Below, one piece after another: positions 1 to 64,000 of a DNA stretch of 64,000 bases (the first letter of the stretch is position 1; each line of letters opens with the position of its first letter). The notes beneath the pieces were generated by a model. It saw only the letters and a program-made list of their open reading frames with translations. It was not told the origin of the DNA and did not search any database. The DNA is taken from positions 896,001 to 960,000 of the forward strand of contig CAXXVZ010000003.1 of the NCBI GenBank assembly GCA_963678065.2, given 5' to 3'. Source of the stretch: Treponemataceae bacterium. Lineage in GTDB: Bacteria > Spirochaetota > Spirochaetia > Treponematales > Rectinemataceae. The position numbers were made by a program, and so were the translations under genes.

Positions 1-565
1 ACTCTCCTGGGCTCGTGATGGAGCGCTCGGCCACATCCTTCGTGATGCGCGTTTCCTCGGTGACCTTGGATTGGCTCCCTGTCGAGAAGTGCTGTCCATC
101 TTTTTCGCCGAGCCAGGTATCGAGGAGCATGCGAAAACCCACCCTGATGTCCTGGCTTCCCGTATTCTCGATATCGAATGACATCTTGAAGGAGTCGGCA
201 ACGGAAGAGCCTTCGGACTTCACAAGCTCGATGCGTTGGCGCACAACGCAGGAGGAGGATTTGAAGAATATCACGACCCCGTGCTCTATTCTGGCGAGGG
301 AAAACCTGAACTCCGCAGCCTCGCCGAGTCGGTAGTAGCGTGAGTCGAGCGCGAGTGTCGGGAAAGTCGTCCGCGAATCCTGGTCGAAGAGGAGGGGCTC
401 GTAGCGGTTCCGCCCAACCTCGGCGAGGCGGTAGAACGCGACACGACCCGTAATATCGTTGACAACGAGCTTGACGACTCCCTCGCCGAGCTCCAAGGAG
501 GACAGGGGCAGGATAAGGACGGCGGCAAAGAGCAGCGCGAAAGACAGCGCACAGGGCCTTCTCAT
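1..565 (-). CDS. Exported hypothetical protein, partial (runs off the window start)
   Basis: Not in the ORF track. Manual translation from ATG 565 gives MRRPCALSFALLFAAVLILPLSSLELGEGVVKLVVND..., a signal peptide-like N-terminus, open to position 1. ATGA overlap with the upstream stop codon. Confidence 0.75.
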   Translation of the reverse strand, partial: MRRPCALSFALLFAAVLILPLSSLELGEGVVKLVVNDITGRVAFYRLAEVGRNRYEPLLFDQDSRTTFPTLALDSRYYRLGEAAEFRFSLARIEHGVVIFFKSSSCVVRQRIELVKSEGSSVADSFKMSFDIENTGSQDIRVGFRMLLDTWLGEKDGQHFSTGSQSKVTEETRITKDVAERSITSPGE

Positions 566-1434
566 TTGCCCCCCTCCGAATTCATCCTGCGTATGTACTT
601 CTCCAGAAGATCGAGCGTTTCCGCCTTGGCGGCAAGCAGCGCAGCGAGTTTTTCCTGTCCGGCCGCGTTTTCCGCACCCACGCCGGAGGCCGCGGGCTTT
701 CCCTGAAGCGCCGCGAGCCTCGCATTGAGATCTGAGACCTGAGCGCGCAGACCCGCGATCGTGGCCTCCAGATCTCCGATCTTCCGGTTGTATTCGACCT
801 TTACGGCGGAAGCGGAGATGCGCGCGCGCTCCAGTTCGTCCAGAAGTGCCCTTTCCCTGTCCTTCTGAGCCAGACTTTCGAGCCGATACCGCGCCGCTTC
901 GTATTTGACGCTTGTCGGATAGTCTCTGACGATGGCCTGGAAAACGGTCCGCGCAAGCTCGGGCTTGTCCATCGCGTACAGGCACTCGCCCATCCAGTAG
1001 ATGGCTGAGGGCCTCAAGGGGTGAGTCCACAGCGGCTCGTTGACGAACCACTTAAAAGTCTCATAGGCCGCCATGAGATCGCCGGCGACGAACTGGATGC
1101 GTCCTCTCTGATAGAGAAGATCGAGGAGGTGGCGGCTGTCGCGGTAGCTCGTGCGGAAGGTCTCGATGTCGGGCAGGACGGAGACGGTCTCGCCGAGGGC
1201 GATCCTGGACATGATCGTCCAGTACTGCGCGTCGGAGCGCGGCGTATACCGCTCATCGGCGCCGGCGGCCTGACGGAACAGGGGCAGCGCCTCGGCGTAG
1301 CGTCCCTGGGAGAAGAGGAGGAGTCCCTGGTCGACTCCGGAACGCGGATCGAGTCCCTGCGCATGCGCAGCCTGGGCAGTTGCCAGGACGGCAATGACGA
1401 GAAGGGCTGATCTGATTCCCCGTTTTCTTTCCAT
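562..1434 (-). CDS. Exported TPR protein with C-terminal coiled coil (BamD/CpoB-like)
   Basis: Signal peptide (RSALLVIAVLATAQAAHA), TPR-like motifs (LLYQRGRIQF, AIYWMGECLY, IVRDYPTS) and a heptad-rich tail. Start moved to MERKRG. Confidence 0.75.
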   Translation of the reverse strand: MERKRGIRSALLVIAVLATAQAAHAQGLDPRSGVDQGLLLFSQGRYAEALPLFRQAAGADERYTPRSDAQYWTIMSRIALGETVSVLPDIETFRTSYRDSRHLLDLLYQRGRIQFVAGDLMAAYETFKWFVNEPLWTHPLRPSAIYWMGECLYAMDKPELARTVFQAIVRDYPTSVKYEAARYRLESLAQKDRERALLDELERARISASAVKVEYNRKIGDLEATIAGLRAQVSDLNARLAALQGKPAASGVGAENAAGQEKLAALLAAKAETLDLLEKYIRRMNSEGGK

Positions 1435-1580
1435 GCGGCTCGAACTCCCCCGGAACGGAATTACATTCCCACTCTTTGCATATCGGCATGAGGGATGCAC
1501 GCATTGACCACAATCCTCTGAAGCGACGGGGCTCGCCTTGCCCCGCCCGCCGCCCCTACTCCTTCTGCCGGGGCGGTTCG

Positions 1581-2246
1581 TCAGAGCGCGGAATAGGCCT
1601 GCCTGGCCGCCTCAACTTCGGATCCAGGATCGGCTGATGCAAAAAATGCGCTTCCCATCACGAGAACGTCCGGAGCCGCTCCGACGATGCGCCCGAGCGT
1701 CGAGGAATTGACTCCGCCGTCGATCGAAATGAGGAAAGACAGGCCGCGCTCATGGCGAATTTCGGAGAGTCTTTTGACTTTTTCGAGGCAGGAGGGAATC
1801 ATGGACTGCCCGCCCGCTCCGGGATTCACGGTCATGACGAGGACGAGATCCACCGACTCGAGGAGCTCCGTTATCTGGCTGACAGGCGTCGCCGGCACGA
1901 TTGAAATGCCAGCCTTTTTTCCGGCCGCCTTGATTTTCTGGACGAGAAGGTGGGAGTGCACGCAAGCCTCGGTGTGGAAGGTGATGTAGTCGGCGCCAGC
2001 CTCGACGAAGGACTGGACCTGGCGCTCGGGCTCCACCGTCATGAGGTGGGCGTCCAGCACGAGCTTTGTCCTCGGCCGCAAATCGGCAACCATCTTCGCG
2101 CCGAACGTGATGGAGGGAACGAAACGGCCGTCCATCACGTCGAGATGTATCCATTCGGCTGTAGACTCTTCGATACGCGCAATGCCGGATTTCATGTCGT
2201 AAAAATCGGCGGAGAGAACGGAAGCTGCGATGATGGGACGTTTCAT
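1581..2246 (-). CDS. rpe: Ribulose-phosphate 3-epimerase
   Basis: HLDVMDGRFVPSITFG, DAHLM, VMTVNPG and IDGG motifs. Confidence 0.97.
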   Translation of the reverse strand: MKRPIIAASVLSADFYDMKSGIARIEESTAEWIHLDVMDGRFVPSITFGAKMVADLRPRTKLVLDAHLMTVEPERQVQSFVEAGADYITFHTEACVHSHLLVQKIKAAGKKAGISIVPATPVSQITELLESVDLVLVMTVNPGAGGQSMIPSCLEKVKRLSEIRHERGLSFLISIDGGVNSSTLGRIVGAAPDVLVMGSAFFASADPGSEVEAARQAYSAL

Positions 2247-2400
2247 AGAGTTTTCATAACATGAAGGGGCTTGCGTTTTCTACCGTCCCGTCCGCGTGGC
2301 CCTTCCCCGGCTTGATCGGACTCGCTTCCCCGCCTTACGGCCGCAACTGGCCGAAGTCTGGAACAGGGAGCTCCGATAGTGCCCTGTTTTTCGGCATCGA

Positions 2401-2430
2401 TTGACTACGGAAGGCGCGATGGGATAATAT
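2401..2430 (+). promoter_or_regulatory. Probable sigma70 promoter for the TPR-greA operon
   Basis: TTGACT at 2401, then GATAAT (16 nt spacer) or TAATAT (18 nt spacer). Confidence 0.5.
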
Positions 2431-2473
2431 CGTATGGTTGGTATCTACGTCGTACACGAACCACCGGAAGAAC

Positions 2474-3412
2474 ATGAGCGAGCAGGAAAGCGTTTCCGCA
2501 CTCTTGATAAATGCATACGAGAGCCTCAGAAGCGTCGACCTCGACTCCGCGGTCGGGTTTTTCGACAAGGCCCTCGTGCTGGATTTCGAGTATCCGGAAA
2601 CCCTTTTTGCGCTGAAATGCGCCAACTTCTGGACGGACAGGATGGACAGGATCACGGCCCTCCCGGCGCCCTTCGAGCGGGGAGAATACATACTCTCCCA
2701 GTGGAAGGGATTCACGTCCTTTCTGGCCAAACTTTCCGGAGATTTCGAGCCCGCCCGCTACGCCTTCCGGCGCTTTGTCTTCGGTCTGGCCCTCAGAGAA
2801 TACCTAGCCGTCCCGGAGGAAGACCGGGCGAGCTGCGAGGCCGACCTCGAGTTCAGGCTTGGACGCTGCCGGAAGTGCTGTGGAGATTACGACGCCGCCA
2901 TCAGGCATCTCGAGACGGCAGCGAGGGCGCGCCGGGAAGACTCGGGCACCCTGGCGGAGCTGGCGGACGCCTACGCGCTTTCTGGCGAGATGCGGTCGTC
3001 CAAGGCGCTGTTCCGCGAGGCCTTCTACCTCGACCCTTCCGGCATCGACCTCGCCTTCCTCGAGTCGGAAATGATAACGCGACTCGCCGCGCGGGTCGCC
3101 GCCATACCCTACGAGGGAGCGGAGATCGCACAGTGGATACCGGTGTACGGGACTCTGTACGGAGTTTTCACGGTCAGGCGGGAGCTGCGTCAAGTCGAGG
3201 TCGGCAAGCTCAAACAGTCGATTTCGGAACTCGAGAGGGACATCAAGGACAACCCTAAAGAGGCTCCCCTTCTGAAGCCCCGTCTGATCAACCGGTACTT
3301 CTGGCTCGTGGACCATTACGAAGCGATCGGGGAAGCGCATTCCAGGATCGATGAAATCCTGCTGAAGGTGCGGCTTCTCGATCAGTCAGTATATACATTG
3401 TACATAGCCTAG
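2474..3412 (+). CDS. Conserved TPR-containing hypothetical protein upstream of greA
   Basis: Helical TPR-like repeats (FRLGRCRKCCGDYDAAIRHLE, LAELADAYALSGE). Start is probably ATG 2474; the ORF is open from 2438. Confidence 0.75.
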   Translation: MSEQESVSALLINAYESLRSVDLDSAVGFFDKALVLDFEYPETLFALKCANFWTDRMDRITALPAPFERGEYILSQWKGFTSFLAKLSGDFEPARYAFRRFVFGLALREYLAVPEEDRASCEADLEFRLGRCRKCCGDYDAAIRHLETAARARREDSGTLAELADAYALSGEMRSSKALFREAFYLDPSGIDLAFLESEMITRLAARVAAIPYEGAEIAQWIPVYGTLYGVFTVRRELRQVEVGKLKQSISELERDIKDNPKEAPLLKPRLINRYFWLVDHYEAIGEAHSRIDEILLKVRLLDQSVYTLYIA

Positions 3413-3424
3413 AGAGGAGAATAT

Positions 3425-6109
3425 ATGTCCGATTCGCAGCTTGTCCCCAGGGTCCAGGAACTTCTCAATGAGGAAAAGTGGACCAGGGCCACACTAGCCA
3501 ACTATTCCATCGCCAACCTGAAGGAACTGGATGCGCTCGTCGAAGAAGCCAAGCTGGAAAAATCCGACGACGAGATCAAGGCGATCTGCGACGAGCATCT
3601 CACCCATACCAAGAACAGCATAATCGCCCTCTACGTCTCGGGCATCATCACCCTCCTGCACCAGCAGATCGACGATTCCGCCATGGTGCAGCTCCTCGAC
3701 ATCTTCGCCGACTCGAAGCGCTGGAACGTCGTCGAGTTCATCTGCAACCGCGTCCTCGATTTCGGCGACAACAGGATGGCCCTGCGCCGTCTCTCCGAGG
3801 TCTACGAGAACGAAAACGAGACCGAGAAGAAGTACAGCACCTGGGAAAAACTCATCCGCGTGGATTTCGAGGAAGCGGATATCGTCAAAGCCCTGGCCGA
3901 ATACAAGGAAAAGAACGGCAACCGCGAGGAGTCCATCGACTTCTACAAGAAGGCCCTGCACCGGTACATCAACAAGGGCCTCTCGTCCAATGTCAAGGAG
4001 ATATGGGCCAAGCTCGTCGAGTCCTGTCCCCAGGACATCGACTTCTTCTTCCACGTCCAGCGCAAGATCGCCAAGCAGTTTTCGGTCGAGAAGGCGGCGT
4101 TCCTCCTCTCCGACCTGTTCCGCCATTACAAGGCCGCCGAGGACTGGAACACCGCCCTCGACATCCTCAAGCTCATCATATCGTACGACGACAAGGGCCC
4201 CGGCCTGCGCAAGGACGTGATAGACTGCTACCGGGGCAAATACGCGGGACACTCCCACCTCGACGACTACATCAGGATGTCCAATCTCTCGCAGTCATAC
4301 CGCAGTCTCAACGAGGCCATGGCCGACTTCGAGAAGCACATCGCCTTTGACGCCGGCAACTTCGTCTTCCACCGCACCTGGAATGTCGGAAGGATAGCCG
4401 TGATCAAGGGCGACGAGATCGTGATCGACTTCGCGAAGAGCAGGGGCCACAAGATGAGTCTCAAGATGGCTATCGACAGCCTGACCTCCCTCTCCAAAGA
4501 TCACATTTGGGTTCTCAAGGCGGTCTGGTCCAAGGAAAAGCTCCGCGACAAGGTCAAGAACGACCCGGTGTGGACCCTCAAAACCATCATCAAGAGTTTC
4601 GACAACAGAGCCGACCTCAAAAAGATCAAGGCCGAGCTTGTTCCCTCCGTCCTCACCGCGAGCGAATGGAATTCCTGGAGCTCCAAGGCCCGCGAAAACA
4701 TCAAGTCTGACCCCCTCTTCGGGAACGCCCAGGATGACATCGACACATTCATCGTCAGGGACCGCCCTCTCTCCCGCGAGGAGAAGATATACAACCAGTT
4801 CAAGGCCGAGAAGAACTTCTTCGAACGCGTGCAGTATGTCCGTGATTTCCTCGAATTCGGCGAGCCCGATTCCGAGTTCTTCGCCGAAATGCTCGCCCTG
4901 TTCACCGGTTTCGTTCGCAGCTACCAGAATGTGAACGAATATGTCGTGTCATCATATCTCTTTCTCAAGGAAATCGCGGGCGCCCATCCCCACCTCAACA
5001 GCACGGCCGGGTCCAGTTTCGCGGAGATGTTCGCCGAAATCGAGGATCCCTACGCGATCTATGAGTCGATCAAGGACGCGGGCCTCAAGAAGGACTATCT
5101 CTCCAACATCAAAAACTTCGTCCCGGAATGGACCGACGTCTACGTCCGGCTCTTCCCCTCCTGCCGTTCTCCCGAAATCCTCGCCCAGCTCGAAGCTACC
5201 GGCCACACCGACAAGCTCAAGAGCATGGTCATGAACATCATCGAAAACTACAAGGATTACCGGGAAGCCTTCATCTGGGTCGTAAAGAACCTCAAAGCCC
5301 AGCCCTGGTTCACCGAGATCGGGCTGCCCCAGGACAAAATCCTCATCACCCTCGTCCACATCCTCGACCTCACCTTCAAAGAGATGGAAAGCCACAGGGA
5401 CACGACGGAAAACCGCAAGATCAACAAGCAGGTCCAGACTATCCTCTTCAAGGAAGGCGAGCTCAAGACTTTCCTCGGCCAGGCATCGGCCGAAACCATC
5501 GAAAGGATTTTCGTTCTCGTCGGCGAGGTGAAGGATCTCGACCCCGCCATCAAACTCGATCTTCGGCGCGAGATCTCGCGCCGCTATCCTGACTTCAAGT
5601 TCGGCAACGAGGAAGAGAAGACCATCGTCTCCCGGGGACTCATCGTCACGCCCGCGAAGTACGAGGAGAAGAACCGACTCCTGCAGCAGATCCTGGAAGT
5701 GGAAGTTCCGACCAACCAGAAGGAAATTGCCTACGCCCTTTCCCTCGGCGACTTGCGCGAAAATGCCGAGTACAAGGCCGCAAAGGAAAAGCAGGACGAG
5801 CTCAACTCCAAGGTTGCCAAACTCAAGAACGAGATCGAGCGCGCCCAGCTCTTCGACAAGACGAGCATCAACACGGCGAAAGTATCCTTCGGAACTGTCG
5901 TGAGGCTCCACAACGACCTCACGCAGCAGACGGAAACCTACACCATCCTCGGCCCCTGGGAGTCCGATCCCGACTCCAACGTCATCTCCTACCTCTCGCC
6001 CCTCGGGAAGAAACTCTTCAACCACAAGGTCGGCGACAAGCTCTCCTTCCTCATCCATGAGAGATCCTTCCAGTACCTCGTGGAGGAAATCACCGCCATA
6101 AAGATCTGA
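3425..6109 (+). CDS. greA: Transcription elongation factor GreA, long spirochete form with ~730-aa N-terminal extension
   Basis: C-terminal GDLRENAEYKAAKE and YTILGPWESD...ISYLSPLGKKL motifs. GAGGAG SD. Confidence 0.93.
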   Translation: MSDSQLVPRVQELLNEEKWTRATLANYSIANLKELDALVEEAKLEKSDDEIKAICDEHLTHTKNSIIALYVSGIITLLHQQIDDSAMVQLLDIFADSKRWNVVEFICNRVLDFGDNRMALRRLSEVYENENETEKKYSTWEKLIRVDFEEADIVKALAEYKEKNGNREESIDFYKKALHRYINKGLSSNVKEIWAKLVESCPQDIDFFFHVQRKIAKQFSVEKAAFLLSDLFRHYKAAEDWNTALDILKLIISYDDKGPGLRKDVIDCYRGKYAGHSHLDDYIRMSNLSQSYRSLNEAMADFEKHIAFDAGNFVFHRTWNVGRIAVIKGDEIVIDFAKSRGHKMSLKMAIDSLTSLSKDHIWVLKAVWSKEKLRDKVKNDPVWTLKTIIKSFDNRADLKKIKAELVPSVLTASEWNSWSSKARENIKSDPLFGNAQDDIDTFIVRDRPLSREEKIYNQFKAEKNFFERVQYVRDFLEFGEPDSEFFAEMLALFTGFVRSYQNVNEYVVSSYLFLKEIAGAHPHLNSTAGSSFAEMFAEIEDPYAIYESIKDAGLKKDYLSNIKNFVPEWTDVYVRLFPSCRSPEILAQLEATGHTDKLKSMVMNIIENYKDYREAFIWVVKNLKAQPWFTEIGLPQDKILITLVHILDLTFKEMESHRDTTENRKINKQVQTILFKEGELKTFLGQASAETIERIFVLVGEVKDLDPAIKLDLRREISRRYPDFKFGNEEEKTIVSRGLIVTPAKYEEKNRLLQQILEVEVPTNQKEIAYALSLGDLRENAEYKAAKEKQDELNSKVAKLKNEIERAQLFDKTSINTAKVSFGTVVRLHNDLTQQTETYTILGPWESDPDSNVISYLSPLGKKLFNHKVGDKLSFLIHERSFQYLVEEITAIKI

Positions 6110-6125
6110 GAATAGAGAAATCGTG

Positions 6126-6164
6126 AAAAAGGCGCAGATTCCGGGAAGGAGCTGCGCCTTTTTT
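6126..6164. terminator. Intrinsic terminator, probably bidirectional
   Basis: AAAAAGGCGCAG...CTGCGCCTTTTTT stem with A and T tracts, between convergent genes. Confidence 0.8.
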
Positions 6165-6228
6165 CTATAAGGCGGTACCCTTTTTTATAGTGGCAGTGCC
6201 TTTTCTTATACGGCGCCTTTCTTCCCTG

Positions 6229-6870
6229 TCAGGGGCCACGTGAAGAAGCGGAAAGCCTCCTCACTCCCACGAGCCGCCTCCGCCAGTTCCCATCGTCGAG
6301 CGACGAAATGATCACACCTCTTTTTTCGCCCTCGGAAGCCGAGTGTATGAAAGTTTCCGAGGAGAGCGCTATGCCGACGTGGTAGATTTCTCCATCGCGG
6401 GCGAACAGCAGGATATCGCCGGGGGACATCTGACCGCCCACACGCTCCCCGACGATGGCGTAATCGCCTGAACTTCGGGGAAATACTCTGCCCATGCCCG
6501 TCGCCTTGGCAAGAACGGCCCCCACATACCCTGAACAGTCGGTGCCCGACATCGAAGAGCCTCCGTAGGCGTAGGGAACGCCCTTCCAGCGCAGGGCCTC
6601 CGCGACGATCGCGAGGACTGACTCATCCATCGGGTCCGGCAGGGGAGGTGGTTTGAGGGAGAAGAGGGGGTCGGGCTCAAAGGAGAGACCGCGCGCGATG
6701 GGAAGAACCAGAGCCGGGGCATGGACAGCGCTGTCCACCTCGGGAGCCTCCGAGGCGAAGGCCTGTTGCATCGCGCAGAGCATCCCGAGGCCGGCGGCGC
6801 AGGCCAGGAAGAAGCGGAGCGAACCCCTGCCCGCCTCAGCCCGCGCTGTGCGCCGCGTTTCGCGCATCAT
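6229..6870 (-). CDS. NlpC/P60 (C40) cell-wall peptidase
   Basis: GVPYAYGG...GTDCSGY, PGDILLF, YHVGI and FIHSAS motifs. Hydrophobic signal segment; start uncertain. Confidence 0.9.
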   Translation of the reverse strand: MMRETRRTARAEAGRGSLRFFLACAAGLGMLCAMQQAFASEAPEVDSAVHAPALVLPIARGLSFEPDPLFSLKPPPLPDPMDESVLAIVAEALRWKGVPYAYGGSSMSGTDCSGYVGAVLAKATGMGRVFPRSSGDYAIVGERVGGQMSPGDILLFARDGEIYHVGIALSSETFIHSASEGEKRGVIISSLDDGNWRRRLVGVRRLSASSRGP

Positions 6871-8005
6871 CGGTGCTCCGGTATTCCGAGAGAAAGGCAC
6901 GCTGAAAGGTGGAGAAGTATCCACCATCGATGCTCACGCGGATTTTCCTGACAAGATCGTTGAGGAAGTACAGGTTGTGGTAGGTTCCGAGCATGGCGTA
7001 CAGAATCTCGTCGTTCTTGAACATGTGTCTGAGGTAGGCCCGGGAGTGGTTGCGGCAGACCCTGCAGGTGCAGGAAGGGTCGATCGGGCCGAAATCCCGC
7101 TCGTTGGCCGCCTTTTTGATGGAAAGCGGCCCCTTTGCCGTGAAAAGCAGGCCGTTGCGGGCCGTCCTTGTCGGGAAAACGCAGTCGAAGAGGTCGATAC
7201 CGTTGCGGACCGCCTCCAGTATGTACTCCGGCGTCCCGATCCCCATCAGGTAGCGTGGCTTGTCCTCGGGAAGCATAGCGGAGGTATAGTCCAGAAAGTC
7301 TGCAAAGACATCGAATGGTTCCCCGACGGACAGGCCACCGATGGCGATGCCGGGGAGATCGAAGGAGAGGATTTCCTCAGCGCTCTGTTTTCGCAAATCC
7401 TTGAAAAAATTCCCCTGGATGATGCCGAAGAGTTTCCCCCGATAATCCTCTTCATCATTGGCCCGCAGCCAGCGCTCCTTCGCGCGCCGCGCCCATTCCG
7501 TGGTGAGTCTCAGCGCCTTCGCGGCGCCCTTTTCTTCCTCGCCCCAGGGCGTGCAGACATCGAGCTGCATCTGGACATCGCTGTTGAAAGCAGTCTGGAT
7601 CTCCACGGCGATTTCCGGCGAGAGGAACCTGAGAGAGCCGTCGATGTGGGAGCGGAATTTGACTCCCTCATCTGTGATTTTGCGGAAAGGGGCCAGCGAG
7701 AAGACCTGGAATCCGCCGGAGTCGGTCAGGAAATTGCCCTTCCAGTTGGTGAAGCCGTGGAGGCCGCCGGCGGCCCTGATGACATCGGGGCCAGGGCGGA
7801 GAAAGAGGTGGTAGGTGTTGGCGAGAATGATCCGGAAACCGATTTCGTCGAGGGAATCGGGACCGATGGCTTTGACCGTGGCATTCGTGCCGACGGGCAT
7901 GAATGCGGGGGTAGCAACGCGGCCGTGAGGAAAGAGGACGGAGCCCGTCCTGGCCCTCGTCGAGGGGTCACGCATTCCTGGCAGAAATATTGATCCTCTG
8001 TCCAT
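6836..8005 (-). CDS. tgt: Queuine tRNA-ribosyltransferase
   Basis: TPAFMPVGT, TDSGGFQVFSL, FDCVFPTR and CTCRVC Zn motif. Confidence 0.97.
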   Translation of the reverse strand: MDRGSIFLPGMRDPSTRARTGSVLFPHGRVATPAFMPVGTNATVKAIGPDSLDEIGFRIILANTYHLFLRPGPDVIRAAGGLHGFTNWKGNFLTDSGGFQVFSLAPFRKITDEGVKFRSHIDGSLRFLSPEIAVEIQTAFNSDVQMQLDVCTPWGEEEKGAAKALRLTTEWARRAKERWLRANDEEDYRGKLFGIIQGNFFKDLRKQSAEEILSFDLPGIAIGGLSVGEPFDVFADFLDYTSAMLPEDKPRYLMGIGTPEYILEAVRNGIDLFDCVFPTRTARNGLLFTAKGPLSIKKAANERDFGPIDPSCTCRVCRNHSRAYLRHMFKNDEILYAMLGTYHNLYFLNDLVRKIRVSIDGGYFSTFQRAFLSEYRSTDDARNAAHSAG

Positions 8006-8032
8006 GTTCTATCCTTTACATGCAAAATCCCA

Positions 8033-9142
8033 TCAGGTCCGGGCTGTCGCGAAGAGTCCGAGGGAGATGAGAGCGAAGAGAGCGAGGGGGAACCAGGCAC
8101 CAAGCGCAGGGTCCAAGGCCCCTGTCTTGGCGAGCAGCATTCCTATCATCTGCGCCACATAATACACGGTGGCGCAGATGAGGCTCACAAGAAGACTGGC
8201 GAGGAGGATGTTCTTCCTGAACCTGCCTCCCGTGGCTATGGACAGCAGGGTCACGATGATGGGGGCGAAGGCGAAGGAGTGCCGGCGATCGAGCTCGGAG
8301 CGGGCCTGGGCCGAGGGCAATCCCGCTCTCTCGAGAAGCGCCGCGTAGGCAGCGAGCTCGGAGCGCTTCATCTCCCTGATGTCGCGGTTCTGGCTGCGGA
8401 AGGTTTCCGGCGGCTCGTCGAGTTCGGGCAGCCTGATTTCGACTTCGGGGCTCTCCGTCCATGAATCCCGGTTTTCCGCCCTGAAATGGCGGACAGAGCG
8501 GAGTACCCACTCGCTTTCACGCCATTGTGCGCTGCGAGCTTCGTAGACGGAGACGGGCTCTCCCTGTGCGTTCCGCTCGACGATGATGAGGTCGGAGAGA
8601 GTTCCATTGAGGTCATCGTAGTATCCTGCGTGGTAGACGTACTTTCCGCCCCGCGAGATGATGGCGATGTCGGAATTGGAGAAGGAGGCTCGCTGGTGGA
8701 GCAGTTCCCGCTGAAGTGCGTTCCTGTCCCGCGTCGCGACGACAGCCACGGCGTCGTCGAAGACAAAACTGCATCCCGCGACCAGCGCCGAGACCAGCAA
8801 CAGAGGAAGAGTCAACTCCGCGAGGCTCACTCCGGAACCGAAGATGACGGGAAGCTCGCCGGATGCGCACAGATCGGAGAGACTGTAGGAGGCGGCGAAC
8901 AGCAGGGCCACCGGAACAGCGTTCACGAGCGAATAGGGAAAGCCAAGGAGGATGTACTCCATGATCTTGAAAAGCGATGCATCGAGGGCCAGAAAGCGCC
9001 AGAGGTTGGTGAAGAGGTCTACGAGGGTGATCACGACGGAAAACAGGATCATGGACGCGACCAGTCGCGGCAGGAAGGCCTTGAGCAGATAGCCCCGCAG
9101 GATGGGAATCCGCTTCGGGGCGCGCAGGGAAAGGGCCGCCAT
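8033..9142 (-). CDS. lptG: LptF/LptG-family permease (second subunit)
   Basis: 3+3 TM layout with periplasmic beta domain, ASGEL...SGVS and DPALGAWFP. True start MAALSL at 9142 overlaps the upstream stop. F versus G assignment is by position only. Confidence 0.85.
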   Translation of the reverse strand: MAALSLRAPKRIPILRGYLLKAFLPRLVASMILFSVVITLVDLFTNLWRFLALDASLFKIMEYILLGFPYSLVNAVPVALLFAASYSLSDLCASGELPVIFGSGVSLAELTLPLLLVSALVAGCSFVFDDAVAVVATRDRNALQRELLHQRASFSNSDIAIISRGGKYVYHAGYYDDLNGTLSDLIIVERNAQGEPVSVYEARSAQWRESEWVLRSVRHFRAENRDSWTESPEVEIRLPELDEPPETFRSQNRDIREMKRSELAAYAALLERAGLPSAQARSELDRRHSFAFAPIIVTLLSIATGGRFRKNILLASLLVSLICATVYYVAQMIGMLLAKTGALDPALGAWFPLALFALISLGLFATART

Positions 9143-10470
9143 CAGCTTCTCCCTCCAAGGCGCCGGAGCCAGAACAGAGAGCCTGCAATGACGGCTACAG
9201 CGTTGGGCGCCCACATGGCAAGGGTAGGGTCGATATTGAAACGCGTTCCGAGAGTCTGCCCGGCGAGGAGGAGTGCCCAGTAGAACACGGAGACGAGGAT
9301 GCCGAGGCCGAAGCCGACAGAGCGGCCGGCGCGCTTCGTGCCGAGACCGAGAGGAAAGGCGAGAAACACGAAGAATAGAGCCCCGGCGGGTATGGAGAAT
9401 TTTTTCGCGTACTCCAGCAAGTAGACCTGGAGGCTGCGATCGGAGATGACGGGCTCGGAGAGGGCCTGGACGACACTCCGAGTCTGGGCTGCCCTGCCGA
9501 GTACCGTCTTCCAGTCCGCGCCTGTAGCGACGCCGGACTCGTATATTTCGCCGAGTTTTTCGCGGCTCGCCATCAGCTCGAGACTCCGGGATGAGAGTCT
9601 CTCTTCGATCGCCCGCCGCTTTTCTCCGATCGCACGGGCGAGGTCGCGCGAAGCCATCTCGCGGGGCCCGATCTGTACCAGGGCCTCTCCCCGCTCGCGC
9701 AGTTTGACCCTGTAGATCAGTGAGGCCGCCTGAGCCCATTCGAAACTGTTTTTCTTATCCTGTCTCAGAGTCTGCTGCCAGACGCCATCGAGGGAAAGAG
9801 TCGCCTCGAAGGAGCCCAAGCCCATGTCGAGCCTCGCCCTGGAGGCGCTGATGATGCGCCTCTCACCGTTTCCCGGGGAATCAAAGACAAGTATGTCGCC
9901 GATATCGCCTTCCCTGGCCGCGCCCGTGACGACGACGGCCTCACCGAAGCGCTTGACGGAAAAGGGGCCAAGCTCCACGGCCGGCGTCGCCGCGATGACC
10001 TTGCGATAGAGTTTTCCGAATTCCAAAGTGCCGAGTGGAAGGAAGACATCGTTCATCACGAAGGAGAAGGCGCTGATGGCGATGGCGAGGAGGAGGAATG
10101 GCATGAACACGGTCTTGATGCGGATGCCCGCCGCCATACAGGCGAGTATCTCTCCATCGGAAGACAGCCGGCCCGCCGCCATGAGGGCCCCGACAAGGGA
10201 GGCGAAGGGAAAGGATATGGCGAAGATAGACGGAGTCGCGTAGAGGAGGAGGAGGAGGACCTGGCCTGTCGGAGCCTTCTTGGACAATATGTCCTCGGCC
10301 ATGAGGAGAAGCTGGTTCACGAAAAAGATCGCAAAAAAGAAGAGAAAGGCGACTGTGAAGCAAAAGAGAAACTCGTAGGACACATAAGCCCACAGGGTCC
10401 GGGGAATTCCGGGACGGGAATGTCCCCTGGATCTCCGGCCATCCCCAAGGAGTGCCATCGTCTCCGGCAT
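9142..10470 (-). CDS. lptF: LptF/LptG-family permease (first subunit)
   Basis: GRLSSDGEILACMAAGI, KKFSIP and LAMWAPN motifs. Confidence 0.87.
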   Translation of the reverse strand: MPETMALLGDGRRSRGHSRPGIPRTLWAYVSYEFLFCFTVAFLFFFAIFFVNQLLLMAEDILSKKAPTGQVLLLLLYATPSIFAISFPFASLVGALMAAGRLSSDGEILACMAAGIRIKTVFMPFLLLAIAISAFSFVMNDVFLPLGTLEFGKLYRKVIAATPAVELGPFSVKRFGEAVVVTGAAREGDIGDILVFDSPGNGERRIISASRARLDMGLGSFEATLSLDGVWQQTLRQDKKNSFEWAQAASLIYRVKLRERGEALVQIGPREMASRDLARAIGEKRRAIEERLSSRSLELMASREKLGEIYESGVATGADWKTVLGRAAQTRSVVQALSEPVISDRSLQVYLLEYAKKFSIPAGALFFVFLAFPLGLGTKRAGRSVGFGLGILVSVFYWALLLAGQTLGTRFNIDPTLAMWAPNAVAVIAGSLFWLRRLGGRS

Positions 10471-10910
10471 CAGATCCCCGTGGAACCGAAGCCCCCGGAA
10501 CCCCTTCCAGTCTCTTCGAGGGAATCGCGGAGGGAAAATGCTGCGCGGCAGCAGGGCGCGACGACCATCTGCGCAATCCTGTCACCGTGATTGATCGTGA
10601 AGGATTCACTTCCGAGATTGGCGAGGATGACTTTGATCTCTCCCCGGTAATCGGAGTCGACGGTTCCAGGGGAGTTGAGGCAGGTGATGCCTTTCCCCAG
10701 GGCGAGTCCCGAACGGGGTCGGATCTGGGCCTCGTATCCTGGAGGCAGTGCCATCCTGAGCCCGGTGGGAATCGCTGCCCGGGCTCCCGGAGCGAGGGTC
10801 ACGGGCATATCGAGGCAGGCGCGCAGATCGGCGCCCGCCGCACCCGCGGTGCGGTATTCCGGCAATGTGGCACCATGTATGGCCGTCATGAAAATTTCAG
10901 GTTCAATCAC
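10470..10910 (-). CDS. dut: dUTP pyrophosphatase
   Basis: [23 protein letters not shown] and [10 protein letters not shown] motifs. Confidence 0.97.
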
Positions 10911-12192
10911 GGCTACCTCCGTCGGACGTCATCGCGCGCAGGGCGCCCGAGCTGTGTTTTCCGTACGCGAACCTGGCCCGGGGAACGGAGGCAAACAGGC
11001 GCAAGGCCAGCTCCCGGATTTCATCCGCGCGGATCATGGCGTACAGGGCTCCCGTATCGTCGGCGGAAAGCGTTTCGCCATTGGTCATGTACTGACGGGC
11101 GAGACGACGCATGCGAAAATCTGGGTCGTCCAGAGCCAGCTCGTAAGAACCGCAGAGACGCGACACCGCCTCCTCGCACTCCGGCGTGGATATATCGCCG
11201 GTCGCGACCGAATCCATTACCGATTCGAACTCCCGGACCATCGCCGAGAATTTTCCGGGCTGAACCACCGCCTGCGCCATCCACAAGCATTCCATCCGGG
11301 TGATCGCAAACCCCGAGTACACGGAGTAGCACAGTCCCTTCCGCTCCCTGAGAGATTGGAAAAGCCTCGAACCTGCCGCCTCTCCTATGATGGAGTTGAG
11401 GGCGGAAAGCGTGTAATACTCTTTCCTCCCGAATGGCGGATCGAGCTGTGCGGCTTGATAATAGTATATCTGAGATGATTTTGCCACATGAAAAGAGTTG
11501 ACGGACCTGAAAGTCGGCACCTGCGTCGCGGGGAGCGTACCGGCTGCCGGCACACCGACGCGGGAGAAAGCTTCTTCGATGGCCTGTGAAAATCGTTGCA
11601 CAACAAGGGAATCAGCCAGCGGAGAAGAGACGGAGATGACGAGGTTCCCCGGCGTGAAATGCTTTCTGTAGAAGGCGTACACCTCGTCCCGGGACATGGC
11701 GAGCACTTCCTGCGCCGTTCCCGCTATCGGCAAGGAGGCCGGATCGCCGCTCCATACACGGGACATGAACTCGTCGTGGGAGCTCTCGTCGGGGTCGTCC
11801 TCGATCTGCAGGATTTCGCTGGCGACGACATCCTGTTCCCTGACGAATTCGTCCTCCGGAAAGGTCGAGGCGAAGACCATGTCGACGAGGACGTCGACGG
11901 CGACCGTCCACGCGGAAGCGGGTACGATGCAGTGGAAACAGACACAATCCCTCTCGGTATATGCGTTGGCATAGCCGCCGACGCGGTCGAACTCGCGGGC
12001 GATATCGCTCGCGCCGCGCCTGGCCGTGCCCTTGAAGAGCATGTGTTCGACAAAGTGGACGAAGCCCCGCTCGCGCGGGGCTTCGTGCCGGGAGCCGATG
12101 GGAAACCACAGGCCCGCGACGAAGGATCGTGTCCCCTCCGCCGGCTCGGTCAGGAGGACCGCGCCGCCGGAAAGAAGAACGGGATCGGGCAT
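10903..12192 (-). CDS. M16 family zinc peptidase (insulinase-like)
   Basis: Inverted Zn motif [15 protein letters not shown] and [15 protein letters not shown]. Typical neighbour of pnp. Confidence 0.93.
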
Positions 12193-12195
12193 CGA

Positions 12196-14439
12196 TCAGC
12201 GTCTCGGGAAAGAGTCCCTTCGGTCTCCTCCCCTGTCGGGGCCCCTCGAGTCGGGGCGGCGGTCGTGGCCGCGATCATAGCCGCCACGGCCCTCCGAAGA
12301 GCGCCCGCCCTCGTAAGGCCTGTGCTCTTCGCGCCTCTCGGGCATCGGGCTGTTGCCATTCTCGTCGAGGGAGTCGACGTGGGCGAGATTGAGACGGCCG
12401 AGCCTGTCGATTTCGAGAAGCTTGACCCGGACCTTCTGGCCTTCCTGGACGACGTCGGAGACTTTCTCTATCCTGCCCTTTCCGAGGCGGGAAATGTGGC
12501 AGAGCCCTTCCTTGCCGGGAAGTATCTCGATGAAGGCTCCGAAATCCATGAGGCGCTTGACGACACCGTCGTAGATGCGGCCGACCTCGGGGTCCTCCAC
12601 GATGCCCTTGATCGCGTCGCGGGCCTCGTAGGCGGCTTTCTGGTTCTTTCCATAGACCGTCACAGAGCCATCGTCGTCGACATTGATCTGGACATCGTAC
12701 TTCTCGCAGAGCGCCTTGATGTTCTTTCCGCCGGGCCCGATGATGGCGCCGATCTTGTCGGCGGGGACGCTCGTGGAGACGACCTTGGGGGCGTATTCGG
12801 AGATGTCCGCGGAGGGGACCGCTATCGTCTGCTCCATGATCCCGAGGATGTGGAGCCTGCCACGCCTGGCCTGTTCGAGGGCTACACGCATGATCTCGGT
12901 CGACACGCCGTCGATCTTGATGTCCATCTGGAAGCCGGTGATACCGCTCGTCGTTCCCGCGACCTTGAAGTCCATGTCGCCGAGGTGATCCTCGTCGCCG
13001 AGGATATCGGAGAGCACGGCGTAGCGGCCGCCGTCGGTGATGAGTCCCATCGCGATGCCGGCCACGGGCTTCCTGAGGGGAACGCCCGCGTGGAGGAGGG
13101 AGAGTGTTCCGGCGCAGACCGTCGCCATCGAGGAAGAGCCGTTGGACTCGAGGACCTCGGAGACGATCCGGATGGTGTAGGGGAATTTTTCCTTGGAGGG
13201 GATGACGGCCTCGATGGCCCTGCGGGCGAGGTGGCCGTGACCGATTTCGCGCCTTCCGGTGCCGAGCCGGCCGACTTCGCCGACCGAGAAGGGGGGGAAG
13301 TTGTAGTGGAGCATGAAGCGCTCGCGGCGGTCGCCTTCGATATCGTCGAATATCTGCTCGTCGAAGACGGTGCCGAGAGTAGTCACACCGAGAGCCTGGG
13401 TCTCGCCACGGGTGAAGAGCGCGGAACCGTGGGTCCTGGGGAGGATTCCGATCTCGCAGGTGATGGGCCTGATGTCCTCGAGGCCCCGGCCGTCGACGCG
13501 GGTTCCCTTGTCCAGGATGCCGCTACGGAGGATTTCGTACTGAAGATCTTCCATGAGAGCCGCGAAGAGCTTCTTCTGGATCTCGTCCGTGAGGACCTCG
13601 GCGAACTTCTCCTCCGTGGCCTTGATGGCCACATGGATGGCCGCGTAGCGTTCCTGCTTTATCTTCGTAAAGAGGGCCGTGGAAAGAAGGCCCCGGGCAA
13701 AGGCAGCTATCTCGTCTTTGCGCGTGAGCTCGACCTTGAGGGGAGCGAGAGGAAGCTTGGGCTTGCCTGCGAGCGCCACGAGTTTGACGATAGTCGCGCA
13801 GATATCGCCGATGGGCGCGCGGGCGCGCTCGATGGCCTCGATCATCTCCTCTTCCGAACACTCGCTGGAGCCACCCTCGACCATGGTGATGCCGACAGCG
13901 GTTCCCGCGACGACGATCTCGAGACGCGATTTCTCGATCTGCTCGTAGGTGGGGTTGATGATGTATTCATCCCCGACGAGGCAGACACGGACGGCCGCGA
14001 TGGGGCCGCCGAAGGGTATGTCCGAAATGCAGACTGCGGCGCTGGCCGCGTTTACGCCGACGATGTCGGGCGGGTTGACGAGGTCGGTGGAGATGCAGGT
14101 GGGGACCACCTGGATCTCCCGTCCGAAAGCCTTGTCGAAGAGGGGCCGCATCGGGCGATCGATGATGCGGGAAACGAGGATTTCACGGTCCTTCGGGCGC
14201 GTCTCGCGCTTGATGAAGCCGCCGGGGATCTTTCCCGCCGCGTAATATTTTTCGTTGTACTCGACGGTGAGGGGAACGAAATCCAGTCCCTCCGTCACCT
14301 TGTCGGAAGCGCAGGCCGTCGCGATGATGGCGCTGTTGCCGTAGGTCGCGAACACGGCGCCGTTGGCCTGCTTGGCCATGCGCCCCGTTTCGAAAACGAG
14401 GTCCTCGTTTCCGATGCGGCATGAAATCTTATGCACCAT
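12196..14439 (-). CDS. pnp: Polyribonucleotide nucleotidyltransferase
   Basis: RIIDRPMRPLF, ESNGSSSMA, DMDFKVAG, KH and S1 domains. Confidence 0.98.
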   Translation of the reverse strand: MVHKISCRIGNEDLVFETGRMAKQANGAVFATYGNSAIIATACASDKVTEGLDFVPLTVEYNEKYYAAGKIPGGFIKRETRPKDREILVSRIIDRPMRPLFDKAFGREIQVVPTCISTDLVNPPDIVGVNAASAAVCISDIPFGGPIAAVRVCLVGDEYIINPTYEQIEKSRLEIVVAGTAVGITMVEGGSSECSEEEMIEAIERARAPIGDICATIVKLVALAGKPKLPLAPLKVELTRKDEIAAFARGLLSTALFTKIKQERYAAIHVAIKATEEKFAEVLTDEIQKKLFAALMEDLQYEILRSGILDKGTRVDGRGLEDIRPITCEIGILPRTHGSALFTRGETQALGVTTLGTVFDEQIFDDIEGDRRERFMLHYNFPPFSVGEVGRLGTGRREIGHGHLARRAIEAVIPSKEKFPYTIRIVSEVLESNGSSSMATVCAGTLSLLHAGVPLRKPVAGIAMGLITDGGRYAVLSDILGDEDHLGDMDFKVAGTTSGITGFQMDIKIDGVSTEIMRVALEQARRGRLHILGIMEQTIAVPSADISEYAPKVVSTSVPADKIGAIIGPGGKNIKALCEKYDVQINVDDDGSVTVYGKNQKAAYEARDAIKGIVEDPEVGRIYDGVVKRLMDFGAFIEILPGKEGLCHISRLGKGRIEKVSDVVQEGQKVRVKLLEIDRLGRLNLAHVDSLDENGNSPMPERREEHRPYEGGRSSEGRGGYDRGHDRRPDSRGPDRGGDRRDSFPRR

Positions 14440-14541
14440 TTTTTCCTTCTTGTATGTTGCACAAATGCGATAAGGCCCGAACGCTTTCTGTCCGGGCCTC
14501 CCGACTGAACCGGAACGCCCCGGGTAAGGGCCGGTCCGATA

Positions 14542-14811
14542 TCACTTGCGGATCTGGAGTTTTTCCAGAATGGCGCGATACGCCGCGAGATCGGAGCGCT
14601 GGAGATATTTGAGGAGGCGGCGGCGCTGCCCGATCATCTTGAGCATTCCTCGTCTGGAATTGGTGTCTTTCTTGTTGATTTTGAAGTGCTCAGTAAGGTA
14701 GGTGATCCTTCCGGTCAGGAGCGCAATCTGGGTTTCCGTGGAACCGGTGTTCTTCTCGCCCTTGCCATAGTCAAGTATGATCTGCGCCTTGTCTTCTTTT
14801 GTCAAAGCCAT
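14542..14811 (-). CDS. rpsO: 30S ribosomal protein S15
   Basis: TGSTETQIALLT...RRGMLKMIGQRRRLLKYL. Confidence 0.98.
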   Translation of the reverse strand: MALTKEDKAQIILDYGKGEKNTGSTETQIALLTGRITYLTEHFKINKKDTNSRRGMLKMIGQRRRLLKYLQRSDLAAYRAILEKLQIRK

Positions 14812-14826
14812 TCTTTCTATCTCCTT

Positions 14827-15621
14827 CTACTCTCTTGATACCTTGTCGATGAAATACAGTGCCGATGGTCCCGCGTCCATGGCTGTTTCGATGACCCAGT
14901 GCCCCATCACGAGCTCGGCCGTGCCGGGATAGCGTCGATCCTGCCACTCCACATCGACGGCATACTTGCCTGGCGGGGGGACGATGGCGAGATCGGGTGC
15001 GTGCAACGAAAAGCGGCCTTCGGCAATCCTGGTGCAGGGGCTGCTGGTGCAGTCAATACCGTAGGGCCTTCCGAGCATCGAGCCCGCCTCCGTCAGCTTT
15101 CCTTCAAGAATGGCTTTCCGGATACGACTCGAGCTGATCGGTTTTCCGTTCCAGTTCACGGGACCGAGGATTTCCGACTCCACGCCGGATTCGACGCAGA
15201 GGATGGCGAGAGCCGCCGCGTCGGTGTCCAGCTTGTATCCGCAACGAAAGTCGGAACCCACAGCAATATACTGCAGACCGCCCGCATCGCGCAACGAAGA
15301 CAGAAATTCGCTCCCTGAGAGTTTACCGAAATCCGAGGAAAAGTCAATCAGTACACAGAGTTCCACGCCCGTTTCCCGGATCAGGCCGAGCTTCCCCTCG
15401 AGACTGTACAGGTCGCCGTGGAAGGTCTTGGGGTGGAGGAAGCGCTTCGGATTTTCGCGAAAAGTGAAGACCGCAGAATGCATCCCCGGCGACCTCCTGG
15501 TGACCTTGGAGATGAGGGCCCTGTGCCCGAGATGGAGACCGTCGAAGACCCCGACGGTCGCCGCGAGCGGCTGCCAGGTCGCGCCGGAGGTAAGGAATTC
15601 TTTCCAGTCGAGGATGGTCAC
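14827..15621 (-). CDS. ribF: FAD synthetase (RibF N-terminal domain; kinase domain degenerate)
   Basis: GVFDGLHLGH, VGSDFRCG, ISSSRIR and MLGRPY present; no PTAN kinase motif. Confidence 0.85.
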   Translation of the reverse strand: MTILDWKEFLTSGATWQPLAATVGVFDGLHLGHRALISKVTRRSPGMHSAVFTFRENPKRFLHPKTFHGDLYSLEGKLGLIRETGVELCVLIDFSSDFGKLSGSEFLSSLRDAGGLQYIAVGSDFRCGYKLDTDAAALAILCVESGVESEILGPVNWNGKPISSSRIRKAILEGKLTEAGSMLGRPYGIDCTSSPCTRIAEGRFSLHAPDLAIVPPPGKYAVDVEWQDRRYPGTAELVMGHWVIETAMDAGPSALYFIDKVSRE

Positions 15622-16544
15622 GGGTTCCTCCCCGCGACGAAACGGTAGATGGCCCGCTGTCCTGAGAGTTCAGCCATGCCGAGAAATTCTCCCTCGCGCG
15701 TGAAGACCGCCGAACACGCGGCTTCGATCACGGCTTTTGCTAATCCGATTCCCGCAGTCTTCTGCGCCTCAGTCGGGAATGCGAAGGACGAACTCGGCAG
15801 CGCCGCCCCGTTCATGAAGGCGTTGACCAGTTCCGCGTCGAGCAGACGAACCGGTATTCCGAGCGAGGCGGCCATGCCCGGAGTGAAGCAAAGAAGATCG
15901 CGGGAAGGATCAAAGCGTTCGGGCGTCACGGCCATGTCGAGGGAGAAGGGCCCGATCGACAGTCTCGTAAGCTTTTCGAGGTGTGCGCAGCTTCCGGCCG
16001 CGCGGGCGATATCCCGCGCCAAAGAGCGTATGTAGGTCCCCGAGCCGCATTCGATGAGGAAGACAGCCCTGCCCTCTGCATAGTCTTCCAGTTCGAGCCG
16101 CCGGATATCGACGGGGCGCGGTTTCATCTCGGGTGTCTCGCCGGCGAGCACCCTCTCGTAGGCCCTTTTGCCGTCAAGATGGACTGCTGAGTATGCGGGC
16201 GGCGACTGGAGTATCCGTCCCTTGAAAGAAGGGAGAACGGCTTCGATCGCTTCCCTGGTCGGTATTGACGAAGAGAATATGACATCGCCCTCGGGGTCGA
16301 GAGTGTCGGTCTCGGTGCCGAAGAGCACCGTCGCCCTGTACACCTTGTCGCAGCCCGCGAAAAAGGGAACCAGCCGCGTGTAGCTGCCGGAAAAAAGCAC
16401 CAGAAGCCCTGTGGCGAAACGGTCGAGCGTACCCGCATGACCGACCTTGCGGGTTTTCAGCGCCCTTTTGACCGGGCCGAGTGTCTGGAAAGAAGTGAGG
16501 TTCGCGGGCTTGTCCAGAAAGACAATGCCCGTGGATTCATTCAC
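15618..16544 (-). CDS. truB: tRNA pseudouridine(55) synthase
   Basis: KVGHAGTLDRFATG, PPAYSA and CGSGTYIRSLARD motifs. Confidence 0.97.
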   Translation of the reverse strand: MNESTGIVFLDKPANLTSFQTLGPVKRALKTRKVGHAGTLDRFATGLLVLFSGSYTRLVPFFAGCDKVYRATVLFGTETDTLDPEGDVIFSSSIPTREAIEAVLPSFKGRILQSPPAYSAVHLDGKRAYERVLAGETPEMKPRPVDIRRLELEDYAEGRAVFLIECGSGTYIRSLARDIARAAGSCAHLEKLTRLSIGPFSLDMAVTPERFDPSRDLLCFTPGMAASLGIPVRLLDAELVNAFMNGAALPSSSFAFPTEAQKTAGIGLAKAVIEAACSAVFTREGEFLGMAELSGQRAIYRFVAGRNP

Positions 16545-16939
16545 GAAAAGAGACTCCTCATCCGCTCGTTGATCTCGAAGCCTTCCCGTATGCCGCGGTC
16601 GGCCACGAACTGGAGTTTCGGCGTAAGCCTGACCCGTATCCGCTTTGCAACCTGAGCCTGGATGAAGCCAGCGGCACTCTGAAGCCCTGCGACAGCGGCC
16701 GCGAGCAGCTTGTCTGCCTCCGCAGCCCCCTCCGCCTCCCCTTCCTCGCTCCGGTCCACGAGCGACTGGGCAAAAGTGCTCACGTATACCTTGGCGTGTG
16801 AGGCATCCCGGGCCGCTTCGACCCGGGTGACCGACACGAGGGGCCCCACGCGGGGATCCTTGACCTCTCCGTTCACTATGAGGGCGGCAATCTCCTCGCG
16901 GAGCTGCTCCTCAAGCATCTTATGCCTTTTTTCGTCCAT
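16541..16939 (-). CDS. rbfA: Ribosome-binding factor A
   Basis: [18 protein letters not shown] and TPKLQF motifs; lies between infB and truB. Confidence 0.95.
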
Positions 16940-19900
16940 CAGTTGTCACCGCCGGGCTCAGTGTCCTGGCCACCTCGATAGTCTCGTAGACCTCGAGAGT
17001 GTCTCCCGTCTGCAGATCATTGCAGTTTTCTATGCCGATACCGCACTCGTAGCCTGCGGCCACTTCTTTGGCATCGTCCTTAAATCGCTTGAGCGAGGTG
17101 ATCTTGCCCTGGAAAATCTCGATATCCTCGCGGATGACGCGGACCTGGCAATTGCGCTTGACCAGGCCCTCGAGGACGAAGCAGCCGGCGACGATGCCGA
17201 CCTTGGGAACCTTGAAGGTATCCCTGACCTCGATCTTTCCGATCTCCTGTTCCTTGAGTTCCGGCGCCAGCATCCCTTCCATCGCCTTCTGGATCTCTTC
17301 CTGGGCGCGGTAGATGATGTTGTACTTCCTGATGTCGACTTTTTCCTGGTCGGCGAGGGCTTTCGCTCTGGCACTCGGGCGGACGTTGAAGGCGATGATG
17401 ATCGCGTCTGAGGCGGAGGCGAGGTTGACGTCGTCCTCCGTGATGGCGCCGGCAGCCGCCCTGAGGACGGAGAGCCTGACTTCGGACGTGGACAACTTCT
17501 CGAGGAGTCCCTTGAGGGCTTCGACCGATCCGTGCACGTCGCCCTTGATGATAACCTTGAGTTCCTGCACGGCGCCATCGTGAATGGTGTCGTAGAGGTT
17601 GTCGAGGGTGACTTTCTTGACGTTCTTCGCTTCCTCGTACTTCTTGAGTTCCTGGCGTTTGTCGGAGATGGCGCGGGCGAACTTCTCGTCCTCCACCACC
17701 TCGAAGGGGTCGCCGGAATTGGGGATTCCCTCGAAGCCGATCACCTCGACGGGCATCGAAGGACCTGCCTCGTTGATGCGCAATCCCTTGTCAGTGAAGA
17801 GCGCCCTGACCTTGCCGGGGAAGATTCCCGCGACGAAGGGGTCGCCGATGCGGAGGGTGCCCCGCTCGATGATGACGGTGGACACGATGCCACGCCCCTG
17901 GTCGATCCTGGACTCCAGAATCTTGCCTTCGGCGAATCTGTCATAATTGGCCGTGAGCTCGAGAACCTCGGCCTGGAGGAGGATTGCGTCGAGAAGCTCG
18001 GGAATACCCTTCTTCTGCAGAGCCGAAATCTCGCAGAACATGGTCGTGCCACCCCACTGCTCGGGGATGAGGCCGATCTCGGAGAGCTGGGTCTTGACCC
18101 TGTCAGGATTGGCTTCGGGGAGGTCGATCTTGTTGATCGCGACGATTATGGGTAGGTTCGCCGCCTTCGCGTGATCGATCGCCTCGCGGGTCTGAGGCAT
18201 GACACCGTCGTTCGCCGCGACGACGAGGACGATGATGTCCGTGATCTTGGCGCCGCGCGCCCGCATCTTGGTGAAGGCCTCGTGTCCCGGAGTGTCGAGG
18301 AAAGTTATCCTGCCCTTGGGTGTCTCGACCTGGTAGGCGCCGATGTGCTGGGTTATCCCGCCGAACTCGCCGGCGACGACGTCCGTCTTGCGGATCGCGT
18401 CGAGGAGTTTTGTCTTTCCGTGGTCGACGTGGCCCATGACGGTGACAATAGGAGGCCTGTGAACCATGTCCGATGCGATGTCGACCTTTTTCTCTATGAC
18501 GGTTTCGTCGTAGAGGGAGACGATGTGAACCGAACAGCCATACTCGCTCGCGAGAATCGTCGCCGTATCGGCGTCGATCTTCTGGTTGATCGTCGCCATG
18601 ACGCCGAGTCCCATCAGCTTTCCGATGAGTTCGGCCGGCTTTATGTTCATCTTTTTGGCGAGTTCGGAGACCGAGATGGTCTCCATGATGTCGATTTCCT
18701 TGGGGATGGCCATCGCCCTGGCTTCGGCCTTCTTTTTCTGCTGGAGCGCCTTCTCGGCTTCTTCGTCCCTTTTGGTGAAGGAGGTCTTGCGCTTGGTGAT
18801 CGGCTTGCGCATGGCAGTCTTGCCGGTGAGGGGAGTCGGACCAGTGCCAGGCTTTCCGCCCGGTCCCGGCCTGCCACCACCGCCGCCATAGCCGCCAGGT
18901 CTGCCGGGACCGTAGCCACCGGGCCTCTGTCCGCCATAGCCGCCCGCGCCGGGGGCGCCGGGTCTGCCGGGGCCATAACCACCGGGCCTCTGCCCGCCGT
19001 AGCCGCCTGGAGCGCTCTGGCCGCCGTAACCGCCGGACTGTCCCTGATAGCCGCCGGGTCTCTGTCCGCCGTAGCCGCCGCCCGAAGCCCCGCCCTGGCC
19101 GCCGTAACCGCCGGACTGTCCCTGGTAGCCGCCGGGTCTCTGTCCGCCGTAGCCGCCGCCCGAAGCCCCGCCCTGGCCGCCGTAACCGCCGGACTGTCCC
19201 TGGTAGCCGCCGGGCCTCTGCCCGCCGTAGCCGCCGCCCGAAGCCCCGCCCTGGCCGCCGTAACCGCCGGACTGTCCCTGGTAGCCGCCGGGCCTCTGCC
19301 CGCCGTAGCCGCCGCTTGAAGCCCCGCCCTGGCCGCCGTAACCGCCGGATTGCCCTTGGTAGCCGCCGGACTGTCCCTGATAGCCGCCGGGCCTCTGCCC
19401 GCCGTAGCCACCCGAAGATCCGCCCTGACCCTGGTAACCAGAAGGGCGCTGTCCGCCCTGACCGTATCCTGAGGAAGATTGTCCGTAACCGCCGGATCTC
19501 TGCCCACCGTAGCCGCCAGGAGATGAAGGCGAAGAGGAACTCTGACCGCCCTGATAGCCCCCCTGCTGTCCCTGGTAGCCGCCAGATCTCTGTCCGCCAT
19601 AACCGCCCGAAGCTCCGCCCTGGCCATAACCAGGTCTCGGAGCGCCAGAGCTGACAGGTCTTTGCCCGGGAACGGCACCCTGGGAACGCGGATCAGCATG
19701 ACCAGACTGTCCGCTCATGCCGGCCTGCGCTGGCCTGGGCTGCGCACCCTGGCCCGCCTGGAAGTTCCGCTGCGCGGAAGCGCCTTCCAAAGATCTCTCC
19801 GCAGACGGGGGCTGGGCTCTATCCGCAGGAGCCGCCTGATCAGATGACCGGGAAGGTGCCGGAGTCTGTTCCTGCCGTCCCGCCGACTGGGGCTGGATCT

Positions 19901-20234
19901 GGGATGAGTCCGCGGCCGGGGACTGGGTCCGAGACTGCGCAGATGACTCCTGACCGCTCGTGGGTTGGGAAACGGCGCGAAGAGCTTCGCGCGGGGCTCC
20001 CTCCGCCTCGCCACGGTCGGTCTCGACCTGCTGGGCATCGTCGTGGTGAGCCACCACGCGCGCCTGCGGCTTCTTTACGACGACGACTTTTTTCTTTACG
20101 ACGACGACCTTGCGCTTTTCGCCTCCGGCCTCGTGTTCCTGAGCCGGAACAACTTGTTCCGGATTCTGCGGAACGGCCTTCGGCTGTTTGATGAGATTTG
20201 CTTTCTTCTGCGGATTCTCGGTGTTATCGGTCAT
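16920..20234 (-). CDS. infB: Translation initiation factor IF-2 with expanded Gly/Tyr/Gln-rich N-terminal region
   Basis: [17 protein letters not shown] and NKID GTPase motifs; C-terminal SLKRFKDD...ECGI. Confidence 0.98.
19021..19350. repeat. 78-bp in-frame tandem repeat in infB (4 full copies plus a partial), inside a wider degenerate array ~18880-19630
   Basis: Unit starts CCGCCGTAACCGCCGGA at 19021, 19099, 19177, 19255 and 19333. It encodes [26 protein letters not shown]. Confidence 0.95.
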
Positions 20235-20243
20235 ACCTTCCCT

Positions 20244-21692
20244 TTACGCTTCCTGGTCGTCCTCGTACTCGAAACTGAGCTCGACGCCGCACTTCGGACA
20301 ATGCAGCATATCCGGCGACACATGCTCGCCGCAATCAGGGCACACATACTCATCATCGGAGTGGGCTTCCGCAGCCTCCCCTCCTGTCTCTTCCTCGACG
20401 ACCTCGACATTCTCGGCCACAAGCGTCTTGAGGGCCTCGATCTCTTTCAGGGAAAGTCCATCGATGTTTTCGAGCCTCTCGTCGTCCAGGTTGCAGAAGT
20501 CTTCTATGAGATCGATGCCTTCGTCGTGGAGTATCTCCACCCAGGCTGGATTGACTCCGGGAAGATCGGAAATCCGGTACATTTCCTCGGCGACCGGCTG
20601 GTTGTCGCCGAACAGTTCGGAGACGGCGCGCTTCGCCTCGCTGGAGAGATCCACTTCCTGGAACTGCTCTTCGGTCTTGACATCGATATTCCAGTCACAG
20701 AGCCGGTTGGCGAGCCTGACGTTGAGACCCTGTTTTCCGATCGCGATGGAGAGCTGGTTTTCCGCGACGACGGCGAGCGCCATGTGCTTGGCTGCGTCGA
20801 GGATGTAAACTTCCCTGATTTCAGCGGGCGACAGGGCGTTTCTGATGAATTTCTTGGGGTCGACCTCGTACTTGAGGATGTCGACTTTCTCGCCTTCCAG
20901 CTCGCGGATGATGGATTGGATGCGAATACCCTTGAGTCCGACGCAGGCGCCGACCGGGTCGACATCCTCGCGCCGGGAAAAAACGGCTATCTTGGTGCGG
21001 AATCCTGCTTCGCGGACGATCTTGAAGACTTCCACGGTCTTGTCGTAGATCTCGGGGACCTCGAGTTCGAGGATTTTTCGCACGAACTCGGTGTGAGTCC
21101 GCGAGAGGATTATCATGGGCCCCGTCCTCCCCTTCTCTACCTCGACGATCATCGCCTTGATGCGATCGTTGGGATGGTAGGTCTCGCGGGGTGACTGGTT
21201 TTTCTTGGGGAAAATTCCTTCGATCTTGCCGAGATCGACGTAGATGACGCCGTTGCGCTCGCGCTGATAGTAGCCGATTATGATCTCGCCGACCTTGGAC
21301 TTGTATTCGGCGTACTGAGTGTCCCGCGAAATCTCGCGGAGGGACTGCCGCGTAGTCTGCTTTGCAAGCATGACGGACTGGAGGTCGAATTCCTTCGGAT
21401 CGACGGGCAGCTCCAGGATGTCGCCTATCTCTGCTTCCGCACTGTACTCGCGGGCTTCTTCGATGGATATCTCGAGAACGGGGTCGTCCAGCTCTTCCAC
21501 TATGGTTTTCTTGGCGAAGATATCGACTCCCTCAAAATTATCCCTGAAGCGGACGACAGCGTTCTCGTTGGTGCCATATTTCTTCTTGTAAGCAGCGAGG
21601 AGCGCATCCTGGAGGGTCTTGATGATGAGATCCTCCGAAATGCCCTTTTCGCTGATGAGCTGCCTGACAGCCTCTGCCATTTCTGAAGCCAT
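20244..21692 (-). CDS. nusA: Transcription termination/antitermination factor NusA with C-terminal zinc ribbon
   Basis: ILSRTH, REAGFRTKIAV, GACVG and AIGKQGLNVRLA motifs; tail CPDC...CPKC. Confidence 0.97.
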   Translation of the reverse strand: MASEMAEAVRQLISEKGISEDLIIKTLQDALLAAYKKKYGTNENAVVRFRDNFEGVDIFAKKTIVEELDDPVLEISIEEAREYSAEAEIGDILELPVDPKEFDLQSVMLAKQTTRQSLREISRDTQYAEYKSKVGEIIIGYYQRERNGVIYVDLGKIEGIFPKKNQSPRETYHPNDRIKAMIVEVEKGRTGPMIILSRTHTEFVRKILELEVPEIYDKTVEVFKIVREAGFRTKIAVFSRREDVDPVGACVGLKGIRIQSIIRELEGEKVDILKYEVDPKKFIRNALSPAEIREVYILDAAKHMALAVVAENQLSIAIGKQGLNVRLANRLCDWNIDVKTEEQFQEVDLSSEAKRAVSELFGDNQPVAEEMYRISDLPGVNPAWVEILHDEGIDLIEDFCNLDDERLENIDGLSLKEIEALKTLVAENVEVVEEETGGEAAEAHSDDEYVCPDCGEHVSPDMLHCPKCGVELSFEYEDDQEA

Positions 21693-21695
21693 GTA

Positions 21696-22157
21696 CTAGT
21701 CTCCCTCCCGGGAAGAGTCCAGACGGGCCTTCGCGATCCGGGCGAGCTCGACGACGAACTCCGAGCCGGCATTCGCGAGGGTCACCCGGTCACCCTCCAC
21801 GGATACAATTTTTCCGTGTATCCATTCGCCGCCTTCCCTGTCAAGAATGCGGACCGTCTTTCCCTTGAATATTTCCCACTCGCGTCTGGTTTTGAGAGTC
21901 CGGTCGATCCCCGGGCTCGCCACCTCGATGAAGGGTTCCTGCACTCCGAGGACGACCTGGAGCCTCGGATACATGAGGCGGTGCGCCGTCACACACTGGT
22001 CTGTGCCCGTTCCGGCCGGTGAATAGATCACAGCCCTCACGTGCGTTTCCTTTCCCCGCCGGGAAAGCGTAAGCTCCAGAAGATCGAGCCCCACGCCGGC
22101 AAGGAGCGGTTCAATTTCGGAAAACAGTTTTTCCTGTTCCTGCATACTCTCTGTCAT
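21696..22157 (-). CDS. rimP: Ribosome maturation factor RimP
   Basis: IEVASPGIDRTL and IAKARL motifs; first gene of the nusA-infB operon. Confidence 0.93.
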   Translation of the reverse strand: MTESMQEQEKLFSEIEPLLAGVGLDLLELTLSRRGKETHVRAVIYSPAGTGTDQCVTAHRLMYPRLQVVLGVQEPFIEVASPGIDRTLKTRREWEIFKGKTVRILDREGGEWIHGKIVSVEGDRVTLANAGSEFVVELARIAKARLDSSREGD

Positions 22158-22196
22158 TCAGTCCTGTTCCTTCCGCACTCGGGCAGAAGGGCTGTA

Positions 22197-22228
22197 AATA
22201 AAAAAAAGAGTCGACCAGCGACTCTTCT
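22197..22228 (-). promoter_or_regulatory. rimP-leader terminator/attenuator hairpin
   Basis: Minus strand AAGAGTCG-CTGGT-CGACTCTT followed by a T run, between the promoter and the rimP start. Confidence 0.75.
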
Positions 22229-22273
22229 TATCACTAAGGAGAATCCGTTTCCGTGTTTTTACATGATGGCGAT

Positions 22274-22302
22274 ATAGTAACCGTTTTGCATGATCACGTC
22301 AA
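22274..22302 (-). promoter_or_regulatory. sigma70 promoter of the rimP-nusA-infB operon
   Basis: Minus strand TTGACG-N17-TACTAT. Confidence 0.75.
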
Positions 22303-22356
22303 TACATAGTGATATCCCGAGCCTTTCGCGAGGCTCGCGTGCGCAGTCCGATACGA

Positions 22357-23148
22357 TCAATCCGCCGCCAGGACCAGGGCGTGGACGCTGATCGAGCCGG
22401 AGGCCTTGAGGAGAGCCGCGCAGGTTTCCACTGTCGCCCCCGTCGTGAACACATCATCGACGATGACAGCGGACAGGGGGACGGGATGCTGCGTTTTTAC
22501 ATGGTAGGCCAAGCGAGAATTGAGTTCGCGATCCTGCCTCCCGAGCCTTTTCTGCTGCGCGGAGGCCGTCCGGCAGAGGCAGCGGGAAACCGGAACGTCA
22601 GAACGGGAGAGTCGGGAAATGATGGCCTCCACCTGATCCCAGTCCCTTCCTCCTGCCTTTTCCGGTCTCGGAGGCACTGGAACGACTATCGCGTCCGGCC
22701 AACGCGATTTCAGCTCTCCCGCAAGGACGGCGGCGAACCAGGGAGCGAGAGATTTCCGCTTTCCTGTTTTGTAAGCCCCGACGAGGGCGGCTGCGGCTCC
22801 GGAATACCTGAAAATCGGGATGACAGAATCGACGCTGTGGGAGCGGCCCCGACAGCGCATGCAGAGGCCCTGTTCGGAAATCAGTGTCTTCCCGCACTGA
22901 GCGCAGCGAGGCTCCCCGAGAGGTCGCAGTCTGTGCAGGCAAGGTGGACAGATGGGGAAATTGCGGGGAATGATCCCCTCCCCCGTCAGTGGAACAGGCA
23001 GCGCGGCTCCCCCGACTGGTTCAGACGACCCGGACCCGCCGCTCCTGATTCCGGGCAGCCATGTCCGCATCGGAGTGCCGCAGAGCACGCAGTACTGGGG
23101 AAACACATCTTCGAGGAAACTCAGCGCGGGGCGGAAAAGGAAATCCAT
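22357..23148 (-). CDS. comF: ComF family protein (double zinc ribbon plus phosphoribosyltransferase domain)
   Basis: Four CxxC pairs, VPVP and IVDDVFTTGAT motifs. Confidence 0.92.
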   Translation of the reverse strand: MDFLFRPALSFLEDVFPQYCVLCGTPMRTWLPGIRSGGSGSSEPVGGAALPVPLTGEGIIPRNFPICPPCLHRLRPLGEPRCAQCGKTLISEQGLCMRCRGRSHSVDSVIPIFRYSGAAAALVGAYKTGKRKSLAPWFAAVLAGELKSRWPDAIVVPVPPRPEKAGGRDWDQVEAIISRLSRSDVPVSRCLCRTASAQQKRLGRQDRELNSRLAYHVKTQHPVPLSAVIVDDVFTTGATVETCAALLKASGSISVHALVLAAD

Positions 23149-23171
23149 ACCTTTTCGTCGTGCGGCGAGCC

Positions 23172-25895
23172 TCAGCGCGATTGAAGCCTTTCACGGAATT
23201 CCGAAAGTTTGACAAGGGCCTTGAGGGGTGTCATGGACTCGATATCGAGTCCCGTCAACTCGGCCAGGACAAGGTCCCCGGCAGAAAAGAGGTCGCTCTG
23301 CGCATCGTGGACCAGCCGTACGGAATGTTCTGACAGCTCATGGCGTGACTTTCCGGTCCGCGAGGGCTCGGGTACCGCAACAAAGCGCTCCGTCCCCACG
23401 AGGCGTGATTGCTTTTCCTGCACGGCTTCGCCTTCCGTTTCGCCGCGCTCCGGATGACTCGGAAGGGACTGTTCTGCCTTCTCGAGCTGCGCCTGAATTG
23501 CCTTCGCCCGCTTCACCACATCTGAGGGCATGCCCGCGAGCCGGGCGACATGGAGCCCGAAGGAGCCCGTTGCGGGTTTCGCCTCGATGCGCTTCAGAAA
23601 GACGATATCGCCTTCCTCTTCGAGGACAGAGGGGCTCAGGTTGAAGAGCCGCGGGTGGACGAGGGCGGTCAGCTCGTGGTAGTGGGTGGCGAAGAGAGTG
23701 CGGCAGCGGATGGAATCGAGGAGTCGCTCGCTCACCGCCCAGGCGATGGCGAGTCCGTCCACCGTGCTCGTCCCCCTGCCCACCTCGTCCATGATAACGA
23801 GGCTGTCCGCCGTAGCGGTGTTGAGTATGTGCGCAGTCTCGTGCATCTCGACGAGGAATGTGCTCTCGCCCCGCGCGAGGTTGTCCTGAGCTCCGACACG
23901 GCAGAATATCTTGTCCACGACGCCGATTTCCGCCTCCTCGGCGGGAACGAAGGAGCCGCACTGGGCCATGAGGACGATGAGGGCTGTCTGTCGGAGAAAG
24001 GTGGATTTTCCGGCCATGTTGGGGCCCGTTATGAGGGCGAAGGAAGCGCCGCCAGCGTCGATATCGAGCCCGTTCGGCACGAACGCGGATTCTCCGAGCC
24101 ATGCTTCCACGACGGGGTGCCGACCCTCCCGGATGTGGATGGCCTTCCCCTCTGTGAGGTGGGGCCGCGAGTAGCCTCGGGCCGTCGCCACCCAGGCGAA
24201 GGCGGCGATGCAATCCTGGACGGCCGCGAGTCGACCCATCGAGAGAAGCTCGGGGACGACAAGCTTCACCTGTTCGCGCAGCGCAAGGAAGAGGCTCTTT
24301 TCGAGTTCGGTGATGCGCTCCGTCGCTCCATTGATCTCGCTCTCGAGTTCGGAAAGGCGGGCCGTCGTGTACCGCTCTCCCGTCACGAGGGATTGCCTTC
24401 GGATGAAGTGGGAGGGAACCGATTCCAGTTTCCCCTTGGAGACTTCGAGGTAATATCCGATTATGCGGTTGTATCGCACTCTGAGATTGGGAATGCCCGA
24501 AGTCGAGCGCTCCTCTTCGAGATAGGAGTCGAGGACAGTCGCCGAATCCTGCTTGATCGCCCGCAGTTCGTCGAGCTGGGTATTGTATCCTGAGCGGATG
24601 AGGTTGCCCTCGGTGATGAGGATGGAGGGATCTTCCTTGATGGCGGAATCGATCAGCCCGGCAATTTTTGAGGCCGAACCTGAGGCCGAATCCCCGCCAT
24701 CTCCTCCCAGAATTCCGGGTGCCCCCGCGCCCGCGAGGAGGGATCTGGCCTTGAGGCAGGCGCGGACGGAATCGCGGATCGCGAGAAGGTCTCTCGCGTG
24801 CGCCTTGTCCATGGCTGTCCGCGAGGCGAGTCTCTCGATGTCGAGGACGCGGCCGAGACTCTCCCGCAAGGCGTTGAGGAGGGACTGGTCGCGGTAGAGA
24901 AACTCGACGGCATCCAGCCGCTCGCTCGCGGCCGAGCAGGAAGCCAGAGGCTGGAGGAGCCACTGTCTGAGGAGGCGGGCCCCCGGAGCAGACTTGGTCG
25001 CATCGAGGACTCCGAGGAGGCTGCGGTTTTTCCCGGAATCCGAAAGGTTGCGCAGTATCTCGAGATTTTTGCCGGAGCCCTCGTCGATGCCCACGAATTC
25101 CCCCTCGTCGTGGGGCAGGAGGGCGGAAATCTGGGGTGAGGTGGTCTTCACGGTCTCGTCGACATAGCGCAGGAGGAAGGCGGCGGCGGCGAGCTCCGGC
25201 TCCTCGCCCGAGAAGCCGAGGCCCTTGAGGGAGGCAAGCCCGAATCTCCTGCAGAGATCTTTGGCGGCCATCGAGGCGTCGAAGCTCCAGTCGGGATATT
25301 TGCCGACCATGAGCCCCTCCACCCCCGCGACGACCTGGGCCAACTCCGGCGATTCGAGGAGGGATTGCTGGATGAGGAGTTCCCGCGGCATGAGGCGCGA
25401 GAGTTCGGCCGCGAGAAATCCGGGAGCGGCGCGGGCTCCGGGATCGGGCCTTGACAGGGCCCTGAAGTCTCCCGTAGAGACATCCAGCCAGGAGATGCAG
25501 ATCTTCTCTTCCAGTCTGCAGACGGCGACGATGTAGTTGTTGGCCGCCTGGTCGAGGAAGTCTTCCTCGACGGTGGTGCCGGGGGTGACGACTTCGACGA
25601 CATCGCGCCTGACTATTCCCTTCACGCTTCCCGGCACGTCGAGCTGCTCGCAGATGGCGACCTTCTTTCCGTGCTTAAGGAGGCGGGCGATGTAGGGCTT
25701 CGCGGCGTGGTATGGAATGCCGCACATCGGTTCACCCTGTCTGTGCGTCAGGGTGAGGTCGAGAAGGGCCGAGACCTCGAGGGCATCCTCGAAGAACATT
25801 TCATAAAAATCCCCGAGCCTGAAAAAGAGGACGGCGTCCCGGTAGCGCGCCTTCACTCCCTTATACTGCTCCATCATCGGAGATTTTTCTGTCAT
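23172..25895 (-). CDS. mutS: DNA mismatch repair protein MutS
   Basis: SPMMEQY, FFRLGDFYEMF, TGPNMAGKST, DEVGRGTS and FATHYHEL motifs. Start MTEKS overlaps the skp stop. Confidence 0.97.
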   Translation of the reverse strand: MTEKSPMMEQYKGVKARYRDAVLFFRLGDFYEMFFEDALEVSALLDLTLTHRQGEPMCGIPYHAAKPYIARLLKHGKKVAICEQLDVPGSVKGIVRRDVVEVVTPGTTVEEDFLDQAANNYIVAVCRLEEKICISWLDVSTGDFRALSRPDPGARAAPGFLAAELSRLMPRELLIQQSLLESPELAQVVAGVEGLMVGKYPDWSFDASMAAKDLCRRFGLASLKGLGFSGEEPELAAAAFLLRYVDETVKTTSPQISALLPHDEGEFVGIDEGSGKNLEILRNLSDSGKNRSLLGVLDATKSAPGARLLRQWLLQPLASCSAASERLDAVEFLYRDQSLLNALRESLGRVLDIERLASRTAMDKAHARDLLAIRDSVRACLKARSLLAGAGAPGILGGDGGDSASGSASKIAGLIDSAIKEDPSILITEGNLIRSGYNTQLDELRAIKQDSATVLDSYLEEERSTSGIPNLRVRYNRIIGYYLEVSKGKLESVPSHFIRRQSLVTGERYTTARLSELESEINGATERITELEKSLFLALREQVKLVVPELLSMGRLAAVQDCIAAFAWVATARGYSRPHLTEGKAIHIREGRHPVVEAWLGESAFVPNGLDIDAGGASFALITGPNMAGKSTFLRQTALIVLMAQCGSFVPAEEAEIGVVDKIFCRVGAQDNLARGESTFLVEMHETAHILNTATADSLVIMDEVGRGTSTVDGLAIAWAVSERLLDSIRCRTLFATHYHELTALVHPRLFNLSPSVLEEEGDIVFLKRIEAKPATGSFGLHVARLAGMPSDVVKRAKAIQAQLEKAEQSLPSHPERGETEGEAVQEKQSRLVGTERFVAVPEPSRTGKSRHELSEHSVRLVHDAQSDLFSAGDLVLAELTGLDIESMTPLKALVKLSEFRERLQSR

Positions 25896-26452
25896 TGAGT
25901 CTTGCCGGATAGAGATTTCAGGACCATGTCCGTGATGTCGATGGAGGGACTGTACCAAAGCACGGGGCTCGCCGAGGAGTCCCCACCCCGCAACGAGAGG
26001 ACGATCGAGTACCCATCGGCCTCCGCCGAGGCCTGTATCTGTCGGTTGACTTGCTGGACATAGATCGGAGAAGGAGGCATTTTCCGGGCGAGGTCCTCGA
26101 GTAAGGGCTGCTTCAGCTTGATGTAGTCGCGCAGCTCGTCCATTTTCGCGGCGATTTCGGCATCCATCTGAGCAGAAACGGTCTGGTTTCCCTCACGGTC
26201 CGCGTCGGCCTTCCGCGCCTGCAGACTGCGGATGACATCGCTCATCCTGTCGATCTCGGCCTGGACCTCGGATTTTTTCTGGTCGAAATCGCGGAGGGCG
26301 GCCGGGTCCCGGGGGAGTGTGGCGAGTATGCGCGACAGATCGACCACGGCGATGCGGGTCAACTGCTGAGCGAAGGCCGTGCCCGTGCCCAGGGCGAAAA
26401 GGGCAGCAAGCACGGCGACACGAAAGAGGCGATGTATCCGGTTCATCGTCAT
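25892..26452 (-). CDS. skp: OmpH/Skp periplasmic chaperone
   Basis: Signal peptide, RIAVVDL, coiled coil, GYSIVL and DITDMVL; directly downstream of bamA. Confidence 0.88.
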   Translation of the reverse strand: MTMNRIHRLFRVAVLAALFALGTGTAFAQQLTRIAVVDLSRILATLPRDPAALRDFDQKKSEVQAEIDRMSDVIRSLQARKADADREGNQTVSAQMDAEIAAKMDELRDYIKLKQPLLEDLARKMPPSPIYVQQVNRQIQASAEADGYSIVLSLRGGDSSASPVLWYSPSIDITDMVLKSLSGKTQ

Positions 26453-26492
26453 GCGTCTCCTTCCCTGATCTCCCGGGACCATGCCCGGGAGT

Positions 26493-29009
26493 TTACAGCG
26501 GCTGTGTGATGCTCAGGACGAACTCGAGCCCAGTTCCCGAAGTCTTCCATGTGACCGCGCTGCCGTCGAAGGTGAAGCGTTTCAGGAAGTAGAAGCGGAA
26601 CGGAAACTGCGAGATCGCGAACCTGAAGCCGAATCCCGTGCTGAAGGCCATATTGTCCCAGCCGAGATCCGCGAAAGTCGGCTTCGTCGGATCGGCGGCG
26701 GGCGCAGTGCCCGTCATGTCCATGAGTCCCTTCGTGGACTGCATCGCGGCCGCATCGAGGAAGCCATCGAGCCAGAGAACCTGGTCGATGAGTGGCATGC
26801 GCAGTTCGATGGAGTTTTCCCAGAATGCCACGCCACTCTGACCGTAGAGGCTCTTCCAGCCGCGGGCGTTGAAGGTTCCGTCGAGACTGATGTAGCTGTC
26901 GACGACGCTCAAGGCCGTGCCGGGCTGGGCGAAGAGTGCCTGGAAGCCGGAGTGGACGCCGAGAACCCACTTGAAGCGCCAGGCATCGGTGATGGGGATG
27001 TTGAAGATGGTCGCGTAGGCTTCGAGCTTGGTCTCTGACTTGATGAAGTGCTGGTACTCGAAGGGGAAGAAGCCGTTCCAGGTCAGGCGCTCTCCTGCGA
27101 AGAATCCCGAGGAGGGGTTGTACCAGAGGTCGAGGTTGTTGAGGTAGACCCGGGTCGTGAACTTGTTGTCTATGAGCCACTGCCCGACGTACTGCCGCAT
27201 GGACTTGAGGTAGGGTCTGTACTTGTCGGAATCGTAGTCCCAGCGGGTCACGCCGAAGGAGAGGCCCGCGTTGAGGCCGACATCACCCGCCGGCGTGTGG
27301 AACGAGTAGCCGGAAGAGGCGCCGATGCTCGACGACCAGTCCTCGTAGGGCATGAGATACTCGTCGGGGATGGAGGAGAGGGAGCCATCCCAGGGATTCG
27401 TTCCGGTATTGATGCCGTTGAAGGGATCGGGAATGTCTTCATCGGTATAGATCGGATCGAGACTGTCCTGTCCTGTGGTCTTGGACGCGTGGGAGAAGGA
27501 AAGGTCGATGCTGTACGATATCCTCTTGCCGAAGAGCCAGTTCTCGCCGTAGCCGAAAACGAGGCTCTGTGTGTCGGGGGAGCCGGTACCTTCGATCTTG
27601 AGAGTCCTGCCCATGCCAAGGAAGTTGCGGTCGTTCCACTTCACCTGGCCCGAAATCGGGAAGGTGTTGGGGTCGCCGAACCCGCTCAGGGTCACGCCGA
27701 ACTGGATGTTGGCCGTGCTCTGCTCCTCGACGGCTATGGAGAGATCCATGAGATTCTCCGCCGAGCCCTGCTGCATGTCGGGCTGGACAGCCGAGAAGTA
27801 CTGGAGATTGTAGAGATTGCGCAGGCCCTCGACGATTTTAGCCTTGGAGAAGATGTCGCCGACCTCGAGAGGCATCTCGCGCGAAAGGACGAAATCCTTG
27901 GTCTTCGTGTTGCCCTTGAAGCTGATGGTCGCGATGTGGGCGCGGTCGCGCTCGACGATCTTGATCTCGTAGGCTATCGACACGGAGGCGGGGTCCCTCT
28001 TCTCGACCATGTCGATCGTGTTGAAGATGTAGCCCGACTCGTAGTACAGGTCGTCGATCCTCTGTTTGTCCTGGTTGAGCTTGCGCTCGCTGAGGAGGGC
28101 TCCGGTCTTCTGGTAGACTTGCGCGGAGAGCTTCGCGGTGGAGAACACCTTGTTCCCGGTGAACGTGATTCCGCCGAAGGTCCACTGCTTGCCTTCCGAC
28201 AGGGCGAAGGTGAGGACAAGCCAGGTCTTTCCGCTCTTCGCGTCCTTGTCGTAAGTCCTGATGACATCGAGTATGCGGGCGTCGATGTATCCCTTGTTCC
28301 TGTAATAGCTCAGTATGGCCTGCTTGCTCGACTCCAGCTGGGACTCCTGGAAGATACCGCTCTGGAAGAGGGCGGCCTCCTTCAGCTCCATCTGGCCTTT
28401 GAGGATATTGGCGGATACGGCCGAGTTGCCTGTAAACCTGAGTTCGCGGACGGCGACTTTGGACCCTTCGGTGATCTTGAACGAGAGGACAATCTTGCCC
28501 GCATCGTTCCCCGGGCTGGATGACCAGGACAGGGCCGCGTCGGGATAGCCTTTTTCAGCGTAGAGTTTGCGCAGGGCGGCGAGATCAGAGGCGGCCTTGT
28601 CGGCGTTGAAGATTGTCCCTTCCTTGGAAACGATGACTCCGAGGAGCTCGTTGGTCCGCAAGCCCTCGTTGCCGGCGAAGCGGACGGCCTCGACAGAAGG
28701 TTTTTCCGTCACGGTGAACTTGATGACGACGCGGGTTTTGGTCTCGTTGGCGGGGAGGGCCACCGGTTCGATAGTCTCGAACCAGTCGAGTCCGTAGACG
28801 GCAGCCTGTATCTCCAGCCAGTTCTCTTCAGTGAAAGTCTTCCCGACATAGGGTCGGGTCACCGCGTCGAGTTCCTTGCGTGGCGCCTGCTTGAGACCTT
28901 CCCACTGGACCGATTCTATGGGTTTGTTCCAGAACCAGTCGTCGGCGGTCTGCGCGCCGAGGACGGCAGCCGACAGGGCCAGGACAAGGAGGGCGATGCT
29001 GTGCTTCAT
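26493..29009 (-). CDS. bamA: Outer membrane protein assembly factor BamA
   Basis: POTRA motifs (YAEKGY, YRNKGY, GNTKTKDFVLSRE, NLQYFS), RNFLGMG barrel start, ARGW loop and GFGFRF. Confidence 0.95.
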   Translation of the reverse strand: MKHSIALLVLALSAAVLGAQTADDWFWNKPIESVQWEGLKQAPRKELDAVTRPYVGKTFTEENWLEIQAAVYGLDWFETIEPVALPANETKTRVVIKFTVTEKPSVEAVRFAGNEGLRTNELLGVIVSKEGTIFNADKAASDLAALRKLYAEKGYPDAALSWSSSPGNDAGKIVLSFKITEGSKVAVRELRFTGNSAVSANILKGQMELKEAALFQSGIFQESQLESSKQAILSYYRNKGYIDARILDVIRTYDKDAKSGKTWLVLTFALSEGKQWTFGGITFTGNKVFSTAKLSAQVYQKTGALLSERKLNQDKQRIDDLYYESGYIFNTIDMVEKRDPASVSIAYEIKIVERDRAHIATISFKGNTKTKDFVLSREMPLEVGDIFSKAKIVEGLRNLYNLQYFSAVQPDMQQGSAENLMDLSIAVEEQSTANIQFGVTLSGFGDPNTFPISGQVKWNDRNFLGMGRTLKIEGTGSPDTQSLVFGYGENWLFGKRISYSIDLSFSHASKTTGQDSLDPIYTDEDIPDPFNGINTGTNPWDGSLSSIPDEYLMPYEDWSSSIGASSGYSFHTPAGDVGLNAGLSFGVTRWDYDSDKYRPYLKSMRQYVGQWLIDNKFTTRVYLNNLDLWYNPSSGFFAGERLTWNGFFPFEYQHFIKSETKLEAYATIFNIPITDAWRFKWVLGVHSGFQALFAQPGTALSVVDSYISLDGTFNARGWKSLYGQSGVAFWENSIELRMPLIDQVLWLDGFLDAAAMQSTKGLMDMTGTAPAADPTKPTFADLGWDNMAFSTGFGFRFAISQFPFRFYFLKRFTFDGSAVTWKTSGTGLEFVLSITQPL

Positions 29010-29025
29010 GGTGCTCCTCACGGAT

Positions 29026-32000
29026 TCAAAAGGAAATTTTCCAACTCAGACTGAGGCTTTGGTCGCTGATAAACAAACTATCGGAGAGACTCGGGGATAC
29101 ATTCCATCGCAACAATCCGAAAGGAGTTTCAAATTCAACGCCGAATTCGGAGTCTAGACGCAAATTGGTCGAGGTAACAAGAGGGTCCTCTTTGAGACGG
29201 AGGGCGGCGTGGAGGAAGGCGGATTTGCCGAGGAATTTGCCCGCGTAGAGGTATGTGTTGTCGAGGTAGCTGCCTAGGCTGTTCCCGCTGCTGCCCACGA
29301 CGACGGGTTGGGAGATGTCATAAAGCCAGCGTTGGAAGAAACTGCTCCGGAGGTAGAAGACGTCGAGTCCGAGCGCTTCCCTGACACGCCACTCGAAGGC
29401 TTTGACCACATTGAGCTGGGGCAGGAATTCGGAGGAGCCGATGAAAGCTTCCCTGAGCCCCACCTCGCCCGATGAACCGGTGGAGAGAACACCTCCTCCG
29501 AGCAGGGAAACGAGCTGTGCCTCCGTCATGGTGGGATCGGAGCTCAGCCTCGGATTGAGGTTGGACAGGGGGCTGCGGTCGGCGCTGAGAGTGATGGTCA
29601 CGGGGCCTTTCGTATCCACTTCACGCAGCTCGGCCGACAGGCTGATCCGAGGATCGAAATAGGCGTTGGACTCGGCGAATTCGACCTGTCCGCTCTTGAG
29701 GAAGAAATTGCGCAGATAATAGAAGGCGTAGCCGCTGCGCAGGACGAGGATCCCGTCCAATTTGAAATCGCCGGACTCCTGGTCGAATTTGAGTTTGAGG
29801 GCGCTCGATGGATCCGCGCTGCCGGTGATGAGGGGCAGATCCTTGGAAGGAAGGAATACCTGAACCCTGCGTCCGAAGCCGAATTGCGCATCCAGATAGA
29901 CCTTGATGCCATCCTGCGGAGCCTGCGCCTCGCCCTGTCCCATGAAAAGTCCGGGATTGACCACTACGTCCCCGCTCTCCAGATTCATCGTTCCAACGAG
30001 TTCGAGGAGTTCTCCCTTGAGTTCGGCGTTCAGGTTGACGTGCGCGACGCCTTTCTCGATGAGGATGCCCGCTATCTTGCCGGACACGCCGACCGTGGCG
30101 TTGCCTTTCGTGTTGAGCTTGCCCGAGAGGCTTGCGAGATTCCAGTGATCGAGGCTCACCTGAAGGGAGAGTTCGGCCGCTCCGTTGCCTATAGAGACCT
30201 TCGGCGCCGAGAAATAGAGGTTCTTTCCTTCCAGTACAAGGGGGACGGAGAAGGGACCGATGGGCTCCTCGAGGTAGCCCTGAAGGCGGACTACGACATC
30301 CTTCAGATTGAGGTTTCCGTTCAGGTCGGGGTCGTCCAGGGGGCCCGCGACGGTGAAAGATCCCGATGCCTTGCCTTTTTCGATCCGGAGGAGCCCCTCG
30401 GTCACGTCGGGACCGAGATCCGCGAAGTTGAGCTCGAACCCGGAGACGGCGGCGGCGATGACGCCTTCCCTGAATGTCCCTTTGATCTTCGCGACGACAG
30501 GAACGGGCCGAGAGAGATTCAGTTCGAAATTCCCGTCTTTTTCGTAACGGCCGGAGACTTCGTCCCCCTCGCTGTCGACGGATATCCTGCCACTCTGACT
30601 CACGACGTTGATTCGCCATTCAGAAATGTCGATCCGCCGGAAGGTCAGGGATTGGACATCAAGTTTGAGGTTGTAGGAATCGACGATGGAGGAGAATGAA
30701 GAGCCCGAAGGAGCTCCCGAGGTTCCTGACCCTTTGATCACGGTCTGCAGTCTGTCGCTGCCGAAGACCCCCGTGTACGGGATGGCGAAATCGAGCGCTC
30801 CGCTCGCGGGATCCAGGGAGACCGACGCGCCCGTTATCTCGTGGTTTATGTAAGAAGCGTCGAGCTTCGTCACATTGAAGACGCCTTTATCCAGATTCCC
30901 CGTGAAGGAAAGACTGAGGGGAACCGAGTTGTATTCGCCATTAGCCAGCTTCCCGGAAAAAACCGCGAGAGGAAGGCCCGAAAGTCCTGGCGCGGCGAGG
31001 TCGAAGGCACCATCGAAGGAAGCAGTCATGTCGAGTTCTCCGCGGATGCCCGTCCCGGGAGAATCGGGATTCTGCGCCTTCATGGTGGCGGAAAGATCAT
31101 TGATCAGATTCCCGGCCGTGGCCTGGAGAGAATTCTCGTCCGCGGCCGCGGAGAGAGCAGTTCCTGCGGCGGTCGAAACAGCCGGAGTTGCGGTATTGTC
31201 TGGAATTGTAGGACTGGCAGAAGCTCTGCTCTCGCCAGAAAGACCTCCACCGAAGAGACGCTCGATGGGGAATCCCTTGAGGTCGATGGAACCCTTGAGC
31301 GAGCCGTCACGGTATCCCGCATCCACACTCCAGCTCTCCTGCCCCCACCTCCCCCTCTCTCCTTCACCCCCTTCCCGTTCCAGCCTCCCCTTCACCTCCA
31401 CCCCACCCTTCACCTCTTCCCCATACCGGATACTCACCGGCCCTTTCAGCTTCCTTCCCCACCCCTCCACCACCACTTCCGCCAGCTCCACCTCCCCTGC
31501 CTTCCCCTTCAGACTCCCCCTTATCTTCGGTATCGGACTCTCCTTACCCCCCGCTCCCGCCACCGAAAACTCCACCCCCTCGACCCTCCACTCCTTCCCA
31601 CTACGATACTCTCCCTTCCCCCTCGCCATCACATTCACCACACCCATCCCTTTCCCCATCGGGACCGGCACACCTCCCACTCCAAACCCTACCGCGTACC
31701 CTCCCCCTGCTTCCCGCTGCACCTCCACCTCGATCCCGTAATCCCCCTTCGCCTCCACACTCCCGTCCGCCTTCGCTTTCCCCTCTATCCCGTACTCGAT
31801 CCCTTCATACTTCGCTTTCACCCGAAACCTCAGATCCCCTCCTGCCTCAAAATCTACCCGCCCCTCCCCCTCGACTTCCTTACCCCCCGCCTCGATCTTC
31901 ACGTTCTTCACTTCCGCGTAGTCCCCGTTCCCCACTCCCGCACATCCCAGACTGAACCCTTCCCCTCCACTCACCTTCATCCCCGGCGCGTTCCACGACA

Positions 32001-35000
32001 CCTTCCGGAAATCGCTCGTCGCATACACCCGCCCGGTCGCACGAAGCCCCCTCAGCACCCGCAAGTCTTCCGTCTTCCCCGTCACCGCCCCGTACACCAC
32101 ACCCACACTCCCCAGCCGATACCCCTCAAGGTCCACTTCCCCTTCCGCTCGCAGCTCCCCTGTCCTGTCCAGCCTCACCTGAACCGACACTTCTCTCCCC
32201 TTCCCCTCTTTCCCTCTCCCTAGCCCTCCCTTCAGCTCTACTACCTTGCTCCCCACCTTCGCCTCTATCTCCGGCTGCGCATACTCTTCATCCCCCACTC
32301 GCAGCGTCGCTCCTGCAAGCCGATACTCTCCCTTCCCCCCCTTCACCGCGAGTTCCGTCTGCCCTCCTTTCTCACCCCCCTTCCCCTTCAACTCCAGCCC
32401 AAGCAGTCCATCCACGGTGAGCCCTTCAAGCCCTACCTCTCCTGCAAAACTCCCGCTCACCACTCCGTACTCAAGCCGCGCTTCCTCGATCTTCACGGCC
32501 TGCCCTCGCCCTTCACCTTTCACCCTCAGCCCCGTCACCCGATTCGACTCCCCCGATACCCCGGCCCCCCCCACCGCACTCCCCGATGCCGCTCCTACAG
32601 GGCTAGCCCCTCCTGCACCCTCTCCTTCTCCTTCACTCCCGATATCCACCGCGTACTCCGCCCTCCTTCCCTCCAACCCAGGCACACCCAACCGGATGCT
32701 CCCTGTATAGGCTGTCCGCAGGAAATCAGTCAGCCAGGCAGGAGGCGCTTCCGCGGCGATCATATCCACGGGCCGGAGTCCGGAGAGGGCGAGTGAAAGG
32801 CCGAAATCGCCGGACCCGAGATCCAGGGAAGCGTTCGCAGACAATCCATCCTTCGACGCCCTTTGCATCGCGAGCCGGGAACCGTTGAAATCGAGATCGA
32901 ACCTTTGTTCGGCAACACTGAAGGCTTTGGACCGGTATCCGGCCATCATCTGACCTTTCAGGGCGGTCTGCCCTTGCCCGGACGCAGAGCCGGAATTCTT
33001 GCCCAGGATACTGGAGAGATCGACCGGCCCGCGGAGGTCGATGAAGCCGTCGACAAGGCCGTCCACGGCGACGCCGGGTATCCTCGACATCTGAAAACCT
33101 CTGACTTCGGCCTTTCCCGCGAGGTTTCCTCGCGCGACCGAAACGTCGAAATCCCAGGATTCCCCGGAGGCAGACAGGCTTCCCTTCAGCGATGCGGAGC
33201 CTTCCGAGCCGGTCGGGTAGAGTATGTCGGCCTTCCCGACAAGGGCTGTCGCCCCAGATCCGAGACTCAGATCGGATAGGGCGATGGAGCCTGGACGGAG
33301 GCGTGCCTTCGCGAGAATGGTGGGGATCCGACTTTCCTTGCCGCCTGCAGGACGTAAGGCGAGGCGGGAAAAATCCAGATGCCAGTCGCCGGGAGCCTTG
33401 TATCCGCCAAGGAGGGTGAAACTCGCGTTCACCACGCCGAGTTCGGAGTCGAAAGGCAAGGGGAGATCTTCCGCTGTCGCCTCTGCCGAGTAGCTCCCCG
33501 CACTTTGTGAAACAAGAACCCTGAGGCCGTGATTTCCCTGGATAAGGAATTTTCCATCAGCATCGGTGGAACCGGAGACTGTGTAGCTCGCTCCGTTCCA
33601 CTGTATTTCCGACGAGAGCCGCGCGGAGAGTCTGGACGGATCGATCCTTATTCCGGCAGGGAAACCGAGGTCGAGAACGGTGTCGATCGCCCGCGCGGGC
33701 CCGGCCGTCACGAGGGGAGCCGTTATCGTATAGGCGTTCCGGGCACCCTTTATACCAAGGTCGGTCCGTATCGGGAAGCCTCCGGGTTTCTGGGCGCCAA
33801 TGGCGATCAGTGCGCTTCCATCCACCGACATGTCCGCGAGGCCTATCCGTCCGGCAAACTCCACCCTGTCCGCGCCGCGAGAGAAGGAGAGCTTCCTCAC
33901 CTGCATGTTCGCGGCTGTCCCGTCGGCATCGAGGGCCAGCGACAGACCTGTGCCACCTCCCGTGGCCTCGACGACTCCCGTCTCCGCCGGAACGGACAGG
34001 AAACTTGTTCCACTCTGTCCTTCCAGCTTCGCCGTGAAGGCCGCCTTCCCGAAATCCCCGGCCGGCACCTTCAGCTCCAGCTTGCCCGTGAGAGGCATCC
34101 CGAAGAAAGCGGAGAAATCCTTCGACGCAGTTTTCAGGTCGACGAAGTCGGAAAGGCGGAAATCGCGCAGTGACAGGCCGGCAACCAGATCCTTCCCCGC
34201 CGGAGCATACGTTGCTGCGATCGAGATGCCGTCCCTGTCGGGCAGATGCGCTTCGATTTTCTTCCCATCAAACGAGATATCGAAACGTCTTTCGGCGACA
34301 TCGAATGAAGGAGATCGCAGGCCCGCCATGAGTCTGGCCTTGATAGTGCCGGGACCCGCAGGGTCGCCGAGTCGGGCAAAATCGAAGGGGCCTTCGAACG
34401 AGAGATATCCGTCGGCTTCTGCCTCGGGAGCGTCGGAATACAGTCGTCGGATGGGGAATCCCTTGAGGTCGATGGAACCCTTGAGCGAGCCGTCACGGTA
34501 TCCCGCATCCACACTCCAGCTCTCCTGCCCCCACCTCCCCCTCTCTCCTTCACCCCCTTCCCGTTCCAGCCTCCCCTTCACCTCCACCCCACCCTTCACC
34601 TCTTCCCCATACCGGATACTCACCGGCCCTTTCAGCTTCCTTCCCCACCCCTCCACCACCACTTCCGCCAGCTCCACCTCCCCTGCCTTCCCCTTCAGAC
34701 TCCCCCTTATCTTCGGTATCGGACTCTCCTTACCCCCCGCTCCCGCCACCGAAAACTCCACCCCCTCGACCCTCCACTCCTTCCCACTACGATACTCTCC
34801 CTTCCCCCTCGCCATCACATTCACCACACCCATCCCTTTCCCCATCGGGACCGGCACACCTCCCACTCCAAACCCTACCGCGTACCCTCCCCCTGCTTCC
34901 CGCTGCACCTCCACCTCGATCCCGTAATCCCCCTTCGCCTCCACACTCCCGTCCGCCTTCGCTTTCCCCTCTATCCCGTACTCGATCCCTTCATACTTCG

Positions 35001-36837
35001 CTTTCACCCGAAACCTCAGATCCCCTCCTGCCTCAAAATCTACCCGCCCCTCCCCCTCGACTTCCTTACCCCCCGCCTCGATCTTCACGTTCTTCACTTC
35101 CGCGTAGTCCCCGTTCCCCACTCCCGCACATCCCAGACTGAACCCTTCCCCTCCACTCACCTTCATCCCCGGCGCGTTCCACGACACCTTCCGGAAATCG
35201 CTCGTCGCATACACCCGCCCGGTCGCACGAAGCCCCCTCAGCACCCGCAAGTCTTCCGTCTTCCCCGTCACCGCCCCGTACACCACACCCACACTCCCCA
35301 GCCGATACCCCTCAAGGTCCACTTCCCCTTCCGCTCGCAGCTCCCCTGTCCTGTCCAGCCTCACCTGAACCGACACTTCTCTCCCCTTCCCCTCTTTCCC
35401 TCTCCCTAGCCCTCCCTTCAGCTCTACTACCTTGCTCCCCACCTTCGCCTCTATCTCCGGCTGCGCATACTCTTCATCCCCCACTCGCAGCGTCGCTCCT
35501 GCAAGCCGATACTCTCCCTTCCCCCCCTTCACCGCGAGTTCCGTCTGCCCTCCTTTCTCACCCCCCTTCCCCTTCAACTCCAGCCCAAGCAGTCCATCCA
35601 CGGTGAGCCCTTCAAGCCCTACCTCTCCTGCAAAACTCCCGCTCACCACTCCGTACTCAAGCCGCGCTTCCTCGATCTTCACGGCCTGCCCTCGCCCTTC
35701 ACCCTTCACCCTCAGCCCCGTCACCCGATTCGACTCCCCCGATACCCCGGCTCCTCCCTCCGCACTCCCCGATGCCGCTCCTACAGGGCTAGCCCCTCCT
35801 GCACCCTCTCCTTCTCCTTCACTTCCGATATCCACCGCGTACTCCGCCCTCCTTCCCTCCAACCCAGGCACCCGCACCCGGATATTCCCTGTATAGGAGT
35901 CGTCGAGCAGAGCCTGGGTATTTGCGGATTTCGTGACGACTGCGGAGATCTTTGCCGGGACAAAATTCTTGAGATCGACCGACGCGGAGAGGTTCTTGTC
36001 TTGCAGGTTCAGGACGGCTCGCGCGGCCAGCCCCTCGGAGGCAGGGCGGTCGAGCTCGAACCTCGATCCGTCGAAAGAAATGTTGAAACTCTGCCCGGAA
36101 ACCGAAAATCCCTCGGCCCTGTACCCTATCAGTATCTTGCCCCGGAAAGAACTCAGTATGGGATTGAACGAGAGTCCGAATTCGAGCGGTCCCGAGACAG
36201 AGAAACCGTTCCCCGCCGGAGAAAGAGAGTAATTCCCGTTCAGGAATGACAAAGCCGGCACAGCTTCCTTTGTGGAAAACGTGATGAGCGCCGAATCCAG
36301 CCGATAGCTTCCGCCTCCGGCAGTACCCCCCGCATTAGCTCCAGAGGTCCCGCCGGAAGTACTGCCGGTATCTCGCAGTTCCATCACGGTGTCCGTGAGA
36401 CGGATCGAGATGGGCGGAGGTGTCGAGGCGGGGCCCGATCCGAGGAGTTTACGGAGCTTTTCCGCCGTGTCGGCGTCTCCCGGGAGGACGAGAGAGAGTC
36501 TGGTCTTGTCGAGGCGGATATCTTTGACTATGTGGCGGCTGTCACCCGCGACGAGGGCGGGAAGACTGTAGAGGACCGAGAGCCTGCCTGCCGAAAGAAG
36601 GACGCTGCCGTCAGGACGCGAGAAGCGTATCCCGTTCAGAGTAAGGGAACTCAGAATCGAGGGGGAGATCGAGGAAAACCGGAGATCGAGGCCGAGTTCC
36701 TTTTTGACGTATGTCTGAAGGTCGACGACAATGGAGCCGGCCTTCCTGCTGACCGCACGGTACACCAGCGGCGTCGCTGCGAGGAAGAGGATTATGAATG
36801 CTCCTGTCGCGGCGAAAGCCCGCCTGCGCTTCACCAT
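29026..36837 (-). CDS. tamB: Very large TamB/AsmA-like (bridge-like) envelope protein, 2603 aa, with internal duplication
   Basis: N-terminal TM anchor, beta-rich body and TamB-like C-terminus (FDPRISLSAE, LSSDPTMTEAQLVSLL, aromatic terminal strand WKISF). Directly upstream of bamA, as in other spirochetes. Confidence 0.85.
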   Translation of the reverse strand: MVKRRRAFAATGAFIILFLAATPLVYRAVSRKAGSIVVDLQTYVKKELGLDLRFSSISPSILSSLTLNGIRFSRPDGSVLLSAGRLSVLYSLPALVAGDSRHIVKDIRLDKTRLSLVLPGDADTAEKLRKLLGSGPASTPPPISIRLTDTVMELRDTGSTSGGTSGANAGGTAGGGSYRLDSALITFSTKEAVPALSFLNGNYSLSPAGNGFSVSGPLEFGLSFNPILSSFRGKILIGYRAEGFSVSGQSFNISFDGSRFELDRPASEGLAARAVLNLQDKNLSASVDLKNFVPAKISAVVTKSANTQALLDDSYTGNIRVRVPGLEGRRAEYAVDIGSEGEGEGAGGASPVGAASGSAEGGAGVSGESNRVTGLRVKGEGRGQAVKIEEARLEYGVVSGSFAGEVGLEGLTVDGLLGLELKGKGGEKGGQTELAVKGGKGEYRLAGATLRVGDEEYAQPEIEAKVGSKVVELKGGLGRGKEGKGREVSVQVRLDRTGELRAEGEVDLEGYRLGSVGVVYGAVTGKTEDLRVLRGLRATGRVYATSDFRKVSWNAPGMKVSGGEGFSLGCAGVGNGDYAEVKNVKIEAGGKEVEGEGRVDFEAGGDLRFRVKAKYEGIEYGIEGKAKADGSVEAKGDYGIEVEVQREAGGGYAVGFGVGGVPVPMGKGMGVVNVMARGKGEYRSGKEWRVEGVEFSVAGAGGKESPIPKIRGSLKGKAGEVELAEVVVEGWGRKLKGPVSIRYGEEVKGGVEVKGRLEREGGEGERGRWGQESWSVDAGYRDGSLKGSIDLKGFPIRRLYSDAPEAEADGYLSFEGPFDFARLGDPAGPGTIKARLMAGLRSPSFDVAERRFDISFDGKKIEAHLPDRDGISIAATYAPAGKDLVAGLSLRDFRLSDFVDLKTASKDFSAFFGMPLTGKLELKVPAGDFGKAAFTAKLEGQSGTSFLSVPAETGVVEATGGGTGLSLALDADGTAANMQVRKLSFSRGADRVEFAGRIGLADMSVDGSALIAIGAQKPGGFPIRTDLGIKGARNAYTITAPLVTAGPARAIDTVLDLGFPAGIRIDPSRLSARLSSEIQWNGASYTVSGSTDADGKFLIQGNHGLRVLVSQSAGSYSAEATAEDLPLPFDSELGVVNASFTLLGGYKAPGDWHLDFSRLALRPAGGKESRIPTILAKARLRPGSIALSDLSLGSGATALVGKADILYPTGSEGSASLKGSLSASGESWDFDVSVARGNLAGKAEVRGFQMSRIPGVAVDGLVDGFIDLRGPVDLSSILGKNSGSASGQGQTALKGQMMAGYRSKAFSVAEQRFDLDFNGSRLAMQRASKDGLSANASLDLGSGDFGLSLALSGLRPVDMIAAEAPPAWLTDFLRTAYTGSIRLGVPGLEGRRAEYAVDIGSEGEGEGAGGASPVGAASGSAVGGAGVSGESNRVTGLRVKGEGRGQAVKIEEARLEYGVVSGSFAGEVGLEGLTVDGLLGLELKGKGGEKGGQTELAVKGGKGEYRLAGATLRVGDEEYAQPEIEAKVGSKVVELKGGLGRGKEGKGREVSVQVRLDRTGELRAEGEVDLEGYRLGSVGVVYGAVTGKTEDLRVLRGLRATGRVYATSDFRKVSWNAPGMKVSGGEGFSLGCAGVGNGDYAEVKNVKIEAGGKEVEGEGRVDFEAGGDLRFRVKAKYEGIEYGIEGKAKADGSVEAKGDYGIEVEVQREAGGGYAVGFGVGGVPVPMGKGMGVVNVMARGKGEYRSGKEWRVEGVEFSVAGAGGKESPIPKIRGSLKGKAGEVELAEVVVEGWGRKLKGPVSIRYGEEVKGGVEVKGRLEREGGEGERGRWGQESWSVDAGYRDGSLKGSIDLKGFPIERLFGGGLSGESRASASPTIPDNTATPAVSTAAGTALSAAADENSLQATAGNLINDLSATMKAQNPDSPGTGIRGELDMTASFDGAFDLAAPGLSGLPLAVFSGKLANGEYNSVPLSLSFTGNLDKGVFNVTKLDASYINHEITGASVSLDPASGALDFAIPYTGVFGSDRLQTVIKGSGTSGAPSGSSFSSIVDSYNLKLDVQSLTFRRIDISEWRINVVSQSGRISVDSEGDEVSGRYEKDGNFELNLSRPVPVVAKIKGTFREGVIAAAVSGFELNFADLGPDVTEGLLRIEKGKASGSFTVAGPLDDPDLNGNLNLKDVVVRLQGYLEEPIGPFSVPLVLEGKNLYFSAPKVSIGNGAAELSLQVSLDHWNLASLSGKLNTKGNATVGVSGKIAGILIEKGVAHVNLNAELKGELLELVGTMNLESGDVVVNPGLFMGQGEAQAPQDGIKVYLDAQFGFGRRVQVFLPSKDLPLITGSADPSSALKLKFDQESGDFKLDGILVLRSGYAFYYLRNFFLKSGQVEFAESNAYFDPRISLSAELREVDTKGPVTITLSADRSPLSNLNPRLSSDPTMTEAQLVSLLGGGVLSTGSSGEVGLREAFIGSSEFLPQLNVVKAFEWRVREALGLDVFYLRSSFFQRWLYDISQPVVVGSSGNSLGSYLDNTYLYAGKFLGKSAFLHAALRLKEDPLVTSTNLRLDSEFGVEFETPFGLLRWNVSPSLSDSLFISDQSLSLSWKISF
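31264..32685. repeat. ~1.42 kb direct repeat in tamB, copy B (C-proximal)
   Basis: Matches 34450-35871 at offset 3186; only 5 mismatches found by eye. Confidence 0.97.
34450..35871. repeat. ~1.42 kb direct repeat in tamB, copy A (N-proximal)
   Basis: Matches 31264-32685; encodes VPGLEGRRAEYAVDIG...GSIDLKGFPI. Confidence 0.97.
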
Positions 36838-36893
36838 CTATTCGGTTCCTTTCTCGTGGACGTCGACCGGTTATGACAGTATACTCCGGATCG

Positions 36894-37541
36894 ATGGACA
36901 ATGCTGCCGAAAAATCGATCTTCAAGCGTTTTGTCGTCCTCGAAGGCATCGACGGAGCCGGAACGACGACCCAGCTGGGCAGGCTGCGCGATGCCCTCAC
37001 CAGGGCGGGAATGCCGCACTGGCCGACCTGCGAGCCCACATCGCGCCCCGAGGGAGCCCTCATCCGGCGCATCCTCGGCGGCGAGCTTCCGGCCCACCCC
37101 GGCACGGTCGCCCACCTCTTCGCCGCCGACCGCCACGAGCATCTCTACGGGGCCGGAGGCATCGTGGAACACCTCGCCGCCGGCGACATAGTGATCAGCG
37201 ACCGCTATGTCCTCTCGAGCCTCGCCTACCAGGGAGCCACCTGCGGTTTCGAGCTCCCAATGAAGCTGAACGGGGATTTCCCTCTGCCCGGGCTGACCCT
37301 CTTCTTCGATGTCGATCCCTCCCTTTCCATGGCGCGCCTCGCCTCGCGCAGCCACTTGGAGATATACGAGAAACAAAGTTTCCAGGAAAAGGTTGCTGAT
37401 TGTTACGAGGAAGCCCTGGAAACCCTCGCCCGCGCGGGAGCCGAGGCCATTCGGATCGATGCCTCACTGTCGCCCGCGGAGGTCACCGCCCAGGTTTTCC
37501 GCGCTGTCGGCAAGAGTCTCAGAATCGACCTGAGGCCCTGA
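36894..37541 (+). CDS. tmk: Thymidylate kinase
   Basis: EGIDGAGTTTQ, LFAADR and SDRYVLSSLAYQG motifs. Start MDNAAEK. Confidence 0.96.
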   Translation: MDNAAEKSIFKRFVVLEGIDGAGTTTQLGRLRDALTRAGMPHWPTCEPTSRPEGALIRRILGGELPAHPGTVAHLFAADRHEHLYGAGGIVEHLAAGDIVISDRYVLSSLAYQGATCGFELPMKLNGDFPLPGLTLFFDVDPSLSMARLASRSHLEIYEKQSFQEKVADCYEEALETLARAGAEAIRIDASLSPAEVTAQVFRAVGKSLRIDLRP

Positions 37542-37595
37542 TGTGGACGGCCGCTTATCAGGAAAACTCAAGACCGTCGACACCTCAGACCCGCC

Positions 37596-38615
37596 CTACC
37601 TGATCAGCATCGCGTCCCCGTAGCTGAAAAAGCGGTATTTTTCTCGCACGGCCGCCGCGTAGGCATCCAGTATCCTCTGTCTTCCCGCGAAGGCCGACAC
37701 GAGCATGAGGAGGGTCGACTTGGGCGTGTGGAAATTGGTGAAGAGCCTGTCCACGACCTTGAAGGTGTACCCCGGATAGATGAAAATCCTCGTGCTGCCC
37801 GGCCCGGCCGCGAGGCCTCCTTCGGCCCAGGCGGACTCGAGGGTCCTGAGACTCGTCGTCCCGACGGCGACGACGGGCCGTCCCTGGGACTTGGCGCGCG
37901 CGACGGCTGCTGCCGTTTCGGCCGGAACGGAGTACTCCTCCTCGTGCATGAGGTGGTCCTCGATCCGCTCCGAACGCACGGGAAGAAAGGTTCCGAGCCC
38001 CACGTGCAGCGTCACCCAGGCGCTCTCGATTCCTTTGGCCGACAGCGAGTCGAGAATCTCGGGCGTGAAATGGAGGCCCGCAGTCGGCGAGGCGGATGAT
38101 CCGACATTCTTCGAGTACACGGTCTGGTAGCGCTCGGCGTCGGAGGGGACGTCCTCCCTCTTTATATATGGAGGAAGCGGAATGTGGCCAACGCGGTCCA
38201 GGTAGTCTTCGCCGATGGGCGGAGAGAATCTGATCGTCCGCGTGTCCTCGCGCGCGTCGACGATTTCGCCCGATACGCCCTCGGGAAAGGAGTACAGCCG
38301 CCCGGGTCTCTGCCGTTTCGCCTTGGTGCAGGCGGCTTCCCAGACATCCGGACCCTGTCTCCGAAGAAGCAGGAACTCGACCCCGGAGCCGGTATCGCAG
38401 GCGGTTCCGAAGAGCCTCGCCTTCCTGACCCGCGAATCGTTGAACACCATGAGGCTGCCGGCTTCGACAAAGGAAGCTATATCGCGGACCATGGAGTGCG
38501 TCAGCCGCCCCGAGGCGCGGTCCAGAACGAGGAGACGGGAATCGCCGCGATTTCCTGTCGGAAACTGGGCGATTTGCTCCTCGGGCAGTTCAAAACTGAA
38601 ATCGTCCGTCTTCAC
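37596..38615 (-). CDS. queA: S-adenosylmethionine:tRNA ribosyltransferase-isomerase
   Basis: [29 protein letters not shown] and [10 protein letters not shown] motifs. Confidence 0.97.
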
Positions 38616-39726
38616 GGGGCAGCTCCATGCCGAGATGTCTGTAGGCGGCGCTCGTCGCGACGCGGCCGCGCGGCGTGCGCGCTATCATGCCCGCCTGAAT
38701 GAGGTAGGGTTCGTAGAAGTCCTCGAGGCTGTCCACGCCCTCCCCGACGGTGATGGCGAGGGTTTCGGCGCCGACCGGCCCCCCCCCGTACTTCAAGATA
38801 ATGGCCTTCAATATTTCGCGGTCCAGGCGCTCGAAACCGAGCGGGTCCACCTCGAGGCGGGCGAGCCCCGCCTGCACGATGCGCTTCGTGACGATGGGGG
38901 AGCCTTCCACTTGGGCGAAGTCGCGCATGCGGCGCAGAAGGCGGTTCGCGATGCGCGGCGTGCCTCTGCTCGTGAGCGCGAGCAGCGCCGTCGCGTCCGG
39001 GTCCAGTTCGACGCCGAGGATGCCGGCGGAGCGTCGGATGACGAGCTCGAGTTCGGCGGGCTCGTAGTAGCTGAAGCGCATGCTGATGCCGAAGCGGCTC
39101 GCGAGGGGGGCCGAGACGGTGCCCGCCTTCGTCGTCGCCCCGACGAGGGTGAAGGGCGGAACCGGCACGCGGACCGTGCGGGCGGCTGGCCCCTGGCCGA
39201 TGACCCAGTCCAGTTCGAAATCCTCCATCGCGATGTAGAGCATCTCTTCTATGGCAGGTTTCAGCCGGTGGATCTCGTCGATGAAGAGGACGGAGCGCTC
39301 GCGCAGTGTCGTGAGGATTCCCGCGACATCCTTGGGCTTGTCGAGGGCGGGCGCGCTCGTCGGCTTGAAATCGACGCCGAGTTCCGTCGCGACGACGAGG
39401 GCGAGAGTTGTCTTGCCGAGTCCCGGAGGCCCCATCAGGAAGACATGGTCGAGGGCTTCCCCGCGCTCCCGCGCGGCCCGTATGAAGAGGCTCAGATTCT
39501 CCTTGATCCGGGTCTGGCCCTGGAACTCCGAGAGGACGTGGGGCCGGAGGGTGTTCTCCCTGCCGTCCTCGGCGGGGTCATACGAGGGATCCATCGGAGT
39601 CAGATGCGTGATCGCGGCCTTATCGGGAACTGCGATCTCATGCGGGATACCGGACCCGATCCTGTCACCATACTCCGCGATCTCTCCCGGCTGACTGGCC
39701 GCGCCTGTTTTTTTCCGTGCCGCCAT
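38590..39726 (-). CDS. ruvB: Holliday junction helicase RuvB
   Basis: [30 protein letters not shown] and RTPRGR motifs. Confidence 0.97.
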
Positions 39727-39729
39727 GGA

Positions 39730-40338
39730 TCAACCTCCCGCGGAGAGCTCGATGAGGGCTCTCCGGAAAATCTCGCGCTCGCGGTCGGGTCCGGGCGGGA
39801 TTTCGCCCGCGTGGCTGCGGACAGATTTTTCCGCGGCGGGCCTGGCGAAACCCATGTCGACGAGGGCGCGGATGACATCCGACCACTCTCCCCCGCCTGA
39901 GCCCGCGGAATGCAGGGTCCTGACCGAATCCTCGACCCGGACGAGCTTGCCCTTGAGCGCGAGCAGCATCTTCTGGGCCACCTTGGGACCGACGCCAGGG
40001 ATGCGCATCAGCGTGGCGAGGTCGCTGTCGTCCAGGGCGCGGACCAAGGACTCGGAGCGGATGCCCGAGACGATGCGCATGGCCTGTTTGGGGCCTATCC
40101 CCTCGACCTTCATGAGCTCGAGGAAGACGGTCCTGTCCTCGACGTTGGAGAAACCGAAGAGGCGCATCCCGTCCTCGTAGTGGTGAAGCCAGGTGTAGAC
40201 CTTGGTCTGTGCGTCGAGGAAGCCGAAGTCGTCGAGCGAGCGGGTGGGGACGGTTATTTCCCACTCCACTCCTCCCGTGTCGACGCAGACGGAATCGGGC
40301 CGCTTCTCGGAAAGCCTGCCGGAAATGCTGTTGAACAT
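39730..40338 (-). CDS. ruvA: Holliday junction binding protein RuvA
   Basis: LFGF, VEGIGPK, IPGVGPKVA and ALVDMGF motifs. Confidence 0.96.
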   Translation of the reverse strand: MFNSISGRLSEKRPDSVCVDTGGVEWEITVPTRSLDDFGFLDAQTKVYTWLHHYEDGMRLFGFSNVEDRTVFLELMKVEGIGPKQAMRIVSGIRSESLVRALDDSDLATLMRIPGVGPKVAQKMLLALKGKLVRVEDSVRTLHSAGSGGGEWSDVIRALVDMGFARPAAEKSVRSHAGEIPPGPDREREIFRRALIELSAGG

Positions 40339-40471
40339 GGTTTTTGCAGTATAGCAGAAGCGCAGGGGGAGGTCTGCCCTGCCCTTCTTGTCGTGTTTTA
40401 TTTATGAGGCACCGCGCCCTGCGCGGAATTTTGCTCCCGGAATCCGGATCACAGACGCTTAGGGCGGCCAG

Positions 40472-41008
40472 TTAAGGCTTGAGCCTCGACAGGGCGCCCT
40501 CGTTGTGCCAGCGGCAGATCGCGGCGGCGAGGGCATCGGCGGCGTGGTCAGGTTTCGGGACCTCCGGCAGTCCGAGGAGGATGCGCACCATCTCCTGCAC
40601 TTGAGCCTTATCGGCGCGGGCCGAGCCGGTGACGGCCTGCTTGATCGCGGTCGGGGAGAGGTCGGCGAGGGGAACGCCGGCCATGGCGAAGGCGAGGCGG
40701 ATGACGCCGCGGGCCTCGGCCACGGGGAGGGCGGAGGTGACGTTGCGGAAGAAGAACAGCGATTCCATGCCGCCGAAAGTTGGCTGCCAGATCCCGATGA
40801 GATCCCTCACCCTGTCGTGGATGTCGCTGAGCCTGTCGGCGAGGGGGCTGTCGGAAGGGGTCGTGAAGCAGCCGTATTCGAGGAGTTTCATGCTTGTGCC
40901 CGCGACATCGATGAGTCCGTAGCCGATGGAGGCGAGGCCGGGGTCTATCCCGATGACGCGAAGGGCCGGACCGCCTCTCGGCTGTCCGGCCCCAGGTTGC
41001 GCTTTCAC
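40472..41008 (-). CDS. ruvC: Crossover junction endodeoxyribonuclease RuvC
   Basis: IGIDPG, ESLFF, AEARGV, KAQVQEMV and DHAADALA motifs. Probable GTG start at 41008. Confidence 0.95.
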   Translation of the reverse strand: MKAQPGAGQPRGGPALRVIGIDPGLASIGYGLIDVAGTSMKLLEYGCFTTPSDSPLADRLSDIHDRVRDLIGIWQPTFGGMESLFFFRNVTSALPVAEARGVIRLAFAMAGVPLADLSPTAIKQAVTGSARADKAQVQEMVRILLGLPEVPKPDHAADALAAAICRWHNEGALSRLKP

Positions 41009-41027
41009 GCTTCGGTCCGCCGCAGTA

Positions 41028-41765
<738 letters not shown>

Positions 41766-41797
41766 ACGAGCTCCTTGTGGCTGTGCGTTGACGGTCG

Positions 41798-41827
41798 AAG
41801 ATACCATACGACAAGAAAATGTGTCAA
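41798..41827 (-). promoter_or_regulatory. sigma70 promoter for yebC-ruvC
   Basis: Minus strand TTGACA-N18-TATCTT with a TG extension. Confidence 0.6.
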
Positions 41828-41954
41828 CCGACAAGTAATTTTACACCGCCTGGCGGCCGCTGCCCAGCGGGGCCGCACGGGCCGGCGTCGGCCTGGGGCA
41901 GATGGCGGCAGGCTTCGACCTTTCCGGCCGCGACACCGCCCTGACCGGCGGAAT

Positions 41955-44468
41955 CTATTTCAGACGGACAACAGTCTTGCCGTAGCCTCCTTCCTCCGGA
42001 CGGGCGAAGTGGTAATCGGCGACAGCGGGATTCCCCCTTAAGTAATCCTGGACTCCGCGACCGAGGATGCCCTCTCCCGTGCCATGTATTATGGAAAAGA
42101 GCGAGAGGTTCTGGAGGGCTGCCGCGTCGATCTGGCGCTCGACCGAGACGAGGGCTTCCGCGAGCCGCATGCCGCGCAAGTCGAGTTCGAATACGGCAGC
42201 GACGCTTCCTCCCTCCCCGCGCGGGGCGAGCTCGACATGGTAGAGGGTTGTGACGGCTTCCCCCTCGCCGCGGAAGACAAGCTCCGACTCGGAAACCGTG
42301 AGTCGGAGTGAATCGGTTTCGACGAGCCAGAAGCCCTTTTTGGCTTTGCGCAGGATGCTGCCCGTTTTGCGGCCCGCGCCGATCCAGACCGGATCGCCGG
42401 GCGCGAAATCGCGCTTTCCCCGTCCATCCTCCGCCCCGGATCGCCATCCGCCCGGTCCTGCCCTTCCTGCATCGTCGCCGCCTGGACCTTCCGTGCCGCC
42501 CGTCCCTTCCTTCCTCCCGCCTCCGGCACTCAGCTCTTCGACGCGCCTTTTCTCCTCCACGAGGACGCTTTTCCCCTCCTCGAGCCGCTCGGCCTCGACA
42601 TCCACGGCCACGGCCAGTTCTGAGAGGAATTCCTTGACCGCCTTGGTTTTTTCCGAGTTGAGGCTGCCTTCGCGCACCTCGCGGACGAGGTTTTCGAGGG
42701 TCTTCCTGCTCTCGGAGAGAAGCCTTTTAAGATCCCCGACTCCTCTCGAGCGGAGTTCGAGTTCCTGCTGCTTGTTCCGCAAAGCAGCGAGGTCGGCCTT
42801 CCGCTGGTCGGCCATGGCCTCCCTGAGACGCCTCCGCCGTTCCGTTTCCATATCTTCGAGCTTGCGGTGCTTCTCGTTCAGGCTGCGGATGAGTTCCGAG
42901 ACGTCCGTCCTCTCGTCGGAGAGATAGCGGGCCGCCCCTTCCACGATGCCGGAGGGAAGCCCGTTCTTTACGGCTATGTCGAGGGCCCTCGACTCGCCCG
43001 GCACGCCCATGAGGATGCGGTACGTCGGCGAAAGGCTCGTCCTGTCGAAATCCATGGACGCGTTGAGACAGTTCTCGCGCGAGTAGCCGTAGTTCTTGAG
43101 AATGCCGTGATGGGTGGTCAGAATGGTGAGGCAGTCCGTCCCGATGAAAAAATCGAGAAGGCTCATAGCCATCGCGCAGCCCTCTTCGGGGTCGGTCCCC
43201 GATCCAAGTTCGTCGAGGAGGACGAGACTCCGCGCCGTCGCCTCGACGACGATGCCGCCGATGACGCGCATATGGCCTGAAAAGGTGGACAGGGACTGGT
43301 CTATCGACTGTTCGTCGCCGATGTCCGCAAAGATCGAGTCAAAAACCGCGAAGCCGGTCTCGGGGCTCCCGGGCAGGCCGAGGCCGAACTGATTCATGAG
43401 GGCGAAGAGTCCTATCGTCTTGAGGGTCACGGTCTTTCCGCCGGTGTTGGGCCCCGTGATGACGAGGGTCCGGGTATCCTCCGGCAGTTCGACGTCGATG
43501 GGCACGGCCCGGACACCGAGGAAGGGGTGGCGCGCGCCCTTGAGGTGGAAGCCCGTCTCCCGCTCGCAGGCGAGGACGAGCCCGCCATTTTTGGCGTGCC
43601 TCGCCCGGGCGAAGATCCCGTCCAGGGCGGCCATGACCGAGAGCGCCACACTGAGAGCAGGCGCGTGCCGGGCCAGGTTCTCTGTCGTTTCGCGGAGCAC
43701 GCGCCTCACTTCGGCCAGATAGCGCGCCTCCTCCTCGACGAGGGCGTTGTTCTTCTCGACAAGATCGGCCGGCTCGATGAAGACCGTCTGCCCCGTGGCC
43801 GAAACCTCGTGCACGATGCCCTTGATCCTGCCCTTGAAGTTGGCCCTGAGGGCGAGCACCGTCCGCCCGTCGCGGATCGTCGGCTCTCCCGACTGCAGCA
43901 TCGACCGGATCTCCGGATCGCGAAAATAGGTGCCCGCGAGAGCGTTTATATCGCGAACTGTCCGCGCTATCCGCTCGCGCGCCTCCCTGATGCCGGGCAG
44001 GTCCTTGAGCTCTCCGTCCTTCGTCAGGATTTTGAACACGACGGCGACGGCCTCGTCCAGGGCAGGCGCCGCCGCGAGCGACGGAACGACCGGCCCCGCC
44101 TTTTCCGGAGTCCTCTCCTGGGCCGGCACGAGTCCGAGGCAGGCACGCAGGAAGGCGACAAAAGAGCCGAAGCTCTTCGCCCAGGTCCCGACAGCGTACA
44201 GTTCGTCGAGCTCCAGCGTTACGCCGGGCTTCGCGAGCATCGCGACAGACTTCTCCACAGGGGGGAAAGAGAAGGAAGGAGTGCCGAGTTCACGTAAACC
44301 GCCGAGCAGCATGCCGACAGAGCTCTTGAGGTCCCGTACCGCGACAGGGTCCGTCAGCGGAAGGTCGTCGAGAACAGCTTGACGGCCCTCATCGGAGATG
44401 CAGTAACCCGCGACAGATTCGCGGATGCGGCCGAATTCGAGAAGCGCAAGCGTATGTTCATTCGTCAT
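41955..44468 (-). CDS. mutS2: MutS2 family protein with Smr domain
   Basis: ITGPNTGGKT, DIGDEQSIDQSLSTFS, DELGSGTDP and Smr IIHGTGEG motifs. Confidence 0.96.
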   Translation of the reverse strand: MTNEHTLALLEFGRIRESVAGYCISDEGRQAVLDDLPLTDPVAVRDLKSSVGMLLGGLRELGTPSFSFPPVEKSVAMLAKPGVTLELDELYAVGTWAKSFGSFVAFLRACLGLVPAQERTPEKAGPVVPSLAAAPALDEAVAVVFKILTKDGELKDLPGIREARERIARTVRDINALAGTYFRDPEIRSMLQSGEPTIRDGRTVLALRANFKGRIKGIVHEVSATGQTVFIEPADLVEKNNALVEEEARYLAEVRRVLRETTENLARHAPALSVALSVMAALDGIFARARHAKNGGLVLACERETGFHLKGARHPFLGVRAVPIDVELPEDTRTLVITGPNTGGKTVTLKTIGLFALMNQFGLGLPGSPETGFAVFDSIFADIGDEQSIDQSLSTFSGHMRVIGGIVVEATARSLVLLDELGSGTDPEEGCAMAMSLLDFFIGTDCLTILTTHHGILKNYGYSRENCLNASMDFDRTSLSPTYRILMGVPGESRALDIAVKNGLPSGIVEGAARYLSDERTDVSELIRSLNEKHRKLEDMETERRRRLREAMADQRKADLAALRNKQQELELRSRGVGDLKRLLSESRKTLENLVREVREGSLNSEKTKAVKEFLSELAVAVDVEAERLEEGKSVLVEEKRRVEELSAGGGRKEGTGGTEGPGGDDAGRAGPGGWRSGAEDGRGKRDFAPGDPVWIGAGRKTGSILRKAKKGFWLVETDSLRLTVSESELVFRGEGEAVTTLYHVELAPRGEGGSVAAVFELDLRGMRLAEALVSVERQIDAAALQNLSLFSIIHGTGEGILGRGVQDYLRGNPAVADYHFARPEEGGYGKTVVRLK

Positions 44469-45492
44469 CGTCAAATATCCCTCGCATGGAAGACCTGGCC
44501 CCCGTCCCGCCGCCCGGCCGGCGCGGGCCGGATCGTCCCTTCCTTCCGGGGTCGCGGTTGCCTGATCGCTTGTATCCTGTCGCCGATTCCAGCTCGGCGC
44601 GGATTCTGAGATAGCTTTCGTACCTGTCGTAGTGGATTTCGTCCGACTCCACGGCCTGGACTATGCGGCAGCCCTCCTCGTCCTCGTGGGTACAGGAGAG
44701 GCCGAAGCCGCACAGAGGCGCCAGCTTCGCCAGCTCGGGGAAGTAGGCCACGAGACTGTCGGGCTCGATCCCGCGCAGAGCCAGTCTCCTGACTCCCGGC
44801 GTGTCGATGATCTTCGTCCCCCCGGCACCGAGAGGATAGAGCCGCGCCATGGTCGTCGTGTGCTTTCCGCGCTCGAACTTCTCGGAAACTTCGCCCGTCA
44901 TCCTCTCGATAGAAGGATCGAGGCGGTTGAGCAGGCTCGATTTGCCGACGCCCGACTGGCCGGTGAAGACTGAAATCAAGCCTTCCACGCGCCCGCGCAG
45001 CTCCTCGATGCCCTCGCCCGCGGCCGCGGAGACCAGAATCGTGTCGTAGCCGAGCTTGCGGTACTCGTCGAGCCTCTCCACGACTTCTTCCTCGACCCCG
45101 AGATCGGTCTTGTTGAGGACGATGAGGAGTGGAACGTGGGCGGCTTCGGCCAGGACGGCGACGCGGTCCACAAAGCGTGGCCGGAAAGGAGGCAGTTTCG
45201 GGGAGCTGACACAGACGACGAGGTCGATGTTGGCCGCTATGGCTTGGGCGGACCTCCCCTTCTCGTTGAACCGGCCGTAGACATTGCGCCTCGGCAGCAT
45301 CGAGAGGATCATCCCCCTGTCCGCACGGTCCGGGTCAGGCTCGAGCTCGACAAAATCTCCCGCCGCGAGCGAGTTGTAGGTGCCCGAAAGATCTTTTATC
45401 CTCTTGCCCTTGATGCCGCAGAGGCGGAGAGACCCGTCCTCGCAGTCGAGGGTGAAGAGGTTGTTCGTGCCTGAGAGGACAAGAGCTTTCAT
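44458..45492 (-). CDS. rsgA: Ribosome small subunit-dependent GTPase A
   Basis: NKTD, GQSGVGKSSL, GKHTTT, DTPG and CGFGLSCTHEDEEGC Zn motif. Start moved to ATG 45492 because TGnTATAAT overlaps the listed GTG. Confidence 0.95.
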   Translation of the reverse strand: MKALVLSGTNNLFTLDCEDGSLRLCGIKGKRIKDLSGTYNSLAAGDFVELEPDPDRADRGMILSMLPRRNVYGRFNEKGRSAQAIAANIDLVVCVSSPKLPPFRPRFVDRVAVLAEAAHVPLLIVLNKTDLGVEEEVVERLDEYRKLGYDTILVSAAAGEGIEELRGRVEGLISVFTGQSGVGKSSLLNRLDPSIERMTGEVSEKFERGKHTTTMARLYPLGAGGTKIIDTPGVRRLALRGIEPDSLVAYFPELAKLAPLCGFGLSCTHEDEEGCRIVQAVESDEIHYDRYESYLRIRAELESATGYKRSGNRDPGRKGRSGPRRPGGGTGARSSMRGIFDDDE

Positions 45493-45582
45493 CCGATTGT
45501 CTACCTTATTATACACACGACAGCTGTCATATCGGCAAAATCCTTCCCGGAAGAAGCGCCTTGAACAGATCCAGGGGGCGCT

Positions 45583-46536
45583 TCAGGATCCGAGCAATTC
45601 CGGCCCGGAGAGTCCGAAACGCCGGGCCCACTCGGCGTAAGCCGCAGTATCGCCTGTTCTGCCCGAAAGGAGAAGAAGTCCGGAGGGACACACATCCGTC
45701 GCTCTGCGCCACTCCTGCGCGCGGCACTCTCCCTCCGCCTGAGTGGCGACGCGCGCCAGTCCCCGTTCGCGCAGGACCTGGACCAGCCTGTGTGCCACGC
45801 CCTCGCGGGAATCGACGGTCCTGGCTTCAGGATCGATTTCGCGCGCGAGGGCCTCGATGTCCGCGGCGACATGCAGGAAGTGCGTGCAGGCCAGGACTAT
45901 CCTGTCCGCGCCCGCTCCGACGAGGGCGGACACGTAGGGCGCGACAGCCGCCCTGCGTTCGGATACCCCGGCCGAAAGATAGTCGCGCTCGACGAATCCG
46001 ACAAGGTCCGGCGCGCCGGCGCGGAGGACGGCACATCCCGGGGCATACTTCTGGATGAGCTGGTCGAGGTAGGGATCCCTGACTGTCCTCAGTGTCGCGA
46101 GCACGGCAATCCTGTGTTTCAGGCTTGTCTCGGCGGCCGGCTTCACGGCCGGGACGGTCCCGATCACGGGCAGCCCCGGATGGGCCTGACGCACCGCGTG
46201 GAGGGCGATCTGCGAGGCGGTGTTGCAGGCGATGACGAGGGCCTTGGGGGCATGGAAACGGACGAGTCTCCCTACCCTGTCGAGGACGATCCGGCGTATC
46301 GTCCCCTCATCCTTCTCGCCGTAGGGGAAGCCCTCCGTGTCTGCGAGGTAGAGGAATGATTCCAGAGGTAAAAGTTCACGGACCCTTCTGAGGTAGGGAA
46401 GCCCACCGATGCCAGAGTCCATGAAGGCGATCGCGGCCTCGCGAGGGGCAGAACCGGATGCCTGCCCCGGATCGGCGCTCCCCTGTAGTCCGGAGCCCGA
46501 TTCCGAGCTACAGGGCGGTTCGAGAGTTTCCTCCAT
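45583..46536 (-). CDS. murI: Glutamate racemase
   Basis: DSGIGGL, PYGEK, IACNTAS and VLACTHF motifs. Confidence 0.95.
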   Translation of the reverse strand: MEETLEPPCSSESGSGLQGSADPGQASGSAPREAAIAFMDSGIGGLPYLRRVRELLPLESFLYLADTEGFPYGEKDEGTIRRIVLDRVGRLVRFHAPKALVIACNTASQIALHAVRQAHPGLPVIGTVPAVKPAAETSLKHRIAVLATLRTVRDPYLDQLIQKYAPGCAVLRAGAPDLVGFVERDYLSAGVSERRAAVAPYVSALVGAGADRIVLACTHFLHVAADIEALAREIDPEARTVDSREGVAHRLVQVLRERGLARVATQAEGECRAQEWRRATDVCPSGLLLLSGRTGDTAAYAEWARRFGLSGPELLGS

Positions 46537-46539
46537 GCT

Positions 46540-46836
46540 TCAGCCGCCGAAAAGGCGGTCAAATCCGCGTCGGGCATCTTCGGCCCCTGAACGGCGCGAA
46601 ACCTGTCCCGACCCATCGCTGAAAAGGATCGGATTCGTCCGGTAATGGTCGCAGTGATTCCTCCGGTCCTTGTCGACGACAGGGTCGTCTATCGTCTCCG
46701 CGCAATCCCAGCGCCGCCCCGGCGAGTAAAATACGCAATTGACGCAGGCGTGGAGATCCTTCCCGCACTCGGCGCAGACCTCGTTGAATCCTGTCGTGAC
46801 TCCCGTTTTCATGGCTTTGCCGCAATACGAACACAT
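46540..46836 (-). CDS. Small Cys-rich putative zinc-binding hypothetical protein
   Basis: CSYC, CAEC, HACVNC, C...NHC motifs; has its own promoter and sits 3 nt before murI. Confidence 0.8.
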   Translation of the reverse strand: MCSYCGKAMKTGVTTGFNEVCAECGKDLHACVNCVFYSPGRRWDCAETIDDPVVDKDRRNHCDHYRTNPILFSDGSGQVSRRSGAEDARRGFDRLFGG

Positions 46837-46842
46837 AGCCGG

Positions 46843-46871
46843 ATTCTAGACCCCGCGCGGAGCTTTTACAA
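46843..46871 (-). promoter_or_regulatory. sigma70 promoter, probably leaderless
   Basis: Minus strand TTGTAA-N17-TAGAAT-N6-ATG (46836). Confidence 0.65.
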
Positions 46872-46985
46872 TATGCTGAAGGTCCCGCGACTCACAGGCG
46901 CCCCGCCGCGGAAACGCGGGGGAAGGTTTCAGGAATGTCGCAGGAACGCTTGTCTGCGGAGCTTCCTCTCGTGTAGCTTGTATCC

Positions 46986-47585
46986 ATGTTCACGTTCTCA
47001 TCCTGTGCGGAACCCGGCTGCGGCAGGCAGGCCCTCTCCGACGCGACCCGCTGCTCCCTGCACCATCCGGCCCTCTTCGCCTACAGGGACGCGCTGGCCC
47101 TCCGGATCGCCGCAGAACGGAGCGTAAAAGACCTCTGCCTTTCGGGAACAACCTTCGAGGGCCTTGATTTTTCAGGGAAAAAATTCACCTGCTGTTCCTT
47201 CACGGGAGCCACGTTCCGGAACATGCTGTTCACGGGATCGGTGTTCCGCCTCTGCTTCTTTGACGGCGCATTCCTCGAGTCTTGCGATTTTTCCGGCATC
47301 GACGCCGAGTTCTGTTCCTTCGGCGACGCCGACATCGTCGACACGAGCTTCGAGAACTCCGAGCTGATTCACATCAATTTCGACGGAACCCGCGTGAAGG
47401 AGAGCACTTTCACGGGCTCCAACCTCTACGATTCCCGCTTCATCATGGCTGTGCTCGAGAATTCGAACTTCTCCAACTGCGACATGAAAAAAGTCTACTT
47501 CATCCCCGCGCGGATCGAGAATGTCTCCTTGAAAGCGTCCAACACCAATGAGGCCATCAGGGATATGGAGCACCTCTACCTATGA
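46986..47585 (+). CDS. Pentapeptide repeat protein with N-terminal Cys/His motif
   Basis: Five-residue periodicity (CSFTGATFRN, SNLYDSRFIM, SNFSNCDMKK); N-terminal CAEPGC...CSLH. Confidence 0.88.
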   Translation: MFTFSSCAEPGCGRQALSDATRCSLHHPALFAYRDALALRIAAERSVKDLCLSGTTFEGLDFSGKKFTCCSFTGATFRNMLFTGSVFRLCFFDGAFLESCDFSGIDAEFCSFGDADIVDTSFENSELIHINFDGTRVKESTFTGSNLYDSRFIMAVLENSNFSNCDMKKVYFIPARIENVSLKASNTNEAIRDMEHLYL

Positions 47586-48187
47586 AGCTCTTCCTCTATT
47601 ACTCGTTTTTCGGCTTCTCCAACACCTACTTTCTCGGAAACGACGAAACAGGCGAGTCCCTTCTCATCGACCCGGCCGAGATCACGACGACGATCATCAA
47701 CCAGATCGAGAACAAGGGCTACAACCTCAAGGCTGTCCTCATAACCCACAACCATCTCCACCACGTCAGGGGCATCAAGACTCTTCTGAAGATTTATCCG
47801 GTCGACATCTTCTCGGCCAATGCCCAGATCCTGGGGAACCCTTGCCATCCTCTCTCCGACAGCGAGATTTTCACCGCGGCCGGATTCAGGATCGAAGTCC
47901 TCTCCATGCCGGGGCACTCTCCCGATTCGATCGTCTACAAGATCGGATCGATGCTCTTCACGGGAGACGCCCTCCACGCCGGGCTCATCGGCAGAACTCT
48001 GAGTCCCTTCAATTCAGTCGCCCTCGCCGCGCGCCTTCGCAAGAAAATACTAGGCCAATCCGACGAAATGATGATTTTCCCTGGTCACGGACCGCCCTCC
48101 ACGGTCGGAACGGAGCGGAGATTCAATGTCGGCCTCGAACCCCAGTACGGAGAGCGGGTCTCGTCGCGCTACGATTTTTTCGTCTGA
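47582..48187 (+). CDS. MBL-fold metallo-hydrolase (glyoxalase II-like)
   Basis: THNHLHH (His where Asp is usual), PGHS, FTGDAL and FPGHG motifs. Confidence 0.9.
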   Translation: MKLFLYYSFFGFSNTYFLGNDETGESLLIDPAEITTTIINQIENKGYNLKAVLITHNHLHHVRGIKTLLKIYPVDIFSANAQILGNPCHPLSDSEIFTAAGFRIEVLSMPGHSPDSIVYKIGSMLFTGDALHAGLIGRTLSPFNSVALAARLRKKILGQSDEMMIFPGHGPPSTVGTERRFNVGLEPQYGERVSSRYDFFV

Positions 48188-48403
48188 GTAATCCGGCCCC
48201 TCCTTCCCTGTCCTCCCGCGGCGCCTCCGTGCCCGGCATCCGGTCCCTCATGAAAAGCCGCCCTTTCGCATTTTTTCACGACAGAATCTCCGACAATTAA
48301 TAATTTATGCAAGAAGAGGCCGAGGCATCGTGCTAGAAAGGATGCGAGAAAACTCCTGGTCGCCCTTTTCACCGGCCCCGGGAGCGTCATCCAGGAGGCG
48401 ACA

Positions 48404-49777
48404 ATGCACATGAAAAAAGGACGAGAACTTGTACTCGACGCACTTTCCCACAAGGAGCTGGCCAGGGCTCCCTGGGTGCCCTACACCGGCGTCCAGATCG
48501 CGAATCTGCGCGGGTACGACGCGGAAGAGCTGCTGAAAGACAGCTCGAAGCTCGTCGAATGCCTCCTCGAGGCCCACAGACAGTACAGCCCCGACGGCAT
48601 GCCCGTCGTCTTCGACCTCCAGATCGAGGCCGAAATCCTCGGATGTCCCCTCGTCTGGTCAAAGGATACACCGCCCTCCGTCGCGGGCCACCCCCTCGAA
48701 TCCGCGGAGCGCCAGGCCATCGTCGATCTGAAGATTCCGACAGTCGCCGACGGCCGCATCCCCTTAGTCCTCGACGCCATGCGCCGGACTCGCGCGGCGC
48801 TGCCCGAGACCGCCCTCTACGGCCTCGCATGCGGCCCCTTCACCCTCGCCTCCCACCTGCGCGGAACCAACATCTTCCTCGATATGTACGACAACCCCGA
48901 GTTCGTCCAGGACCTCATCGCCTTTTCAGTCAAAGTCTTCAAGGCGATGGCGACGATGTTCATCGAGGCTGGCATGGACGTCATCGGCTCCGTGGATCCC
49001 CTCGTCTCCCAGATCGCGCCCGCGACCTTTGAAGAATTCCTCCTCGCCCCCTACACCGAGCTGTTCTCTTTCCTGCGTGAGAAGGGAGCGAAAAGTTCCT
49101 TCTTCGTCTGCGGCGACGCGACAAAGAACATCCCTCTCATGTGCGAGTCCGGCCCCGACTGCCTCTCCATCGACGAGAACATCGACATCGTCGCGGCCAA
49201 GCGCATCACTGACGCCGCCGGGATAGCCATCTCCGGCAACATGCAGCTCACCGTCACCATGCTTCTCGGCTCGCAGAAGGACAACCAGAAGGCGGCCCTC
49301 GATCTCCTTGATGCGATGGGAACCAGGGACTTCATCCTCGCCCCGGGCTGCGACATACCCTTCCATGTACCGGCGGAGAATATCATCGGCATCGGCCAGG
49401 CCGTCCATCATCCCAAAGGCACGAGAAAATTCCTCGTCGGCTACGAGAGGGCCGCCTTCGACCAGAATGTCGAGATGCCCGACTATGAGTCCTACGGCGC
49501 CGGCTCCTGCCTCGTCGAGGTCTACACCATCGACTCCGCGACCTGCGCGGCCTGCGGCTACATGAAGGCTGCGGCGGACGAAGCGGCCCACGGGTTCGGC
49601 GGCAGGGTGGAGGTCATCGAGCGGAAGATCCTCGATCCGGAGAACATCGTCCGGGTCGGCAAGCTCGGCCTCACGAACCTTCCCACCATCGTCGTGAACG
49701 GCGTGGCAAAATTCGTCTCCATCATCCCCAACCGCAACGAACTCGCCTCCTCCTTCAAGGAAGGGCTCGCTTCCTGA
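48404..49777 (+). CDS. URO-D family (MtaA/CmuA-like methyltransferase) protein fused to a C-terminal thioredoxin-like domain
   Basis: DLQIEAEILG, GPFTLA, FVCG, ISGN and FILAPGCDI; C-terminal TCAACGYM...LPTIVVNG. AGGAGG SD. Confidence 0.85.
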   Translation: MHMKKGRELVLDALSHKELARAPWVPYTGVQIANLRGYDAEELLKDSSKLVECLLEAHRQYSPDGMPVVFDLQIEAEILGCPLVWSKDTPPSVAGHPLESAERQAIVDLKIPTVADGRIPLVLDAMRRTRAALPETALYGLACGPFTLASHLRGTNIFLDMYDNPEFVQDLIAFSVKVFKAMATMFIEAGMDVIGSVDPLVSQIAPATFEEFLLAPYTELFSFLREKGAKSSFFVCGDATKNIPLMCESGPDCLSIDENIDIVAAKRITDAAGIAISGNMQLTVTMLLGSQKDNQKAALDLLDAMGTRDFILAPGCDIPFHVPAENIIGIGQAVHHPKGTRKFLVGYERAAFDQNVEMPDYESYGAGSCLVEVYTIDSATCAACGYMKAAADEAAHGFGGRVEVIERKILDPENIVRVGKLGLTNLPTIVVNGVAKFVSIIPNRNELASSFKEGLAS

Positions 49778-49883
49778 CCGCTCAATTCCCCTCTTCCGGC
49801 GACGGTTTCCTTCTTTACCGGTCGGGAGAGCGGGGATATACTCGCCGCATCGATTTTTTTACTACTCTCCAAAAGGGGCAGGC

Positions 49884-50420
49884 ATGAAAACGAATCGCGT
49901 TGCGGCGGCATTCTTCGTCCTCTTCCTCGTTCAGGCGGTCTTCGTCCAGGCGGCGGACAACATTCTCGGGCTGTACAAGCAGATGGACGACAAGTCCGGC
50001 AAGCCCGAGACCATCGTCCTCCTCTACAGCTACCAGGGGAAGATTTTCGGCCGGATGATGGCCTCCTACGATGAGACGACGGGAGCCATCAAAGACACCA
50101 TCTATGAACAGAAGAGCAAGGCTGAAAAGCTCGAGGGCGATCCTGCGTATTGCGGAATGGATTACCTGTACAACCTCGAGGATAAAGGCAAAGAATACCG
50201 CGGGGAAATCATCGACCCGCGAGACGGCAAAGTCTACGACTGCAGAATCTGGAGGGACAGCAACAAGCTGATCGTGCGCGGACAGCTGAAGACCTTCGGC
50301 TTCCTCCTCGGGCGCAACCAGACTTGGCTCGCGGCGAGCGCAACCGACCTTCCCGCGGACTTCGTCATGCCCGATCCCGCGACCTTCGTTCCGGTGATCC
50401 CGAAAGCCAAGAAGAAATAG
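49884..50420 (+). CDS. DUF2147 family exported protein
   Basis: Signal peptide, GEIIDPRDGKVYDC, LIVRG and LGRNQTW motifs. Confidence 0.85.
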   Translation: MKTNRVAAAFFVLFLVQAVFVQAADNILGLYKQMDDKSGKPETIVLLYSYQGKIFGRMMASYDETTGAIKDTIYEQKSKAEKLEGDPAYCGMDYLYNLEDKGKEYRGEIIDPRDGKVYDCRIWRDSNKLIVRGQLKTFGFLLGRNQTWLAASATDLPADFVMPDPATFVPVIPKAKKK

Positions 50421-50438
50421 AGCCAGAACGCATCGACG

Positions 50439-50481
50439 AAAGCCTTCCGGGAAGCCAGATCGGCGTTCCGGAAGGCTTTTT
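50439..50481. terminator. Bidirectional intrinsic terminator
   Basis: AAAGCCTTCCGG...CCGGAAGGCTTTTT between convergent genes. Confidence 0.8.
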
Positions 50482-51353
50482 CATGGAACCGCGACGGCCT
50501 TGAATCGCCTGAGCTCCGTCACGAAGGCTTCCTGGCACTGCACGATCCTGAGTTCCCGCGATCCGGCGGCGTGCGTCGCTTCGAAAACCGAGAAAACACC
50601 TTCCGTCATAGCCTCGAAGGCGGCGAGGGCATCACGCGTCCGGAGGTAGTGCCCGAGAAAGAGCGCAGAACCGAGATCCCCCGCCCCGTTCGGGAGCTGT
50701 CCGAAGGACAGCTGTGGCGTCGTGACGCGGAAAAGTTTCCCCGCGACGGAGAGCAGCATGGAGATAGTGGAATCCTGATCCGGCATTCCCGAAGCTCCTG
50801 CCGGTTTGAAGCTGGTGATGAGGATGATGCGGGGTCCGCACCCGTGGATCACTGCGCAGGCTTTCTCCGCCTCCTTCTCCGACCCGATCGAGATGCCGGA
50901 AAGGAGCTCGGCCTCGAAGAGGTTCGGGGTGACGATGTCTGCCACGGGCAGCGCCTCGTTCTTGAGAAAGGCGGGAATGTCGGGGCGGACATACACGCCC
51001 CTTCCATAATCTCCCATGACGGGATCGCAGCAGTACAGCGCACCGGGGTTGGCCACTCTCACGTCCGCGAGGGCCTTCTTGATGGACCACCCGATGGCGG
51101 CGTTGCCGAGGTAGCCGGAGAGCACGGCCTCACATTCGCCCACCACGCCCCGCTCACGGACTCCCTGCCAGATTTCGTCGATGTGGGAGCCGGGGAAAAT
51201 CTCGCCCCGCCAGGCTCCGTAGCCGGTATGGTTCGAGAATTGGACGGTATTGATGGGCCAGACCTCGAAGCCCATCCGCTCGAGGGGGAACACCGCAGAA
51301 CGGTTCCCGACATGACCGTATACGACGTGGGATTGTATCGACAGTATGGCCAT
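50481..51353 (-). CDS. pdxY: Pyridoxal kinase
   Basis: ILSIQSHVVYGHVGN, FSNHTGY, DPVMGD, TPNLFE and GAGD motifs. Confidence 0.95.
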   Translation of the reverse strand: MAILSIQSHVVYGHVGNRSAVFPLERMGFEVWPINTVQFSNHTGYGAWRGEIFPGSHIDEIWQGVRERGVVGECEAVLSGYLGNAAIGWSIKKALADVRVANPGALYCCDPVMGDYGRGVYVRPDIPAFLKNEALPVADIVTPNLFEAELLSGISIGSEKEAEKACAVIHGCGPRIILITSFKPAGASGMPDQDSTISMLLSVAGKLFRVTTPQLSFGQLPNGAGDLGSALFLGHYLRTRDALAAFEAMTEGVFSVFEATHAAGSRELRIVQCQEAFVTELRRFKAVAVP

Positions 51354-51354
51354 T

Positions 51355-52674
51355 TCAGCACTCTCCTTGCGTTCCGTCCATTTCCATGAGGCATTCCGAG
51401 AGGAAAAGGTTGGACAGATCCATTCCTCTCTCGTCGAGGGCGAGGAAGCGGGAATCGGTTTCCCGGAACCGCTCCTTCCAGCGCCCGATGGTCTTCCCCG
51501 CAAGCGCCTCGGGCTTCGAGCCAAAGCGTCGCACAAAATTTTCCAGATCCAGTCCCCGTGCCGTCCTGAAGGCCATCATCATGGTCTCGAAGGCGGCATC
51601 CCGGAAGGAGATCCACTCTTCAAGTCCAGGCAAATCCCTCTTTTCAAGATCGGGCCATTCCGAAATGCGGAGGGCTCCGGAAGGGCCATCGCCGGCCACG
51701 GCGATAGTCGATACAGCGCCCGGACCGGCCCCTATCCAGGAATCCATGCGCCAGTACGCCTCGTTGTGGAGACACTCGTGCCCGGGCAGAGCATAGTTGG
51801 AAATCTCGTAACGGCGGAATCCGCGTTCGGCCAGGAAGGCCTCCGCCTCGGCGCGCTCGTCGGCGGCGTGGTCTTCAGGGGCAGGTTCAAGCCTGCCGCC
51901 CGCGATGTCCGCAGCGATCGCGGTTCCCTCTTCCACGATGAGGTCGTAGATCGAGACATGCTCCAGTCCCTCGTCGAGTAAGCGGCGGACCTGGTCCATG
52001 AGGCGCAAAACCGGCCGCTGCCAGAGATCTGCGCCCCCCTCACGCCTCCACATGGCTTCCGGAGGAAGGGGAATAGCTGTCATGAGATCCGCGGAGACCT
52101 CGAAGCCGCGCGCGCGCGCCATGCGAAGGGCCGAAATGACCTTCGCCGAATCGCAGGGCCTTCCGAGCAGGGAGAGGACCCTGTCGTCGAGGCTCTGCGC
52201 GCCGATGCTCAGCCGCGTCACGCCGGCACGCGCCATTATTTCGAGTTTTGTCTCGTCCAGGGATTCCGGGTTAGCCTCGACAGTCCACTCTTTTATACAT
52301 CCTGAAGTCACTTCTCCGATGCCGGAGAGCAAGGTGGCAAGCTGGTCCGGCGCGAGGCGGGTAGGCGTTCCCCCTCCGACAAAGATCGTGTCGAAAATGA
52401 AGCGATCATGGGGAGTGCGGCGGGAATCGGCCGCAGCACTCCCCGGCGCAACAGATTCCTTCCCGGCGACGCGGCAGCCGAAGCGCTCCGTCAGTTTCCG
52501 GGCACGCGCGAGGGTGGACTGGATCGTCGCGTCGACGAGGGCGCGGTTTCCGCCTCGGTCAACCGTGGAAAAGAAGTCGCAATACCGGCAGCGGGATCTG
52601 CAGAAGGGGACATGGATGTACAGCGAGCGTGCCGGGGTGAATCGGACGCGACCAACCTGGCCGTCGCTTTTCAC
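51355..52674 (-). CDS. hemW: HemN-like radical SAM protein (heme chaperone HemW)
   Basis: YIHVPFCRSRCRYCDF, GGGTPT, YEISNYA and HNEAYW motifs. GTG start overlaps the lepB stop. Confidence 0.88.
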   Translation of the reverse strand: MKSDGQVGRVRFTPARSLYIHVPFCRSRCRYCDFFSTVDRGGNRALVDATIQSTLARARKLTERFGCRVAGKESVAPGSAAADSRRTPHDRFIFDTIFVGGGTPTRLAPDQLATLLSGIGEVTSGCIKEWTVEANPESLDETKLEIMARAGVTRLSIGAQSLDDRVLSLLGRPCDSAKVISALRMARARGFEVSADLMTAIPLPPEAMWRREGGADLWQRPVLRLMDQVRRLLDEGLEHVSIYDLIVEEGTAIAADIAGGRLEPAPEDHAADERAEAEAFLAERGFRRYEISNYALPGHECLHNEAYWRMDSWIGAGPGAVSTIAVAGDGPSGALRISEWPDLEKRDLPGLEEWISFRDAAFETMMMAFRTARGLDLENFVRRFGSKPEALAGKTIGRWKERFRETDSRFLALDERGMDLSNLFLSECLMEMDGTQGEC

Positions 52675-53402
52675 GGAGCACCGAGCCGGGAGAGGGGCCA
52701 ATAGCGGAACAGCACGAAGGCGACAAGAGACTCCGACTTGACCGGGCCCCAGTGGCGCGAGTCGGAAGATTCCGTCCTGGAATCTCCTGCAAGAAAGTAC
52801 TCGCCCGGGCCGAGCGTGCAGGCAGCCATGTAGCCGGAGCCGGGCAGGCCCTTGATCCATCCGGCTATGACAGTCTCCTTCCCTGCCCTGTATCGCTTTC
52901 CCGAGACCTCAGTCTCACTCCGGAAGATGCTGCTCCCCGGAGTCTTGATCCGGTACTGACCATCCTCCATGAGCACCGTGTCCCCCGGCAGGGCGATGAC
53001 CCGTTTCAGCATGACCGAGCCCGAAGGAAGTTCGGACTCAGGATACAGCGTGGATATCCGTTGAAGGGTAATGAGCCTCACGAGGCTGTCGAGAAGTCGG
53101 GGCAGGAACCTCTCCTGAGGGGCATGGGGAAGGCTCGCGAGGACTATATCTCCGCGGCGGGGCCGGATGAGGCCGGGCAACTTCCCGAAGACCGTCCGGG
53201 GACCATACGGGAGGGGTGTCGCGAAGAGACGGTCGCCGGGGGCAAACGCGGGCATCATCGAGACCGAAACGACTTCGTGGGAGCTGAGGAATGTAGCGCG
53301 GAAGCTGTCGAAAGCCACGAGCACAATGAAGACAAGAGCGAGGCGGCGCAGGAACTTCTGTCTGAACGCGACAGCCTCGGCGAACGATCTCCGCCTGCCC
53401 AT
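52671..53402 (-). CDS. lepB: Signal peptidase I (second copy)
   Basis: SVSMMP, LKRVIALPGD and GDSRTESSDSRHWG motifs. Confidence 0.9.
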   Translation of the reverse strand: MGRRRSFAEAVAFRQKFLRRLALVFIVLVAFDSFRATFLSSHEVVSVSMMPAFAPGDRLFATPLPYGPRTVFGKLPGLIRPRRGDIVLASLPHAPQERFLPRLLDSLVRLITLQRISTLYPESELPSGSVMLKRVIALPGDTVLMEDGQYRIKTPGSSIFRSETEVSGKRYRAGKETVIAGWIKGLPGSGYMAACTLGPGEYFLAGDSRTESSDSRHWGPVKSESLVAFVLFRYWPLSRLGAP

Positions 53403-53427
53403 GGACCGCAGCTCCCTTTACCTCTTC

Positions 53428-54408
53428 CTAACGGACGGAGCCGAGCCTTCCGAAGGGGAAGTAGATGAAGAGAGCCTTTCCGAGCACTTTTTTCTGGGAG
53501 ACCGGGCCGAAGTAGCGCCCATCCCTCGAGTTGTCCCTGTTGTCCCCCATGGGGAAGATGCGGCCTTCGGGAATGTACCAGCCTAGCCGGTATCGTCTCG
53601 CCGCCTCGGCGAATCTCGGATCGTTGGGATACATCGCGCTGATGGCCGAAACGCGGGCGCTGTCGTAGCCGAACCCGTCCAGATACGCGGAATTCCCGGA
53701 GGACATACCTTTGTACTCCGAGGGGACAGGAAGTCCGGCCTCTTTCCAGGCAGCCTCGATGCCGGCTCCTTCGATAGTCCGGTAATCCGAGGGCTTCACA
53801 GAGCGGATGGCGCGGAAGGCTGTGCCCGCCGACTTCGTGAACTCGGATTCCGGCACCCACTCGCCGGTTCCCCGGGGCATGAGGCTCACCTCGCCCCTCG
53901 AGATGCGCAGTCGGTCGCCGGGGACTCCTACGGCCCTCTTGATGAGGTAGTGGACTCTCTGCTCGCCGTTTTCGTCCCGGTCGATGTCGACGAGGGTCAG
54001 GGTGAGCATGTAGAGCATCTGTTGGGCGATGGTGTAGACAGGTCCGCGGGAGATGTAGCTGGGGTTCTCGAAGATGATGACCTGTCCCCGGTGAGGGCTC
54101 GCGAGTCCTGAGGTCTTCGCGACACCGGGAAGGAGCTCGGGGCCGAAGGAAAGTTTGTCGACGAAGATCATGTCTCCGATGAGGAGGGTCTTGACCATCG
54201 ACTCGGAGGGAATTCGATATGCCTGGAAAAGGTACTGATTGACGATGAGGACCACGCAGGCCGCCCAGAGGATGGCCTCGACCCAGTCGCGGACGGGGTG
54301 CTTGGCCTGCTGCTTCATCTTGGCCCTGAGACGTCTCTTCAGTCTGTAGGTGAGAACTCTTTCGGTGGCACGGACGAGGGCGCTTCTGAAATCGGATTTG
54401 GCCGTCAT
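53428..54408 (-). CDS. lepB: Signal peptidase I (first copy)
   Basis: IPSESMVKTL, IKRAVGVPGD and GDNRDNSRDGRYFG motifs. Start MTAKS. Confidence 0.93.
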   Translation of the reverse strand: MTAKSDFRSALVRATERVLTYRLKRRLRAKMKQQAKHPVRDWVEAILWAACVVLIVNQYLFQAYRIPSESMVKTLLIGDMIFVDKLSFGPELLPGVAKTSGLASPHRGQVIIFENPSYISRGPVYTIAQQMLYMLTLTLVDIDRDENGEQRVHYLIKRAVGVPGDRLRISRGEVSLMPRGTGEWVPESEFTKSAGTAFRAIRSVKPSDYRTIEGAGIEAAWKEAGLPVPSEYKGMSSGNSAYLDGFGYDSARVSAISAMYPNDPRFAEAARRYRLGWYIPEGRIFPMGDNRDNSRDGRYFGPVSQKKVLGKALFIYFPFGRLGSVR

Positions 54409-54416
54409 TGAACGGA

Positions 54417-54445
54417 AAAATACCACGATGGCCTCGCGTTGACAA
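54417..54445 (-). promoter_or_regulatory. Promoter of the lepB-lepB-hemW-pdxY operon
   Basis: Minus strand TTGTCA-N17-TATTTT (TG extended)-N8-ATG. Confidence 0.55.
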
Positions 54446-54467
54446 GCATGTATGCCCCCCCTATAAT
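54439..54467 (+). promoter_or_regulatory. Perfect-consensus sigma70 promoter
   Basis: TTGACA (54439)-N17-TATAAT (54462), with ATG 9 nt downstream. Confidence 0.85.
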
Positions 54468-54476
54468 CCACGGTAC

Positions 54477-56042
54477 ATGAAAGAAGAGAAGAAAATCACC
54501 CCCAAGGATATAGAAGAGGCGCGGATCAGGCTCGGCGTTTTCCTCGGCATGCAGCCCCGTGTCTGGCTTCCCGGCCTTGTGGCCTTCGTCGCCGCCATCC
54601 TCCTTCTCGCCCTCGCGACCGTCCCGGGAATCCGGAAAAACGGGACCTGGTATACCCTGACCTCGACGCCTTCCGGCTCCGCAGTGCTGGTCGACGGAGC
54701 CTATCTCGGGGCGACTCCGGGAAACTTCTTCCTCCCCCGCGGCCTGCGGGCCCTGACTGTCTCCCGTCCCGGATTCAGCCCGGAAACCAGGAAAATCGAG
54801 GTGAAGGGCAGGATTTTCGCGACCCTCCTCTTCCCGCGCAAGGCCAGCCTTGTGGTCCGCCTGCAGGCCACCGATCCCCGGGCTTTCCTGCACTCCTCTT
54901 TCAGCGCCTTCTCGGGCTACAGCCTCAGCGGAGCCCCCTCTGCCATCTACCAGCTTCCCCTCGTCCTTTCGGATTCCCTCCTCGCGCTCGCCGAGACAGG
55001 GAGCATGTCCTCGCTTCCGCGCACCGACGCCGCGGACTTCGTCAGGGCGGCCTTCGCCGCGTCGGGATCGGCTCAATCGGCCAGGGATGCCCTCCGAGCA
55101 TCTTTCATCGCGGCTGCCGGCGGCCCTCCTTCCCCGCTCGGCCTCGTGGCCGGCATCGAAACTCTGGCCGCCGCGTTCCAGGAGAGGCCGCAGGTCGCGA
55201 CGCTCATCGCGGCATTCGCGCCTTCGGAGGCCAAGGCAGCCATCGGCTCTTCTGCGGCGCTGAAAGCCTTGGGAGCGCGCGCCGCGGCGATCACCGCCCC
55301 CGGCTCGGGCCTTCCCCGCTCTCCTCTCGGCTCGGTCCGGGTGGGTCAGCAACCCTTCCGCAGAATACCCGCGTCGGGTATCGTCGCCTCTGGAGAGTCG
55401 CCGGGAACCAGCGCCCTCCCTTACGCCGCCGCCGTCCCCGCCTTCGCCCTCGCGGAAACCGAGACGACGCGCGCCCAGTGGGCCGCTTTCCTTGCCGCCA
55501 ATCCCGACTGGAAACCCGAGAACCGCGACACCCTCGTGGCCAAGGGCGCTGTCGACGCGGCTTATCTCGCCGACTGGAGCGACAGCTCCCTCTCGTCCTC
55601 GCTTCCCGTCACCGGCGTGTCGAAGACCGCTGCGGAGGCCTACTGCGCGTGGCTTTCGCGTTTCGCCCCACAGGGGTTCGCCGTTGTCCTGCCCTCCGAG
55701 GCCATGTGGGAGACCGTCTGCAAGGCAGGCGCCCCCGACTGGAAAAAAGCCATCCTCCTCGCGCCCGGCCGCTCAGGCCCTTCTCCTGTGGGTTTTGCGG
55801 GCGCGGACCGCTTTGGCTTCGCCGACCTCGCCGGAAATGTCTGGGAATGGTGCGACGACAGCTTCTTCCCGTTCCCCGCCTTCGCTCCGGCCTCCGGAGA
55901 GTGGAGAGGCGCCGAATTCTCCGTGCGCGGCGCCTCATGGGCCAACTCGGCGGACTCAGTCTCTCCCGCGTCCCGTGGAGGTTTCCCCGCATCCTTCTCG
56001 AGCCCCTTCCTCGGATTCCGTCCCGCCCTGGTGGTGCGATGA
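54477..56042 (+). CDS. Membrane-anchored PEGA domain plus FGE/SUMF1-like domain protein
   Basis: TM helix, PEGA (STPSGSAVLVDGAYLGATP) and FGE motifs (LPSEAMWE, DLAGNVWEWC, RGASW, GFRP). Confidence 0.85.
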   Translation: MKEEKKITPKDIEEARIRLGVFLGMQPRVWLPGLVAFVAAILLLALATVPGIRKNGTWYTLTSTPSGSAVLVDGAYLGATPGNFFLPRGLRALTVSRPGFSPETRKIEVKGRIFATLLFPRKASLVVRLQATDPRAFLHSSFSAFSGYSLSGAPSAIYQLPLVLSDSLLALAETGSMSSLPRTDAADFVRAAFAASGSAQSARDALRASFIAAAGGPPSPLGLVAGIETLAAAFQERPQVATLIAAFAPSEAKAAIGSSAALKALGARAAAITAPGSGLPRSPLGSVRVGQQPFRRIPASGIVASGESPGTSALPYAAAVPAFALAETETTRAQWAAFLAANPDWKPENRDTLVAKGAVDAAYLADWSDSSLSSSLPVTGVSKTAAEAYCAWLSRFAPQGFAVVLPSEAMWETVCKAGAPDWKKAILLAPGRSGPSPVGFAGADRFGFADLAGNVWEWCDDSFFPFPAFAPASGEWRGAEFSVRGASWANSADSVSPASRGGFPASFSSPFLGFRPALVVR

Positions 56043-56509
56043 GCATTCCCGACAACGTGAAAGTCATCGGCGTCAACCGGAGGGCCCGCTTCGACTACTA
56101 CATCGAGGATACTTTCGAATGCGGGATCCAGCTCGTAGGCACCGAGGTCAAGTCAGTGAAGGAAGGACGCATCTCTTTCCCGGACGCTTTCGCCGAGGTC
56201 AGGGAAGGCGAAGTCTGGCTCAAGAATTTCCGCATCGCCCAGAATACCTTCTCCTCGGTCTTCAACCACGATCCCGACCGGAACCGCAAGCTCCTTCTCC
56301 ACGCCCAGGAGATCAAGCGCATCGACAGGCGTGTCAGGGAGAAGGGCAACACGCTCGCCCTCCTCTCCGTCTACCTCAAGCACGGCCTCGTCAAGATCGA
56401 GATCGGCCTGTGCAAGGGCAAGAAAATGTACGACAAACGCGCAGACATCAAGGAAAGAGACATGAATATGGACCTTCGCCGTGAATTCCGCGAACGGCAG
56501 AAGGACTGA
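56039..56509 (+). CDS. smpB: SsrA-binding protein
   Basis: NRRARFDY, GIQLVGTEVKS, RKLLLH and GKKMYDKR motifs. ATGA overlap with the upstream gene. Confidence 0.97.
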   Translation: MSIPDNVKVIGVNRRARFDYYIEDTFECGIQLVGTEVKSVKEGRISFPDAFAEVREGEVWLKNFRIAQNTFSSVFNHDPDRNRKLLLHAQEIKRIDRRVREKGNTLALLSVYLKHGLVKIEIGLCKGKKMYDKRADIKERDMNMDLRREFRERQKD

Positions 56510-56515
56510 CTCTCC

Positions 56516-57148
56516 ATGAGGATAACCGGCGGGGCCTACTGTGGCAGGATAATCGACGTGCCGAGAGGAGCCCTCGAGATCCGTCCGGCCATGGACAGGA
56601 TGCGCGAATCGGTTTTCGCCGCACTCTGCGCAAGCTCACGCCGCGGCGTAAGCCGAGTCGTCAGCGAGGACGACGACAAGGACGAGGGGCTCGGCCACCG
56701 TGACGGGCTCGACAGCCTCGACAGCCTTGAGGGGCTTTCTTTCCTGGATCTCTTTTCGGGCTCGGGAATAATCGGCATCGAGGCGGCGAGCCGCGGGGCC
56801 AGGCCCGTCACCTGCGTGGAGAAGGACAGGGACAAGTTTCCCCATCTTTTGCGCAATGTCGCCATCGCCCGGGGCGCGATCACCTGCAAGTCCCAGAGTG
56901 TCGAACTTTTTCTTGCCAGGAACAAGGTCGCCCACGACATCGTTTTTTGCGACCCACCCTTCCCCTACCGTTTCAGGACGGAACTCCTCGAGCGGCTTGA
57001 ATCCGGCAAAAGCCTCAAACCTTCCGCTCTCGTCCTTTTGCATTTCCCGCACGAGGACCGCCCTCCCGAGAGGGTCGGACGGCTGGCTGTGGAGGACGAA
57101 AGGGTGTACGGAAGATCCATCGTCCGATTCTATCGATTGGGGGCATGA
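56516..57148 (+). CDS. rsmD: 16S rRNA m2G966 methyltransferase
   Basis: MRITGG, RPAMDRMRESVF, LDLFSGSG and DPPF motifs. Confidence 0.9.
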   Translation: MRITGGAYCGRIIDVPRGALEIRPAMDRMRESVFAALCASSRRGVSRVVSEDDDKDEGLGHRDGLDSLDSLEGLSFLDLFSGSGIIGIEAASRGARPVTCVEKDRDKFPHLLRNVAIARGAITCKSQSVELFLARNKVAHDIVFCDPPFPYRFRTELLERLESGKSLKPSALVLLHFPHEDRPPERVGRLAVEDERVYGRSIVRFYRLGA

Positions 57149-57155
57149 GGCGCTG

Positions 57156-57184
57156 TTGATTGTTGGTTGTTTTTGACGTATAAT
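57156..57184 (+). promoter_or_regulatory. sigma70 promoter for TPR-rlmN
   Basis: TTGATT-N17-TATAAT. Confidence 0.7.
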
Positions 57185-57273
57185 TTTACAAAACAGGGAA
57201 TGTGCATCAGGAAAGGTATTTACAAAATGGGCACGTTCATCAGGTAAAACGCCACTTCGCATCGAGGTTAAAA

Positions 57274-58416
57274 ATGAGTGATCTTCCCGCTTTCGGTGTG
57301 CCGGATCTTTTCGGCGATGACGCCGATTTTCAGAACCAGGAACACGCGGAAATCGCCGAGCTCTCCAAGAAAGGCTACCAGTTTCTCAAGGAAAACCGCC
57401 TGGAGGAAGCCGAGGAATGTTTTGCCCGGATCCTCGAGCAGGACAGGGAAAACAATTACGCGCTCGTAGGTCTCGGAGATTCCGCCCGCAAACACGGAGC
57501 CTTCCAGGAGGCCGCCAACCACTACAAGAAATGCCTTGTATACCATCCAGCCAACAATTACGCCCTCTTCGGCCTCGCGGACTGCTACAAAGCCATGAAC
57601 CAGTACCAGAAGGCCATCGAAATATGGGAACAGTACCTCATCCACGACAACAAGAACATAACAGTGCTCACCCGCGTCGCCGACGCTTACCGCAAAGTTC
57701 ACGATTTCCGCAAATCCAAAGCCATCTACCTCCGCGTCCTGGAAATGGAGGCCGACAACCCCTATGCCCTCATCGGCCTCGGCCACCTGCACTACGATTT
57801 CAAGGAATTCCGCGAGGCTCTCGCGTTCTGGAAACGCATGGTGGAACTCCAGACGGGGGAAGTCGATATCCGCGTCCTGACCTCCATCGGCAACTGCTAC
57901 CGCAAGCTCAAACAGTTCGACCTCGGCATCCCCTATTTCGAGAAGGCCCTGGGAAAGGAACCCAACAACTTCTACGCCCTCTTTGGCCTCGCCGACTGCT
58001 ATCGCGGCGTGGGGAAACAGGACAACTCCCTCTCCAACTGGAACAAGATCCTGGAGATCGATCCGAAAAACAAGGTGATCCTCACCCGCGCGGGCGATGC
58101 CTACAGGAATATGGGGGACTACGAACAGGCCGCGCAGTACTACCAGAGAGCCCTCGACATCGAGTTCGACGTCTACGCAGTGCTCGGTCTCTCCGTCATC
58201 GCCCGCATCCAGGGCCGCTACGATGAGGCCGTCGTCTCCCTCAGAAAACTCATCCAGAACGACCCAAAGAACTACCGCCTCTACCTCGAACTCGCCCAGA
58301 GCCACTACGCGGCGGGCGACAAGACCGCGGCCATCCAGGACCTGACAGAATTCCAGAAACTCGGCATCCGCAACGCATATATCCAGGACGCTCTCACAAA
58401 ACTCCAGAGGTCCTGA
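57274..58416 (+). CDS. Cytoplasmic multi-TPR protein
   Basis: Repeated 34-aa TPR units (NNYALFGLADCY, VLTRVADAY); GAGG SD before ATG 57274. Confidence 0.9.
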   Translation: MSDLPAFGVPDLFGDDADFQNQEHAEIAELSKKGYQFLKENRLEEAEECFARILEQDRENNYALVGLGDSARKHGAFQEAANHYKKCLVYHPANNYALFGLADCYKAMNQYQKAIEIWEQYLIHDNKNITVLTRVADAYRKVHDFRKSKAIYLRVLEMEADNPYALIGLGHLHYDFKEFREALAFWKRMVELQTGEVDIRVLTSIGNCYRKLKQFDLGIPYFEKALGKEPNNFYALFGLADCYRGVGKQDNSLSNWNKILEIDPKNKVILTRAGDAYRNMGDYEQAAQYYQRALDIEFDVYAVLGLSVIARIQGRYDEAVVSLRKLIQNDPKNYRLYLELAQSHYAAGDKTAAIQDLTEFQKLGIRNAYIQDALTKLQRS

Positions 58417-58418
58417 GC

Positions 58419-59450
58419 GTGGTTCTTTTCCCCACAGGGATGACCGTCGCCCGGCTGGCTGAAACCTTTCCATTTTCGGCCCCCTTCCGGGCGCGACAGG
58501 TTTACGGATGGATCGGGCGGAATGCGACCAGCTTCGCCGAGATGACCGATCTTTCCCAGTCCGAACGGGAACATCTGGCCAGCCTCTTCCCGCTCCTGTA
58601 TTCGAGTGCGGTCGACAAAGAGCTGCCGGATGCCGACGGCTCTCTCAAGCTCCAGATACGTCTCAGGGATGGAGCCGCAGTCGAGTGCGTTCTTCTGGAG
58701 GACATCGAGGGCAGGACCACAGCCTGCCTATCATGCCAGGTCGGCTGCCCCATGGGCTGCACCTTCTGCAAGACGGGAACCCTCGGCTTCCTGCGCAACC
58801 TCGGGATCGACGAAATCATGGAGCAGTTCCGTTTCCTTCATGCGCGCCGGGGCAGCATCTCCAACGTCGTCTTCATGGGAATGGGCGAGCCGATGCTCAA
58901 CCTCGAGGCAGTGAGAGGAGCGATAGTTCTCCTCACCGACCCGGAAGGGATCGGCATGTCCCGGAGGAAGATAACCATATCGACCTGCGGTGTAGTTCCC
59001 GGCATCCTCGATCTCGCGCGCAATGGCCCTGCGGTCCGGCTCGCGGTCTCCCTCACCTCGGCGGAGGAATCGACGCGCTCCGCCCTCATGCCGGTCAACA
59101 GGACATGGAATCTCGCCGCTCTGAAAAATGCCCTCATGATCTACCAGAAGAGCTCAGGCGAACGCATCACCCTGGAGGTGGCCCTCATGGGGAACGTCAA
59201 CTCCACGCCGGAGGCGGCGCGGGCCCTCGTGCGCTGGATCCGGCCCCTCAACGCGCAGATCAACCTCATTCCCTGGAACAGGGTCCCCGACCTCCCCTAC
59301 ACGGAGCCGGACAGAGAGCAGGTGGAGAACTTCCAGAGGATACTCGAGGACGCCGGCCTCCTCTCGACCCGGAGAATGCGCCGCGGGCGTGGCATCATGG
59401 GAGCATGCGGACAACTCGGGGACACGCTCAAAAAGCCCGATCCCGACTGA
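58419..59450 (+). CDS. rlmN: Dual-specificity RNA methyltransferase RlmN
   Basis: CQVGCPMGCTFC, FMGMGEP, NLIPWN and ACGQL motifs. Confidence 0.95.
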   Translation: MVLFPTGMTVARLAETFPFSAPFRARQVYGWIGRNATSFAEMTDLSQSEREHLASLFPLLYSSAVDKELPDADGSLKLQIRLRDGAAVECVLLEDIEGRTTACLSCQVGCPMGCTFCKTGTLGFLRNLGIDEIMEQFRFLHARRGSISNVVFMGMGEPMLNLEAVRGAIVLLTDPEGIGMSRRKITISTCGVVPGILDLARNGPAVRLAVSLTSAEESTRSALMPVNRTWNLAALKNALMIYQKSSGERITLEVALMGNVNSTPEAARALVRWIRPLNAQINLIPWNRVPDLPYTEPDREQVENFQRILEDAGLLSTRRMRRGRGIMGACGQLGDTLKKPDPD

Positions 59451-60831
59451 GCTTTTCCGACAGCCGCCGGTGACGCGCCACGAGAGTTTCGCCGAGGAGC
59501 CCCTGTACATCCGAGGTCATGGCCCGCTCCGTGTACGCGAGTGCCGCGCGCAGGTCTTTTTGCACATGCTCGGCGAATTTTGCCCTTTCGATGTCGGAGC
59601 GGGCGGTAACAGGTAAAAGTTCGAAGAGGGCCCTCCGCTCTTCCTCCCTGCCGGCCCTCCTGTAGCGCGCGGAAAGCATGAGCCCGGCCCTCTCGTCGCC
59701 CTCGGCGCAGGCCGATTCGAGCAGGGCCTCGCCCTTTACCTCCTCGCCGAGCTCGATCAGGGTGCGGCCGATCCAGGCCATGTCCGCCTCCTGAGAGCCT
59801 GAAACGCGGGAGAGCGACTCCGCCGCCGCGAAAATCCTCGCGGCTCGCGCGACGAGACCCGCCAGCGAGACCACATCGATGGCATTGTGCGCGAACACGG
59901 GCCGAAGCGGCCTGTCGTCGCCCGAGCGGAGGTATTCCAGCCAGAGTCCCGGAATGAGGGCTCCCGGCACATCCTCTTCCCTCTCGATTTCGAGCACCTT
60001 GGCCTCGAGGAGACCGAGCGAGGCGCCGCCGTGTTTCCGGCGCCAGAGTCGCCTTGCGAGATAGAGGGCGTCGAGCTGTCCGAAGCTCCCCATCCTCATC
60101 CCGTTCATGATGCAGCGCGTCCGGAGAAGGGGAATGTCGAAACACCTTCCGTTGTAGGTCACGACTGTGCATCCCGGGGGGAGGTCGGCGAGAACGGCCT
60201 CCAGGAAAGCCGGCTCGCCGGGGTAGTCGGAGAGAAAATACTGGCTCACGCTGCAGCCGTCGACATCGGGCTGAGCGATAGCCGCGAGGAAAGCGACCGT
60301 CCCGGTGCCACCCGAGAGTCCTGTCGTCTCGAAATCGAAGAACCGCAAATCTTCCCGCGCGCGCCTGATGGACAGCGGAGAATATCTGGATTCGGGCCCA
60401 TTCCCGGCTCGGGCGCCCAATACGCCTCCATCCCCCTTTGAGTGATCGGGAGCGAGGATAGGCCCGCGGCCGCGTCGCGGCCCGGCCGGAGAAACCCGGG
60501 CCAGCCTTCGGGCAGATGCGTTCTGGGCGACCTCGAAGGCGGCGATGTCGATCTCTTCGGGAAACCAGAGAGTATGGCGGGTCTCTCGTTTCCAAAGATA
60601 GTCGCCTGACCGGACCCAGCCGGCTGGTCCCGATCCTCCACTCACAAAGGCGCCGGAAGGAATCTCCTGACTGGCGACCGGAGCCCTCTGTCTCGCGGCG
60701 GGAGCTCCGCGATCAGCATCCGGAGCCCCGCTGGTCGCCCTCCCCTCCTCGGACTCGTCCGCCCTAAGTTCCGTCGCCCGGACGAGTCCGAGCCTCCTGA
60801 TACGGTCAAGCCTGGACTTGAGATCCGCCAC
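59428..60831 (-). CDS. RNase H-like (YprB/MrfB-type) DEDD exonuclease with C-terminal TPR-like region
   Basis: FFDFETTGLSGG, VTYNGRCFDIP and HNAIDVVSL motifs. Probable GTG start VADLKSRL. Confidence 0.85.
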   Translation of the reverse strand: MADLKSRLDRIRRLGLVRATELRADESEEGRATSGAPDADRGAPAARQRAPVASQEIPSGAFVSGGSGPAGWVRSGDYLWKRETRHTLWFPEEIDIAAFEVAQNASARRLARVSPAGPRRGRGPILAPDHSKGDGGVLGARAGNGPESRYSPLSIRRAREDLRFFDFETTGLSGGTGTVAFLAAIAQPDVDGCSVSQYFLSDYPGEPAFLEAVLADLPPGCTVVTYNGRCFDIPLLRTRCIMNGMRMGSFGQLDALYLARRLWRRKHGGASLGLLEAKVLEIEREEDVPGALIPGLWLEYLRSGDDRPLRPVFAHNAIDVVSLAGLVARAARIFAAAESLSRVSGSQEADMAWIGRTLIELGEEVKGEALLESACAEGDERAGLMLSARYRRAGREEERRALFELLPVTARSDIERAKFAEHVQKDLRAALAYTERAMTSDVQGLLGETLVARHRRLSEKLSRDRAF

Positions 60832-63229
60832 GGTGCGCTCCGAGCAGGGACAGCAGTTCGCGGCTCCGCCTCTTCGCCGCCTCGCCTCCCCGCGAAGACT
60901 GGCCGGAGGCAAAATCCACCCCTATGCAGGAAGGACAGCCAGAGCCGCAGGGACAGGAGGAAAGCCTCTCCGCCGCGGCCGACAGGACTTGGGGAAGGAG
61001 CTGGGATAGTCCCTCCGCGAGTCCGGTTCCGCCCGGGTAGCGGTCGTAGAAATACAGGGAAGGGTGGCCGAAATGCGGATCGCGTATCCTCTCGGCGAGG
61101 CCGATGTCGTGCCTGTCGCACATGAGGAAGGCCGGGGCGAGCTCGTGGATGAGGCGGCCGGTTCCGGCCAGGACCGCCCCCGCGAATGCCTGATCCATCC
61201 CGGACAGAAGCTCTCCGGCCCCGCATTCTCCGCCAAAGGTGATGACGAGAGCCCTCGTCTGCATCTCCTCGGGGGGCAGGTCGATGTCGCCGTATCCGAT
61301 GTTTTCGTGCGTGTGGAAGCGCAGTTTCTTGAATTTTTCTGCCTGGCTCCGGACGAGGACATCGCCCAGGACGTAGCGCGCCCCGCCGTCCGTCCAACCC
61401 TCTGCGTCTTCGGAAAGTACCTTGATGTCTGTCTTCACGACGGCGTCGGTCCAGTAATCCAGATCCCTGCGCTCAACGCTGCAGATCCGGTTGGCGATGT
61501 CGAGTTTCCGCACAATGTACTGGCGGCCAAGGTGGATGTACACGGCGTTGTCGAATACGAGTTCCTTGGCGCTCGCCCTGTCCATCTCGCCGATGACCTT
61601 CGTCGATCCGCCCGTCGCATCGACGATGACGACATTGTCCGCCGTCGCGGAACGCAGGGATATCTTCTCGCTCGGGTATCCTTCGGCCGACCAGTACCAC
61701 CGCCCGCCCGTCTTCCGGACGATGCCTTCCTCCGCGAGAAAGCCGAGGGCCGCCTCGGTCTCGGCAGCCTTCGCCCCTGCGTCAGTCCCGGCCGCCGCAT
61801 CCTCGGGGCCGGCGGCATCTCTGCCGGAAGAACCCTCTGCGCTTCGTTCCGCCGCGAGGCTCTCTCCCTCGCGGAAGGGGAGCTCGAAGGCGGCGCACTT
61901 CATGTGGTCCATGAAAATGTAGGGATTGTCCGGGTCGACGCGCGCCGACTCCTGACTATGCCCGAAAAAGTACTCAGGATGCGCGATAATGTACTGGTCG
62001 AGCGGCGAGGAAGAGGCGACGAGGACGGCGAGGGAGAGCGTTCCCCGCCGCCCCGCCCTGCCGGACTGCTGCCAGAAGCTGGCCATGCTGCCCGGGAAGC
62101 CCGCCACGACGGCCGCGTCCAGCCCGCCGATGTCGATGCCGAGCTCCAGCGCGTTCGTCGAGACGACTCCTCGTATCTTTCCCTCCCTGAGGCCCTTTTC
62201 GATGGCCCTCCGCTCCGAAGGCAGGAGCCCGGAACGGTAGGGACTCACGGTGATGCCGGAATTGTCCGTATTGATATTGGCGAGCGAGGATGCGATGTAA
62301 CTCGCGATAAGTTCGACCTGCACGCGCGAGCGCGCGAAGAGTATCGTCTTGACGCCGCCGCGCAGGAGGGCGATGGCTATCTTTTCGGACTCCGTGGACG
62401 TGCTCTTCCGGATTCCCTGCACGGCGTCCACGACGGGCGGATTGTAGAACACGATCTTCTTCTCGCCCGCGCTCGCACCGTTCTCCGAAACCACTTCGAC
62501 GGGACGGCCCGCGAGAGACTCGGCGAGGCTTCCGGGATTGCCGATGGTGGCCGAGCAGAAGACGAAGGCCGGATCGGCGCCATAGAAGGCCGCTATCCTG
62601 CGCAGCCGCCTCAGCACATTGGCGACGTGGCTTCCGAAGACGCCGCGGTAGGCGTGCATCTCATCGACCACGATGTATTTCAGACCCGAGAAAAAATTGA
62701 TCCACTTGGCATGATTGGGGAGGACTCCGGAATGCAGCATGTCCGGATTGCTTATGACGATTCGTCCGGTGTCGCGGGCGGCCGTGCGCAGGGAGCCGGG
62801 GGTGTCGCCGTCGTAGGTGTAGACTTTCACGGGCAGACTGCCGCCCAGCGCTATCTCGTTCAGCTCCGACTGCTGATCCTGGGAGAGGGCCTTCGTGGGG
62901 AAGAGATAGAGGGCCCGGGCAGATTCCTCCTCCATGAGGGTCTGGACGACGGGAAGGTTGTAGCAGAGGGTCTTTCCGGACGCGGTGGGCGTAACGACGA
63001 CGAAATCCCTGCCGGTGCGCGCCAGCTCGTAAGCCCGTGCCTGGTGGCTGTAAAGTTTCGTCACGCCCCTCGCGGCCAGCGCATCCCTCACTCGTTCGTC
63101 GAGATCGGCGGGGAGTTCGGCCCAGACGGCCTCCCGTGCCGGCAGCGTATGAACATGCACTATCCTCGCTGCAATCTCGGGATCCGCGCCAAGAACAGGT
63201 AAATTATGAATGACATCTTCAGGAATCAT
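60806..63229 (-). CDS. DEAH-box helicase with DUF1998 Zn domain (YprA/MrfA, Hrq1-like)
   Basis: TPTASGKT, DEMH, SAT, ALELGIDIG, QQSGRAGR, DRYPGGTG and CPCGSGCPSC motifs. Confidence 0.92.
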   Translation of the reverse strand: MIPEDVIHNLPVLGADPEIAARIVHVHTLPAREAVWAELPADLDERVRDALAARGVTKLYSHQARAYELARTGRDFVVVTPTASGKTLCYNLPVVQTLMEEESARALYLFPTKALSQDQQSELNEIALGGSLPVKVYTYDGDTPGSLRTAARDTGRIVISNPDMLHSGVLPNHAKWINFFSGLKYIVVDEMHAYRGVFGSHVANVLRRLRRIAAFYGADPAFVFCSATIGNPGSLAESLAGRPVEVVSENGASAGEKKIVFYNPPVVDAVQGIRKSTSTESEKIAIALLRGGVKTILFARSRVQVELIASYIASSLANINTDNSGITVSPYRSGLLPSERRAIEKGLREGKIRGVVSTNALELGIDIGGLDAAVVAGFPGSMASFWQQSGRAGRRGTLSLAVLVASSSPLDQYIIAHPEYFFGHSQESARVDPDNPYIFMDHMKCAAFELPFREGESLAAERSAEGSSGRDAAGPEDAAAGTDAGAKAAETEAALGFLAEEGIVRKTGGRWYWSAEGYPSEKISLRSATADNVVIVDATGGSTKVIGEMDRASAKELVFDNAVYIHLGRQYIVRKLDIANRICSVERRDLDYWTDAVVKTDIKVLSEDAEGWTDGGARYVLGDVLVRSQAEKFKKLRFHTHENIGYGDIDLPPEEMQTRALVITFGGECGAGELLSGMDQAFAGAVLAGTGRLIHELAPAFLMCDRHDIGLAERIRDPHFGHPSLYFYDRYPGGTGLAEGLSQLLPQVLSAAAERLSSCPCGSGCPSCIGVDFASGQSSRGGEAAKRRSRELLSLLGAHRGGSQVQA

Positions 63230-63293
63230 AGTATATACTGTATACGTCATCGGCGGGGCGGTAAACAGACCCCGGATGAAAAGAGGTCGAACC

Positions 63294-64000
63294 ATGAACA
63301 ATGTCTTGTCAATCGTGCTGGGCGGCGGGAAAGGAACCAGGCTCTATCCATTGACCAAAGAGCGTTCGAAACCTGCGGTTCCCTTCGGCGGGAAATACCG
63401 CATCGTCGACATCCCCATCTCAAATTGCATAAATGCGGGGTTCAGAAGGATCTACATCCTGACCCAGTTCAATTCGGCCTCACTCCACCTGCACATCTCC
63501 AAGACCTACAACTTCGACACTTTCTCGCAAGGCTACGTCGAGATCCTCGCCGCCGAGCAGACCCTCGTCCACTCCGGATGGTACGAGGGCACCGCCGACG
63601 CTGTCCGCAAGAATCTCATCCACTTCCGGCCCCAGAGCCCGAGCCACTACCTTATCGTGTCTGGAGACCAGCTCTACCGCATGGACCTCGCGGACATGTA
63701 CCGGCAGCACGTCGAGTCGGGCTGCGGTCTCACGATAGCCTGCACGATGGTGGACAGGTCCACAGCCAACGATCTCGGCATCGCCCGCATCAACGTGGAC
63801 CACCGGATCGAGGAATTCATGGAGAAGCCGGGTCCGACTAAGGATATCGCCACGTTCCGCATACCGGAGGAGATCCGCCCCGAGGGGGCATCTCCCGAGA
63901 AACAGTATCTCGCCAGCATGGGTATCTATTTCTTCACCGCCGAGCTCATGGAGAGAGCCCTCGCCAACGATTTCAACGATTTCGGCAAAGAGATCATCCC
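63294..64000 (+). CDS. glgC: Glucose-1-phosphate adenylyltransferase, partial (runs off the window end)
   Basis: Not in the ORF track. Manual translation: MNNVLSIVLGGGKGTRLYPLTKERSKPAVPFGGKYRIVDIPISNC...GTADAV...EKP...SMGIY. Confidence 0.96.
   Translation, partial: MNNVLSIVLGGGKGTRLYPLTKERSKPAVPFGGKYRIVDIPISNCINAGFRRIYILTQFNSASLHLHISKTYNFDTFSQGYVEILAAEQTLVHSGWYEGTADAVRKNLIHFRPQSPSHYLIVSGDQLYRMDLADMYRQHVESGCGLTIACTMVDRSTANDLGIARINVDHRIEEFMEKPGPTKDIATFRIPEEIRPEGASPEKQYLASMGIYFFTAELMERALANDFNDFGKEII

Follow-up and report, generated by a model that had tools for sequence, protein, structure and literature searches.

The window analysed here, a stretch of 64,000 nucleotides from a genome of the family Rectinemataceae (Treponematales, Spirochaetota), carries a tamB gene whose product, at nearly double the ordinary TamB length, has three internal modules; two almost identical 1.4-kb cassettes encode the cores of the first and third. 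These cassettes are probably kept near-identical by repeated recombination within the gene and are not the outcome of a fresh duplication. Across the clade of multi-module TamB proteins, recombination-driven homogenisation together with evolutionary change in protein length is well supported.

The tamB gene and its repeated cassettes

The assignment to TamB, made already in a first-pass annotation of this DNA, is borne out by a PF04357 (TamB) match at aa 2314-2498 (47.3 bits against a cut-off of 22.4) and by the adjoining gene, whose BamA-like product has five POTRA Pfam stretches followed by an Omp85 barrel, so that an Omp85-family partner of TamB is present at the gene level (Table 1). PF27414 is also on the precomputed domain list for the 2603-aa protein. 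The genome of the window (G000) gives a single PF04357 match, and the window tamB is the sole TamB-family gene found there. Read by eye, the N-terminus is hydrophobic from about aa 8 to 26. From family membership, the protein is a putative transporter of phospholipids or OMPs between the membranes, and homology would make it a periplasmic bridge rather than a surface stalk. As for genes of recombination, recA is present in the genome, and ruvABC and mutS lie inside the window.

Among the closest described systems is the hybrid BAM-TAM complex of Borrelia burgdorferi, formed by TamB and BamA (BB0794/BB0795). According to the available parts of its literature, tamB lies there directly upstream of bamA, a separate TamA is absent, and TamB has a C-terminal TamB/DUF490 domain, and the window is alike in these respects (PMC5582053, PMC11361582, PMC13382580). 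The one-module relatives of the window protein measure about 1450-1580 aa. In contrast to the Borrelia complex, the window TamB is 2603 aa long and holds three internal modules, two of them with a 1.4-kb near-identical core; such repeats go unmentioned for Borrelia TamB in the available text of the same three papers.

Table 1. Features of the tamB locus, in window coordinates, and perfect or near-perfect tracts in related TamB proteins, in residues or nucleotides of each
Feature	Position	Strand	Basis or remark
tamB, 2603 aa	29026..36837	-	ORF; Pfam PF04357
N-terminal region, aa 1-198, presumed membrane anchor	36244..36837	-	61-68% identical to P0002
Module U1, aa 199-801	34435..36243	-	module HMM positions 6-602, E 1e-76
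Cassette R1, aa 323-796, near-identical core of U1	34450..35871	-	repeat comparison
Module U2, aa 802-1262, old diverged copy	33052..34434	-	HMM matches 835-1050 and 1075-1260
Module U3, aa 1263-1869	31231..33051	-	HMM match 1296-1869, E 1e-76
Cassette R2, aa 1385-1858, near-identical core of U3	31264..32685	-	repeat comparison; one 1422-nt contig
Spacer B, aa 797-1384 (last residues of U1, all of U2, start of U3)	32686..34449	-	single contig
C-terminal region, aa 1870-2603, with TamB/DUF490 domain	29029..31230	-	77% identical to P0002, 51% to P0003
bamA-like gene, 842 aa, POTRA repeats and Omp85 barrel	26493..29021	-	4 nt downstream of tamB
skp/ompH-like chaperone gene, downstream of bamA	25892..26482	-	PF03938, E 3.9e-19
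P0006, perfect tract, 462 aa	249-710 = 809-1270		
P0036, perfect tract, 474 aa	244-717 = 807-1280		
P0037, perfect tract, 471 aa	247-717 = 810-1280		
P0033, perfect tract, 680 aa			period 563, 2.2 perfect periods
G059, tract, 1230 nt			2 mismatches; flanks 25-38%

Between its N- and C-terminal regions the protein consists of a module of about 600 aa present three times in the order U1, U2 and U3, as delimited with a module HMM built from 20 relatives of ordinary length, the identities between modules being taken from piecewise BLASTP comparisons. U1 and U3 are 99.8% identical solely over aa 323-796 and 1385-1858, and the starts of the same two modules (aa 229-321 and 1291-1383) are only 33% identical. 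U2 is 26-29% identical to U1 and lacks module positions of about 244-416. The two near-identical cassettes described in the first-pass annotation are thus both real, but the description was incomplete in that they are parts of three older modules.

A base-by-base comparison confirmed the two cassettes as in-frame direct repeats of 1422 nt each, with the coordinates, the offset of 3186 nt (1062 codons) and the open minus-strand frame of 2603 aa that had been given for them. The arithmetic of the products predicted from recombination between them is also correct, namely 1541 aa (2603-1062) and 3665 aa (2603+1062). The copies differ at five positions (99.65% identity), located at 32518, 32566, 32569, 32573 and 32638 in the left copy, all within the final 168 nt at the high-coordinate end, which is the N-terminal side of the protein; the other 1254 nt contain no mismatch, an exact match that cannot have arisen by chance. 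Of the five differences, four are synonymous, and the fifth replaces V with E. Past the N-terminal edge of the repeat the identity drops to 42-58% per 60 nt and past the other edge to about 30%, with no further similarity outside the cassettes at the offset of 3186 nt; because the flanks do not match at this offset, the arrangement is not a tandem duplication but rather an old triplication with a homogenised core. A third copy of the cassette was not found across the 5.27-Mb genome (5 contigs). Diversity-generating retroelements and mobile elements were considered as sources and dropped: the tract is ordinary TamB module sequence, without an adenine-specific pattern and without additional genome copies.

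That there are just five differences in 1422 nt would also be expected if a single recent segmental copy, neutral, transient and without any continuing process, had produced the second cassette, its identity then reflecting only youth; P0002 is the nearest relative at hand for dating such an event. Against this reading, which we regard as very unlikely, the copies are not in tandem and the sequences flanking them are old paralogues of 33% identity, and all five differences crowd into 168 nt at one edge, as would be expected of nested events rather than of uniform ageing. Further evidence that bears on this reading and on maintenance by repeated recombination, the reading preferred here, comes from a second strain and from other lineages (see below).

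An AF2 model of U1 (mean pLDDT 84) is almost all beta, with 41 strands, and in the segment spanning the U1/U2 junction strands are kept on both sides with moderate confidence (pLDDT 69). Foldseek of the U1 model against the PDB returned weak generic matches only (ApoB100, LptDE and OspA, TM 0.25 or less), and VIA-align returned porins at a Z of about 9, with no TamB chain among the matches. Such generic matches are no evidence that the fold differs from that of TamB.

Arrangement and copy number in public sequencing runs

The arrangement was followed in Logan contigs of six public runs (X15-X20), which stem from four samples and three studies, one of them possibly being the assembly's own source. 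In five runs (X15, X16, X17, X19 and X20) the contigs end exactly at the repeat boundaries. The pieces in X15, X16 and X17 are a contig covering 29101-31293, a repeat contig of 1422 nt, the spacer at 32656-34479 and a contig from 35842 onwards. Depth of the repeat contig against its neighbours was 50.4 against 23.1/27.9/24.3 in X15, 41.7 against 24.3/21.1/16.5 in X16, 29.5 against 18.7/16.3/16.8 in X17, 15-16.7 against 9.2/8.3/10.4 in X19 and 20.8-21.6 against 13.7/14.3/13.1 in X20. The comparison of repeat and flank depth suggested in the first-pass annotation therefore gives about 1.6-2.0 times the neighbouring depth for the repeat and about 0.85-1.18 times the flank depth for the spacer in all five runs; as Logan contig depth is not the same as copy number, these figures are read as consistent with two copies, and the parity of the spacer is consistent with its presence in essentially all cells. 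X18 is fragmented, with loose ends at 29311, 29752, 32621, 33260, 33974 and 35897, yet every part of the gene is present in it. One contig of this run has R1-type letters beside the spacer, and its 31-letter words cannot be phased.

Breaks at the repeat ends, a raised depth of the repeat and parity of the spacer together argue that the structure is not a misassembly, and they give no sign of a large deletion subpopulation. Repeats this long are well known to mislead assemblers, and the genome bin was scored as 6.72% contaminated, so that the second cassette and the spacer might be thought a misjoin or a chimera of strains. Such an artefact is extremely improbable, because the six runs from three studies reproduce all four repeat junctions by overlaps of k-1, the repeat contig has the depth given above, the reading frame remains open, the identical 2603-aa protein is recorded from two contigs, and unrelated assemblies show homologous architectures.

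The same contigs bear on the proposal of the first-pass annotation that the length of the protein switches within a population. In its strong form, alleles with one, two and three cassettes would coexist as a standing polymorphism, a switch by which the bridge is fitted to periplasm width. The substrate for it exists, in that 1.4-kb direct repeats of 99.65% identity lie in a recA-positive genome; moreover, the nearest relative, P0002, has a natural one-cassette architecture, P0033 contains 2.2 perfect periods, and one to four modules occur across the clade. This polymorphism is nevertheless unlikely, and switching within the population was not supported: the spacer contig stands at flank depth in X15, X16, X17, X19 and X20, no joint was reported among the contigs of the six runs, and no near-identical protein of another length, such as 1541 or 3665 aa, occurs among 5.8 billion clusters searched over the range of 1431-4556 aa. 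Since Logan contigs pop bubbles and rare variants are invisible at the contig level, it is a large recombinant subpopulation that is excluded by these data. What persists of the earlier proposal is recombination between cassettes over evolutionary time, to which the shifted tract end described below, the layout of P0002 and the periods of P0033 point indirectly.

X19 and X20 derive from one sample and represent a strain that has the same layout and is about 98.5% identical to the window (about 1.3-2% differences). Here the repeat contig reaches 32697, the spacer contig covers 32668-34479 and the N-side contig starts from 35854, the 30-mer 32668-32697 being common to the repeat, spacer and N-side contigs. 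The two copies in the window differ at 32686, 32688 and 32691, whereas the same three sites are alike in this strain; the branch point of the repeat hence lies 12 nt further out. For three changes in 6 nt, a moved end of a conversion tract fits better than three point mutations, and a tract end that differs between two strains also speaks against a single recent copy without a continuing process. Between X19 and X20 there are a 6-nt indel at 32621 and four substitutions, indicating that the copies of this strain, too, differ near the edge, and the depth ratio of about 1.6 in these runs is compatible with additional differences between copies.

Perfect tracts and module number among relatives

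Sharp-edged perfect or near-perfect tracts of about 410-680 aa were found in six of the twelve distinct multi-module TamB proteins, including that of the window (Table 1), and in the other six the identities between modules are 65% or less. The clearest case is the pair P0036 and P0037: between the two proteins the C-terminus is 88%, the spacer 69% and the cores 70% identical, but the two cores inside either protein match at 100%, and the flanks of P0036 at the repeat offset are just 0-9% identical to each other. Given an orthologous spacer and 70% identity of cores between the proteins, the two-module layout must be older than the divergence of the pair, and homogenisation of the cores must have followed it; at the protein level this is the pattern of concerted evolution, greater likeness within than between genomes amid orthologous flanks. 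P0006 has the same layout as P0036 and P0037 at 42-47% identity. This comparison used only the protein sequences of P0036, P0037 and P0006, and polishing of long-read assemblies could inflate core identity in their records. For the window gene itself, concerted evolution is supported indirectly, by the apparent shift of the tract end between strains. A single recent copy does not account for a sharp-edged pattern in five other lineages, nor for its persistence through 30% core divergence in P0036/P0037.

Short-read assemblies bear a trace of the same repeats. In 17 of 69 family genomes a contig ends inside tamB at positions corresponding to 1148-1322 of P0036, in which core 2 ends at 1280, and all 17 belong to genera whose tested representative lacks flagellin. 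In G082 the final 55 nt of the contig are an exact copy of an internal stretch, and in G078 a stretch from inside the N-terminal contig recurs letter for letter as the first 122 nt of the C-terminal one; both overlaps are of the kind that a repeat produces. As the repeats break these assemblies at the same place, many database entries for "partial" TamB of about 750-850 aa from the family are likely artefacts.

With regard to length, 21 of the 24 complete TamB ORFs in the fetched loci encode 1453-1576 aa. The first-pass annotation had put spirochete TamB at roughly 1400-1500 aa, close to the 1541-aa deletion product, and this product is indeed near the ordinary TamB length of the relatives. 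The remaining three ORFs encode 1993, 2900 and 2923 aa with two, four and four modules, respectively, and protein searches added lengths of 2660, 2073, 2058, 2028, 2491, 2006 and 2006 aa. Searches of metagenome contigs for related loci returned none, either with the whole window TamB or with P0006 as query; in genome contigs the whole TamB query matched nothing and an alignment query succeeded. In a tree of the C-terminal region with 26 rows, all multi-module proteins fall into one clade of seven (SH-aLRT 100), and each of the 19 rows outside it has one module. Of the 24 other family genomes searched for flagellin (PF00669), 11 gave a match, as did all 16 from other families, whereas none was found in the window genome or the remaining 13 of the 24; the flagellin-negative genomes include G010, G014 and G015 of the multi-module clade. 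Flagellated genera thus have one-module TamB proteins of 1442-1584 aa and one flagellin-less clade has one to four modules and up to 2923 aa, which is a single clade-level association and not a statistical result.

Within the clade both loss and gain of modules seem to have occurred. P0002, the closest relative (1484 aa), has one module and a C-terminus 77% identical to that of the window; it aligns collinearly first to window aa 1-803 and next to about 1833-2603, spans the A|R and R|C junctions, and so presents the A-R-C layout, exactly that predicted from a crossover between cassettes. P0003, whose C-terminus is 51% identical, has three modules collinear with those of the window, as seen in positional reciprocal best hits (63.5 bits between U3N and P0003-U3N, 42.4 bits between U2N and P0003-U2N). 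In P0003, U1 shares about 21% identity with U3 and there is no homogenisation, so that conversion is not universal. The C-terminal tree groups the window (three modules) with P0002 (one module) at 100 and joins P0003 (three modules) to this pair at 99. Trees of the short modules were poorly resolved and too weak to date the duplications, and the bit-score reciprocity and the C-terminal tree were used instead; given these, loss of modules in the P0002 lineage appears likelier than a convergent triplication, a reading that depends on the modules of P0003 being orthologous to those of the window. P0033, with its perfect periods, looks like a recent gain.

The mechanism that would connect these observations is intragenic recombination of the RecA type, in which gene conversion or unequal exchange would repeatedly homogenise cassettes R1 and R2, the process seen in other lineages acting in the window genome as well. 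Conversion between modules without DNA similarity in their flanks needs an initial rare event. An occasional crossover between the cassettes would remove or add 1062 residues, spacer B being lost upon removal, and such crossovers would correspond to the loss in the P0002 lineage and the gain in the P0033 lineage. No recombinant molecule was seen in the examined contigs. Module number would in turn determine how far the lipid-conducting groove extends from its docking site on BamA, and the two-cassette form would be the version maintained in the species of the window.

Related systems and the length of the bridge

Two elements of this scheme are known already from other proteins. First, for the Periscope Proteins (SasG, Rib and Sgo_0707), long DNA repeats of high identity have been proposed to enable intragenic recombination with gain and loss of repeats (Whelan et al. 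2021, PMC8201768). In the available text of this source they share with the window TamB a long rod-like shape and a breach of the rule that adjacent domains are less than 50% identical, whereas they are cell-surface stalks of many adjacent small globular domains whose repeat number differs between close strains (PMC8201768). The window TamB carries instead two identical 474-aa tracts, 588 aa apart, within the predicted continuous beta-sheet groove of a periplasmic bridge. It has the long repeats of high DNA identity (1422 nt, 99.65%), but the two tracts are separated by 1764 nt that hold a 27%-identical module and are not adjacent tandem domains, and at the contig level the same architecture recurs in four samples, including the strain of about 98.5% identity, module number differing solely among lineages further apart. 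As it departs from that class in these two respects, it works like a Periscope Protein and is not a member of the class. Second, the RBG lipid bridges VPS13C/D have gained length by internal duplications of about 500 residues of beta-groove, and the available text suggests a possible link between the number of domains and how wide the bridged gap is (Levine 2022, PMC7613979). As described there, these duplications are ancient, diverged and eukaryotic, whereas the cores of the window are DNA-identical, apparently actively homogenised and bacterial (PMC7613979). Module duplication that lengthens RBG bridges, and repeats of high identity that enable a change of length, are thus known from these two sources.

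In a narrow literature search on TamB in connection with concerted evolution, gene conversion or intragenic recombination, TamB appeared in none of the papers listed, and nothing relevant emerged on Rectinema and TamB. The bacterial paralogues tufA and tufB evolve in concert by gene conversion. The pattern of the TamB tracts is like theirs in that paralogous tracts resemble each other more closely inside one genome than orthologues do across genomes; unlike tufA and tufB, the window tracts share one gene, in frame, where a crossover would also alter the length of the protein.

For bridge-like lipid transporters (such as TamB, YhdP and VPS13), protein length is generally assumed to have to fit the gap that is bridged. 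It is conceivable, if rather doubtful, that TamB of the flagellum-less Rectinemataceae is a periscope-like lipid bridge of adjustable length, whose cores would be selectively retained as recombination handles and whose in-frame gains and losses of about 560-1060 residues would retune its length to an envelope geometry changed by the loss of periplasmic flagella. Apart from this possibility, perfect tracts that persist through 30-55% divergence of orthologues represent an exceptionally clear example of concerted evolution within a gene, and it concerns a gene of envelope biogenesis and not a surface adhesin. To our knowledge, natural length series of bridge-like lipid transporters are scarce. 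The TamB proteins of the Rectinemataceae, with one, two, three and four modules (about 1450 to 2920 aa) and all paired with BamA, form such a series, and the relation between the length of the bridge and the width of the periplasm would therefore be testable by cryo-tomography across species.

The cassette region in runs X18, X19 and X20

For public sequencing run X18, the contigs covering 28500-37400 have loose ends at 29311, 29752, 32621, 33260, 33974 and 35897, and in one contig the letters of the R1 type, the upstream of the two near-identical tamB cassettes, are found at 32566, 32569, 32573 and 32638 adjoining the inter-cassette spacer. A mixture of strains may lie behind these ends and this contig, as may structural variants or low coverage. 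In X19 and X20, runs from one sample carrying a strain of ~98.5% identity, the repeat contig is split by a pair of very short alternative contigs, 31 and 49 nt long (31388-31416/34573-34603); both are at single-copy depth, and therefore the cassettes of this strain differ at one internal site.

Gene neighborhood of tamB

Genes for recombination and mismatch repair lie on both sides of tamB, itself a recombination-shaped gene (see table), which is probably a coincidence. The 3′-end of the ORF preceding tamB runs 7 nt into the tamB start codon region; the two may be translationally coupled.

Features flanking tamB
Feature	Position	Strand	Remark
mutS	23172-25958		Close by on the downstream side of the tamB-bamA-skp cluster
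181-aa ORF	36831-37376	-	No Pfam match
queA	37596-38615		Between the tamB side and ruvB, ruvA, ruvC
ruvB, ruvA, ruvC	38590-41149		Close by on the upstream side of the tamB-bamA-skp cluster, past queA

TamB architecture in the family

In short-read MAGs of the family, tamB is interrupted at one common place (17 genomes: L008-L015, L026-L039, L066-L079), and the C-terminal ORFs left over, 692-851 aa long, are probably fragments caused by the repeat, not short proteins. P0034, a relative's TamB, is labelled "partial" by its own source.

A search for flagellin (PF00669) gave no hit in the window's genome (99.94% complete) and none in 13 of the 24 other family genomes; every multi-module TamB (two to four copies of a ~600-aa module) with a tested genome falls within these flagellin-negative genomes, as a single clade-level association. 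In P0033, another relative's protein, residues 479-1721 comprise 2.2 repeats of a 563-residue period with only two mismatches; one period seems to have been added, in frame, very recently.

Follow-up and report, generated by a model that had tools for sequence, protein, structure and literature searches.

GRINS are defined as duplicated stretches > 500 bp long and > 80% identical in which the mean |GC skew| and |TA skew| both exceed 0.15, and their origin is stated as unknown in the available text of PMC8256042. Positive correlation of the two skews is given there as a typical, non-defining trait, anticorrelated cases being noted, and the genome survey covers five phyla, with Spirochaetota absent, while its supplements could list further taxa. 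By title, the papers that a search on GRINS found all concern PKS/NRPS; among the matches listed, a search for GRINS in spirochaetes gave unrelated titles, and one for tamB repeats in spirochetes gave none by title. For the spirochaete Borrelia, the G skew of the vls cassettes is ascribed to selection, without a mechanism (PMC11499132). The available part of that paper makes no mention of GRINS, nor does that of PMC8256042 mention Borrelia or vls.

The window, that is, the whole stretch of 64,000 nucleotides analysed, contains a long gene assigned to tamB from the C-terminal PF04357 TamB domain of its product (aa 2314–2498; E, 2e-12 in a Pfam search), an N-terminal hydrophobic anchor, and the adjacent Omp85 gene (Table 1). 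The product exceeds its one-copy form (1,541 aa) by 1,062 aa, and most relatives' TamB (1,440–1,580 aa) are close to the one-copy form. Since mutS is present in the tamB gene run, the organism has MutS-type repair; mutL is found in the same genome at C3:1087631, and NucS gave no match in this genome, the control search matching in 6 of 14 genomes. Two repeat copies of 1,448 bp each, 99.3% identical and offset by 3,186, are both in frame within the one gene. Their 10 differences all lie within 182 bases at the coding 5' end of the repeat, and the 1,254 bp at 31264–32517 (copy B) show no differences from copy A; therefore, exchange there yields no variants. Within the spacer (33091–33621) lies a paralogue of the repeated segment that is older and has diverged from it (28–29% aa identity). 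BLASTN and tblastn searches of the 5-contig, 99.9% complete genome gave no third copy and none of the silent donors that the sequence-only reading had suggested looking for, but one 29-bp chance match. As the repeat is confined to two copies in frame within a single gene, identical over 1,254 bp, the suggested likeness to a pilE/vls-like cassette system is not supported.

Table 1. Features of the tamB region (positions in the window)
Feature	Position	Strand	Remark
tamB, 2,603 aa	29026..36837	-	ORF; Pfam PF04357
Repeat copy A, aa 314-796	34450..35897	-	orthologous to normal TamB aa ~320-790 of relatives
G-rich, C-poor core of copy A	34498..35879	-	maximum-likelihood change points
Spacer between copies	32712..34449	-	in frame, normal composition
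Repeat copy B, aa 1376-1858	31264..32711	-	99.3% identical to A
G-rich, C-poor core of copy B	31312..32693	-	maximum-likelihood change points
bamA, 5 POTRA stretches + Omp85	26493..29021	-	directly downstream of tamB
skp/ompH	25892..26482	-	downstream of bamA
mutS	23172..25958	-	same orientation; closes tamB-bamA-skp-mutS gene run

The core edges are the maximum-likelihood change points of G/C skew; in both copies, the skew sets in 18 bases after the repeat begins and stops 48 bases before it ends, near the repeat boundaries as the sequence-only reading had placed it. That reading was also accurate in describing 31321–31380 as a C/T tract on the + strand (36 C, 3 G, 15 T, and 6 A by count) and in assigning the same skew to 34486–35876 (change points at 35879 and 34498). 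The coding-strand GC skew is 0.61–0.64 in the copies, and the mean |GC skew| in the remaining gene is 0.08–0.13 (150-nt windows). In a genome scan of 52,625 1-kb windows (SD, 0.085), |skew| exceeded 0.5 in 16, and the two tamB copies topped the genome at 0.67 and 0.66, the next tract being at 0.47. Fourfold sites of one copy comprise 186 G, 46 A, 22 T, and 9 C, compared with 285 G, 111 A, 151 T, and 444 C in the rest of the gene (Fisher p = 8e-52). Silent sites are thus changed, as had been claimed, and the force therefore acts on the nucleic acid; since fourfold G+C is nearly equal inside (74.1%) and outside (73.6%) the repeat, base pairs were flipped, neither gained nor lost. The switch from C-ending to G-ending synonymous codons noticed before is borne out by the counts inside/outside a copy (GGC, 0/72; GGG, 67/38; GTC, 3/55; GTG, 45/25; CTC, 2/103), as is the shift in protein composition, with E, K, and V favoured over D, N, and L inside the copy (E:D, 60:13 inside and 67:106 outside; K:N, 34:5 and 69:56; V:L, 56:27 and 103:200). 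C-to-T deamination alone was rejected as a cause: C/T twofold sites move only from 64% to 39% C, and fourfold C drops from 45% to 3%, with G taking its place.

The recoded segment keeps 105 of 125 hydrophobic columns, and its model is a predicted continuous all-beta sheet (mean pLDDT, 85); a single-sequence fold prediction gave a pLDDT of 38. On the question of a beta-taco fold, Foldseek gave no clear match for the segment model, fold searches giving generic beta-sheet matches only, and E. coli TamB (5vtg) ranked 44, below porins (Z, 7.5; rmsd, 4.9; 105 aligned). The case shows that recoding of this kind can change about three-quarters of the residues of a segment relative to orthologues with the predicted fold kept, which matters for phylogenetics.

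Contigs of a sister strain (run X7) end at the same repeat edges as in the window, from which they differ at 83 of the 5,253 bases compared in the flanks and at 21 of the 1,310 compared in the repeat (~1.6% divergence). About 20 differences between copies A and B are expected over the 1,254 bp and none is seen; therefore, the two copies are being homogenised. The earlier suggestion of gene conversion among the copies is upheld as homogenisation, whether by conversion or by cycles of unequal crossover. In run X1, the repeat forms a single contig at a depth of 50 compared with 23–28 in the flanks, contig depths not being equal to copy numbers. A sister strain was found in a groundwater metagenome. 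With homogenised copies of 1,448 bp and 99.3% identity, a mean |GC skew| of 0.64 in both (150-nt windows, step 30), and a mean |TA skew| of 0.22 and 0.21, the tamB repeat pair falls within the published definition of GRINS, and is a further case of this known class, which the sequence-only reading did not name. The TA skew lies below the stricter 2023 wording, 'higher than 25%' (PMC10394414), and the GC and TA skews are negatively correlated (r = −0.28 and −0.34), unlike the positive correlation typical of GRINS.

Among relatives, tamB with a middle part that is skewed, broken, or expanded occurs only in one clade of 14 genomes (13 genera), of which 11 have skewed tracts at the same tamB position, with no blastn match in 8 of 10 pairs. 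Short-read assembly is affected, tamB of most clade genomes being broken at the repeat position. The assembly of G015 contains its G-rich tamB tract (fourfold G/C, 51/1) only once, no partner being found among the 380 contigs, and an eroded array in G010, with copies 63–70% identical, retains a G/K/E-rich protein with fourfold G/C near parity.

Across the genome, 8 of 3,879 called genes have internal repeats (the calls are ORF-based, with some false genes among them); six are long (> 1 kb repeated), and five of these six are G-shifted. G/(G+C) exceeds 0.85 in 76 of 378 repeated 100-codon windows versus 21 of 11,646 non-repeated ones. In each of the six tabulated repeat-bearing genes, no shift exceeds that of G/C (ln odds, 1.5–3.1), which is equalled only by T/C in C3:1628780 (1.59) and twofold G/A in C5:1126518 (2.02), and A/T shifts are small (−0.2 to +0.9). 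The genome-wide link of skew to repeats that the sequence-only reading had proposed to test is supported, further repeated envelope or surface-protein segments bearing the signature. Confinement to the duplicated cassettes is true within tamB, where the skew is bounded by the repeat, but not beyond it, since other repeats, one single-copy gene pair, and a prophage share the signature. The gene pair, gap-pgk, is skewed yet single-copy in this genome, and looks duplicated in two sister strains. The prophage, ~90 kb away, lacks a partner elsewhere in the genome; next to it, G skew of the + strand runs on through opposite-strand genes. An HsdS-like internal repeat is unskewed (G39 C46), tandem paralogues at C3:1.72–1.74 Mb (84–88% identical) are C-rich, and IS copies and short infB repeats are not skewed. 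Two genes inferred to lie on the lagging strand have a skew that tracks the coding strand. Replication-strand skew was rejected, fourfold G/C being equal between strands along contigs and ordinary genes having no replichore G/C difference; replichores were assigned from a T/A signal that is weak, and the genome is not closed. In multi-copy arrays (3–5 copies), 22 of 31 singleton differences are transitions; 12 lead away from G and 2 toward G, with no C>G (p = 0.013; n = 31, small numbers), and 7 against 1 at fourfold sites only (p = 0.07), polarity being open to misassignment through conversion or consensus errors.

The tamB repeat, of the GRINS type, is an in-frame duplication of a beta-strand segment, and its copies are homogenised by recombination; we give an even chance to the reading that its coding strand became rich in G and poor in C as a by-product of this exchange. 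The mechanism would likely be strand-polarised gene conversion with mismatch-type-biased repair. The copies would exchange DNA via heteroduplexes with a polarity fixed relative to transcription (both polarity and direction are assumed), possibly assisted by R-loops on the now G-rich strand. The entering allele would set the mismatch, G:G versus C:C, G:T versus A:C, or G:A versus T:C, and the two mismatches of a pair would not be handled alike by MutS-type repair, with the result that one base-pair orientation would be fixed more often. C:C mismatches are poorly repaired. The binding of E. coli MutS to G/T is stronger than to A/C, and that to G/A is stronger than to T/C (PMC4838380, available text). 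A literature search linking C-C mismatch, heteroduplex, gene conversion, and MutS gave only unrelated eukaryote work. Over many rounds, coding-strand C would become G strongly and T become A weakly, while selection on TamB would pass silent changes and conservative ones keeping the strand pattern (L>V, D>E, N>K, and A/S>G). The plain strand-biased mutation proposed earlier is a poorer fit than biased fixation, since most of the newest copy differences are transitions and 12 lead away from G and 2 toward it. Counting against the proposed mechanism are the unskewed repeats (HsdS-like, the C3:1.72–1.74 Mb paralogues, IS copies, and infB), the partnerless skewed prophage, and the single-copy G015 tamB tract; counting for it are the skew edges inside the homology, the constant G+C, the singletons away from G, and the eroded G010 array.

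It is rather unlikely that error-prone, strand-biased repair synthesis during copy exchange writes G on the coding strand (e.g. by C-to-G transversions), with conversion spreading it. The same confinement to homogenised DNA would be expected, and the gap gene of this genome differs from a close unskewed orthologue at fourfold sites by C>G 47, T>G 12, A>G 11, and G>C 3, but the newest repeat-copy differences are mostly transitions, away from G, with no C>G. An error-prone polymerase has been proposed for GRINS, and non-templated changes are reported to accompany switching at Borrelia vlsE (available texts of PMC8256042 and PMC9159922, respectively); the transition-only tautomer model for GRINS, however, predicts G+T (PMC8256042), whereas here T falls and G+C is constant. 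A literature search joining vlsE, GC skew, transversion, and error-prone gave no match. An assembly or sequencing artefact has virtually no likelihood: G-rich tracts and exact repeats are hard for assemblers, and many relatives break at the repeat, but independent short-read contigs refute it by showing all four repeat edges and ~twofold depth, the reading frame is open through both copies, the protein aligns to orthologues, and the segment folds in the predicted model.

The sequence-only reading also offered a dedicated recombinogenic tract. The G4 motif of pilE is positioned upstream of the gene. Within each tamB copy, 47% of windows have a G4Hunter score > 1.2 (< 1% elsewhere in the gene) and there are 4 canonical G4 motifs, but 1,000 synonymous shuffles gave 6.2 +/- 1.4 motifs, and GGG runs are not enriched (93 observed, 92.9 in synonymous shuffles); being no higher than composition gives, they do not bear out a dedicated recombinogenic or G4 tract. 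That G-richness was selected as recombinogenic (R-loops, G4), allowing TamB length to change by module gain or loss as proposed for vls, is accordingly decidedly unlikely. TamB length does range from ~1,490 to 2,900 aa within the clade, and the GC skew of vls cassettes, 0.52, is interpreted by the authors of PMC11499132 (available text) as selected. On the other hand, gap-pgk and the phage genes share the signature, with no evident use for length variation there, and among the contigs listed from 4 runs none is a joint deleting one repeat unit, which is no proof of absence as contigs lose rare variants. Rho prefers C-rich, G-poor RNA, and most of the skewed repeats belong to giant genes, with the skew on the coding strand; still, selection for G-rich, C-poor mRNA that would escape termination by Rho in so long a gene, or for Gly/Glu/Lys/Val-rich strands, is very improbable, with the skew ending < 50 bases from the repeat edges and C-rich sequence both in the 1.7-kb spacer, with its paralogue of the repeated segment, and in the non-repeated parts of other giant genes. 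Import of the segment from a donor with G-ending codons (phage or other spirochaete), followed by recent duplication, would suit the sharp edges and the G-skewed prophage ~90 kb away, but is extremely improbable: the segment is the orthologous TamB middle, tracts hold the same position in 11 clade genomes, yet 8 of 10 pairs lack a blastn match, and the copies are older than the 1.6% strain split and still match.

Returning to biased conversion, we tentatively extend it, in a form more doubtful than the tamB case itself, to GRINS as a whole: they would be the trace of a general process of biased gene conversion, strand-polarised and differing in flavour with the host mismatch-repair enzyme. If so, in organisms with MutS/MutL, such as this spirochaete, repeats would be pushed toward G, and weakly toward A, on one strand with G+C constant, and in those with NucS/EndoMS toward G+T versus C+A, as in Streptomyces; NucS/EndoMS cuts G/T, G/G, and T/T, and not C/C, A/C, or A/A (available texts of PMC4838380 and PMC6159515). 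Borrelia vls cassettes would then be GRINS, their skew a result of switching and not a selected trigger, and the tamB clade would be a dated series of birth, maintenance, orphaning, and erosion. Comparing skew flavour with the presence of MutS or NucS is a cheap test of the repair model. Internal controls are provided by the paralogue without skew that lies between the copies, the presence of both skewed and unskewed repeats in the same genome, the orphaned pair, the eroded array, and the clade boundary. The force is narrowed to a flip of the C:G pair with G+C unchanged, an outcome outside the predictions of the published transition-only model (PMC8256042, available text). With the signature in a spirochaete housekeeping gene, and a sister strain in a groundwater metagenome, immune escape is no evident driver.

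In the available descriptions of Borrelia burgdorferi (BB0794/BB0795; PMC13382580, PMC5582053), tamB likewise lies directly upstream of bamA and its product has a C-terminal PF04357, but here the middle segment is internally triplicated, with two copies homogenised and recoded. Borrelia vls/vlsE is likewise a spirochaetal system of repeated gene segments under conversion (available texts of PMC11499132, PMC9159922, and PMC8001052); the coding-strand GC skew of vls (0.52) compares with 0.61–0.64 in the tamB copies, AT skew is near zero or slightly A-rich in the vls rows, and neither has a conserved G4 arrangement (PMC11499132). Unlike vls, tamB has no silent cassettes, expression site, or variable regions (10 differences, all at one edge), its repeat G+C is not above the genome level, and TamB is periplasmic, whereas VlsE is a surface antigen. 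In Neisseria pilE, G-rich DNA is tied to gene conversion as in tamB, with one compact G4 motif beside the gene instead of G-richness across 1.4 kb of coding DNA without motif enrichment (via PMC11499132, available text). As in the GRINS described in the available text of PMC8256042, the skew of the tamB repeats is strongest at third codon positions, a functional protein is recoded, and there are a gene-conversion link and single-copy and eroded stages. The tamB case differs from them in its phylum, Spirochaetota, in residing in a housekeeping envelope gene and not in PKS or transposase genes, in its uniform coding-strand G(+A), a minority flavour, with no G+T/C+A switching, and in keeping to a single position of one gene throughout the 13 genera of a clade.

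The plus-strand C/T tracts described in the sequence-only reading are real, its base count being exact, and form the complement of two G-rich stretches that lie in tamB, an ORF of 2,603 aa, in the gene order tamB, then bamA, skp, and mutS. The 10 differences between the two copies of its direct repeat (A, upstream in the coding direction, and B) all fall within 182 bases at the coding 5′ end, and in both copies the skew sets on 18 bases inside one repeat edge and ends 48 bases inside the other. Among the 52,625 1-kb windows of the 5.27-Mb genome, the copies rank first and second by skew (0.67 and 0.66; third, 0.47). The shift at silent sites noticed earlier was borne out by fourfold-degenerate sites, which number G186 A46 T22 C9 in one copy versus G285 A111 T151 C444 in the rest of tamB (p = 8e-52), and amino-acid composition is therefore no explanation of the skew; G+C at these sites is 74% inside the copy and outside. 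A genome search found no third or silent copy of the repeat elsewhere, and hence none of the further donor copies that had been envisaged.

Named relatives are assigned to Spirochaetota, Rectinemataceae or Treponemataceae. The repeated segment corresponds to the ordinary middle of TamB (residues ~320–790 of orthologues of 1,450–1,540 aa, ~25% identity). The recoded segment retains 105 of 125 hydrophobic columns, with Gly, Glu, Lys, and Val increased ~2- to 3-fold, and is predicted to form a continuous β-sheet (pLDDT 85, with a 28-sequence alignment as input); fold searches with this model did not single out TamB among their matches. Genes for mutS, ruvB/ruvA/ruvC-like, and mutS2-like proteins, the latter two groups named by eye from translations, are located within 8 kb of tamB.

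Coordinates of the features. Positions are in the window unless prefixed by C3 or C5 (other contig coordinates of the same genome); L numbers denote loci and G numbers relatives' genomes.
Feature	Position	Strand	Description
tamB	29026-36837	minus	PF04357 at C terminus
Direct repeat, copies B and A	31264-32711 and 34450-35897	minus (ORF)	1,448 bp, 99.3% identical
Third, older segment copy	33091-33621		normal composition; in spacer between copies A and B
infB N terminus	18877-19607		78-bp Gly/Gln/Tyr-rich tandem repeats, 95-97% identical, C-ending codons
mutS	23172-25958
ruvB/ruvA/ruvC-like	38590-41149
mutS2-like	41955-44474
5,766-aa FlgD-Ig/CHU_C/OmpA protein	C3:181938-199235 (L061)		4x1,320-bp and 3x1,941-bp arrays; G-recoded in arrays only
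3,578-aa SLBB polysaccharide-export protein	C3:287939-298672 (L062)		near-identical arrays; G-recoded in arrays only
gap (type II-like) and pgk	C3:373148-375494 (L063)		fully G-recoded; gap G142 C15
Prophage (terminase, coat, tail genes)	C3:809-833 kb (L070, L071; skewed region C3:809000-842000)		G-ending codons throughout
Tandem family, ~640-aa alpha/beta-hydrolase-like genes	C3:1712000-1757000 (L069)		58-88% identical, C-rich; control without G shift
Integron-like cassette array	C5:750000-931600		AT-rich; IS elements and numerous repeats of ~270 bp
Single-copy genes (thr-operon-like by eye)	C5:931500-938300		beside cassette-array end; coding strand extremely C-rich, G37 C277
Divergent ~1,850-aa pair near dnaA	C5:1136262-1141805, C5:1152383-1157998 (L065, L066)		~86-91% identical, both G-recoded
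2,900-aa TamB	G010 (L034, C35)		eroded internal array (63-70% identity between copies); G and C almost equal at fourfold sites, G/K/E-rich protein retained; clade member
1,993-aa TamB form	G014 (L032, C83)		clade member
Broken tamB	G016		mildly skewed; clade member

Contigs from four public sequencing runs were compared with the tamB gene. In run X1, a near-exact match to the window and perhaps its source, the repeat forms one 1,422-bp contig with a depth of 50 versus 23–28 in the flanks. In run X7, from a strain of another study, contigs end at these repeat edges too, and they depart from the window at 83 of 5,253 positions in the flanks and at 21 of 1,310 in the repeat; the duplication is therefore older than this 1.6% strain split. 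The absence of any difference between copies A and B over 1,254 bp, versus ~20 expected from the split, shows that the pair is under concerted evolution, which fits conversion as well as cycles of unequal crossover.

In a genome scan of 3,879 ORF-based gene calls, fourfold G/(G+C) exceeded 0.85 in 76 of 378 repeated 100-codon windows, which are non-independent, versus 21 of 11,646 windows outside repeats. Internal repeats occur in eight genes, spanning more than 1 kb in six. Such a scan had been proposed in the sequence-only reading, and its expectation held in that the skew tracks long intragenic repeats (five of the six are G-shifted inside the repeat only), but not for gap–pgk and a prophage, skewed without a partner. 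Fourfold G/(G+C) inside versus outside the repeat is 0.93 and 0.39 in tamB, 0.92 and 0.41 in an SLBB polysaccharide-export protein, 0.87 and 0.36 in an Ig/FlgD giant protein, 0.72 and 0.23 in a 2,071-aa predicted lipoprotein, and 0.71 and 0.51 in a Calx-beta protein. Neighbouring duplicated genes on C5 carry the same signature, including a divergent pair G-rich on both coding strands; one member of the ~1,850-aa pair was scanned for domains: it carries an AHH nuclease domain at its C terminus and is polymorphic-toxin-like. The inferred lagging strand carries two skewed genes, and ordinary genes show no G/C difference between replichores. Counter to any simple rule, the G shift is absent from IS copies, from an HsdS-like repeat, from tandem paralogues of 84–88% identity, and from the short infB repeats, the last as judged by their codons. 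The single-copy genes beside the C5 cassette array have a polarity opposite to that of the G-rich repeats.

This genome has a single copy of the gap–pgk pair, as do runs X1 and X2. The start of gap is a contig break in sister strains X5 and X7 (as is, in X7, a point near the end of pgk), with approximately doubled depth, which gives no copy number; these breaks and depths suggest that gap–pgk here is an orphaned repeat. A relative, G009, has a second, partial, G-rich gap copy. No partner of the skewed prophage was found in the genome, and beside it the plus-strand skew extends through opposite-strand genes (fourfold G57 C362).

The tamB C terminus was found in 39 of 40 relatives. In a tree of this part (skewed tract excluded) from the genome and its 29 best matches, all 11 genomes labelled skewed sit in one 14-genome clade (support, 100/100; 13 genera), within which TamB length varies about twofold; G010, G014, and G016 make up the remainder of the clade. 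Clade tamB genes are usually broken at the skew onset, with G/C of 20/0, 17/0, 22/5, 18/0, 15/6, and 15/4 in the last 50 codons, the last two being weak evidence; in G007 tamB contains a unit of 1,668 bp that is collapsed, and in G017 it is interrupted by a scaffold gap. For the single tract of G015 (fourfold G/C 51/1), no partner was found in the assembly. Sustained skew was found neither in the profiled parts of 16 genomes outside the clade (G005 without its C-terminal half; G032 and G036 partial) nor in any of the 28 tamB genes that are complete in a set of 36 named loci partly overlapping the former. Eight of 10 pairs of skewed tracts gave no nucleotide match, and such near-absence of similarity means that the skew has been maintained or regenerated through deep divergence.

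The skew is confined to homology, accompanies homogenisation at constant G+C, is dominated by the C-to-G shift among base shifts in repeats, and erodes upon loss of identity. The most recent differences between copies of the arrays are of ordinary type (22 of 31 are transitions) and are directed away from G (12, versus 2 toward), which is suggestive of biased fixation rather than biased mutation. Skew written by error-prone repair synthesis seems to us rather unlikely. Selection for recombinogenic DNA is more doubtful still, as G-runs and G4 motifs in the repeat show no excess over composition; G4Hunter scores are high there, and G4 or R-loop formation is therefore possible as a consequence of the skew.

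There is an about even chance, in our estimate, that polarised heteroduplex combined with unequal mismatch repair drives the G-rich skew. Heteroduplexes would form with a fixed polarity relative to transcription, so that a C/G difference would yield either a G:G or a C:C mismatch, according to the allele that comes in, and the two would be repaired unequally. C:C mismatches are poorly repaired. The genome contains mutS and mutL, with ruvABC-like genes in the window, and a search of it gave no match to NucS, the enzyme used by Streptomyces. E. coli MutS favours G/T over A/C and G/A over T/C (PMC4838380), and EndoMS/NucS prefers G/T, G/G, and T/T, leaving C/C, A/C, and A/A (PMC4838380, PMC6159515). 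This NucS preference would account for the G+T flavour seen in Streptomyces for GRINS, a published class of skewed repeats.

The tamB repeat is a real feature belonging to this known but unexplained class, and has all four properties by which GRINS are defined in PMC8256042. Unlike typical GRINS, it is G+A, GC/TA anticorrelated, and uniform, and it resides in a housekeeping gene of a phylum that the genome survey of PMC8256042 did not include. In the literature searched, no publication was found that connects GRINS with spirochaetes, with vls or with mismatch repair. The vls cassettes of Borrelia are alike in skew (0.52; PMC11499132), but the tamB repeat does not behave as a cassette system in the tests applied, and with G4 motifs not enriched, the vls-like or recombinogenic-tract interpretation offered earlier is not upheld. 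The value of the tamB case lies in its internal controls and in the bridge it provides to vls.
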